A DNA stretch of 42,443 nt from NCBI GenBank assembly GCA_027025615.1, contig JALVQM010000166.1, forward strand, positions 1 through 42,443, read 5' to 3'. The translations under genes and the position numbers were made by a program. Positions within the stretch are counted from its first letter, which is position 1. The number at the start of each line of letters is the position of its first letter. Below the pieces are notes generated by a model. That model searched no databases and was not told the origin of the DNA. It saw only the letters and a program-made list of their open reading frames with translations. The DNA comes from Desulfobacteraceae bacterium (lineage in GTDB: Bacteria; Desulfobacterota; Desulfobacteria; Desulfobacterales; Desulfosarcinaceae). Shown here one piece after another: positions 1 to 42,443 of this stretch.

Positions 1-2
1 CC

Positions 3-677
3 GGATGTGGCCATGTTTTCTGGGTCCTGCAACCGTCAAAACTCGACATCATTACTTATTACAGCAAAAAGGTATATCAGCAGCCGGCAATGGCCTACAT
101 GGTCATTGATGATTCGGAGGGAGTCCCGTTCACCCTGGATTTTGCATATCCTTTTGTCCGTGACAAAATAGTCATGATGGGATTTGGCGATATTTGCCTT
201 GGTCCTCTGGATGCCTTTAACCAGGCAGAAAGGACATTGCACAAAACAGGTGCGGATGTCGCGCTCGGTCTTTTTCCGATTCACGATCCGGATACACGGC
301 AACGCAGTGACATGGTCGAAATTACCAGTGGTCAAAAAATAAGCAAAATCCAGGTTAAACCCTCGAAAACAGATTTGAGTCTTAGTTGGGCTTTGGCGGT
401 ATGGCGACCTTCCTTTACAGACTTCATGCACCGCAAGCTGCAAAGGTTGCCAAAAAAGGACGGCTCTGTTTCAAGAGCGGAAATACACCTTGGAAATATA
501 TTCCAACAAGCCATTGAAGATGGGCTCACGTTGGTGGGCCATAGCTTTGACCATGATACCTTTCTTGATCTTGGCACCCCTGAAAGCTGGTATGCAGCAA
601 CCGTCAGAGGAGTCACGCCCTGGGGGGCCAAAAAGCACGGGCCTGGCGGGCAGTCTGTTCAGGAGCCACAAAAGTAG
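3..677 (+). CDS. Sugar-phosphate nucleotidyltransferase-like protein, C-terminal part (5' end lies outside the window)
   Basis: The frame is open from the window edge (GCGHVFWVLQPSKLDIITYY... precedes the tracked Met at 90). The body and the DLGTPESW tail resemble NTP_transferase-fold enzymes. Recognised by eye only. Confidence 0.55.
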   Translation, partial: GCGHVFWVLQPSKLDIITYYSKKVYQQPAMAYMVIDDSEGVPFTLDFAYPFVRDKIVMMGFGDICLGPLDAFNQAERTLHKTGADVALGLFPIHDPDTRQRSDMVEITSGQKISKIQVKPSKTDLSLSWALAVWRPSFTDFMHRKLQRLPKKDGSVSRAEIHLGNIFQQAIEDGLTLVGHSFDHDTFLDLGTPESWYAATVRGVTPWGAKKHGPGGQSVQEPQK

Positions 678-1650
678 CCATGTCGCCCAACATCAATTCG
701 TAACCTGTAAAATCACTGCGCACCCAGGGAGCATAGTTAGCCCTTACCTTCAACGAAACCCTCAGCTCCAAACGGCTGGAGGGCTTTTCGACAGCAAGCA
801 AACCAAGGTTGTAAGCATTGCGGTTGAGCTTACGAAAGAACCGCTGGGCACACAGAACTCCCTGGGCAAGTTCCTGCCAGCGCTCATGCTCTATGCCGCA
901 AATGGAATTACGGCCCGGCAAAATGGCCCAAAGCTCAAAAAAACCTTCCGGGGCAAAGGCTGTCAACCAGTGCCATTGACCCGTGCAGCTTATGTAACGC
1001 TGGCCTGCCCTGATTTCATGTTCGAGGTAGGTTGCAAAAATTCCCTTGCCTGTTGCCGAGTAAAATTTTTCCGCCCGTTTCTCCAGAAATCGATGATGAT
1101 TGGACGCTACCCGGTCGGCATGAACCTGTAGATGTGGATGTACAAGGGAACCTCCTGCAGCAGGAAGATGATTCTGGGTAACAGCCACGTAAACAGCTTC
1201 CCTGTCTTTTGCCAGCACTTTCTGCAGGTATTTGCAACAGTTGATAAAACTGTTTGCATAAGTATTTTCGTCGGCAGTTCCTATTTCCACGAAATGCTGC
1301 TCGTCGAAAAGGCTTACAGCGGAATAGGCACCATACGGAAACAGGTTGGGAAAAAGAACCGAGCTGCCTTGACGTTGGCGGCCTTCAGGCAACAGGCTGG
1401 AGATGGCCCTGGGAGTCGCTCCCTCAAGCTGCCGGGGACAGAAGGGACAATTAACTGTATCATCTGCGGTCGGCGGCCTGGGAGGGAAATCATCCGTGGA
1501 AGCTTCTTTTTCCAGGCTTCGGCTGAAAGTAATCCTGCAACTTCGCCCGGTAACAGGATCCTTCCTTATTTCAATCGGCCTTTCAATTGTTTTTCCCCGG
1601 GTGTCCACAATCCGGGCAACAATGTTTTTCGAGGAAAAGATCAGATCCAT
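613..1650 (-). CDS. Galactose-1-phosphate uridylyltransferase-like / HIT-family nucleotidyl phosphorylase
   Basis: Cys motif CPFCP near the N-terminus and the histidine motif LVHPHLQV (HxHxQ, GalT branch of the HIT superfamily). I moved the start to the ATG at 1650, which follows GGTGGAGG by 8 nt. The tracked start at 1677 is a TTG. Confidence 0.7.
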   Translation of the reverse strand: MDLIFSSKNIVARIVDTRGKTIERPIEIRKDPVTGRSCRITFSRSLEKEASTDDFPPRPPTADDTVNCPFCPRQLEGATPRAISSLLPEGRQRQGSSVLFPNLFPYGAYSAVSLFDEQHFVEIGTADENTYANSFINCCKYLQKVLAKDREAVYVAVTQNHLPAAGGSLVHPHLQVHADRVASNHHRFLEKRAEKFYSATGKGIFATYLEHEIRAGQRYISCTGQWHWLTAFAPEGFFELWAILPGRNSICGIEHERWQELAQGVLCAQRFFRKLNRNAYNLGLLAVEKPSSRLELRVSLKVRANYAPWVRSDFTGYELMLGDMATFVAPEQTARQARAFWPPRA

Positions 1651-1907
1651 GGGGTTAACCTCCACCCTATTATCCAACTTCCTTGTATATCGATAATTTT
1701 AAGTTTGGTAGCACAGGGTAAGCCAAAGGCCAAAGTATTTTCCGCAAAAAGCATAGAAAATACCGTTTACCGGGACATCTTAACATACAGATTATCTATT
1801 TTACTTATATATATTTTCCATTTATACATCTGTTCAACCTGGGTTTGTCCAAGCAGCAAAACAGTAACCAACACATTTGGTAATTTTATAAACAGGTTGA
1901 TGTTCAT

Positions 1908-2405
1908 ATGGGTTGGATTAACAAAAAATTTCCCGAGATTAAAAGCCTTATGGATTTTGGGGGACGCCTCGGCCTGGCACTGGTTTTCTTCTGGTCAGGA
2001 GCTGCCAAACTGTTTTCTCCAGTACAGTTCGCATCCACCATCAGCGACTTCGGGCTTTTACCGGACCAAATAACCATTGTGGCCGCTCTTGTAATCTCCG
2101 CCCTGGAAGTATTGCTGGCAATCGGGCTGCTGACTAATATACGCGGGGCAGTTGCCATGGCAGCCGGGGCAATAGTATTTTTTATAATCATAATAGGTTA
2201 TGGAATGTTCATCGGCCTTGACATCGATTGTGGATGTTTTGGCCCAGGTAACCCTGAGTCAAGCCCCCATGGCGAGCTGCACTCTGCCTTATTGCGTGAC
2301 CTGGCGCTTCTGGCCCTATCGCTTTTCATTATGGCAAACAGGGCGGTGGAAAATGGCAAATTAAAACCTGTAATAAACTTTTTTTCAAAACAACCCCGCT
2401 ATTAA
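1908..2405 (+). CDS. MauE/DoxX-family integral membrane protein
   Basis: Four hydrophobic segments and the DIDCGCFG motif typical of MauE-type membrane thiol proteins. Confidence 0.6.
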   Translation: MGWINKKFPEIKSLMDFGGRLGLALVFFWSGAAKLFSPVQFASTISDFGLLPDQITIVAALVISALEVLLAIGLLTNIRGAVAMAAGAIVFFIIIIGYGMFIGLDIDCGCFGPGNPESSPHGELHSALLRDLALLALSLFIMANRAVENGKLKPVINFFSKQPRY

Positions 2406-2435
2406 CACGTTCTAATTCAGTAACAAGGAGGACAA

Positions 2436-2969
2436 ATGCGTAAGCGTTTATTGCTGATTTTGTTGGTTATTCTGGTTGCAGCCGCACCTGCTTCGGGGTC
2501 CTTATTTAAAAATAAGTTCGAAAAAGAAATCGCCAATGAAACCTTGGCTGTAAAATTGGCTCGAGAAACAGTGCGGGGTGGATACAATTTAGTCACCGCC
2601 ATGGAATTGAAAGCATGGCTCGACCAGAAAAAACCAATGCTGGTGATCGATACCATGCCGTATGAGTCAAGCTATAAGAAAGGACACATCCCTGGAGCCA
2701 AGCAATTTTTATTTCCGATTCAGGAAATGGAAAGCTGGGACAGAAATAAAACAGGCGGTAAAAGCCTTGAAGATTTCAAGGCCTTGCTGGGACCGGACAA
2801 ACAGCGGACGATTGTTATATACTGCGGATTCGTAAAATGCGGTCGCAGTCACAACGGTGCCGGTTGGGCTGTCAAGCTGGGATACAAAAACGTATTCAGA
2901 TTTCCGGGCGGCATTTTTGCCTGGAAAGGAGCAGGTTACAAAGTTGAAAAAATTGATAAAGGAAAATGA
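2436..2969 (+). CDS. Exported rhodanese-domain sulfurtransferase
   Basis: N-terminal signal-like peptide MRKRLLLILLVILVAAAPASG. Rhodanese fold with active-site loop IVIYCGFVKCGRSHNGAGW and a GGIFAWKGAGY tail. GGAGGA Shine-Dalgarno sequence upstream. Confidence 0.8.
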   Translation: MRKRLLLILLVILVAAAPASGSLFKNKFEKEIANETLAVKLARETVRGGYNLVTAMELKAWLDQKKPMLVIDTMPYESSYKKGHIPGAKQFLFPIQEMESWDRNKTGGKSLEDFKALLGPDKQRTIVIYCGFVKCGRSHNGAGWAVKLGYKNVFRFPGGIFAWKGAGYKVEKIDKGK

Positions 2970-3577
2970 TGGTCTCAATTAAAATTATGCCTGAATTTAA
3001 AATTGAACGCTCTTCCTGCTTTTTTGATTCCCATGACGAACACAGCCGAACAGTTAATGCCATTGGACGCAAGGCAGCCAACCTTTTTGCCAGCGGCCAG
3101 ATGTGGTGTGCAGAAGCTGTATTCTACGTTCTGAACCGCAGTTTTGACGGTGGTCTGCCTCCTGAAACAGCCCAGCAACTGGGCTCCGGACTGGGCCAGG
3201 GCGTGGGTGGCAAAGGTTGCATTTGCGGAGCGCTGAACGGAGCAGCCATGGCGATTGGACTGTTATTGGGCAACCACAAACCTGGATGGTCAACCAACAA
3301 GCACGTCATGGAGCTTTGCGGCCAGCTCCATGACCGTTTTCGCAAAGCTTTCGGCGCGACCTGTTGTCGCACCCTTACCCGCTCGGTGGAGGAAGGCTCT
3401 CGCCAGCATATACATCGTTGCGCCATGCATACCGCCATGGCAGCTGCCACAGCGGCTGAAATCATCCTGGAACAAAAGCCGCAACTGGAAGAAAAAGTCG
3501 ATTTTCCTTTCCTTGAAAGACTTGACGGCAGACTCTCTTCCGGCCTGAAAATTTTATCCGGCCTGTTACAGCCATAG
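2966..3577 (+). CDS. C_GCAxxG_C_C family putative redox protein
   Basis: Motif series CAEAV ... GKGCICGALNGAAMAIG ... CGQL ... CCRTL matches the C-GCAxxG-C-C signature. The start overlaps the rhodanese stop (ATGA at 2966-2969). Confidence 0.7.
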   Translation: MMVSIKIMPEFKIERSSCFFDSHDEHSRTVNAIGRKAANLFASGQMWCAEAVFYVLNRSFDGGLPPETAQQLGSGLGQGVGGKGCICGALNGAAMAIGLLLGNHKPGWSTNKHVMELCGQLHDRFRKAFGATCCRTLTRSVEEGSRQHIHRCAMHTAMAAATAAEIILEQKPQLEEKVDFPFLERLDGRLSSGLKILSGLLQP

Positions 3578-3666
3578 GCGATGCTTTCGGATTAGGCCTT
3601 GCCCTCAGCTTTCGTCGGCATTATAACAATGCATGTAAATTAACAACAGCCATTGGATGATCTGAA

Positions 3667-4731
3667 TTGGTCAATTTCCGCGACATACTGAAAAAACCGA
3701 CCCTCCAGAGCCTGTCCAAAACGTGTGGCTGAGCAGCTAAAATCGACCCGGTCGGGCTCGGTACACTACTGGAAAACCTTGTACAGGCAGATGATCCCAA
3801 TCTCCTGGTGGGTTACAACACAAGCGACGATGCCGGTGTATACCGCATCAGGGATGACTTGGCCCTGGTGGTAACGGCAGACTTTATAACCCCCCCGGTA
3901 AATGATCCTTTCATATACGGCCAGATAGCAGCCGCTAATGCCATCAGTGATATATACGCCATGGGAGGCCGACCGTTGCTTTGTCTCAACCTGGTTTGTT
4001 TCCCATCGCAACAGCTCCCTCCGGAACAGCTGCATAAAATCGTGGAAGGGGCCGCCCTGAAAATCAGTGAATCAGGAGCTGTGCTAGCCGGAGGACACTC
4101 AGTGGAAGACAGTGAGCCAAAATTCGGGCTGGCGGTAACAGGACTTGTACACCCGGATAAGGTATGGACCAATTCCGGGGCCTGCCCCGGTGACGTCCTG
4201 ATCCTGACAAAACCTCTGGGAAGCGGCGTTTTATTCAACGCCAACCTCAAAAAGTGGGTATCACAGCAGGCCATGGAAGCCTGTATCAAGGTAACTTCGT
4301 CCTTAAACCGGAATGCGGCTATGACAATGGCCAATTTTGAAATTCATGCCGCCACCGATGTAACCGGTTTTGGCCTGGCCGGTCATGGGCTTGAAATGGC
4401 AAAAGGATCAGGGGTATGCCTTGAGATAGACATCAATGCACTGCCGGTTATGGACCAGGCATTGGAAATGTACCGCAAGGGAATGAATACGGGTGTCAAC
4501 CCTTACAACCAACAACTTACCGAAAAATATACTATTTTAAACAGCCGGCTTCCGGACTGGCACCGCCAGATAATTTATGACCCCCAGACCAGTGGAGGAT
4601 TACTGGCGGCCATACCGGCCGGACAGGCCGACCGTCTCCTGGCAGAGCTTGAATCCAACCAGGTTGCGGGTGCCAGGATAATCGGACGGGTAAGGGAAAC
4701 ATCGTCCGGTAAACACCTTGTTTTTAACTGA
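3667..4731 (+). CDS. selD: Selenide, water dikinase (selenophosphate synthetase), selenocysteine-containing form
   Basis: The tracked ORF (3808..4731) is clearly SelD/AIR-synthase-like (DDAGVY, VVTADFITP, DIYAMGG, GGHS). The same frame continues upstream through TGA 3730-3732 and reads (M)VNFRDILKKPTLQSLSKTCG-U-AAKIDP. That places U where E. coli SelD has Cys17 in GAGCGCKISP. The first start after the upstream stop is TTG 3667. Confidence 0.85.
3742..3762 (+). promoter_or_regulatory. Candidate bacterial SECIS hairpin for the selD UGA
   Basis: AUCGACCC[GGUC]GGG(C)UCGGU lies 9 nt after the UGA. It forms an 8-bp stem with one bulged C. The GGUC apical loop matches the loop of the E. coli fdhF SECIS. 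Confidence 0.55.
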
Positions 4732-4749
4732 CGGCCGGTACACCTGTTT

Positions 4750-5271
4750 TTAGAATTCTATGCCTTTTTGAGCCTTTACCCCGGACCGATAGTGGTGTTT
4801 GACTGCCTGCATTTCTGTTATCATATCGGCCGCTTTTAAAATCTGTTCCGGTGCTTGGCGACCGGTTATTACCAAGTGCAGTTCTCTTGGCTTGCGCCCT
4901 AAGACATCCATGAATTCATTCATGCTGATCATTTCATAGTTTAAAATGTAAGTAAATTCGTCAAGAATCACCATCTGGTAATCACCCTTGAAAATCACCT
5001 CTCTGGCAAACTTCCACGCCTCGGCCGCCGCCCGGGTATCTTTTTCAAGGTCTTTTGACTTTAAGGTAAAGCCCCTGCCCATTACGTAAAAATCAAGCAA
5101 ATCTGAATAACGTTTAACCGCCTCCAGTTCCCCGTAACGCCAGGAACCCTTGATGAACTGGATAAAACAAACCCGCATGCCGTGCCCAACCGCCCTCATG
5201 GCCATCCCAAGGGCTGAAGTCGTTTTGCCCTTTCCGTCGCCGGTCAGTACCATCACAAGCCCCGTGGACAT
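4750..5271 (-). CDS. cobO: Cob(I)yrinic acid a,c-diamide / cob(I)alamin adenosyltransferase
   Basis: Full-length resemblance to the CobA/CobO/BtuR family: VLTGDGKGKTTSALG P-loop, FIKG, ILDEF. Confidence 0.85.
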   Translation of the reverse strand: MSTGLVMVLTGDGKGKTTSALGMAMRAVGHGMRVCFIQFIKGSWRYGELEAVKRYSDLLDFYVMGRGFTLKSKDLEKDTRAAAEAWKFAREVIFKGDYQMVILDEFTYILNYEMISMNEFMDVLGRKPRELHLVITGRQAPEQILKAADMITEMQAVKHHYRSGVKAQKGIEF

Positions 5272-5554
5272 TGTTATACCTCCAGAAAAATAGTCTCCTG
5301 GACAATACTACATGTAAAACGGCAGCGCAAATATGTAGCTGTATGGGCTGCCCGGCGTCATGATATCCCCTTTTGTCGATAAATCATTAGAGTTTTTATG
5401 GCTTCTTACGCAATTTTCGCCCAAGGCCAATACTTTGACAAAAAACCGCTGAAGCGTTATAGACACCTTCATCCTCACTGATTTGGTCGGAAAGCAGTTG
5501 CAGGCATTTAACCTTGCTCAGCCTTTGATTAAAATCAAACTACAAGGAATAACT

Positions 5555-6229
5555 ATGAATACCAACCACGAGCCGGACCTTGCAAACTTCCTGGCCAGAT
5601 ACGAGACAAAGACCCATAAAATGTCAATCAACGGAAAAGAGCTTACTTTTTTCGTACCACGGGATATAACCGACCTCATTGACATGGAAAATCCAATGAG
5701 GAACTTTCCACTCTGGGCCAAGGTATGGGAAGCCGCAATAGTCCTTTTGGATCACATGGCCAGGCTTAAGCCTTCCCCTGAACGACGGGTACTGGAAATC
5801 GGTGCCGGCCTTGGAACTGTGGGGATCACGGCTGCCAGCCTCGGCCACAGGGTAACCATTACCGAATACAACCCTGATGCCCTGGAATTTATCCGGGCCA
5901 ACTGCCTGGCAAATGGTTGTAAAGATGTAGAGGTGCTTTACCTGGACTGGAACAACCCTATCCTTGACGGCAAATTCGACTTGATCATTGGATCTGAAGT
6001 AGTTTACAGGGAACAGGATATTGACAACCTGAAAAAACTTTTTGATCAGGCCTTGGCCCCTAATGGTCAGGTTGTGCTGGCCGAGCAACTCCGCAGCACA
6101 GGCATGAGTTTCTGGCAAAAAATGGCTCTTAGCTATTCCATCAAAGCTCGCCGGGTAAAATTGAGATCAGACGATACTCCTGTCCAGATCTCCATTTTTG
6201 AACTGAAACCATTGGGAAACAAGTCCTGA
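5555..6229 (+). CDS. Class I SAM-dependent methyltransferase (Methyltransf_16-like)
   Basis: Motif I VLEIGAGLGTVGI followed by RVTITEYNP and DLIIGSEVVY. The start was moved to ATG 5555, which lies behind AAGGAA. The tracked start at 5483 is a non-ATG codon with no Shine-Dalgarno sequence. Confidence 0.7.
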   Translation: MNTNHEPDLANFLARYETKTHKMSINGKELTFFVPRDITDLIDMENPMRNFPLWAKVWEAAIVLLDHMARLKPSPERRVLEIGAGLGTVGITAASLGHRVTITEYNPDALEFIRANCLANGCKDVEVLYLDWNNPILDGKFDLIIGSEVVYREQDIDNLKKLFDQALAPNGQVVLAEQLRSTGMSFWQKMALSYSIKARRVKLRSDDTPVQISIFELKPLGNKS

Positions 6230-6246
6230 CCGAGTGGAGTATTCCC

Positions 6247-7242
6247 ATGGCAAGGGGTGAACAACTTTCCCGGCAGTGGAAAATCATCCAAACCCTGACC
6301 GGATCCCGGGCAGGCAAAACAGCCGGCGAACTGGCCGAAACATTGGGTTGTCATGTCCGTACCATCTATCGTGATCTCAACGCCTTGGAGTCAGGCGGAT
6401 TTCCTCTTTACGTCGAAAAGAAAGAAGGCCAAAGCCGCTGGCATATTCTGGAGCAGGCACGTCACCAGGTCCCCCTGCCCCTTACCCTGACAGAGGCCAT
6501 GGCCCTGTACTTCAGCAGGGATATGCTCAAATCCCTGGAAGGCACCATTTTCCACCAATCAATGACCACATTGATCGACAAACTTTCAGCCACCATGCCG
6601 GCCGAAGTACGTGATTATGTCCATCACAGCCTGGACCACCTCCACGTAAGTATCAAAAACCGCAAGCAGGCAGGTACCATCCAGCCCGACCTGCATCTTT
6701 TGCAGCAAGCCATAGCCGAACGGCAGGTTGTGGAAATGACCTATTATACCATGAGCCGGCGCAAGTCAGGCCGGAGACAGGTTGAGCCGTACCATATTTG
6801 GTTTTTTGACGGCACCTTCTACCTGATTGCATATTGTCGCCTGCGCAAGCAAATCCGGATTTTTGCCGTTGACCGGATGGACCAATTGAGCTTTATTCAG
6901 GAAACCTTCGAACCACCGGAAAATTTTGACCCGGCGGCCTGGATGATGTCCAGTTTCGGTGTATTCAAGGGAGAGCTCCATACGGTGGTTGTGGAATTTT
7001 CTCCCGGAGTCGCCGGATATATAGAAGAAAAAATCTGGCACCCTTCCCAGCAGATAGTTAAGAAAACCGATGGCCGCCTGGTCTTGACCCTCAAGGTTGC
7101 CGGCCTGGAAGAGATAAAGCATTGGCTTATGCAGTGGGGAGGGACCTTCAGGGTCATTGCCCCGCTGGCCCTGGCCCGGTTAATCCGTGAAGAAGCTGAA
7201 GCTATCTTGATCAAAAACCCTATAGAAGAAAAGGCTGACTGA
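6247..7242 (+). CDS. HTH plus WYL-domain transcriptional regulator (YafY/PafBC-like)
   Basis: N-terminal wHTH (ELAETLGCHVRTIYRDLNALESGGFPL). Central WYL-type region (RQVEPYHIWFFDGTFYLIAYC) and a C-terminal WCX-like extension. Confidence 0.75.
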   Translation: MARGEQLSRQWKIIQTLTGSRAGKTAGELAETLGCHVRTIYRDLNALESGGFPLYVEKKEGQSRWHILEQARHQVPLPLTLTEAMALYFSRDMLKSLEGTIFHQSMTTLIDKLSATMPAEVRDYVHHSLDHLHVSIKNRKQAGTIQPDLHLLQQAIAERQVVEMTYYTMSRRKSGRRQVEPYHIWFFDGTFYLIAYCRLRKQIRIFAVDRMDQLSFIQETFEPPENFDPAAWMMSSFGVFKGELHTVVVEFSPGVAGYIEEKIWHPSQQIVKKTDGRLVLTLKVAGLEEIKHWLMQWGGTFRVIAPLALARLIREEAEAILIKNPIEEKAD

Positions 7243-7244
7243 AG

Positions 7245-8387
7245 ATGCTCCTTGAATCAAAACTTCCAGATATCGGAATCACCATTTTCACCATCATGAG
7301 CAAGCTGGCTTCCGATACCGGAGCCATAAATTTATCTCAGGGCTTTCCGGATTTCGAAGTCGATCCCCGCTTGATCGAACTGGTGAACAAGCACATGTCG
7401 GCCGGCCGCAACCAGTACGCACCCATGCAGGGAGTAGCATCCCTGCGCCAGGCCCTGGCGGAAAAAACCAAAAAACTGTACGGCGCAACCATTGATCCCG
7501 ACACCCAGATTACTGTGACCTCCGGTGCCACCGAGGCCTTGTTCAGTGCCATAACCGCGGTAGTTCAACCCCGGCAGCAGGTACTGGTAATTGAACCGGC
7601 TTTCGATTCATATGTACCTGCAATCCTTCTGAACCAGGGCGAACCGGTTTTCGTCAAGCTAACCTGGCCGGGCTACAAGATCGATTGGGACCGGGTGATT
7701 GACAGCATTACACCCAAAACCAGGGCCATAATCCTGAACTCGCCCCATAATCCAACCGGAACCGTCCTGGCAGACGAGGATATCGATGCCCTGAAAATGC
7801 TTGTCGAGCGCAATGACTTGATTATAATCAGCGACGAGGTTTATGAACACATAATTTTCGACACGATGATCCATCACAGCATGCTGCGCTATCCAGAACT
7901 TGCTGCCCGCAGTATGGTTATAAGTTCTTTTGGCAAAACCTACCATACCACGGGCTGGAAAATCGGCTATTGCATAGCCCCGCCGGAGTTGACCGTTGAA
8001 TTCCAGAAGGTGCACCAGTTTCTCACCTTCTCTGCCAATACCCCTATTCAGCACGCTTATGCTGATATCATGCAGCATGAAGAACTTTACTTGAAACTTG
8101 GAGCCTTCTATCAGGAAAAACGGGACCTTTTCCTGGATCTGCTGTCCACTTCCCGCTTTAAACCCCTGGATTGCAAAGGAACCTATTTCATCATGCTGGA
8201 TTATTCCGAAATAAGCCGGGAACCCGATACGGAATTTGCCCGCCGAATGACCCGTCAATACGGAGTTGCAGCTATACCTCCGTCTGTTTTTTACCATGAC
8301 GACACAGACAACTCTGTTTTGCGTTTTTGTTTTGCCAAGAAAGACAAAACCCTGGAAAAGGCAGCTCGAAAATTATGCGCGATTTAA
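7245..8387 (+). CDS. Class I/II PLP aminotransferase (YbdL / glutamine-methionine transaminase-like)
   Basis: INLSQGFPDF, NSPHNPTG, and SSFGKTYHTTGWKIGY carrying the PLP lysine. Starts 2 nt after the WYL gene stop. Confidence 0.8.
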   Translation: MLLESKLPDIGITIFTIMSKLASDTGAINLSQGFPDFEVDPRLIELVNKHMSAGRNQYAPMQGVASLRQALAEKTKKLYGATIDPDTQITVTSGATEALFSAITAVVQPRQQVLVIEPAFDSYVPAILLNQGEPVFVKLTWPGYKIDWDRVIDSITPKTRAIILNSPHNPTGTVLADEDIDALKMLVERNDLIIISDEVYEHIIFDTMIHHSMLRYPELAARSMVISSFGKTYHTTGWKIGYCIAPPELTVEFQKVHQFLTFSANTPIQHAYADIMQHEELYLKLGAFYQEKRDLFLDLLSTSRFKPLDCKGTYFIMLDYSEISREPDTEFARRMTRQYGVAAIPPSVFYHDDTDNSVLRFCFAKKDKTLEKAARKLCAI

Positions 8388-9157
8388 CCGTAACCCTCAT
8401 CCAAAGCGAACTTGTCTGGGAAGATATCGATGCTAACCTGAAGCTTTTCGATGCCAAAATAGATGCTCTCGAACAATTCGGCGACCTTATCGTTTTGCCT
8501 GAAATGTTTTCCACCGGTTTCAGCATGAACCCGGACGGTCTGGCTGAAACCATGGACGGACGGACGGTGTCATGGATAAGGGCCAAGGCTGAAGCCACGG
8601 GAGCCGACCTTGCCGGAAGCATCATGATCAGGGAAAGAGATGGATATTACAACCGCTTGGTTTGGGCAAAACCCAACGGCCGGATTAAAACATACGACAA
8701 GAAACATTTATTTCGTTACGCCGGGGAGCATGAAGTTTACCGGTCCGGGAACAAGCTTTTGACCGTTGGGCTTCATGGTTGGAAAATACGCCCCTTTATC
8801 TGTTACGATCTGCGTTTCCCACTTTGGACCCGTAACTTTGACAATGCCTACGATCTTGCTGTCTTCGTTGCCAACTGGCCCCAGCGCCGTGCTGCTCACT
8901 GGCGGGCATTGCTGATTGCCAGGGCCATCGAAAACCAGGCTTTCGTTATCGGGGTCAACCGCGTAGGCACTGATGGCAAGGGTTATTACCACAGCGGTGA
9001 CTCAGCGGTCATATCTCCCACGGGGAAAATCATCTTCACCCGGAGCCACGCACCATGTACAAAAACCTTAACCTTGAAATATACGGAAATCACCGCCTAC
9101 CGATCCGGTTTTCCGGCCTGGCAGGATGCAGACGGTAATCTGGCCAGACTGCCATAA
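8375..9157 (+). CDS. Carbon-nitrogen hydrolase (omega-amidase, YafV-like)
   Basis: Nitrilase-superfamily Glu-Lys-Cys triad context (LPEMF, YDKKHLF, ICYDLRFP). The ATG at 8375 overlaps the aminotransferase end by 13 nt. The tracked start at 8327 would sit inside that gene. Confidence 0.8.
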   Translation: MRDLTVTLIQSELVWEDIDANLKLFDAKIDALEQFGDLIVLPEMFSTGFSMNPDGLAETMDGRTVSWIRAKAEATGADLAGSIMIRERDGYYNRLVWAKPNGRIKTYDKKHLFRYAGEHEVYRSGNKLLTVGLHGWKIRPFICYDLRFPLWTRNFDNAYDLAVFVANWPQRRAAHWRALLIARAIENQAFVIGVNRVGTDGKGYYHSGDSAVISPTGKIIFTRSHAPCTKTLTLKYTEITAYRSGFPAWQDADGNLARLP

Positions 9158-9333
9158 GCCAGCCCCTTGCATACCTTCTTCCCAGTGCTTAAATTGATGC
9201 TGATTTTAAGGCTGCCCTGCCAGGGGTTGCATCCATTCGCTCCTGTCAATTTGTTCACCGGCCATCCGGCCGCATTTGCTGATGAAACAGAAAGCCTTAA
9301 CCGGGCTTACACCAAGTAATAAAGGAGGGGCAA

Positions 9334-10473
9334 ATGCGTATCGGTATAATCTCTACCTATCCGCCAATCGAATGCGGTATTGCCACCTATACCCAGTATC
9401 TCAGCGATGCTCTGCGCAGTTTGCAAAACGAAGTATATGTAGTTTCACATTTGGGTGGCAGCGGGCCACAGGTTTTCCCTGCATTTGACTATGATGATGG
9501 AGATCTTGCGGAAAAAGCCTTCAGGGTAATGGTCCGTCTTACACCTGACGTTGTGCACATTCAGCATGAGTTCGGGCTGTTTGGTAAACACCACGGTATT
9601 GCAGTTATTCCTCTTATAATGCAGTTCAGGATGGCAGATATACCTGTCGTTACGACTTTACATACTGTTTACCGGGAAATCTCACGTGAACATCAGGTTA
9701 TAATCGAGTCGATTTGCACCAACAGCGACCGGGTTATAGTTCATGAACCATATCAGGTAAACAGCCTGCAAAAATATCTGCCTGACGGATTATCATGCAG
9801 GGTTGCCCAGATTCCCCATGGAGCCCGCCTGTTAGAACCGGTCAGCGAAGCCAAGCAAAGGCTCGGATTGCCGGGAGACAAGAAAATAATTCTTATTATC
9901 GGTTATTTCCGGCCTTCCAAAAACTTTGAACTTGTGGTTGACATATTCCCTGAAATTTTAAGTCGTTGCCCTGAAGCAGTGCTGGTTGTGGCCGGGAAGA
10001 CACGTGGTACCGAACACAAAGCATATCGCAATTTTCTTTTCGATAAAATTGCCGGGTCTGAGGCAAAGGATAAAATTTATATAATTCGCGGCCAGCTTCC
10101 CCAGAATGTCTTTGATACCATTTTATCAGCCGCCAACGTGGTTGTGCTGCCCTATAACATCTCTTCCCAAAGCGGAATCATGGCCCATTGCTTTTCTTTC
10201 GGCAAGCCAATAGTAACAAGCAGCACGGAGGCCATGCGTCAAACACTGCAAAAAACAGGTACCGGTATAATCTGTGAAAATAATCATGATTATATTGATG
10301 CGATTGCCAGAATCCTGACAGATGATCAATTGGCAAAAAATCTGTCCCGTAAAGCCCGTGAATATGTAAAGAAAGAAATATCATGGCCGCAGGTGGCACA
10401 GCGCCATGTTGAACTTTACTCCTCTGTCATGGATATTCCCAGGATTGAGTCAAATATTATCCTTGTTGATTGA
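9334..10473 (+). CDS. GT4-family (group 1) glycosyltransferase
   Basis: MRIGIISTYPPIECGIATY N-terminus and a GT-B C-terminal half (VVAGK..., LPY..SQSGI..., GKPIV). AAGGAGGGG Shine-Dalgarno sequence. Confidence 0.8.
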   Translation: MRIGIISTYPPIECGIATYTQYLSDALRSLQNEVYVVSHLGGSGPQVFPAFDYDDGDLAEKAFRVMVRLTPDVVHIQHEFGLFGKHHGIAVIPLIMQFRMADIPVVTTLHTVYREISREHQVIIESICTNSDRVIVHEPYQVNSLQKYLPDGLSCRVAQIPHGARLLEPVSEAKQRLGLPGDKKIILIIGYFRPSKNFELVVDIFPEILSRCPEAVLVVAGKTRGTEHKAYRNFLFDKIAGSEAKDKIYIIRGQLPQNVFDTILSAANVVVLPYNISSQSGIMAHCFSFGKPIVTSSTEAMRQTLQKTGTGIICENNHDYIDAIARILTDDQLAKNLSRKAREYVKKEISWPQVAQRHVELYSSVMDIPRIESNIILVD

Positions 10474-10487
10474 AAGGAGTACATGGT

Positions 10488-11423
10488 ATGCGATATAATT
10501 TTTTCCCCTTTAAACGCCGGGATGACAACCCTATCCTGACCAAGGATGACATACCCTATTCCTGTAATACAGTTTTCAATGCTGCTGCTTGCAAAGTACA
10601 GGGGCAGTATATTCTTGTCCTGAGAATCGAAAATCAAACCGGTATTAGCCATTTAACATTGGCCCGGTCAGAGGATGGTTATAATTTTGCTATTGACCAG
10701 CATCCCTGGGTTACCCCTTCTGCCGATCCGCAATTCGAACCGTACGAACGTTATGGAATAGAAGATCCACGGGTAACATTTCTGGAAGGGGAATACTACA
10801 TTACCTATACGGCTTTCGGTCCGTTCGGCCCACGGGTAGGAATTGCAAAAACAAGTGACTTTATCTCTTTTGAACGTATAAGCCTGGCAACCGAGGTTGA
10901 CAACAAGGATGCGGTCCTGTTTCCTGAAAAAATAGGAAACTCTTACGTAATGCTGGATCGTCCGGCAGGACTTGGAAAAAGACAAGGCTCTATTTGGATC
11001 ACCTATTCTCCAGACCTGATCCATTGGGGAAAAGCCCGGGCAATCCTGGCCCCGGAACCCGGATGGGCCAACTCAAGACTAGGCGCCTGTACGCCTCCTA
11101 TTAAAACCGATAAAGGATGGCTGACCCTTTACCATGGCGTCAGGGAAACTGCTGGAGGCAAGTTGTACCGCATCGGGGCCCTGTTGCTTGATCTTGAACA
11201 ACCGGAAATCGTTATCGGTTATTCTCCTCACTTCATCTTCGGTCCTGAAGAAATGTATGAAAGAATTGGAGACGTGCCTAATGTAATTTTCCCTTGCGGT
11301 TTGATCTGCGAAAACGACGGTACAATAAAAATGTACTACGGTGCAGCCGACACGTGTATTGCTTTGGCCGAAGCAAAACTTGAAGATCTTTTAAAAATCT
11401 GTCTGGAAAATCGCAGGGGCTAA
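10488..11423 (+). CDS. GH130-family glycoside phosphorylase/hydrolase (beta-mannoside phosphorylase-like)
   Basis: NAAA.., GIEDPRVTFLEGEYYITYTAF, WITYSPDL, LYHGV, MYYGAAD are GH130 hallmarks. ATG 10488 follows AAAGGAG by 8 nt. Confidence 0.8.
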   Translation: MRYNFFPFKRRDDNPILTKDDIPYSCNTVFNAAACKVQGQYILVLRIENQTGISHLTLARSEDGYNFAIDQHPWVTPSADPQFEPYERYGIEDPRVTFLEGEYYITYTAFGPFGPRVGIAKTSDFISFERISLATEVDNKDAVLFPEKIGNSYVMLDRPAGLGKRQGSIWITYSPDLIHWGKARAILAPEPGWANSRLGACTPPIKTDKGWLTLYHGVRETAGGKLYRIGALLLDLEQPEIVIGYSPHFIFGPEEMYERIGDVPNVIFPCGLICENDGTIKMYYGAADTCIALAEAKLEDLLKICLENRRG

Positions 11424-12138
11424 ATACAATAGAACATGCTGTTTAAAAACATCCGGACGCAGGCAAAGCAAGGTAAAGTCAAACGAAGATGCTGTTTTCA
11501 TGCAACAAATGAGCGTTTTGAGAAGGATTATAACACCGTATGAGCAGGCGCAATAGTTTTTCAACAGGCTCTTACTGGCAACCAACCGTTTTTATTATTT
11601 TTTCTCAAGCAAAGTTGTAATGGGGGCATCAAACTGCGATATTCATCACGATTTCCACATATGCATACTTTTCTACCGGGGGTTGAGTAGAATCATTCTT
11701 TTTGACAATTGCCCCCCTAATAGATATATTTAGTTTAACTGCTGGCAATACCATTTTAACCAGCCCTCAGCCTCCAATTGAGACCTGAAATGCAGACTGG
11801 TCGTGCCTGCTTCAAACCCGTAATACTTAACAGGTTATTTAAAAAAGCAGCGAGCGGAGCTGAAACAAGACAAAAGAAGGTGAACAATAGACTCTATCCG
11901 GAAAATGATAATTATAACCAAGTTTTATCACAGCAATAAGCCTTATACGGCAGTTCTTTAGCAAAACCTCAAGTTATTACAGGTTTTGGACAAAAGCTTC
12001 AGCTCACAAATAAGTCTCAGCTTTTTGAACTTAACGCACATCCAGTCACCGATATTTTCATCTACTTCTGTTACGAAATCTGAAAATTCCCTGCTCTGAA
12101 AAGTTAAACGCCAGTCAGGCCGTAGAAAGGAGGACACT

Positions 12139-12564
12139 ATGGATAAAAATTCATTGCTGGTCCCTGTGGATGGATCGACCCATTCCATGAAGGCTGTCGA
12201 ATATGCAATCGACCTGGCCCGTATTCTTAAAAAACGAATAATTTTGCTCTATTGTCACAAGCCTTTTCCGGCGCTTCTGGGCGAACCATACTACCAAAAA
12301 GTCGTCAACAAAATCCTGGAATATTCCGAAGAAATGATGCAACCATATTGCGACAAACTTGAACAAAACGGAATCGATTTCATCACTCGTATACTGGAGG
12401 GCAATCCCGGCGAAAGGATCAGCGAAGTGGCCCAGCATGAAGACTGTGAGATGATAATAATGGGCAGCAGGGGACTTAGCGAATTAAAAGGCCTTATCCT
12501 GGGATCAGTAACCCATCGTGTACTTCATTCAGCCCATTGCCCCGTACTCGTTTTGAAAAATTGA
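12139..12564 (+). CDS. Universal stress protein (UspA family)
   Basis: LVPVDGS..., IIMGSRGLSELKGLILGSVTHRVLHSAHCPVLVLK. AAGGAGGA Shine-Dalgarno sequence. Confidence 0.85.
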   Translation: MDKNSLLVPVDGSTHSMKAVEYAIDLARILKKRIILLYCHKPFPALLGEPYYQKVVNKILEYSEEMMQPYCDKLEQNGIDFITRILEGNPGERISEVAQHEDCEMIIMGSRGLSELKGLILGSVTHRVLHSAHCPVLVLKN

Positions 12565-12603
12565 AAATAAAAAAGCCACCCCTCAATGTCTGCGAGGGGT
12601 GGC
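12564..12603 (-). terminator. Intrinsic terminator between convergent genes, strongest in the minus direction
   Basis: Perfect 10-bp stem GCCACCCCTC / GAGGGGTGGC (12575-12603) with a 9-nt loop. On the minus strand it is followed by TTTTTTATTT. Confidence 0.65.
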
Positions 12604-12639
12604 GCTATTGTCTGGATTCATCAGCCAACAGGATGTCAA

Positions 12640-13620
12640 TTACCTTCCACAACCGCCGCCACCGGAACCGCCTCCAGAGCCACCACCTTCTCCGCCACCG
12701 GGACCGCCTCCTTCTCCACCATGGCCCCCCATGGCACCCTGGTCTCCCATACCGCCGTGGTCACCCGAGACACTACCATGTCCCTGGCTGCTGTCACCAT
12801 AGCCGCCCATGAAACCCTGGTGCGTTTCTCCCATTGTGTTATGTTCTCCCATGGTTGTATGTCCCATGTTTTCAGGCGACATGCCTGAATGTAAAGCATT
12901 GGCATATCTGGAAGCAAGGTTGTCGGGTTCCATGGAGGAATGTGAACACTGCTCAGAGAACGACGCACGCATACTGTGCATTTGCTGCGACATATAGCCC
13001 GCCTCCAGAGCTTTAGAAACCACATCGGCTGCATGGGCCGAGCTGACACCGTGACGCGCCATGTCCCTTGCGGTCATAACTGCTTCCATTGCAAGGGAAT
13101 GCATCTGCGATGGTTGAGTATCATTTGTCTTGCTTTCCAGGTGCCCCATGATCTTGGCTGCATCCTGCTGGCTCATTCCAGCACTCAGACAGGCTGCTAT
13201 AGCCATTCCCAAACGGCTTTGTTCACTTTGGTTTTTCGAAAGTCGTGACGCCTGCTGAAAGGCAAAGGAATAGCGTGACTGCACCTGATGCATGGCAGCC
13301 ACTATCTTTTCAGGCTGGGCATGCTTAGCCATACCTTCAAATGCTTTACTGATGACAGGTTCAGGTGGCAAACCTTGCCGGCATGCGCTTATAACAACGT
13401 TTTGGGCCTTGACAATATCCTGATCATTGAAACGGGCACGAATCATGGACCTGGTCATTTCTACCGCTTTAGCCAATGGCACCCCGGCCTTGGCCATTGC
13501 CTGGGTATTGGTTTGCAGTTTAACTGACCATTGTCCGGGAATCTCGGAACCTGATTCAGTCGCATTAACCGGATTTACAATTAGCAACATCAGTAAAATT
13601 GGTAGTAAAATTTTCTTCAT
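12640..13620 (-). CDS. Secreted helical-repeat protein with a C-terminal Met/His/Gly-rich low-complexity tail (unknown family)
   Basis: Signal peptide MKKILLPILLMLLIVNPVNA. Three loosely similar helical segments (ACRQGLPPEPVISKAFEG / ACLSAGMSQQDAAKIMG / ARHGVSSAHAADVVSKALEAG). Tail NMGHTTMGEHNTMGETHQGFMGG...GGGSGGGSGGGGCGR. Confidence 0.7.
   Translation of the reverse strand: MKKILLPILLMLLIVNPVNATESGSEIPGQWSVKLQTNTQAMAKAGVPLAKAVEMTRSMIRARFNDQDIVKAQNVVISACRQGLPPEPVISKAFEGMAKHAQPEKIVAAMHQVQSRYSFAFQQASRLSKNQSEQSRLGMAIAACLSAGMSQQDAAKIMGHLESKTNDTQPSQMHSLAMEAVMTARDMARHGVSSAHAADVVSKALEAGYMSQQMHSMRASFSEQCSHSSMEPDNLASRYANALHSGMSPENMGHTTMGEHNTMGETHQGFMGGYGDSSQGHGSVSGDHGGMGDQGAMGGHGGEGGGPGGGEGGGSGGGSGGGGCGR
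12643..12888 (-). repeat. Low-complexity coding repeat (Met/His/Gly, then a poly-Gly/Ser/Glu tract)
   Basis: The plus strand shows reiterated ccgcc/ccacc units. This produces the spurious Pro-rich mirror ORF 12599..12802. Confidence 0.8.
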
Positions 13621-13684
13621 TTTTCTCCTCCGTTGTTTCCAGGTTTAACACTGAAAACGTACGGCCGGCGAAAAGGTTACAGTT

Positions 13685-14005
13685 TCAGGGCACAAAAATA
13701 CAGTTTTTCCCTCCAAAATCATCTGTCTCCGCCAGCTGACAATCAGGAACATATATCTTCCCATCAACAATGTAAAAATAAGTAAACTCTTTTTCAGCCG
13801 ACACCTCTACTACCCAGGTTGAAGAGCCACTTTGCCGTGCCTTGCGAAGTTTAAAGCTATCCAAAGAAGCAGCCAGCTGCACGTCCCGGGCATCCGGGAT
13901 CTGCAGGAAAAGCTTTACAGAGCGATTTTCTTTCTGGATATAATGCACCGGTGTACAACCAAGAATGAATATGGCCGCAAACAGCATGCAAACAATTTTA
14001 TTCAT
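13685..14005 (-). CDS. Small lipoprotein with a CBM48/AMPK-beta glycogen-binding-like domain
   Basis: Lipobox AAIFILGC. FTYFYIVDGKIYVPD...DDFGGKNCIF parallels the C-terminus of the adjacent anti-sigma factor. The start overlaps that gene's stop by 4 nt. Confidence 0.7.
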   Translation of the reverse strand: MNKIVCMLFAAIFILGCTPVHYIQKENRSVKLFLQIPDARDVQLAASLDSFKLRKARQSGSSTWVVEVSAEKEFTYFYIVDGKIYVPDCQLAETDDFGGKNCIFVP

Positions 14006-14565
14006 ACATCCCTCTTGACTTCTATAATTGAATTCTGCCCCCCGAAATCGTCCAGCTCTCGAGTTGTAATTGTAGGATCGGGAATCAGGCGCTTATTTTC
14101 AATAACGTAATTATAGCGGTGCTCCCCCACAGGCAATTTCAAATTCAGCACCCAATAGCCGGATGAATCGACCTTTTGCATGGGTACGGGCCGCCAGTTC
14201 GTAAAACTACCCACTATGGAGGCGCTGTTGACACCCGGCAGGTAGACAACAAAACGGTGCGGCATTCCTGAAGAAGCCATCTTTACCGGGGCATGCATTC
14301 CAGGATAAATGAAAAGCAGGGCCACAACCAGCATGGCAGCCACCGCAACAGGTTGCAACCATCGCCAGCGGAAAACCCTGTGACGGGGAAGCTGGATGTC
14401 AGGAATACTTTTAACCATTTCCCCCCTGAGCAACTTCTCTTGTTTGAGCAAAACAATAGTCTGGCGTTTGAATTCATTATCGTCAGCAACCTGCTCTACA
14501 AATTGAATCTTTGTATCAAGATCCAATTCATCATCAATAAACATGCTGATCAGATAACCTTTCAT
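14002..14565 (-). CDS. Single-pass anti-sigma factor with a periplasmic CBM48/AMPK1_CBM-like domain
   Basis: Short cytoplasmic N-terminus, one TM segment (PVAVAAMLVVALLFIY), then VVYLPGVNSASIVGSFTNWRPVPMQK..GYWVLNLKLPVGEHRYNYVIENKRLIPDP..DDFGGQNSI. The start overlaps the ECF sigma stop by 4 nt. Confidence 0.65.
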   Translation of the reverse strand: MKGYLISMFIDDELDLDTKIQFVEQVADDNEFKRQTIVLLKQEKLLRGEMVKSIPDIQLPRHRVFRWRWLQPVAVAAMLVVALLFIYPGMHAPVKMASSGMPHRFVVYLPGVNSASIVGSFTNWRPVPMQKVDSSGYWVLNLKLPVGEHRYNYVIENKRLIPDPTITTRELDDFGGQNSIIEVKRDV

Positions 14566-15065
14566 AACCTGTCCTCTTCCAGATATTTTCTTAATCTTAA
14601 GCGGGCACGATGCACTTTGACTTTTACGTTTGCCTCGCTGATACCCAAAAGAATGGCAATCTGCCTGTAAGACATTGCCCCTTCTGCCACAAGGGCCAGG
14701 ATTTCCCTCTGCGGATGATCAAGCTTTTGCATAGCTGCCAGAACAATTCGATATTGTTCCCTGACCATCAGGTGGTGTTCATGGTTGGTATTGGCCGGCA
14801 CTTCTTGTTCCGGCAACGATACCTGCCTGGACTTGCGACGAAAATGATCCGACATCAAATTACGTGCAATCCTGAACAGCAGGGATTCATTGGGTTCATC
14901 ATCTCCGTATCGCTCCAGGTACCGAGTAAAACTTTCCTGCATCAAATCCGCAGATAAATAATAATCACCGGTAACCTTCAACAGGTAACCGAAAAGTTTG
15001 CGTTTACAACCATTATAGAATGACTTGTAACAGTTCACGCTATCAATAACGTTCCAGGTTGCCAA
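14562..15065 (-). CDS. ECF-type RNA polymerase sigma-70 family factor
   Basis: Region 2 (LSADLMQESFTRYLERY) and region 4 HTH (MSYRQIAILLGISEANVKVKVHRARLRLR). TTG start 3 nt after the iorB stop, with AAGGTG 6 nt upstream. Confidence 0.85.
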   Translation of the reverse strand: MATWNVIDSVNCYKSFYNGCKRKLFGYLLKVTGDYYLSADLMQESFTRYLERYGDDEPNESLLFRIARNLMSDHFRRKSRQVSLPEQEVPANTNHEHHLMVREQYRIVLAAMQKLDHPQREILALVAEGAMSYRQIAILLGISEANVKVKVHRARLRLRKYLEEDRL

Positions 15066-15068
15066 AAG

Positions 15069-15662
15069 TTACACCTTTATTTCATTTTGGACATTTTTAA
15101 ACAGGTGCAAGTTGGCCTCCAGGCCGGCTCCTGCCATCAGGTCTGCCATGGCCTGCTGGTAATGGATTGACTCAACTCCTCGGACAAGGTTGTATTTATT
15201 GATCAAGCCCAGGACAGCTACATTCTGCATACGGGCATCTTGCAACTCAGGTCTATGTACCCTAATCACCCTGGCGTTGAGCGTTCGTCCCAGATCATCG
15301 ATTTGCCGGTTTTTAACAGTTTTCGCCTTGCCAAGTCGTACGTCGAGAGGTTGCCACACAGCGTCATAGTAAATAAGAGTTCCCTTTTCGCGCAACATTT
15401 CTGCCATGGCCCGCAAAGCCTCATGCCTCTCCAAGGCGATGACCAAATCTGCACAACCGCTTTGAATAAGCGGAGAATAAACAGCTTCGCCAATTCTTAT
15501 TTGAGAAACCACAATTCCACCCCTCTGGGCCAGCCCATGGGTATCGACTGCCTTGACCATGAAGCCGGCATGATCAACAGCCCGTAATAAAATTTCACTC
15601 AGCATGCCGATACCCTGACCTCCAACACCGGTTAAAAATATATTAAAGACTGAAGCCATCAT
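15069..15662 (-). CDS. iorB: Indolepyruvate:ferredoxin oxidoreductase, beta subunit
   Basis: IFLTGVGGQGIGMLSEIL...THGLAQRGG motif of the POR-gamma/IorB family. Overlaps the iorA stop by 4 nt. Confidence 0.85.
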   Translation of the reverse strand: MMASVFNIFLTGVGGQGIGMLSEILLRAVDHAGFMVKAVDTHGLAQRGGIVVSQIRIGEAVYSPLIQSGCADLVIALERHEALRAMAEMLREKGTLIYYDAVWQPLDVRLGKAKTVKNRQIDDLGRTLNARVIRVHRPELQDARMQNVAVLGLINKYNLVRGVESIHYQQAMADLMAGAGLEANLHLFKNVQNEIKV

Positions 15663-17587
15663 TGACTCTCCTTTTGTAAATGGCTGGTACCGCCCTCAAC
15701 CGTCCTGTTTCCGCCTTCCACAGGACCGGGTGCATTTATTGCTGAACTGGGGCAGGTCTGCAGGCATGAACCATCTCCGATACACAAATCGGGATTGACC
15801 TTTACCGCGCCATTTGCATGACGAACAAAACTTGGACAACCAAAACGGGCGATACAAGTCTGTATCCGTTTGCATTTTTGCTGATCGATCACTACCTGGT
15901 AGGGCCGGTAGTTCGCCTGCTTGCGCCGCTGACGGGTAAACTTTAGCATACATGGATGCCTGGCAATTACCACTGCGAACTGATCAGTGGCAACGGCCTG
16001 TTCAACTGCCAGGCGCAGCTTTTCCTGCTGGTAACTATCTGTTTCGTATATATGTTTAATACCAAGGGCTTCCAGTATCTTGCGGATGGGAATTTTTTCT
16101 GTTGCCCGGTTGAAGTTTCGGCCCGAGGCGGCATGGTCCTGGTGTCCGGTCATGGCGGTAGTCCCGTTTTCCATAACGATCAAGGTCAATGGGTGCTGGT
16201 TGAAAATTGCATTTATAATACCCGGAAGACCGGCGTGAAAAAACGTGGAATCACCGATGAAGGCCACAACCTTGCGGGTTTTGTTGAAAAGTGACAATCC
16301 AGATCCGATCCCGGTGGAAGCCCCCATACACATTAACAACTGTCCCATTTCATAAGGGGGCAAAAACCCCAGTGTATGACAGCCGATATCGGCAACGGTT
16401 ATGTCTGTATCAGCCAGTGCCTGCTTGATAGCGAAAAAAGCACTCCGGTGCCCGCACCCGGGGCACAACTGGGCGGGACGATGGGCTACCTCAAGAGGAT
16501 ATTCTTTTTTCGGCAACCCAACAATATCAGGCCAGACTTTATTTAAAACAATTCGTACCTTGTCCGGGGAATATTCTCCCATCCAGTCATCAAGATCGCG
16601 TTTGCCAACGATTTTCACTTTTAAACCCCGGTCAAAGGCCAGGGATTTTATTTCCGTTTCCAGTTCATTGTCCAGTTCCTCCAGGACTTTTACCTCCCGG
16701 TGGTTCTCAAGAAAAGAAGTTACAGTATCTGCCGCCAGGGGATAAGGCATTGCCAACTTCAGAATGTCGGGAGGCTTTGGAATATCTTTCACCACTTCCA
16801 TTAAAGAATGAAACGGCAGGCCTGCTGTAATTACTCCCCTTGCCGGGTTGCCGTTATCCACAATTGTGTTGAGATCTTGAGATTCGGCCAGCTTCCTTGC
16901 TCGCGAAAGGTTTTCCAATGCCCGTTTTTTGAATGGAAAAACAAGTGCTGCCAATGGAATATAGGGGCCATTGGCCGGATCAAACGCGGGAGTATCATCC
17001 GGCACTGCGGGCCTCCAATGACCGAAGTTTACCTTTTGTTTAGCGTGGCATACGTGGGTCGTTAATCGCAAGATTACCGCCATACCGTTTGAACGGGCAA
17101 AGGCGGCAGCCTTCAAATAGAAATGATAAACCTCCCGGGGGTCTGCTGGTTCCAGAATTGGCGTATAGCTCATCCGGGCATAATGGCGATTATCCTGCTC
17201 ATTCTGAGAGGAGTTCGCACCTGGATCATCCCCTAAAACAATCACCATTCCACCGGTAATATTCATCATGCTCAGCTGCACAAAAGTATCTGCCGCCACG
17301 TTTAGGCCGACACTTTTGAAAAACACCGTTGACAAGTGCCCATTTACCGCCGCCCCGTAAGCAACTTCGGTGGCAACCTTTTCATTGGTTGAAAACTCAA
17401 AATAAAAAGGCCTCTGCTCCGGCGGAATTGAGCCTATGGCAGTGGCTATTTCCGGCGTGGGCGACCCGGGGTAGGAGGTAACCACTCTTGTTCCTGACTC
17501 TATCATAGCCCTGACCAGAGCAGTGTTTCCCATTACCAACTCGGCAAACGGCTCCCGGGTCAGAAGCATGTCCTTCATTTTCTTCAT
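15659..17587 (-). CDS. iorA: Indolepyruvate:ferredoxin oxidoreductase, alpha subunit
   Basis: GNTALVRAMIESG..SYPGSP, TPP motif GDSTFFHAGLPG, and C-terminal cysteine clusters CKRIQTCIARFGCPS and CIGDGSCLQTCP. The start is set at ATG 17587 behind AAGGGGGGA. The tracked start at 17641 has no Shine-Dalgarno sequence. Confidence 0.85.
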   Translation of the reverse strand: MKKMKDMLLTREPFAELVMGNTALVRAMIESGTRVVTSYPGSPTPEIATAIGSIPPEQRPFYFEFSTNEKVATEVAYGAAVNGHLSTVFFKSVGLNVAADTFVQLSMMNITGGMVIVLGDDPGANSSQNEQDNRHYARMSYTPILEPADPREVYHFYLKAAAFARSNGMAVILRLTTHVCHAKQKVNFGHWRPAVPDDTPAFDPANGPYIPLAALVFPFKKRALENLSRARKLAESQDLNTIVDNGNPARGVITAGLPFHSLMEVVKDIPKPPDILKLAMPYPLAADTVTSFLENHREVKVLEELDNELETEIKSLAFDRGLKVKIVGKRDLDDWMGEYSPDKVRIVLNKVWPDIVGLPKKEYPLEVAHRPAQLCPGCGHRSAFFAIKQALADTDITVADIGCHTLGFLPPYEMGQLLMCMGASTGIGSGLSLFNKTRKVVAFIGDSTFFHAGLPGIINAIFNQHPLTLIVMENGTTAMTGHQDHAASGRNFNRATEKIPIRKILEALGIKHIYETDSYQQEKLRLAVEQAVATDQFAVVIARHPCMLKFTRQRRKQANYRPYQVVIDQQKCKRIQTCIARFGCPSFVRHANGAVKVNPDLCIGDGSCLQTCPSSAINAPGPVEGGNRTVEGGTSHLQKESQ

Positions 17588-17718
17588 CTTTCCCCCCTTT
17601 CGTGTCATTTGCCGCAGTAAACCCTGAACAAGCATAAACATTAAGCGACAACCGGAAAATCAGTCGTTCCCTGGTTTACCAATAATATAGCCGGAAAGAT
17701 AAAAAGTAAGGGCTGACT

Positions 17719-17757
17719 CAAAAAAACAGGGGAACTACGGCATAGCCGTCGTCCCCC
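17719..17757 (-). terminator. Rho-independent terminator of the double-receiver gene
   Basis: The minus strand reads GGGGACGACGGC-TAT-GCCGTAGTTCCCC followed by TGTTTTTTTGAG, 36 nt after the stop at 17793. Confidence 0.7.
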
Positions 17758-17792
17758 AAGGGTTGTAATTTAGAGAGTTTAATCAGGTTTTA

Positions 17793-19457
17793 TCAGGCCG
17801 CCAAACGCAAGGCCTGCTCGGTTGCCTTGCGAATTTCATTTGGTGTAAAGGGCTTTGGCAAATAGTCTACAACACCCAACCTGGCTGCCTCCACCGCGGT
17901 TTCGATGCTGGCATAACCGGTTATCATGATAACTTTGGATTCGGGCCTGCGATTGCGAATCGTTTCCAACAGCTCGAGCCCTTTTACGCCGGGAATACGC
18001 AAATCCAATATTATCAACTGGTATGACTGGCTGTCCAGTTTAGCCAGGGCTTCATCCTTGGCCGTTGCCTGATCCACGACATATCCTTTTTTGGCCAGAA
18101 TCTTTCGGATATTGTTGTTTACAGAAACTTCATCGTCAATCACCAGGATTTTGTATTCAGCCTGTCCTCCATCCAGTTTCCTGAACCTTTCGGTAGCAGA
18201 TAACCGCTTGTTTTCGCTTTCATAACTGTCCTTCAGCTGCTCATAATATACCTGAACCACGCCATCGTGCTGCAGGATGCCCAGATAGTCTTTGCCGGTC
18301 ACAGCTGCGACTTCATCGTATTGAAAAGGCATATCAGGGCTGATAAAGCGCTTGGCATCAAATCCTGTAGCAACCTTGGCTTTTTTCTTCTTGGCCAGAC
18401 GCGGGCATTTCTCGGTTTTTATCCCGGCTTTACAGGTTGCCCCGAGCTTCTTGAAAATATCACAAACCTGGTTGCCCACAGCGCAAAAACCTTCAAGATC
18501 ATCTGAAACCGTTATCTCCACTGCGGGTATATCTGATCGGCCAAGCTGGCGTGCATACTGTCTGCCGGTCACCTTTTCAACCTCGTAACTGTCAAAAGGC
18601 GAATCCACGTCTATCTTAGCCCTTTGTTCAAGTCGGGCCAGATTTTGCTTCAATTCTTCATAGGTGGGCACTACCACACCGTCTGAACGCATGTAAGTAA
18701 TATACTCAGGACCGGTTACCGCAACGACCTCATCATATTCAAAAGGCTGATCAATACCTATTAATTTTTTGCTGTCGAAGGATTTTTTTCTTTTGCTGGA
18801 TGCTGCTTTCTTCTTGGCCTTCTGAGGGCACTTGGCGTTTTTAACGCCGGCTTTACAGGTCGATCCAAGTTTTTTGAAAATATCGCAAACCATCTGGCCC
18901 ACTTCACAAAACCCAGCCAGGGGTTGATCTGATTTTACCTCCACCACCGGCATATCCGAAGGACCAAGAGTTTTTGCGTAGGCTTCTCCTGTCTGCCTGG
19001 ATACCTCTTCAATTTCAAAGGGAATATCAACATCGATTACGTCAATGGCCTCTCTTTCAGCCTCGGAAATTTTAGCTTCCACCAGTTTGCCTGCCAGGGC
19101 CTTTTCTACAGTTTCCCGTAATTCTGCAGGAGTAAAAGGTTTGGGAAGATAATCAAGTGCTCCCAAGCGTATGGTCTTCAGGGCAGTATCGGTCGAAGCA
19201 AAGGCGGTCATCATCACAACCTTGGTAAGGGGCCACTGCTTTTTTACCAGTTTGAGCAACTCCACCCCGTTCATACCGGGCATGACTATATCGGAAATCA
19301 TAAGTGAAAAAGTTTCCTTGGCCATTTTTTCCAGAGCATCCTTGGCGCTCAGGGCATGGGTTACCTTGTAGTTATTCTTGCCGAGAATCTTTTCCACATT
19401 TTTGCAAATACCTACTTCGTCATCAATTACGATTATCTTAGCCGAATTCTCCATCAT
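17793..19457 (-). CDS. Orphan double-receiver response regulator: REC, two Cys4 modules of unknown family, then REC
   Basis: aa 7-120 and 435-550 are CheY-like (IDDE..., SDIVMPGMNG / LDLRIPGVKG, DYLPKPFTP in both). The middle part is an internal duplication with no output domain I recognise. Confidence 0.8.
   Translation of the reverse strand: MMENSAKIIVIDDEVGICKNVEKILGKNNYKVTHALSAKDALEKMAKETFSLMISDIVMPGMNGVELLKLVKKQWPLTKVVMMTAFASTDTALKTIRLGALDYLPKPFTPAELRETVEKALAGKLVEAKISEAEREAIDVIDVDIPFEIEEVSRQTGEAYAKTLGPSDMPVVEVKSDQPLAGFCEVGQMVCDIFKKLGSTCKAGVKNAKCPQKAKKKAASSKRKKSFDSKKLIGIDQPFEYDEVVAVTGPEYITYMRSDGVVVPTYEELKQNLARLEQRAKIDVDSPFDSYEVEKVTGRQYARQLGRSDIPAVEITVSDDLEGFCAVGNQVCDIFKKLGATCKAGIKTEKCPRLAKKKKAKVATGFDAKRFISPDMPFQYDEVAAVTGKDYLGILQHDGVVQVYYEQLKDSYESENKRLSATERFRKLDGGQAEYKILVIDDEVSVNNNIRKILAKKGYVVDQATAKDEALAKLDSQSYQLIILDLRIPGVKGLELLETIRNRRPESKVIMITGYASIETAVEAARLGVVDYLPKPFTPNEIRKATEQALRLAA
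18231..19037 (-). repeat. Tandem intragenic duplication encoding two modules of about 130 aa
   Basis: aa 141-270 and aa 282-409 align throughout at roughly half identical residues by eye (IDVDIPFEIEEV.. / IDVDSPFDSYEV..). Each contains GFCxVGxxVCDIFKKLGxTCKAGxKxxKCP (C-x6-C-x9-C-x8-CP) and a Lys-rich linker. Confidence 0.85.
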
Positions 19458-19555
19458 CGCTCCCTTCTAACTTCGTTGCTCAACAAGGCTGCGCCGGCAA
19501 CTTCATATTTAACTTTTTTCAAATGTTTCAAGATTAATTTCATTACCAACCCTTT

Positions 19556-19571
19556 ATCAAATAACGTGCCA
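19556..19571 (-). promoter_or_regulatory. Candidate sigma54 (-24/-12) promoter for the double-receiver gene
   Basis: The minus strand reads TTGGCAC-GTTAT-TTGAT. The -24 TGGCAC and the spacing are perfect, but the -12 element is TTGA instead of TTGC. It lies about 100 nt upstream of ATG 19457. Confidence 0.35.
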
Positions 19572-19644
19572 ATTGCTACAGACAATACATTTTGCTGTTT
19601 TTACAGGTAGTTATTTATAAAGGGCTTATGTGATTGCCCAGGAG

Positions 19645-19665
19645 GTGTATAATTTTATTATACAC
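19645..19665. promoter_or_regulatory. Perfect inverted repeat GTGTATAAT-TTT-ATTATACAC (candidate activator or operator site)
   Basis: 9-bp arms with a 3-bp spacer, about 80 bp upstream of the sigma54-like element. Related TTATAC boxes recur at 19704-19712 and 19767-19779. Confidence 0.4.
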
Positions 19666-19766
19666 TTTCCATAACCGGAAGTGACCTATTTGCTGGATTA
19701 GATTTATTATACTTGGATTAAGCGTATAATATTACAGGGTGTTAACTGATTTGAGTATATTTTTTT

Positions 19767-19779
19767 TATACACTGTATA
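19767..19779. promoter_or_regulatory. Palindrome TATACA-C-TGTATA sharing the TTATACAC box
   Basis: Read directly from the sequence. It lies about 200 bp upstream of the sigma54-like element. Confidence 0.35.
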
Positions 19780-20040
19780 TTGATTTTACGATCTTATCAG
19801 TGATGCCGTCTCCTAAAAGTAAGATTCAGGAATTGATGCCGAAACAATTCCCATTTTCCAAATAGGGGTTGGGTCCTTTCCAGGCCTTCGGTTTCTTTCT
19901 TACTCAGCGTAGGAGTTGAATCAATGTTACACACTGCTTTTTAGCAATATTTCTTCTATGTTGATCGCTATGAACAGCCATATCGACTCTGATTGTGTAT
20001 TTATCGGCTTTACCTTTTTCCCGCTGAATATTCACAATGC

Positions 20041-20066
20041 AGGCGCCGCGCTGACGCCCGGCGCCT
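20041..20066. other. Isolated GC-rich hairpin in AT-rich spacer
   Basis: AGGCGCCG(CG-CTGA-CG-CC)CGGCGCCT: 8 perfect outer base pairs plus 2 inner pairs. There is no flanking U-tract on either strand. Confidence 0.5.
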
Positions 20067-20213
20067 GAAACTCGTTGTGGCAGATCATTTCGGCTTGAAA
20101 GACATCAAGGGCTGGAAAATCATCACAAAGAACTATTATTTTATTCTTGTCGTAGGAACTATTCAGCCGTTCTTGCCTGGAAGACAAAATCCATATACGG
20201 ATGTCACGTAAAT

Positions 20214-20561
20214 TTATACTGTTAAAAGCTTTTCTTCATTTGTTAAAATTTCTGTCAAGGGAAGCCCCCAATACCTGACTTCAATGCCCAGTTCTTCCAA
20301 CGTTTGGGTAACTTCCAATTGATCTGCACATGCTTTACAGGCGGTTACCAGCACACCTGCCTCCTGAGCCTCCCTGATCATTTCCTGAATATCCCTGTTT
20401 TCACCAACCAATTTTGCAGTTGCACCCCAAATGATAATGGTAACCTTCTCCCACCAACCTTGAAGGAGAGAATTGACTGCATACATAAACACCATTTTTT
20501 CTGCTGTAATAACATTATCATTGGTCCATAATAAATACAGGTGTGTTTTCTTGGATTCCAT
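20214..20561 (-). CDS. DsrE/DsrF-like (DrsE_2-type) sulfur-relay family protein
   Basis: LYLLWTNDN..., IIIWGATAKL, VLVTACKACAD. ATG 20561 follows GGGGGAG. The tracked start at 20597 has no Shine-Dalgarno sequence. Confidence 0.65.
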   Translation of the reverse strand: MESKKTHLYLLWTNDNVITAEKMVFMYAVNSLLQGWWEKVTIIIWGATAKLVGENRDIQEMIREAQEAGVLVTACKACADQLEVTQTLEELGIEVRYWGLPLTEILTNEEKLLTV

Positions 20562-20728
20562 CAATCTCCCCCGATTCTTTGAGGTTACCGTGGCCAACTC
20601 ATGCCGCTAAATACAAGGTTTTCTGTAAACTCAAGGGGATAGAGGTATGCCCCCATCAATACCTGGTTCAGCACCAGGGACTTAATTGACTTCATTTTAT
20701 TATAAAAATATTTGCGCCACTCCATATT

Positions 20729-22456
20729 TTAAGAAATACCGTAACGTTTCATTTTACGCCACAGGGTTGTCCGATCCATTCCCAGTGCCCTGGCAGTTTT
20801 ACCACGATGGCCTCCATGGTCTTTCAAAGCACAGCTGATTTTCCGGGCTTCACCATCCATCTGATTGCTTCCCCGTCCAGGCCTGTTAGCCGACTGTCTG
20901 CCTGTCTGCAGGTAGCCCGGCAAATGCTCAGGTCTGATTGTGCTGGAAGTACACAAAATCAATGCATGTTCAATAATGTTCTCCAGCTCCCTGATGTTGC
21001 CCGGGTAATCGAAGTTGAGCAGAATTTTCATTGCAGAGGCAGACACCTTCGGCAAGCGTCGTCCCTTAAGGGCGCACAGTTTACGCAATACGTGGCTTAT
21101 CAACAATGGCAGATCCCCCCTGCGGGCCGTCAGGGGCGGCAATTCAATCCTTACAACGTTTAAACGATAGTATAGATCTTCACGAAACTGATGATCTGCT
21201 ACAAGTTTATCCAGTTGGCGATTGGTAGCAGAAAGAATACGAACATCGACCTTCTTGGTACGATGACTTCCAAGAGGATAGAATTCCCGGTCTTCAATCA
21301 CGCGCAGAAGTTTGGCCTGCAGGGCAAGTGGAAGGTCACCTATTTCATCCAAAAAAATTGTTCCGCCATGGGCTTCGTCAAAACGACCCGGCTTGTCCCT
21401 GTCTGCACCGGTGAAAGCGCCCTTTACGTAACCGAAAATTTCGGACTCGAGTAAGTTGTCAGGTATGGCAGCGCAATTAACTTTCACAAACGGTTTATGA
21501 GCCCTGTGACTGGAGGCGTGAATCACTTTTGCGAGCAAATCCTTTCCTGTTCCGGTCGGGCCTTCAATAAGAACGGTAGCATCACTGGATGAAACCATTG
21601 ACACAATTTTAAATATCTTTTGCATGGCAGGACTCTTACCGATCATGTCCCGGAAGGTGTACCGGTTCTCCATGGCCTGGTGTAACTGATGCAGCAAGGT
21701 CAAGTCCCGGAAAGTGGCAAGACCACCAATGGTTACACCTTTCTCGTTGCGCAGGGCCATGTAACGAATCTGGATTGGAATGGCGGCTCCCTTTTCGTCT
21801 ATTATGCTTCCATGCTGGCTTTGTCTTGACTTTCCATCTTTAATGGTTTTCTGCAAAAGACGCAGGTCATCTGCCTGAGGTTTTTCAAAAAGCACGGCGC
21901 ATGATCGACCAAGGAGGCGTTTGCGGTTGTAACCGGTAATCTGCTCTGCGGCTGTGTTAAAAAAAGTTATCAATCCTCCACGGTTAACCGTAAAAACGCC
22001 GATGTCCAGGCTGTCAAGAATGTTTTTCAGTTTGCTTTCTTCGTGATGAAGGCGTTCGATTAGATCCGATATGGGGGAATGATCCTGCAAGATTGTCAAA
22101 CATCCGGCCAGGTTACCATTGTCATCATAAATTGGAGTGGCCAATCTGGTTATCCAATAGGTGACCTCGTGTTCATCAGTAACCGCGACGTCAGGTTCTA
22201 CAACCGTCGTGTCACCAGAATTTGCAAGCACGCAACGGCTGAGGCAGGGCACACCGGTAAATATCTCACGACAATCACGCCCCACCACTTCGCCGGCCTG
22301 CATCCCTATCAAACCCTGGGCGTTCAAGTTAATGTCAATTATGGAATGCTCCCGGTCAACGGTAAAAGCGCCAATGGTCAGCTCATCGAGTACTTCCAGC
22401 CACTGACCACACTTAAGCATGGCTGAGGATGATTTTTCAGTGAAATTTTTCAACAT
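20729..22456 (-). CDS. Sigma54-dependent transcriptional activator: PAS-PAS-AAA+-HTH with no receiver domain
   Basis: Walker [15 protein letters not shown] loop ([15 protein letters not shown]), Walker B IFLDEIGD, and a C-terminal Fis-type HTH ([22 protein letters not shown]). Two PAS-like segments sit N-terminally. Confidence 0.9.
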
Positions 22457-22462
22457 TATCTT

Positions 22463-24016
22463 TCAGCTTTCATGGACAGGGAGTTTGATTACAAACTTAG
22501 TCCCTTGACCGACCTTGCTCATGACGTCAATGCTCCCTCCATGATTGGCGATTATACCATAGGTTATCGCCAGCCCGAGTCCAAGGCCGTTGCCTTCTTG
22601 CTTGGTGGTAAAAAACGGTTCAAAAATATGGTCCAGGTGCTCAGAATCGATTCCTGTTCCCGTATCTTCCACAGCTATACAGATATTGTTACTTGCATTG
22701 TCCTGAGAGGCGGCAATGATAATTTTACCACCTTGTTCCATGGCGTCAATAGCGTTGAAAACTAGGTTGATCACGCATTGCTGCAATTGGTTGGCGTCAC
22801 CGTATACAGGTGGAAGGTTGCCCCCGAAATCAGTATCCAGTTCAATCTTTGACAGCTCCAAGCGATGCCGGCTCAACAGCAGGCACTGTTCGAGCAATTC
22901 AGCCACATTGACTTTTTCTTTATGGATATCAGACTTTCGTGAAAAGGTGAGCAGGCCAGAAACTATTTCAGCACACCTGGCCGTTTCCTTTTCAACTATT
23001 TCAAGATAGCGTTTAAATTTTTGCCCCTGTCCTGAACCGTCTGGCTGGCGTCCCAAAATTTTCAACATCAAACGGACATAATTGAGAATGGCTGAAAGGG
23101 GATTGTTGATTTCATGGGCTACACTTGCGGCCAATCTGCCAAGAGAAAGCATCTTGTCTTGATGAAGCAACCGGGCCTGATCCGCCATTTCCTGCTGGAG
23201 ACGATGTATCACCCTCAAGTCACGAACAAAACAGACCATACCCTGGGGCTGCTGTTCATCTTTGATATGACTCATGGATAGTTGGACGGGGACAGGATGG
23301 CCGGAACGATCCAGCATCCAGGTATCGTACAATAAAAGTCGATCGACTCCGCCGTACTTTTGACCGGCGAGATCACGGCGCAAGCGTTTTTCTTCTTCGG
23401 AGCTGAAAAAATCAGACAGGTGCATGTGGCTTATCGCCTGGCTACGTGAATAACCCAACAATGCCTCAATGCTTGCGTTAAAAGTCACAACTACCTCATC
23501 AGAATCAAAGCCCAGAATACCATCCATCGAACTTTCGATAAGATTTTGCTGGTACTTGTGTGTTTCCAGCAGCTCCTTGGATGCGCGAGACCAGCCCTCT
23601 TCAAGAAAACGTGTATAATCCTTTATTTTTTTTCTGTTTTCAAAACGCTCCCGGGCCCTTTCTATTGCTATCATCAGGGCATTGGCGCTTATCGGCTTGG
23701 TTATGAAATCTGATGCATCCAGCTTAAGTGCTTCTACCGCAAAATCCAGATCGGCATGGCCTGTGACAACAATCACTTCTATCTCAGGCCATTTCTTTTT
23801 TACCTGTGCCAGCACATCAAGGCCGGACAATCCTGGCATCCTGATGTCTGTAAGAATAATGTGGGGCTGGAAATTGGCTGTCTTATCAAGCCCAGTATTC
23901 CCGCTGTTCGCTGTTTCGACGTGAAACCCTGCATCGGCCAAGGCAATTGCGGCTACCTCGGCAACGTCAACATCATCATCGATTACAAGCGCCCGCCAGG
24001 TGAAATTGTCTTCCAT
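22463..24016 (-). CDS. Histidine kinase with an N-terminal receiver: REC-PAS-HisKA-HATPase
   Basis: ALVIDDDVD...[10 protein letters not shown] receiver, H-box [11 protein letters not shown] box [10 protein letters not shown], and G boxes DTGTGI and [12 protein letters not shown] 24016 follows AAGGGAGA. Confidence 0.85.
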
Positions 24017-24148
24017 GTTAACGATCTCCCTTGTTGGAGGCAGACAATGGCGATGATCAATTATTGACAAGTATAGGATAGGCAAGTGCCCAGGTCAATC
24101 GCATTGCCGGGCCATTCAATACCAGACTATTAATCAACTCTGCTCGAA

Positions 24149-24173
24149 CTTGTGCTTGCAGTGTAAGCACAAG
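24149..24173. promoter_or_regulatory. Inverted repeat CTTGTGCTT-N7-AAGCACAAG in a divergent promoter region
   Basis: Perfect 9-bp arms, lying between the kinase start (24016, minus) and the MFS start (24248, plus). Confidence 0.35.
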
Positions 24174-24247
24174 ATGAATAAAATTCAGAAAACCTCCTGA
24201 AACGTATATCGGGAAACAGCAATACTGTGACAGCAAAGGAGCATGCA

Positions 24248-25534
24248 ATGAAAAAGGGTAAATTAGGGGTATCGCCTTTCAGGTATCGCTGGCTGGTTTT
24301 CGGGCTGCTGGCAACCGGTTATCTCCTGGTATACTTTCACCGGACTTCCCCGGCGGTTGTAGCCGAAGATATGATGAGGGATTTAAATGCCGATGCTGCT
24401 TTGCTTGGTTTACTGGGATCAGCTTATTTTTATCCGTATGCCATTATGCAATTGCCGGCCGGCCTGTTGTCTGACTCCTGGGGACCGCGCAACACCATAA
24501 CTTTTTTCTTTGTCCTGGCCGGGGTGGCTTCAATTTTATTCGGACTGGCATCATCGGCGGGTCTGGCCATCGCTGCCCGTTGCCTGGTAGGCCTGGGTGT
24601 GGCAATGCTTTTTGTCCCAACAATGAAAGTGTTGACACGTTGGTTCCGGAAAACCGAGTTTGCAAGAATGACCGGTATCCTTATGGCAATTGGCGGAACC
24701 GGAGTTCTGATAGCGGCTGAACCCCTGGCCTGGATGAGCAACAGCCTGGGGTGGAGAGGCAGTTTCATAGCAATCGGCATTGCCACCCTGTTATTGGCTG
24801 CCTTTATCTGGTTCTTGGTACGCAATAGTCCACAAGAATTGGGTTTTTCAGCGGTGGAACCCGAAAACGAAAATGGAAACCCGAACACCGGAAGAGTAAA
24901 ACTATCCCAGGGTGTTAAAATAGTGCTTGGCAAGCGTTCATTCTGGCCAATTGCTGTCTGGTTCTTTTTTACTAGCGGTATTTTCTTCAGTTTCGGAGGC
25001 TTGTGGGGTGGGCCTTTTTTGCAACAGGTATACGGATTGAGCAAACAGCAGGCTGGATCAATTCTAAACATGCTGGCCGTAGCCATGATAGTGGGCAGCC
25101 CTTCATTGAGCCTGCTTTCCGACAAGTTACTCCGCGCCCGCAAACCATTGATGCTTGGATGTTCAATACTTATGGTTTTACTGACATCTATACTGGCTTT
25201 CAAACCAGCTTGTATGACCCGCCCATTTTTGTATGTGTTTTGTTTTTTCCTGAGTGTCGGCTCTTCGGCCATAGTAGTAATTGCCTTCAGTTCTACAAAA
25301 GAACTGTTCCCCATGGAAATAGCAGGCACAGCAGTAGGGTTGGTCAATTTTTTCCCATTTTTTGGAGGGGCTGTAATGATGCCTGTTTTAGGCAAAGTTC
25401 TTGATACGATGAATCCGGGTGGAAAGATTTTTTCGGCGGCCATGTATGGAAAGGCCTTCGCCCTTTTATTTGTTGGGGCAATCATTGCCCTGGCGGCCGC
25501 TTTTTTAATGGAAGAAACCCATCCTGACAATTGA
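24248..25534 (+). CDS. MFS transporter
   Basis: About 12 hydrophobic spans, with a GLLSDSWGPR motif after TM2. ATG 24248 follows AAAGGAG. Confidence 0.85.
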   Translation: MKKGKLGVSPFRYRWLVFGLLATGYLLVYFHRTSPAVVAEDMMRDLNADAALLGLLGSAYFYPYAIMQLPAGLLSDSWGPRNTITFFFVLAGVASILFGLASSAGLAIAARCLVGLGVAMLFVPTMKVLTRWFRKTEFARMTGILMAIGGTGVLIAAEPLAWMSNSLGWRGSFIAIGIATLLLAAFIWFLVRNSPQELGFSAVEPENENGNPNTGRVKLSQGVKIVLGKRSFWPIAVWFFFTSGIFFSFGGLWGGPFLQQVYGLSKQQAGSILNMLAVAMIVGSPSLSLLSDKLLRARKPLMLGCSILMVLLTSILAFKPACMTRPFLYVFCFFLSVGSSAIVVIAFSSTKELFPMEIAGTAVGLVNFFPFFGGAVMMPVLGKVLDTMNPGGKIFSAAMYGKAFALLFVGAIIALAAAFLMEETHPDN

Positions 25535-25658
25535 CAGACAGCCGGTTCGGAAAACAACCAGCGGCCGGGTGCAATATTCTCCATGCATGTTTAAAAGCCA
25601 TTGAGAATAAATATAATTTTGAGCTTACTATTTTTAAGCAAAATTATCAGGATCAATT

Positions 25659-26276
25659 ATGAACCCTTTAACTTTGGCGATGCTGTGGGCGTTATGGTGC
25701 ACGCTTCACAGTCTTTTGATCGCACCCGGTGTGAAACTCAAAATGACCGCTATCCTGAAAAAAAGAATGCGGTTCTACAGGTTGTTTTATAACATTTTTT
25801 CTATAGTCACGGCTGCCCCGCTTGTATACTTGGGCCTTTGGCGCAGTGAACCTGTTATATTCGCCTGGCAGAACGGTTTGCGTTTTTTGCAATTACTGAT
25901 GCTCATCCTGGCCGGTTATCTTTTTATCGCCGGTGCCAGAAACTACGACGGTCCAAGTATGCTTGGCCTGCGGCAAATTTATGAAGGCGACCATTGCACG
26001 CAAGACGCCAAACATTGTCAGCTTGAAAAAAAGGGTATTCTTGGAATCATTCGCCACCCCTGGTATACAGGTGGTATAATTTTGGTCTGGGCACGTGATA
26101 TTGATACTGCCGGGCTGGCTGTAAACATTGTATTGTCCGTTTATCTCATGCTGGGAGCCTGGTTTGAAGAACGAAAGCTGACATCTCAATTTGGTGAATC
26201 CTACCGACAATACCAGAGGCAAGTATCGGCATTTATCCCGTTTAAATGGTTGATTACGCGATTGGGTAAAAAATGA
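25659..26276 (+). CDS. Membrane methyltransferase-like protein (ICMT/PEMT/NnrU-like)
   Basis: Several TM segments and GILGIIRHPWYTGGIILVW...EERKL..FGESYRQYQ, the RHPxY...E signature of the family. Confidence 0.6.
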   Translation: MNPLTLAMLWALWCTLHSLLIAPGVKLKMTAILKKRMRFYRLFYNIFSIVTAAPLVYLGLWRSEPVIFAWQNGLRFLQLLMLILAGYLFIAGARNYDGPSMLGLRQIYEGDHCTQDAKHCQLEKKGILGIIRHPWYTGGIILVWARDIDTAGLAVNIVLSVYLMLGAWFEERKLTSQFGESYRQYQRQVSAFIPFKWLITRLGKK

Positions 26277-26359
26277 TTAAATAAGTTTTGTATTCAGATT
26301 CGAAACACTTTAGATTTAAGCAGTTAAAATACAAGTACTTTGACTAGCGGGGTGACAGA

Positions 26360-27799
26360 ATGAATATAGCAGTTGTAGGCGGAGGTAAACGATGTAAGCA
26401 GCTGATAGAGATGATCGATCGGCATAGTTTCCAGGAGGTCGATCCAAAAATCCTGGTGGTTGCCGAATCTGATCCACAGGCACCCGGTGTCATGGCAGCC
26501 AGGCAGAGAGACATCCTTGTGGTGGAAGATTACAACCAGGTGCTTGGGCGTGACGACATTGACCTAATAGTTGAGCTTACCGGAAGCATGGATGTCTACA
26601 ATAACATTATTGCTAAAAAAAAGAATGCAGTACGTGCAATAGCGGCCCAAACCGCCCAATTGTTTTGGGAAATATCGAGGATATCGACTTTACAGAAAAA
26701 GACAGACCAGGAGCTGCGCGAAACCCGGTCTCTATATCACATGGTTATAAACGAGTTGCTCCAGGAAGATGTGCTGGTAATTTCCTATGATTATAGAATT
26801 CTCGACATAAACGATACTTTACTGAAAAAGCTTGGTTTGAGCCGGGAACAGGTGATTGGCAGGCCGTGCTATGAAATTACCCACAAAAGACAAGCGCCCT
26901 GCGACGGTGATCTGCACCCCTGCCCCCTGAAAGAAACCCTGGCAACTGAAAAGCCCTCTCAAACCACCCACATTCATTTCGATAAAAACGATCGCAAAAT
27001 GTACTACTCCATTTCGACTTACCCTTTGATCGAACACGGCGATGTTATTGGGGCCATAGAAATTTCAAGGGATATAAGCAATGAGATCAATGTTCAGAAA
27101 TCATTGATGCACCAAGAAAAAATGGCATCCATAGGAAGATTGTCGGCAGGTGTTGCTCACGAAATCAACAATCCACTGACAACGATTCTGACCACAACCA
27201 TGCTGGTCCAGGAGGATTTACCCAAAAATGATCCAATTTACAATGAACTGGAAACAATAGCCAAAGAAACTCTGCGTTGCCGCAAAATAGTAACCAGCCT
27301 GTTAAATTTTGCCCGGCAAAACAAACCGGTCATCCAGCCTCACAAAATCAACGAAATTGTGATGGACAGTATTATTCTCACCCACAAGCAGGCTGCCTTC
27401 AAAGACATAAGTATTGAACATGATCTTGCCAATAACATACCCAAAGTGCCTATTGATAAAGGCCAGATTGAGCAGGTATTGATCAATCTGGTACTCAATG
27501 CCATCGACGCGACTGAACCAGGTGGAACTATATTTGTAAAAACAAGCTGGGATGAAAGCAAACAAGAAGTGGCGGTTCAGGTTATAGATACGGGAAAAGG
27601 AATTGATCCTGGAGACATAGATAGAATTTTCGATCCCTTTTTTACCACCAAGGGTAACGGCACCGGGCTTGGGCTTGCACTTTCCCATGGAATTATAGAA
27701 GAACATGGCGGAGCCATTAATGTTGAAAGCGAGCCCGGGTACGGTACAACTTTTACCATTTTGCTGAAATCTGAAAAGGGAAATAATCATGGCTCGTAA
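26360..27799 (+). CDS. Cytoplasmic sensor histidine kinase: Rossmann-like N-domain, Cys/His-bearing PAS, HisKA and HATPase
   Basis: There are no TM segments. MNIAVVGGGKRC... has a beta-alpha-beta-like start. The PAS carries GRPCYEITHKRQAPCDGDLHPCP. H-box [10 protein letters not shown] and G boxes DTGKGI and GTGLGLA. Confidence 0.85.
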   Translation: MNIAVVGGGKRCKQLIEMIDRHSFQEVDPKILVVAESDPQAPGVMAARQRDILVVEDYNQVLGRDDIDLIVELTGSMDVYNNIIAKKKNAVRAIAAQTAQLFWEISRISTLQKKTDQELRETRSLYHMVINELLQEDVLVISYDYRILDINDTLLKKLGLSREQVIGRPCYEITHKRQAPCDGDLHPCPLKETLATEKPSQTTHIHFDKNDRKMYYSISTYPLIEHGDVIGAIEISRDISNEINVQKSLMHQEKMASIGRLSAGVAHEINNPLTTILTTTMLVQEDLPKNDPIYNELETIAKETLRCRKIVTSLLNFARQNKPVIQPHKINEIVMDSIILTHKQAAFKDISIEHDLANNIPKVPIDKGQIEQVLINLVLNAIDATEPGGTIFVKTSWDESKQEVAVQVIDTGKGIDPGDIDRIFDPFFTTKGNGTGLGLALSHGIIEEHGGAINVESEPGYGTTFTILLKSEKGNNHGS

Positions 27800-29198
27800 A
27801 ATCGTCCGCCTGCTTATAGTGGATGATGAAATCCAGATCTGCAAAAGCTGTGTCAAGATATTAGCAAAGGTAGGTTACCAGGCTGATTTTGCCCTTGATG
27901 GTTATAACGCCCTAAAACTGCTGGCAAGCAAATCTTACGACTGCCTGCTGCTGGATCTAAAAATGAGCCGTATGGGCGGCATGCAAGTACTACGCGCAGT
28001 TAAAAGAAACTATCCGGAAACAAAAGTAATTGTAGTTACGGGTTACTCGAGTGTATCTTCAGCGGTTGAAGTTATGAAACTCGGAGCTTGCGACTATTTA
28101 CCAAAACCTTTTACTCCCGAGGAATTACGCGCTGTAGTAAAACAGGCAATATCTGAAAAACAGCTTGAAACTGAAAATCGCCGCCTTAAGCGAGGATTAG
28201 TAAAAAATCGTCCCCTTAGCCATCAATTGATTGGCAACAGTCCCCAGATAAAAAAAGTAGTCCAGATGGTGGCCAAGGTAGCCCCTACCGATTCGACGGT
28301 TGTTGTCTGTGGTGAAAGCGGAACCGGCAAAGAGTTGATCGCCAGAGCGGTTCACGCCAACAGCAAAAGAGCTGACAAAGTTTTTTTTGCAGTCGATTGT
28401 GGGACCCTTTCCAAGAACCTTCTGGAAAGCGAATTGTTCGGGCATAAAAAGGGTGCTTTTACCGGGGCTTACAAGGAAAAGCAGGGAGTGTTCCTGCGTG
28501 CCGACGGTGGCACTGTATTTCTCGACGAGATAAGCAACATTGACCTTGAAGTCCAGGGTAAACTGCTGAGGTTTATTGAAAGCCGCGAATTTTTGCCCAT
28601 AGGGGCTACCCGGCCGCAAAAAGTTGACGTGCGCTTGATTTTTGCTTCTAACCGGAATCTTAAAGAACTGGTCGACAAGGGGCTTTTCAGGGAAGATTTT
28701 TATTACCGGATTTTTGTCTACCCCATAGACCTGCCACCGTTACGCGAGCGCAAAGAAGACATCCTGCCAATCGCTTACCATTTCCTGTCGGTTTTCAGCA
28801 ATCGCATAGGCAAAAGCATTAAAGGCTTCAATGATAACGCAATTAAACATCTCACAACGTTTCAGTGGCCGGGCAATGTACGCCAGCTGCGCAATGTAAT
28901 TGAACGGGCAACCATTTTATCTGAATCCGACCATATCTCCTCAAAAGATCTTGCCTTGTTGAATGAAGCAGATCCATTGGAACAATTAATAGATTATGTA
29001 CCTGAAACCAATGATGAGCTTAAAAGAGTAAAGAAACAGATTCGCGCAAAAGCAATTGCCAAGGTGGAAAAAAATTTTTTACTCAATGCATTATTGAAAA
29101 ATGACTGGAATATAACCCGTGCCGCAGCCAAGGTGGGCCTCCAGAGAACTAACTTCCAGGCTATGATGAAAAAACATGGCATCAGACGACCTGTCTGA
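27789..29198 (+). CDS. NtrC-family sigma54-dependent response regulator (REC-AAA+-HTH)
   Basis: LLIVDDE...LLLDLKMSRMGG receiver, GESGTGKE, KGAFTGAYKEKQGVF, VFLDEISN, and C-terminal HTH ITRAAAKVGLQRTNFQAMMKKHGI. Overlaps the kinase gene by 11 nt. Confidence 0.9.
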   Translation: MARKIVRLLIVDDEIQICKSCVKILAKVGYQADFALDGYNALKLLASKSYDCLLLDLKMSRMGGMQVLRAVKRNYPETKVIVVTGYSSVSSAVEVMKLGACDYLPKPFTPEELRAVVKQAISEKQLETENRRLKRGLVKNRPLSHQLIGNSPQIKKVVQMVAKVAPTDSTVVVCGESGTGKELIARAVHANSKRADKVFFAVDCGTLSKNLLESELFGHKKGAFTGAYKEKQGVFLRADGGTVFLDEISNIDLEVQGKLLRFIESREFLPIGATRPQKVDVRLIFASNRNLKELVDKGLFREDFYYRIFVYPIDLPPLRERKEDILPIAYHFLSVFSNRIGKSIKGFNDNAIKHLTTFQWPGNVRQLRNVIERATILSESDHISSKDLALLNEADPLEQLIDYVPETNDELKRVKKQIRAKAIAKVEKNFLLNALLKNDWNITRAAAKVGLQRTNFQAMMKKHGIRRPV

Positions 29199-29559
29199 AC
29201 TCTAAAATGTATCCGTTGAATCGTGTATTTCCCCTGCATTTGTCATAATACAAAGCCGAGCATACGCCGGTATTTGCAAAGCGCAATTTCCTTTATCCAT
29301 ACCAACTACCTGTTTCTGTCTTTTATGTTATAACCTTTTACTGAAATGAAATTGAACCAACTATCATCAGAGTAACAAGTCCCTGAACAGGCTGTGATAA
29401 AAGGTGGCAAACGCAGTTGAGCAAGGGCAAAATGAATCCTGCAGGTGCAACAGTGTTCAAACACAAATCCGGCTGTGATTGCCACGTGCTTACAATACGC
29501 TGCAACCACCATCGAATGCAGCCCGGCAAGGATATGAAGCCCGCAAAAAAACATCTGAC

Positions 29560-29588
29560 TTGACAAAAAAATTTTTTGGGAATAGATA
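29560..29588 (+). promoter_or_regulatory. Candidate sigma70-type promoter of the GntR/rocD operon
   Basis: TTGACA (29560-29565), a 17-nt spacer, then TAGATA (29583-29588). The -10 element is weak (3 of 6 matches). Confidence 0.3.
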
Positions 29589-29594
29589 TCTGTC

Positions 29595-29610
29595 TAACTG
29601 TTTAACTGTT
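29595..29610 (+). promoter_or_regulatory. Tandem direct repeat TAACTGTT x2 (candidate GntR operator)
   Basis: The two copies are exactly adjacent, just downstream of the putative -10 and 20 nt before the GntR start. Confidence 0.3.
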
Positions 29611-29629
29611 TGACTTTTGCTCAATAAGG

Positions 29630-30364
29630 ATGAATATGAACGTAACATTCAAAAAACACAAGCCAAATCGAATCTTTCAACATGTGGTCGACGAAATCCA
29701 GGCCGCTATCCTTGAGGGGCGTCTGAAGCCGGGAGATCAGCTTCCATCGGAAATGAAACTCAAAGACATGTTTGACACCAGCCGGGGCACCATACGCGAA
29801 GCCTTGCGGGTACTTGAACAAAAAGGCCTGATTGATATCAAAATTGGGGTAACCGGCGGAGCCGTAGTTAAAAAAATTGATACCAGGCAGATCACTGAAG
29901 GTCTCAACCTGCTGGTGCAGTCCCAAAACGTATCTTTTGAGCAACTGGTTGAATTCCGGGAAGCGGTCGAAGGCATAGTAGCAGCTCTCGCCGCCGAACG
30001 GGCAACCCCAAAAGATGTTCGGTATTTACGCAAACTAATGGATGAAGCCGACAAGCTGCTGCAGGAAGGCTCCAAGCACTGGACAAAACTGCTGGAAATT
30101 GACGTAAAACTGCACATAGCAATTTCTGAGGTAGCCGGCAACCCGGTTTTCGTTGCAGTGTTACGCATGGTTCATGAAAACATACTTGATTCTTTTGAAT
30201 GGTTTGACCTGGGCAACAGTCATGTTCTGGAAGAAAATTTTCAGGACATGGCCCAACTGGTTGAGGCCATTGCCAACGGCCGTGCCACCGAGGCCCGTTC
30301 ACTGGCATGCTACCACGTCCGCAGGTTTCACGATTACCTGAAACGCGGAACAATGGGAAATTGA
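29630..30364 (+). CDS. GntR-family regulator, FadR/FCD subfamily
   Basis: wHTH LPSEMKLKDMFDTSRGTIREALRVLEQKGLI plus a helical FCD-like C-domain. The ATG at 29636 is an equally plausible start. Confidence 0.85.
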   Translation: MNMNVTFKKHKPNRIFQHVVDEIQAAILEGRLKPGDQLPSEMKLKDMFDTSRGTIREALRVLEQKGLIDIKIGVTGGAVVKKIDTRQITEGLNLLVQSQNVSFEQLVEFREAVEGIVAALAAERATPKDVRYLRKLMDEADKLLQEGSKHWTKLLEIDVKLHIAISEVAGNPVFVAVLRMVHENILDSFEWFDLGNSHVLEENFQDMAQLVEAIANGRATEARSLACYHVRRFHDYLKRGTMGN

Positions 30365-30409
30365 ACATCGTTTATTATCAACAGGATTGAGGAAGGAGAA
30401 TTATAATAA

Positions 30410-31609
30410 ATGAGCCAGGAAGCTTTCATCAATCTGGAACAACAGTACGGTGCCCACAATTACAAGCCGCTTGACGTGGTACTGACCCGTGGAGAAGGGG
30501 TATGGGTCTGGGACGTGGATGGAAACCGCTACATGGACTGCCTTTCAGCTTACTCGGCTGTTAACCAGGGCCACTGTCACCCCAGGATAATGGCAACCAT
30601 GATAGAACAGGCCCGCAAGCTTACATTAACATCACGGGCTTTCCGCAACGATCAGCTAGGCTTGTTCTACAAAGAACTATGCGAGCTGACAAATTCCCAT
30701 AAAGTCCTGCCCATGAACAGCGGTGCCGAGGCTGTTGAAACCGTAATAAAAGCGGTACGCAAATGGGGCTATCGGGTAAAAGGCGTCCCCGAAGAAAAAG
30801 CAGAAATAATTGTCTGCGAAAACAATTTCCACGGCAGGACGATTACCATTGTCGGTTTCAGCACTGATCCAACTTCCAGGGATGGTTTCGGTCCATTTAC
30901 CCCCGGGTTCAAAATCATCCCCTTCGGCAACGCCCGGGACCTTGAAAATGCTATTGGTCCAAACACCGTCGGGTTCCTGGTGGAACCCATCCAGGGTGAA
31001 GCCGGAGTTGTGATTCCCCCGCCCGGATATCTCAAGCAGGTAAAAGAAATCTGCCAACGCAACAATGTGGTTTTAATACTAGATGAAATTCAAACCGGAC
31101 TGGGCAGAACCGGAAAACTGTTGGCAGAAGAACACGAAGGTATAGAAGCGGATCTCACTCTGGTAGGCAAAGCTCTTTCAGGAGGATTTTATCCCGTATC
31201 GGCCGTTCTTTCCAACACCGAAGTACTTGGCGTGTTGCGTCCCGGCGAACACGGCAGCACATTTGGAGGCAATCCACTTGCCTGTGCCATTGCCAGAACA
31301 GCTCTTAAAGTCTTGATCGAAGAAAACCTGATCGCCAACGCGGCTGAAATGGGAACTTATTTCCTTGAAGGATTAAAGCAAATAAGCAACCCCAAAATCA
31401 AGGAAGTCCGCGGCAAGGGTCTTTTGCTAGCAGTTGAATTATACCCCGAAGCAGGCGGAGCCCGTGGCTATTGTGAGAGGTTAATGGAAAAGGGATTGCT
31501 CTGCAAAGAAACCCATGACAATATTATACGTTTTGCCCCTCCCCTTGTAATAACAAAAAAACAGGTGGACTGGGCCCTGGAACGTATCATCCCTGTCCTC
31601 CGTTCCTGA
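30410..31609 (+). CDS. rocD: Ornithine--oxo-acid aminotransferase
   Basis: [65 protein letters not shown]. The match to the OAT subfamily of class III transaminases looks close by eye. Confidence 0.8.
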
Positions 31610-31620
31610 TTCCGTGATAA

Positions 31621-32568
<948 letters not shown>

Positions 32569-32623
32569 CAGCCAGAAGAGGTTGGAGATTTTCGGCAGTG
32601 CTGAACAAAAAGAGAGGACTGTA

Positions 32624-33946
32624 ATGGTAGAAAAAGTAATAATAATGGGAGCGGCTGGAAGAGACTTTCATAATTTTAACGTCTATTTCAAGGATAATCC
32701 CAGGTACCGGGTTATCTGCTTTACCGCCACCCAGATCCCGGATATAGAGGGACGGCGCTATCCTGGCCAATTGGCCGGGGAAATGTACCCCGAAGGAATA
32801 CCAATTTTCCCTGAAGAACAATTAAAGCAGCTTATTGAAACTCATAAGATAGACCTGGTGGCTTTCTCCTATAGTGACATTTCCTACGTCAATCTGATGC
32901 ATAAAGCATCTACAGCCATGGCCGCCGGGGCCGATTTCATTCTCATTGGCGCCACATACACAATGCTGCGTTCAGCCAAACCTGTAATATCTGTCTGCGC
33001 AGTCAGAACCGGCTGCGGCAAATCCCAGACAACAAGGTACGTTTGTAACCTGTTACGCAAACAGGGTAAAAAAGTCGTGGCCGTGCGCCATCCAATGCCC
33101 TATGGAGACCTTACCAGACAGGTAGTCCAGAGATTCAGCTCTTACGAGGATTTTGATCTTCACCAGTGTACAATTGAAGAGCGCGAAGAATACGAACCCC
33201 TTGTCTCCCAGGGAATTGTGGTTTATGCCGGGACAGACTATGAAAAAATTCTGCGCCAGGCAGAACGTGAAGCTGATATAATTATCTGGGACGGAGGCAA
33301 CAATGATACGCCTTTTTACTACCCGGATGTCCACATAGTTGTCTTCGATCCTCATCGTTCCGGACATGAGCGTCTTTACTTCCCAGGTGAAACCAACATG
33401 CTGATGGCTGATATCGCAGTTATAAACAAGGTGGACAGCGCCCCGGAAGCAGCAGTTAAGCAGGTAAGACAAACGATAAAAGAATTAAATCAGTCTGCTG
33501 ATATCGTTCTTGCCGAATCTGAAGTTATGGTCGACAAACCGGAAGTAATAAAGGGAAAGCGCGTTCTGGTGGTAGAAGACGGGCCGACCTTGACCCACGG
33601 TGAGATGTCATTCGGGGCCGGGACAATCGCAGCCAGACGAAATGGAGCTGCTGAAATCGTCAGCCCGTTGCCTTTTGCCGTTGGCAGTATAAAAGAAACT
33701 TTTGCAAAATATCCAAATGTCTCTGATGTCTTGCCGGCCATGGGGTACAGCCGTAAGCAAATTGCAGATCTCCAGGAAACTATTAGGAAAACCGACTGCG
33801 ATCTTGTCCTGTTTGCCACCCCAATAGATTTGCCGAAGCTGGTAGAAATAGACAAACCCACCGCCAGGGTTAGATATGAATATAAGGACCATGGCGGTTC
33901 AAGCCTGGCGGATAAACTCTTAAAACGTTTTGCCAAACTTGGTTGA
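32624..33946 (+). CDS. COG2403-like P-loop protein (cyclic 2,3-diphosphoglycerate synthetase-like / predicted GTPase)
   Basis: VIIMGAAGRDFHNFN N-domain, Walker A VRTGCGKSQTT, and a later IIWDGGNND Walker-B-like strand. ATG 32624 follows GAGAGGA. The family call is from memory of the architecture only. Confidence 0.5.
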   Translation: MVEKVIIMGAAGRDFHNFNVYFKDNPRYRVICFTATQIPDIEGRRYPGQLAGEMYPEGIPIFPEEQLKQLIETHKIDLVAFSYSDISYVNLMHKASTAMAAGADFILIGATYTMLRSAKPVISVCAVRTGCGKSQTTRYVCNLLRKQGKKVVAVRHPMPYGDLTRQVVQRFSSYEDFDLHQCTIEEREEYEPLVSQGIVVYAGTDYEKILRQAEREADIIIWDGGNNDTPFYYPDVHIVVFDPHRSGHERLYFPGETNMLMADIAVINKVDSAPEAAVKQVRQTIKELNQSADIVLAESEVMVDKPEVIKGKRVLVVEDGPTLTHGEMSFGAGTIAARRNGAAEIVSPLPFAVGSIKETFAKYPNVSDVLPAMGYSRKQIADLQETIRKTDCDLVLFATPIDLPKLVEIDKPTARVRYEYKDHGGSSLADKLLKRFAKLG

Positions 33947-34044
33947 ACATTGGCCCGGCAAAGAAACCTGCTGTCCTTTCCGTGCAAAATGTGCACAGAA
34001 AGGTATGTCATGTAGCCATTGATAACAGTTGGGAACTTGTACAA

Positions 34045-34968
34045 ATGAAACAGAAAACACTCCTGGTCGCCCTGGGGGGCAATGCCCTTATCCAAAGAGG
34101 TCAGCAAGGCACCATTGAGGAACAATTTACCAACCTGCAGGTACCTATGGCCCAACTGGCCAGGTTATCCCGCCGCTATCGAATAATCATTACCCACGGC
34201 AACGGCCCCCAGGTGGGCAACCTGCTGATGCAGCAAGATTGTTGTGATGCAGTTCCAAAACTGCCCCTGGAAATACTGGTCGCTCAAACCCAGGGTCAAA
34301 TCGGCTATATGATAGAGTCCACCCTGGACACCGAACTGATGCATCTAGGGGTAAGTAGCGGTCAACCCCTGATAACCGTTATAACTTATGTAGTAGTAGA
34401 CGAAAATGACCCTGCCTTCAATGAACCAAGCAAGCCAATCGGTCCTTCTTATCCCAAGGAAACTGCCGAAAAATTGCCCTATCCTATGAAACAGACACCC
34501 AAAGGTTACCGGCGAGTGGTTGTTTCCCCCAAGCCAGTGACCATCGTAGAAAAACGCGAAATAAAGCGCCTTATCGACATGGGTTTCATCGTCATCTGCT
34601 GTGGTGGCGGGGGTATTCCGGTTATCCGTGAAGGGCGCAAATTTTGCGGCGTTGATGCAGTTATCGACAAGGACCTGGTCAGTGCCAAGCTGGCCGAGGA
34701 AATAGGTGTCGATTTATTCATTATTGCTTCGGACGTAGAAGGTGTCTACCTTGATTATAACTCTGACAATAGAAAATTAATGCGGAAAATGACCGTTGCC
34801 CAGGCTGAAAAACACCTCAGGCAGGGACAGTTTCCGGCCGGCTCCATGGGGCCCAAGGTCCAGGCGGCAATAAATTTCGTGCGTAACCACGGCAAACGTG
34901 CCGTGATCACCCATATTTCATCCATTGAAAAAGCTGTCCTGTCCAAAGCTGGCAGCCAGATTATATAA
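34045..34968 (+). CDS. arcC: Carbamate kinase
   Basis: LVALGGNAL, ITHGNGPQVG, CCGGGGIPV. The start is set at the ATG at 34045, giving an MKQKTLLVALGGNAL N-terminus. The tracked start at 33943 adds an N-terminal extension and overlaps the preceding gene. Confidence 0.85.
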   Translation: MKQKTLLVALGGNALIQRGQQGTIEEQFTNLQVPMAQLARLSRRYRIIITHGNGPQVGNLLMQQDCCDAVPKLPLEILVAQTQGQIGYMIESTLDTELMHLGVSSGQPLITVITYVVVDENDPAFNEPSKPIGPSYPKETAEKLPYPMKQTPKGYRRVVVSPKPVTIVEKREIKRLIDMGFIVICCGGGGIPVIREGRKFCGVDAVIDKDLVSAKLAEEIGVDLFIIASDVEGVYLDYNSDNRKLMRKMTVAQAEKHLRQGQFPAGSMGPKVQAAINFVRNHGKRAVITHISSIEKAVLSKAGSQII

Positions 34969-35123
34969 TTATATGAAAGGCTTAAAATAACCCTACCACA
35001 ACACCTGGGAATTGGATTTAGTTTCTTCAGACATTAATGGACCTTGGGCCATCAAGTCGTTGACATCCTACCGTGCATTCAATAAACACATTTAATAAGC
35101 ACTTTACGGGAAGGATCGAGTTT

Positions 35124-38100
35124 ATGCGAATTTCGGTGCGATGGTCCCTGGTGGTCGGTTTTCTTGGCCTGATCTGGGGAACTCACCTAATCACAGCCTC
35201 TTCGGCATTTTTCACCTCCCAAAAGGCATTGAATCGGCATGCACGAAAGATCATGGATACGGTGGCCGACAGGGCCAGGATCCAGACTGTGGCCTATCTT
35301 GACCAGGCACGCCGAACTGCTTTGCTGACTGCCAGCATGTTAACTTCCAGACATTTCGATCTAAAAACTGATCAAACCAATCCCCTGTTCACCTATTTTC
35401 ACAACCAGATGGTAATGCAGCCCTCTCTGGCCGGAATTTTTATTGGCTGCCCTAACGGCGATTTTCTTGATTTACGTCGGTCGAACATTGATGGAAAGCC
35501 CGCGTTTAGAATAAAGATAATCAGCTCCGCAGATTCGGATAGAAAAGTACTGTTTGCCTGGTACAATGATCGCTGGACACTTTTAAAAGAAAAACATGAC
35601 CCTAACGACAGTTACGACCCCCGACAGCGGCCATGGTATCAGAGTGCTGCGAAGGCTTCAGGAACAATCTGGACCGACCCTTACATTTTTTTTTCATCCC
35701 AGAAGCCAGGTATTACAGCTGCTACACCTTTGTTCGACAAGTCCTCCGGTGCTATAACCGGGGTTGTGGGAGTTGATATAGAGATCGATGCCCTGTCCAC
35801 TTTCTTTGCAAACCTGAAAATCGGTGAACACGGTAAAGCTTTTTTGATCGACGGCAAGGGAAACCTGGTGGCTTTTCCCGACCTGGAGAAAATCAAAACA
35901 CCGAGTGAAGGTGACAGCAAACGTTTCCGCTTGGTATCAATTAATCAGCTCAGCGACCCTTTGAGCTCCAAGGCTTTTTCAGTAATGGCTTTTCAGCGAA
36001 ATGCCGCAAAACAGTATCAATTTCCAGCCTCGCGTTACGCAACTTTTGAACACCTTGGTCAACAATACCTATCCATGTTCAAAGCTCTGGATGAAAAGTC
36101 ACTTGGATGGGCAATTGGAGTCTACCTGCCTTCAAATGACTACTTAAGTGCAATCATTAAAAACCGTCGTCTTAACCTGTTCCTGACCCTTGCCATTTCC
36201 GCGGTAGCCACCTTGATTGGATTTTTTGTGGCATCCGGAATCATTAAACCGGTATCGAGACTTGCAAGTCAGGCGAATGCGATTGAACGCGGTGATTATG
36301 ACGCCATCCAACCCATTAAAACCCCTTATCGCGAAATACAGTCCACTGCCGACGCTTTTGAACAGATGAAAACAGCTGTCTTTGCCAGCCGCGAGAAGTA
36401 CAAATCGATTTTTGAAAATATTCAGGATATATACTATGAAATAACCCTTGATGGAACCATAATCGAAATCAGCCCGTCTGTTTACCGGATATACAAATAC
36501 AGCCGCAAGCAACTGCTCGGAAAAAACATGTTCCATTTCTACAAGCGGCCTGAAGACAGGCATAAATTACTTGAGCTCCTGAACAAACATGGCAGGCTGA
36601 CCGACTACGAAATCGTTCTTATCCACCCCGATAAGCATCAAATAATTGCGTCTATAAATTGCACCCTTGCCAGGGATGCGACTGGTCAGCCGAACCGGAT
36701 AATCGGTTCATTGCGTGATATTACCCCCAGAAAACTTGCCGAAGCCCGGCTACGTGCTTATAAAAACAAACTTGAAGAAATCATAAAGAAACGTACTTCG
36801 GCCCTGGAAAAAGCCAATGCCGACTTGCGGTCACAAATTGCTCAGCGACAAAAAACCGCAAAAGCTCTTCGCCACAGCGAGGAACGTTACCGCAACATAC
36901 TGGCCAGCATCCAGGAAGCATATTTTGAGATTGATCTTTCAGGCAGGTTGACATTTGTTAATGAAGCTGCTTTAAAAGTGGCAGGCTATACCAAACCAGA
37001 AGAAGTAATCGGTCTTCATCACAGCGAGTATACCAGTCCTGAGACAGCTTCCAGGGCAAAGAAAATTTTCGAAGAACTCAGACGCACTGGCAAGCCCACC
37101 AATATAGCACGCTATACATTGATAACCCGTGATGGGCAAAAACGCATAATGGAGGTTTCTGCTTCCCTTATTAAAGATTCAAAGGGCAGGCCAACAGGAT
37201 ACCGCGGTGTTGCCCGTGATATTACCGACAGGATCAGAAATGAGCGGGAAAAAGAAAAATTAAAATCACAATTGGAACAGGCGCTTCGGATGGAATCAAT
37301 CGGGACCCTGGCCGGTGGAGTGGCCCATGACTTCAACAATCTTCTCATGGGAATCCAGGGCAATGTATCTTTGCTTCTGATGAAAATCGGCAAGGAATCT
37401 GAACTTCGCCAATACATAGAAGCTATCCAGGATTGCGTGGAGAGTGGCTCGAGTCTTACCAGCCAATTGCTTGGTTTTGCCCGCGGCGGAAAGTACAATG
37501 TCCTTCCAATTGATCTGAATGAGGCTATTGATAACAGCTTACGTCTTTTCGGTCGAACACGCAGAAGTATCACCATAAACAAACAACTGGGCAAAAATCT
37601 ATGGACGGTTGAAGCCGACCGGAGTCAGATAGAACAGGTTTTAATGAACATATATGTAAATGCCTGGCAGGCCATTGAAGATACAGGTCAGATTACGGTC
37701 AGGTCGACAAATGTCCACCTTGGCCCGGAACAGGTTAAAGGATACGGGGCTGCCCCTGGCAGGTATGTGGAAATAAGTATACAGGATACTGGCAGGGGGA
37801 TGCCTGAAAACGTGCGCAAACGGATTTTCGAACCATTTTTCACAACCAAGCAAATGGGGCGCGGTACCGGCCTTGGGCTGGCCTCTGTGTTCGGCATAGT
37901 TAAAAACCACAAAGGATTTTTAAAGGTAGACAGTCAACTCGGCAAAGGAAGTATATTTACTATTTACCTTCCGGCCAGCGGCAAAAATTCGAAAAAATCG
38001 GGGCAGATCCAATCTGAAAGAAACTACGAGAAAGGAAACGAAACCATCCTGGTGATTGACGATGAACCATATATCTGTGAAGCATTTGAAGATTTACTTA

Positions 38101-38402
38101 AAATGATGGGCTATAATGTAATAGCTTGCCAGGCACCCCGGAAGGCTATCAATATTATACGGGAAAAGCAGAAAGAAATTGACCTTGCCATTGTTGACAT
38201 GGTCATGCCCGAGATGGATGGAGAGGAATTGTTTAAAAATATTATGGAGATTCAACCGGAAATAAAAGTTATCATTGCCTCTGGTTATACCAAGGACAAA
38301 CGTGTTGAGAAACTTATTGCCAAAGGGGCCGCAGGATTTATTCAAAAGCCGTTTAATCCATCATCGTTATCAATAGCTATTCGTAAGGCCCTGGACACAT
38401 AA
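35124..38402 (+). CDS. Hybrid sensor kinase: TM, Cache-like periplasmic domain, TM, HAMP, two PAS domains, HisKA, HATPase and REC
   Basis: Two TM segments flank a region of about 330 aa with the RPWY motif typical of dCache. Coiled coil, H-box GVAHDFNNLL, DTGRGM, GTGLGLA, and a terminal receiver ILVIDDEP...VDMVMPEMDG. ATG 35124 follows GGAAGGA. Confidence 0.85.
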   Translation: MRISVRWSLVVGFLGLIWGTHLITASSAFFTSQKALNRHARKIMDTVADRARIQTVAYLDQARRTALLTASMLTSRHFDLKTDQTNPLFTYFHNQMVMQPSLAGIFIGCPNGDFLDLRRSNIDGKPAFRIKIISSADSDRKVLFAWYNDRWTLLKEKHDPNDSYDPRQRPWYQSAAKASGTIWTDPYIFFSSQKPGITAATPLFDKSSGAITGVVGVDIEIDALSTFFANLKIGEHGKAFLIDGKGNLVAFPDLEKIKTPSEGDSKRFRLVSINQLSDPLSSKAFSVMAFQRNAAKQYQFPASRYATFEHLGQQYLSMFKALDEKSLGWAIGVYLPSNDYLSAIIKNRRLNLFLTLAISAVATLIGFFVASGIIKPVSRLASQANAIERGDYDAIQPIKTPYREIQSTADAFEQMKTAVFASREKYKSIFENIQDIYYEITLDGTIIEISPSVYRIYKYSRKQLLGKNMFHFYKRPEDRHKLLELLNKHGRLTDYEIVLIHPDKHQIIASINCTLARDATGQPNRIIGSLRDITPRKLAEARLRAYKNKLEEIIKKRTSALEKANADLRSQIAQRQKTAKALRHSEERYRNILASIQEAYFEIDLSGRLTFVNEAALKVAGYTKPEEVIGLHHSEYTSPETASRAKKIFEELRRTGKPTNIARYTLITRDGQKRIMEVSASLIKDSKGRPTGYRGVARDITDRIRNEREKEKLKSQLEQALRMESIGTLAGGVAHDFNNLLMGIQGNVSLLLMKIGKESELRQYIEAIQDCVESGSSLTSQLLGFARGGKYNVLPIDLNEAIDNSLRLFGRTRRSITINKQLGKNLWTVEADRSQIEQVLMNIYVNAWQAIEDTGQITVRSTNVHLGPEQVKGYGAAPGRYVEISIQDTGRGMPENVRKRIFEPFFTTKQMGRGTGLGLASVFGIVKNHKGFLKVDSQLGKGSIFTIYLPASGKNSKKSGQIQSERNYEKGNETILVIDDEPYICEAFEDLLKMMGYNVIACQAPRKAINIIREKQKEIDLAIVDMVMPEMDGEELFKNIMEIQPEIKVIIASGYTKDKRVEKLIAKGAAGFIQKPFNPSSLSIAIRKALDT

Positions 38403-38422
38403 ACAGATAATGGAATTGGGCT

Positions 38423-38935
38423 ATGAAAATCAAAGAAATATTAAACGATTTTTCTGACTATTCAAAAGAAGCGAAAAGCTCTGAATCAAAAAAGCGCCGT
38501 CATGTAGAAGAACTCCTTGTTCAGGTTAACAAGTGCTTTGTCGAGATCATCCTGCCTTCAATCTTTGAAGTTCAGGAAGACCTTCAGCAGGCCGGCTTCT
38601 GGAATCAACTAAATGTGGGCCAATCATCGGTACTTGATTCGGGCAAACCCAATATCCGCAATGCCGAACTTTTCTTTTACCCGGAACGTATCCAGCAACT
38701 GCCATTTAAAACAGCTGCTCTTGAAAAAACATACCGGGCGTCTTTTGAACCAACCGCAGATCTGCGGAAAATAACAATGCAAATACACTTCCCCCAGCGG
38801 CTATCTCCTATAGAGGACGACAGATCCCAAATCGTTCCCATTGAAGAAGTAAACACGCCTATGGTGGACCGTTTCATGGAAGAATTTATCATTGGATCCA
38901 TAGAATTGTATAAATCAGATCGTGTCTTGCTGTGA
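38423..38935 (+). CDS. Hypothetical protein (no recognisable family)
   Basis: ATG-initiated ORF 20 nt after the hybrid kinase stop, with protein-like composition. I recognise no motifs. Confidence 0.5.
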   Translation: MKIKEILNDFSDYSKEAKSSESKKRRHVEELLVQVNKCFVEIILPSIFEVQEDLQQAGFWNQLNVGQSSVLDSGKPNIRNAELFFYPERIQQLPFKTAALEKTYRASFEPTADLRKITMQIHFPQRLSPIEDDRSQIVPIEEVNTPMVDRFMEEFIIGSIELYKSDRVLL

Positions 38936-38974
38936 CTTAATCTTTCTTGGCGGACAAGATTTCCATCCTGATAG

Positions 38975-39844
38975 CTACAAGGCTTCTGGAAGATTACCAC
39001 CTATCACCGTTGTCTTTTGATTTTCATCCAGGTAGCCGGGAACAATATCTTCCACATAAGCAAGCTCATCCATTGCCGGAGGCTTAAATCTGAACACAAG
39101 ACCCAAAAAATTCATGCAAATTCTGTAAGTAGCTCCCCATAGAATTTCTCTTCCAGCTTTAGTCTCTACAACAACACATGGGAAATCCATACTGAAAGTT
39201 TTCTTACTCATGTTTCTGCCGGCAAATCTGAAACGCGCATATGATGTCGGATTCAGAAGTATTTCGAAGGGAAGATACAGCATTTTGGCAACCTCCCAGT
39301 TAGGGCGTAATCTCGAAGTTTTTTTCATCCAGCCGACAACAGGGAATATAATCTGTTCATACATTACCAGCGGCTGAGGCGGCAGGGGACCCAGGATTTC
39401 CACATTAAATGGATTGAGGCGGATTTCTTCCCATGCTTCACGCAAAGCTGTGGCAACCATAATCCAGTAGGCGGCTTTTCCCGCGACAAATCCTGCTGTA
39501 CCGGATTTTTCCTGTTGCCCCAGGGCACCCTGGCAATTGGAAAAACCTGCAATTGCCAGGGTGCCGATTGACAGAAGGCAGTCACCCACAGGATTAACAC
39601 TTCCGCCTGGGCAACACAGGTCACCGGCCTGTCGCACCCGGTCAGAACGTTTGCTGAGCACCAGGCACAAACGGCGACTTTGATCAATTGCCAGCAAAAA
39701 AAGAACCGCTGAAGCCCTTTTGGAAAGAACCTCGCCTAAGGACCATTGTTGTCCGGCCCCCTTGCAGTTCAGATCTGCTCGTATCTTTGATTTGAAAGCC
39801 TTTTCTGTCTCTGCAACCGGCAGTCCAGGATATGGCAATCTCAA
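38975..39844 (-). CDS. Nudix hydrolase, CoA-pyrophosphatase-like, with an interrupted Nudix box
   Basis: LVLSKRSDRVRQAGDLCCPGG resembles the NudL-type upstream motif, and ALREAWEEIRL is the REx2EE helix. TTG start, so the N-terminus is uncertain. Confidence 0.6.
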   Translation of the reverse strand: MRLPYPGLPVAETEKAFKSKIRADLNCKGAGQQWSLGEVLSKRASAVLFLLAIDQSRRLCLVLSKRSDRVRQAGDLCCPGGSVNPVGDCLLSIGTLAIAGFSNCQGALGQQEKSGTAGFVAGKAAYWIMVATALREAWEEIRLNPFNVEILGPLPPQPLVMYEQIIFPVVGWMKKTSRLRPNWEVAKMLYLPFEILLNPTSYARFRFAGRNMSKKTFSMDFPCVVVETKAGREILWGATYRICMNFLGLVFRFKPPAMDELAYVEDIVPGYLDENQKTTVIGGNLPEAL

Positions 39845-39876
39845 TTGATCCTCTCGGGTAATATTTTCTCTGAGCA

Positions 39877-39899
39877 GGACAAGCTGTCAAAGCTTGTCC
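39877..39899. promoter_or_regulatory. Inverted repeat GGACAAGCT-GTCAA-AGCTTGTCC in a divergent promoter region
   Basis: Perfect 9-bp arms, 33 nt upstream of the Nudix TTG start and 135 nt upstream of the MFS gene. Confidence 0.35.
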
Positions 39900-40033
39900 C
39901 CGGCAGTATGTTGTTTATTAAAAATTCTTGGCATCTCCAACAACATGTCATATTTTGCTGTTCTGGTTATTATTTAGTAAATCACCAGACTAATCCCATA
40001 ATACCTTAACCCTATGGTTGTTAATATCAATCC

Positions 40034-41302
40034 ATGAAACAGTTTTTACCCTCACGTCTTTTTGTAGGTTTGTCGTCATTCGAAATGATGGCCATGTTCC
40101 GCAGGGGACTGTTCTATGCCTACCTATCAATTTACCTGCGCCATTTCCTCGGCCTGAGTGTCACGGAGACAACTCTTTTTGCCACAGCTCCCATGATAAC
40201 CAATATTATTTTTCAAACATTTGTCTGGGGCAAAATATCTGATCGCTACCAGATACGAAGGTCCATGATAATAGCCGGAGAATGGCTTGCCGCCATGGGC
40301 ACAATAATAGTCTGGTATTTTCATCGCCAAACATCTAATCCGTTAACATCAGGTCGAATTATCATTGCGGGCCTTGCAATTATCGAAATTTTCTGGTCGA
40401 TGTCCAACATCGGTTGGAGTGCCCTGATATCAGACGTTTATAACCCTTCCCAACGCAGCCGGGTCCAAGGACAGCTCGCAAGTATCGGTGGCTTGGGACG
40501 CATGCTCGGTGTGTGGTCAGGAGGACTGCTGTACGACGGCCTGACCCGCCAATACGCCGGCTGGGGCTTTTTTGAAGGCCCCCTGTTTTTCATCGCTTCC
40601 GCAGTAATGGTAATATCGACCATTCCCTTGTTTTTCATGCCTGAAGGTGGGACCGGAAAGCAAGCCTTAAATGCAGGACAAACAGAAATCCAACCAGACA
40701 GGCTGGATTCATCCTCAATCTTCTGGCTTTTCCTGGCGGCCATGGTGCTTGTTAATTTCGGCCGTAATGCCATTGCCATCATCCTGCCCCAGTATCTGGT
40801 GATGGAATCCGGGCTGGGCATCAGCAGTAGGGCCCTGGGCAAGGTTGTAAATATACAGTCGGCCTCTATTATAATATGCGGTCTGGTCGTAGGCAAACTG
40901 GCTGGACGCTTTGGAGATAAAAAGCTTCTCCTGGCAGGAATAACAACAGCCATAGCTGCCCTCTTGACCCTGGCGATAAGTATGCGGATTGAGATGATTT
41001 ACCTGGCAAATTTTATCCGCGGAGCCACAGATGTCATAATAATGGCTACTTCTTACAGCCTCGCCTCTGTTTTGATTCCACCGGCCCGAAGAGCACGCTT
41101 GTTTTCCTTTTACAACGCCACCTTTTTCTTGAGCTGGGGGCTTGCTGGAACACTTGTGTCGGGTCCCCTGATTGACCTTTTGCTGGCTACCGGCCATCAC
41201 CCTGTTTTTGCCTACAGGGCATCCTTTGTTGCCGCCGCCGTAATAACCACATCCGGATTAATCCCCTTGGGAATTCTCTGGCGACGCCTGACAGAAAGAT
41301 GA
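40034..41302 (+). CDS. MFS transporter
   Basis: About 12 hydrophobic spans, with a GKISDRYQIRR loop after TM2. Confidence 0.8.
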   Translation: MKQFLPSRLFVGLSSFEMMAMFRRGLFYAYLSIYLRHFLGLSVTETTLFATAPMITNIIFQTFVWGKISDRYQIRRSMIIAGEWLAAMGTIIVWYFHRQTSNPLTSGRIIIAGLAIIEIFWSMSNIGWSALISDVYNPSQRSRVQGQLASIGGLGRMLGVWSGGLLYDGLTRQYAGWGFFEGPLFFIASAVMVISTIPLFFMPEGGTGKQALNAGQTEIQPDRLDSSSIFWLFLAAMVLVNFGRNAIAIILPQYLVMESGLGISSRALGKVVNIQSASIIICGLVVGKLAGRFGDKKLLLAGITTAIAALLTLAISMRIEMIYLANFIRGATDVIIMATSYSLASVLIPPARRARLFSFYNATFFLSWGLAGTLVSGPLIDLLLATGHHPVFAYRASFVAAAVITTSGLIPLGILWRRLTER

Positions 41303-41330
41303 AAAGGATAGATGAAACCATGTCAAACCA

Positions 41331-42443
41331 TCAGGGTTTGAAAACTTTCATACCTTTGGCAGTATCCTGGACTACGTACCCAAGGGCCTGGATTTCATCC
41401 CGCAGCTTGTCCGAAAGTTGCCAGTTTTTTTCCTTACGTGCTTGTTTGCGGGCCTCGACTTTTTCCATAACTTCCAGCGGAAGCTGCTGACTGTCGTCCA
41501 CCTTTTCCAGATCAAGTCCCAACACCCGGTCCCAATCATAAACCGTTGCCAGTTTTTTGCCTGGATCAAGATCTGACTTCAGCAATTCCTGGACTACGGC
41601 CATTGCACGGGGCATATTCAAATCGTCGTTTATGGCGCCTAAAAACTTATCTCTGAATTTAGACTCAATAACAGTAGGTTCAGATACAGACCTCAATGTA
41701 CGTACTTGGTTCCGCAGATGGCCAAGGCCGTTTCCGGCAGCTTCAACCGCCTGGTCACTATACTCCATGGGTTTACGATAATGAGTAAGAAAAGCGGCAA
41801 AACGATATACCAGGGGATCTATCCCCTTTTGGATGAAAGTCGCCTCAAGGGTCAGGAAATTACCCTCGCTTTTGGCCATTTTTTTCCCACCTGATATAAT
41901 AAGAAAGGCTCCATGCATCCAGAAACGAAAAAACTGCTTGCCGGTAGCTGCTTCTGATTGTGCAATTTCATTTGTATGATGAACGTTAATGTGATCCACG
42001 CCCCCACAGTGGATATCCAGCAAATCACCCAGAAACTTCATGCTCATGGCGGAACACTCAACATGCCATCCCGGGAATCCAACTCCCCATGGGGATGGCC
42101 ATTCCATTTGACGTTCGACATTGGGAGGTGAAAATTTCCAGAGGGCAAAATCGGTCGGATTACGTTTTTCAGGATTTTTTTCCACTCCTTCTCCATTATG
42201 ATACATTGCTCCAAGAGACAGGCAGGCTTCAGCTATTTCTTTATTAATACACCTTTTTTCAAAAAAATCTGCTTCTTTTAATTTACCAATTTTGCTGACA
42301 AAGATATCTATTTCTCTGCTATTACCTCTACTTATAGAATTAATCAAACCTGTTACACATGCATCAACATTTCCAGAATCACAATCCTTTGTAATTTTAA
42401 CAGTATCCACATCTGTTATACCTTTCTTTGCACAGGCTGATAT
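41331..42443 (-). CDS. cysS: Cysteinyl-tRNA synthetase, C-terminal two-thirds, joined in frame to a Sel1/Hcp-like Cys-rich repeat (5' end outside the window)
   Basis: KRNPTDFALWKF, WPSPWGVGFPGWHVECSAM, DIHCGGVDHINVHHTNEIAQS and the KMSKS variant KKMAKSEGN, followed by an anticodon-binding helical region. The frame stays open from 42410 to the window edge. Confidence 0.75.
   Translation of the reverse strand: MSACAKKGITDVDTVKITKDCDSGNVDACVTGLINSISRGNSREIDIFVSKIGKLKEADFFEKRCINKEIAEACLSLGAMYHNGEGVEKNPEKRNPTDFALWKFSPPNVERQMEWPSPWGVGFPGWHVECSAMSMKFLGDLLDIHCGGVDHINVHHTNEIAQSEAATGKQFFRFWMHGAFLIISGGKKMAKSEGNFLTLEATFIQKGIDPLVYRFAAFLTHYRKPMEYSDQAVEAAGNGLGHLRNQVRTLRSVSEPTVIESKFRDKFLGAINDDLNMPRAMAVVQELLKSDLDPGKKLATVYDWDRVLGLDLEKVDDSQQLPLEVMEKVEARKQARKEKNWQLSDKLRDEIQALGYVVQDTAKGMKVFKP

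What the first reader, a model, noticed from the sequence alone, without database searches (positions are those of the whole stretch)
17793..19457. Orphan REC, two Cys4 modules, REC protein with an unrecognised duplicated domain
Both termini are bona fide CheY-like receivers, with the acidic pocket and DYLPKPFTP in each. The 290 aa between them are a tandem duplication (aa 141-270 and 282-409).

Each copy has the same layout:
- The motif D-x-PF-x3-EV-x3-TG-x2-Y.
- GFCxVGxxVCDIFKKLGxTCKAGxKxxKCP, which is C-x6-C-x9-C-x8-CP.
- A Lys-rich linker (KAKKKAASSKRKK / AKKKKAK).
- A second copy of the PF...EV...TG..Y motif.

This gives eight conserved cysteines in two identical spacings, each ending in Cys-Pro as ferredoxin-type ligands do. 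That suggests two metal or Fe-S sites, but the spacing matches no cluster motif I know. There is no DNA-binding or enzymatic output domain.

The gene is its own transcription unit, with a sigma54-like promoter and a clean terminator. It looks like a redox- or metal-gated phosphorelay node or phosphate sink.
Basis: partly seen in the sequence, partly recalled or inferred. Interest (0 to 1): 0.7.

Follow-up and report, generated by a model that had tools for sequence, protein, structure and literature searches.

The report
Dual-receiver regulator with novel Cys4 modules
This gene encodes a signalling protein with two phosphate-receiving domains flanking a duplicated, previously undescribed cysteine-rich module, and in sulfate-reducing Desulfobacterales it is the conserved third partner of a kinase/sigma-54 activator pair encoded next to a heterodisulfide-reductase-type energy operon.

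Summary
ORF 17793-19457 (-) encodes a 554-aa protein. It has two complete CheY-like receivers (D-D-D-T-K kept in 70/70 orthologues). Between them is a tandem duplication, aa 141-279 vs 282-418, 53% identical, E 2e-46.

Each copy reads A unit, Cys4 knot, Lys-rich linker, A' unit. A and A' are homologous helical hairpins. The eight motif cysteines are invariant in 70/70 orthologues and 186/186 modules. A divergent branch keeps four Cys with changed loop lengths.

The module matches nothing in Pfam, NCBIfam, PDB sequences or Foldseek. Only 71 representative clusters in 1.84 billion proteins carry it.

"Orphan" is wrong. In 54/61 species genomes the gene directly follows a REC-sigma-54 activator, usually preceded by a PAS kinase. 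It has a conserved sigma-54 promoter and GTATA-N7-TATAC enhancer palindromes. In 50/58 it precedes a Sec-HdrA/NuoEF/MvhD operon with its own sigma-70-like promoter.

In the window an ~8-kb inversion moved the cognate-type pair to 26360-29198. Promoter, palindromes and terminator are intact.

The A' unit also heads a GcvH-like protein in front of another Sec-HdrA operon.

Most likely it is an activator-induced, phosphorylation-gated, metal-binding adaptor for Hdr-type redox complexes. Metal identity and partner are untested.

The parts
17793..19457 (-). Gene for the 554-aa REC - (A-Cys4-Krich-A') x2 - REC protein
   Evidence: ORF list; Pfam; 455 homologues; identical protein in the same gene order on an independent metagenome scaffold
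19095..19436 (-). Receiver domain 1 (aa ~8-121), phospho-acceptor D56
   Evidence: Pfam/NCBIfam; D12, D13, D56, T84, K106 conserved 70/70; pLDDT >90
18936..19037 (-). A unit 1 (aa 141-174, IDVDIPFEIEEVSRQTGEAYAKTLGPSDMPVVEV), helix-turn-helix hairpin
   Evidence: Alignment A1; AF2 helices at pLDDT ~80 in the module model; A and A' homologous, hhalign prob 98.5%, E 2e-15
18825..18908 (-). Cys4 knot 1 (aa 184-211, C184/C191/C201/C210-P211)
   Evidence: Invariant in 186/186 modules and 70/70 orthologues; VCDIFKKLG-TCKAG is the most conserved stretch of the protein
18768..18824 (-). Lys-rich linker 1 (aa 212-230)
   Evidence: Net charge +8 over aa 211-230; sequence variable but always basic
18648..18764 (-). 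A' unit 1 (aa 232-270, LIGIDQPFEYDEVVAVTGPEYITYMRSDGVVVPTYEELK)
   Evidence: (pLDDT 81-92); the same unit occurs at the N-terminus of GcvH-like proteins
18513..18614 (-). A unit 2 (aa 282-315)
   Evidence: Internal duplication
18402..18485 (-). Cys4 knot 2 (aa 325-352, C325/C332/C342/C351-P352)
18348..18401 (-). Lys-rich linker 2 (aa 353-370)
18231..18347 (-). A' unit 2 (aa 371-409)
17820..18149 (-). Receiver domain 2 (aa 437-546), phospho-acceptor D485
   Evidence: Pfam best stretch 437-546; D441, D442, D485, T513, K535 conserved 70/70
19557..19571 (-). Sigma-54 -24/-12 promoter TGGCACGTTATTTGA, about 100 nt upstream of the ATG
   Evidence: Unique in the window; equivalent motif 60-114 nt upstream in 78/82 homologous loci
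19647..19663 (.). Proximal enhancer-like palindrome GTATA-N7-TATAC (inside GTGTATAAT-AAA-ATTATACAC)
   Evidence: Only two matches in the window, 0.01 expected by chance; same palindrome type upstream of the gene in 64/82 loci
19755..19771 (.). Distal enhancer-like palindrome GTATA-N7-TATAC
17720..17757 (-). Intrinsic terminator (12-bp GC-rich hairpin plus U7)
   Evidence: RNA fold -24 kcal/mol, z = -3.3
26360..27799 (+). Cognate-type PAS histidine kinase (inferred partner)
   Evidence: Pfam; 53% identical over full length to the kinase that precedes the gene in canonical loci; displaced by an inversion
27789..29198 (+). Cognate-type REC-sigma-54 activator (GAFTGA), inferred activator of the gene's promoter
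   Evidence: Pfam; 63% identical to the canonical neighbour EBP; its receiver is the closest receiver in the window to the target's two receivers, 41-44% vs 31-36%

Best explanation
The protein is the third component of a conserved Desulfobacterales signalling cassette: PAS histidine kinase, then REC-sigma-54 enhancer-binding protein, then this gene.

Proposed mechanism:
1. When the kinase fires, the phosphorylated activator binds the GTATA-N7-TATAC palindromes and drives the sigma-54 promoter. The only recognisable target of that promoter in the locus is this gene.
2. The new protein has two fully competent NtrC-type receivers, related to the activator's own receiver. It is most likely phosphorylated by the same kinase. 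That gives a second, delayed branch, and incidentally competition or feedback on the activator.
3. Its output is the central array. Each Cys4 knot binds a metal, either an Fe-S cluster or Zn. The four acidic A/A' helical hairpins with their Lys-rich linkers act as docking elements. These tether the protein to HdrA/MvhD/NuoEF-type redox complexes or their carrier proteins, so that kinase input, and possibly redox state, modulates that machinery.

Shown: the anatomy, the conservation, promoter/enhancer/terminator conservation, the synteny, and sharing of the A' unit with a GcvH-like protein at another Sec-HdrA operon.

Inferred: who phosphorylates it, that metal is bound, which metal, and the docking partner.
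For: **Conservation**
- Receivers are complete and conserved 70/70.
- The eight Cys are invariant.
- Four Cys are retained with altered loops in the divergent branch: C-x6-C-x8/9-C-x3/4-C(P). All 76 metagenome loci of that branch have C-x6-C-x8-C-x4-C, followed by Pro in 75.
- Non-Cys residues of the knot (VCDIFKKLGATCKAG) are 96-98% conserved, more than the receiver active sites.

**Synteny and regulatory signals**
- REC-EBP directly upstream on the same strand in 54/61 species-representative loci. NuoE-like gene directly downstream in 50/58.
- The divergent branch also follows HK then EBP.
- Sigma-54 promoter in 78/82 loci and palindromes in 64/82. In the window both palindromes are unique to this promoter.
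- The downstream operon lacks sigma-54 motifs (5/63) and palindromes (1/63). It has its own conserved TTGACAAG-N17-TATAGGT-type promoter in 60/61 loci, against 12% of control windows.

**Partners in the window**
- The window's EBP and HK at 26360-29198 are 63% and 53% identical to the canonical neighbours.
- Receiver similarity to that EBP is 41-44%, against 31-36% to the other receivers in the window.

**The A' unit**
- It is also present (E 1e-22 to 1e-25) at the N-terminus of a subset of GcvH-like proteins.
- Those are sigma-54-promoted first genes in front of Sec-HdrA/MvhD operons.

**Precedent**
- A sigma-54 two-component regulator controls adh-flx-hdr in D. vulgaris: DVU2394 regulates DVU2405-2399 (PMC4641369).
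Against: - There is no experimental data of any kind.
- AlphaFold gives no confident fold for the Cys4 region (pLDDT about 40-55) and no confident packing of the centre against the receivers. The region could be disordered without a partner or metal, or simply unmodelled.
- The Cys spacing matches no known Fe-S or Zn motif.
- In the window and its closest relative L008 no Hdr-type operon lies next to the gene, so adjacency is not required.
- The docking idea rests on guilt by association from two gene contexts.
- The activator may have further targets elsewhere in the genome.
- Two family members lack the Cys4 knot altogether: P0179 and the degenerate P0186.
Confidence: 0.45

Rival explanations
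1. It is a cascade transcription factor. The Cys4 knot plus Lys-rich tail is a new nucleic-acid-binding output, with the A units as helix-turn-helix-like elements. The sigma-54 system makes the protein. The protein, once phosphorylated, then regulates the conserved sigma-70-type promoter of the adjacent Sec-HdrA/NuoEF/MvhD operon.
For: - The redox operon has its own conserved promoter with conserved flanking sequence, and no sigma-54 site. So the kinase/activator pair can reach it only indirectly.
- Each knot is followed by a linker of net charge about +7 to +8.
- The A units are predicted as two short helices.
- Response regulators usually end in DNA-binding outputs.
Against: - There is no similarity to any HTH or zinc-finger family.
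- The A units are strongly acidic.
- The same A' unit sits on a GcvH-like carrier-type protein, where DNA binding is not expected.
- The window and L008 lineage keeps the gene intact without the operon next to it.
Confidence: 0.2
2. It is an inducible phosphate sink or feedback element only. The two receivers drain phosphoryl groups from the kinase once the activator has switched the gene on. The centre is a flexible spacer stabilised by structural Zn or disulfides, with no output of its own. This is essentially the first reader's 'phosphate sink'.
For: - Two complete receivers with no recognisable output domain.
- Induced by its own pathway, given the sigma-54 promoter next to the EBP.
- The centre is low-confidence and possibly disordered in AF2.
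- There are architectural precedents of dual-receiver proteins without output, such as FrzZ in Myxococcus (from my own knowledge, not tested here).
Against: - A passive spacer would not keep VCDIFKKLGATCKAG at 96-98% identity, or four A units, under such constraint.
- A passive spacer would not be duplicated as a module.
- It would not share a unit with an unrelated protein family.
Confidence: 0.15
3. It is an anti-activator or co-activator of the sigma-54 enhancer-binding protein. Like PspA for PspF or HrpV for HrpS, the first product of the sigma-54 promoter binds back onto the activator's AAA+ or receiver domain, here in a phosphorylation-dependent and possibly redox-dependent way.
For: - Gene position immediately behind the EBP, under an EBP-dependent promoter.
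- Receivers related to the EBP's receiver could heterodimerise with it.
- The theme is known for sigma-54 systems (from my own knowledge).
Against: - No homology to PspA, HrpV or FleN.
- It does not explain the A' unit on GcvH-like proteins at Hdr operons.
- It does not explain the Cys4 knots.
Confidence: 0.1

Closest known systems
NtrC-type two-component systems that control Hdr/Flx operons in sulfate reducers (DVU2394/DVU2395 regulating DVU2405-2399 in Desulfovibrio vulgaris; PMC4641369)
   Same: A kinase plus a REC-AAA+-HTH sigma-54 activator encoded next to a heterodisulfide-reductase-type redox operon, with a GG-N10-GC promoter.
   Different: In D. vulgaris the sigma-54 promoter is assigned to the redox operon itself, and the paper's regulon table lists no REC-X-REC third component. 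Here the sigma-54 promoter serves the extra gene, and the redox operon carries a sigma-70-like promoter.
Dual-receiver proteins without output domain (e.g. FrzZ of Myxococcus xanthus) and single-domain CheY-like phosphate sinks (own knowledge)
   Same: Two complete CheY-like receivers in one polypeptide and no classical DNA-binding or enzymatic output.
   Different: Those have a short low-complexity linker. Here 290 aa of highly conserved, duplicated A-Cys4-Krich-A' modules lie between the receivers.
Auxiliary proteins produced from the sigma-54 promoter of their own system (PspA/PspF, ZraP/ZraSR, HrpV/HrpS; own knowledge)
   Same: The first product of an EBP-dependent promoter next to the EBP gene, so a built-in feedback or branch logic is plausible.
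   Different: No sequence relationship. This protein is itself a phospho-acceptor and carries Cys4 sites.
Fe-S ligand motifs: ferredoxin CxxCxxCxxxCP and the EndoIII/MutY Fe-S cluster loop C-x6-C-x2-C-x5-C (own knowledge)
   Same: Four Cys, the last followed by Pro (ferredoxin-like). The first spacing is C-x6-C and there is a basic environment, as in the EndoIII loop.
   Different: The overall spacing is C-x6-C-x8/9-C-x3..8-C, which matches neither. There are no Fer4 or HhH-GPD Pfam hits.
Cys-rich GcvH-like proteins of Desulfobacterales (PF01597 hits; P0200, P0211 etc.)
   Same: They share the Lys-rich plus A' unit (E 1e-22 to 1e-25), a sigma-54-type promoter, and the position directly upstream of a Sec-HdrA/MvhD operon.
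   Different: Otherwise unrelated: no receivers, a different Cys-rich segment, and a lipoyl-carrier-like C-terminal domain. Most members of that family lack the A' unit.

Membership tests
CheY-like receiver (REC, PF00072) response regulator | Significant match to the receiver profile above the curated cut-off | tested here: met
   204.9 bits vs cut-off 30.2, two stretches
CheY-like receiver (REC, PF00072) response regulator | Acidic pocket (DD), phospho-acceptor Asp, switch Thr/Ser and Lys present in each domain | tested here: met
   D12/D13/D56/T84/K106 and D441/D442/D485/T513/K535, each 70/70 in orthologues
CheY-like receiver (REC, PF00072) response regulator | Phosphotransfer from a histidine kinase | not testable with these tools
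   Candidate kinase 26360-27799 inferred from synteny and homology only
Sigma-54 / enhancer-binding-protein-dependent gene | -24 GG / -12 GC promoter at the correct spacing upstream of the gene | tested here: met
   TGGCACGTTATTTGA at 19557-19571; conserved in 78/82 loci
Sigma-54 / enhancer-binding-protein-dependent gene | Upstream activator sites and a cognate EBP | tested here: met
   Two GTATA-N7-TATAC palindromes about 75 and 185 nt upstream of the -24 element, 0.01 expected by chance; conserved in 64/82 loci; EBP adjacent in 54/61 loci and present in the window. Binding itself was not tested.
Classical response-regulator output families (OmpR/PhoB, NarL/FixJ, NtrC AAA+, LytTR, GGDEF, CheB...) | Recognisable output domain | tested here: not met
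   No Pfam or NCBIfam domain between or after the receivers
Ferredoxin-type [4Fe-4S] binding motif | CxxCxxCxxxCP spacing / Fer4 profile match | tested here: not met
   Spacing is C-x6-C-x9-C-x8-CP; no Fer4 hit even at E<=5
Zinc ribbon / treble-clef zinc fingers | Two CxxC(H) knuckles | tested here: not met
   No CxxC pair in any of 186 canonical modules. The divergent branch ends in C-x3/4-C only.
Metal- or Fe-S-binding Cys4 site in general | Four ligands conserved while the intervening loops vary; metal present in the protein | tested here: inconclusive
   Ligand conservation with variable third loop (x3-x8) is met. Metal content is not testable. AF2 gives no confident geometry.
Any structurally characterised fold | Sequence or structure similarity to a PDB entry | tested here: not met
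   phmmer/hmmsearch vs PDB: best E 0.43-0.69; Foldseek best E 6.4 (low-confidence model)

The most novel reading that the evidence does not exclude
The A/A' hairpin is a new docking motif that tethers accessory proteins to selenocysteine-containing HdrA/MvhD electron-bifurcating complexes. It is found on this dual-receiver regulator and on a GcvH-like carrier. On this reading the regulator is an Fe-S-containing, phosphorylation-gated post-translational controller of such a complex, that is, a two-component pathway whose final output is direct control of an energy-conserving enzyme rather than transcription.
Probability: 0.15. Interest if true: 0.8.

Novelty: new variant of a known kind. Interest (0 to 1): 0.58.

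Why it matters
Hdr/Flx/NuoEF-type flavin-based electron-bifurcating complexes are central to energy conservation in sulfate reducers and other anaerobes, yet how they are regulated is largely unknown. This family gives a concrete, conserved handle:
- a three-gene signalling cassette wired to such an operon;
- a defined promoter and enhancer;
- a protein whose uncharacterised Cys4/A-unit module may link phosphorylation, metal or redox state, and the enzyme complex.

It also defines a new protein domain (A-Cys4-Krich-A') and a small mobile unit (A') that current databases do not annotate.

Tried and rejected
**Homology and structure searches that found nothing for the central region**
- Pfam and NCBIfam scans of the whole protein.
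- Pfam scan of 66 individual modules at E<=5, with no consistent weak family.
- phmmer and profile hmmsearch against PDB sequences, best E 0.43-0.69.
- AlphaFold2 of one module and of the full protein. Receivers are confident. The A units are confident only in the module model. The Cys4 region is not confident in either.
- Foldseek of the module model against PDB, with nothing at E<6.
- Exhaustive profile search of 1.84 billion representatives. It found only the family itself plus A'-bearing GcvH-like proteins.
- A/A'/Cys HMMs against all ORFs of 88 loci found no extra copies outside the gene.

**Other negative or uninformative results**
- Rfam on the window found no RNA family.
- The search for inverted repeats at the inversion breakpoints returned only kinase paralogy.
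- Literature searches for Flx/Flox-Hdr regulators and for Cys-rich or Fe-S dual-receiver proteins found nothing on this family.
- The first metagenome scan with a too-divergent alignment failed and was repeated with a tighter one.
- Context look-ups for P0143 and P0163 gave contigs too short to use.

**Ideas rejected**
- That the gene is the first cistron of a sigma-54 Hdr operon. The operon has its own conserved sigma-70-like promoter.
- That the adjacent PAS-EBP (20729-22456) is the cognate activator. Canonical loci pair the gene with the REC-EBP type, and the palindromes travel with the gene.
- That the window arrangement is a mis-assembly. The identical arrangement occurs on an independent scaffold.
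- An ATTGACAAG match at 24063-24071 was judged to be at chance level.
Full report
**1. What is there**

The ORF at 17793-19457 on the minus strand encodes 554 aa. Pfam finds only Response_reg: two stretches, 204.9 bits, E 3e-61. NCBIfam gives only partial receiver-domain matches to NtrC/ZraR/AtoC/FixJ-type regulators, far below their cut-offs.

Both receivers carry the full D-D-D-T-K set. Every one of these ten residues is conserved in 70/70 full-length orthologues.

The 290 aa between the receivers are a genuine tandem duplication. aa 141-279 and 282-418 are 53% identical, E 2e-46.

Each copy has four parts:
- an acidic 'A' unit (ID-D-PF-x3-EV-x3-TG-x2-Y...SDMPVVEV);
- a Cys4 knot (C-x6-C-x9-C-x8-CP);
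- a Lys-rich linker;
- an 'A-prime' unit (LIGIDQPF-Y-EV-x3-TGPEY...PYEELK).

A and A' are homologous (hhalign probability 98.5%, E 2e-15). The protein therefore holds four A-type units and two Cys4 knots. Eight of its nine cysteines are in the knots.

**2. Is it more than chance?**

Yes.
- A search with the central region alone finds 455 homologues.
- The Cys pattern is invariant in 186/186 modules of the best 120 hits and in 70/70 orthologues from species-representative genomes.
- VCDIFKKLGATCKAG is the most conserved stretch of the whole protein, at 0.96-0.98 mean identity, above the receiver active sites.
- A divergent branch keeps all four Cys and the first C-x6-C spacing. It shortens the last loop, giving C-x6-C-x8/9-C-x3/4-C, usually followed by Pro. 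All 76 metagenome loci of that branch have C-x6-C-x8-C-x4-C, followed by Pro in 75.

Conserved ligands with variable loops are what a metal site looks like. Two members (P0179, P0186) have lost the knot.

**3. Is the module known?**

No.
- No Pfam or NCBIfam family, even when 66 modules are scanned singly at E<=5.
- No PDB sequence relative.
- Foldseek finds nothing.
- A filter-free profile search of 1.84 billion representatives returns only 71 clusters, 52 of them at E<=1e-10, all from this family or carrying its A' unit.
- AlphaFold2 models the receivers at pLDDT >90. In the module-only model the A/A' units are short two-helix hairpins at pLDDT about 80-90. The Cys4 region scores about 40-55 and is modelled inconsistently between the two runs.
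- Four literature searches found nothing on this family.

**4. Genomic context: the gene is not an orphan**

Among GTDB species representatives the module occurs at 164 loci. Every named record is Desulfobacterales: Desulfosarcina, Desulfatitalea (including the cultured D. alkaliphila), Desulfococcus, Desulfonema and Desulfatirhabdium.

In the 80 loci fetched:
- A REC-sigma-54 activator lies directly upstream on the same strand in 54/61 loci with enough flank, usually preceded by a PAS kinase.
- A NuoE-like gene follows within 1.5 kb in 50/58.

The downstream operon, by precomputed Pfam hits, consists of a small HdrA-like gene, NuoE-like, NuoF-like, a Fer2/Fer4/Pyr_redox_2 (FlxC/HdrA-like) protein, MvhD (FlpD) and further Fe-S proteins. 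It is an Flx/Hdr-like, presumably flavin-based electron-bifurcating system.

The divergent branch also usually follows HK then EBP.

**5. Regulatory signals**

A GG-N10-GC sigma-54 promoter lies 60-114 nt upstream of the start codon in 78/82 loci. One or two GTATA-N7-TATAC palindromes lie further upstream in 64/82.

The window has all of this:
- TGGCACGTTATTTGA at 19557-19571, the only match in the window;
- two palindromes at 19647-19663 and 19755-19771, the only two in 42 kb, with 0.01 expected by chance;
- a strong terminator at 17720-17757 (-24 kcal/mol, z = -3.3).

In canonical loci the spacer to the redox operon almost never contains a sigma-54 motif (5/63) or a palindrome (1/63). Instead, in 60/61 loci it contains a conserved sigma-70-type promoter...GAATTNNATTGACAAG-N17-TATAGGT/TATACA, against 12% of control windows.

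So the kinase/activator pair's only recognisable direct target in the locus is this gene. The redox operon is a separate unit.

**6. The window is a rearranged version**

Compared with the closest relative L008 (72-73% nucleotide identity), the ~8.3-kb block 20906-29184 is inverted in place. That block carries PAS-EBP, REC-PAS-kinase, NnrU, PAS-kinase and REC-EBP. The cognate-type pair therefore now lies at 26360-29198 on the other strand.

The pair is 53% (kinase) and 63% (activator) identical over full length to the canonical neighbours in L002.

The target's receivers are 41-44% identical to that activator's receiver. They are 31-36% identical to the other receivers in the window.

Neither the window nor L008 has the Hdr-type operon downstream. 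In the window iorAB follows the terminator.

The identical protein in the same arrangement is present on an independent metagenome scaffold, so this is not a mis-assembly.

**7. A second home for the A' unit**

The representative search also hit proteins that have only the Lys-rich stretch plus A'. These are a 391-415-aa subset of a Cys-rich GcvH-like family. The A' HMM scores E 1e-22 to 1e-25 at residues 48-88, and most family members lack the extension.

In two loci this gene has a sigma-54-type promoter about 146 nt upstream. It is the first gene directly in front of a selenocysteine-interrupted HdrA-like gene, MvhD, and a second Sec-HdrA.

The same small unit therefore heads two unrelated proteins that each sit immediately upstream of Sec-HdrA/MvhD operons. 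This is the best available clue to what A/A' units do. It favours protein docking to Hdr-type machinery over DNA binding.

**8. Most likely mechanism**

The sequence of events is as follows.
- Kinase signal leads to phosphorylated activator on the palindromes.
- That drives sigma-54 transcription of this gene.
- The product is phosphorylated on one or both receivers, most simply by the same kinase.
- Its central array (metal-binding Cys4 knots, acidic A/A' hairpins, basic linkers) engages Hdr-type complexes or their carrier proteins.

| Status | Items |
|---|---|
| Shown | Anatomy, conservation, cis-elements, synteny, A' sharing |
| Inferred | Phosphodonor, metal binding and identity (Fe-S vs Zn about equally likely), partner |

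Rivals, with my confidence in each:
- a novel nucleic-acid-binding cascade regulator acting on the operon's sigma-70 promoter (0.2);
- a pure inducible phosphate sink (0.15);
- an anti- or co-activator of the EBP (0.1).

**9. Comparison with known systems and novelty**

The closest known systems are:
- the DVU2394/2395 sigma-54 system that controls adh-flx-hdr in D. vulgaris (PMC4641369);
- dual-receiver proteins such as FrzZ;
- feedback proteins made from their own sigma-54 promoters (PspA, ZraP, HrpV).

The protein is a member of the receiver superfamily, and those features were tested and met. It belongs to no known output family, Fe-S motif class or zinc-finger class, and those features were tested and not met.

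I rate it a new variant of a known kind: a response regulator with an undescribed, duplicated Cys4/A-unit module and a conserved three-component wiring to Hdr-type operons.

Interest is moderate to high for specialists in anaerobic energy metabolism and two-component signalling. Everything beyond anatomy and context still needs experiments.

Noticed in passing
window 20906-29184 (vs L008 1295-8536): An ~8.3-kb block carrying two kinase/sigma-54-activator pairs plus NnrU is inverted in place relative to the closest relative L008. This separates the dual-receiver gene from its cognate-type pair. The window also has about 8 kb (9334-17641: glycosyltransferase, GH130, Usp, ECF sigma, iorAB) that L008 lacks downstream of the gene.
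   Followed up: partly
L002:7772-8167 (and 61/61 canonical loci): The '59-aa FAD ORF' just downstream of the gene in canonical loci is the N-terminus of a ~131-aa mini-HdrA-like protein. It has an in-frame TGA (...FPTNDCAM-TGA-IISPKLVE...) at the position of the HdrA Cys/Sec, followed by a CTGCGLCVENCP ferredoxin motif. Gene callers truncate it at the TGA.
   Followed up: partly
L166:9001-10176, L167:9001-10182; P0200, P0206, P0211, P0214, P0229: A subset of Cys-rich GcvH-like proteins carries an N-terminal Lys-rich stretch plus A' unit. These genes have a sigma-54-type promoter (CTGGCATC-N4-GTTGCA, about 146 nt upstream) and head operons with two Sec-interrupted HdrA-like genes and MvhD.
   Followed up: partly
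L010-L087, spacer between the dual-receiver gene and mini-HdrA: There is a highly conserved sigma-70-type promoter region (GAATTNNATTGACAAG - about 17 nt - CATATAGGTAAAT, then a TTTGGTTT-like element) in 60/61 loci. The conservation extends beyond the hexamers and may include operator sites.
   Followed up: partly
window 14002-15065 (-): An ECF-type sigma factor (Sigma70_r2/r4) is followed by a 187-aa protein whose C-terminus matches the AMPK1_CBM/CBM48 glycogen-binding module. That is an unusual partner, possibly an anti-sigma factor with a carbohydrate-binding domain.
   Followed up: no
window 20214-20597 (-): A small DsrE/DsrF-like protein (weak Pfam hit, E 3.7e-4, below the cut-off) lies between the PAS-EBP and the dual-receiver gene's promoter region. 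It has no blastn counterpart in L008.
   Followed up: no
window 2436-4731 (+): A rhodanese-domain protein, a C_GCAxxG_C_C putative redox protein and an AIR-synthase-related (AIRS/AIRS_C) protein lie in a row, possibly a sulfur or selenium-handling cluster.
   Followed up: no
window 29630-34968 (+): A GntR/FCD regulator is followed by a class-III aminotransferase, an ornithine/aspartate carbamoyltransferase, a 454-aa protein with no Pfam hit, and an amino-acid kinase. This is an arginine/ornithine-type cluster directly after the cognate-type EBP.
   Followed up: no
window 12640-13620 (-), 1132-2073 (+), 32582-33946 (+): Three sizeable ORFs (326, 313 and 454 aa) have no Pfam match at the thresholds used.
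   Followed up: no
P0089, P0093, P0097, P0100 (homologues from metagenome assemblies): Several database homologues switch into out-of-frame garbage partway through the central modules and are truncated. These look like assembly or frameshift artefacts and would hide the second receiver from automated annotation.
   Followed up: no
window 24063-24071 (+): AATTATTGACAAG, resembling the conserved -35 region of the Hdr-operon promoter, lies in the divergent spacer upstream of the MFS transporter gene (24227-25534). There is no properly spaced -10 element, and 0.77 matches are expected by chance.
   Followed up: partly
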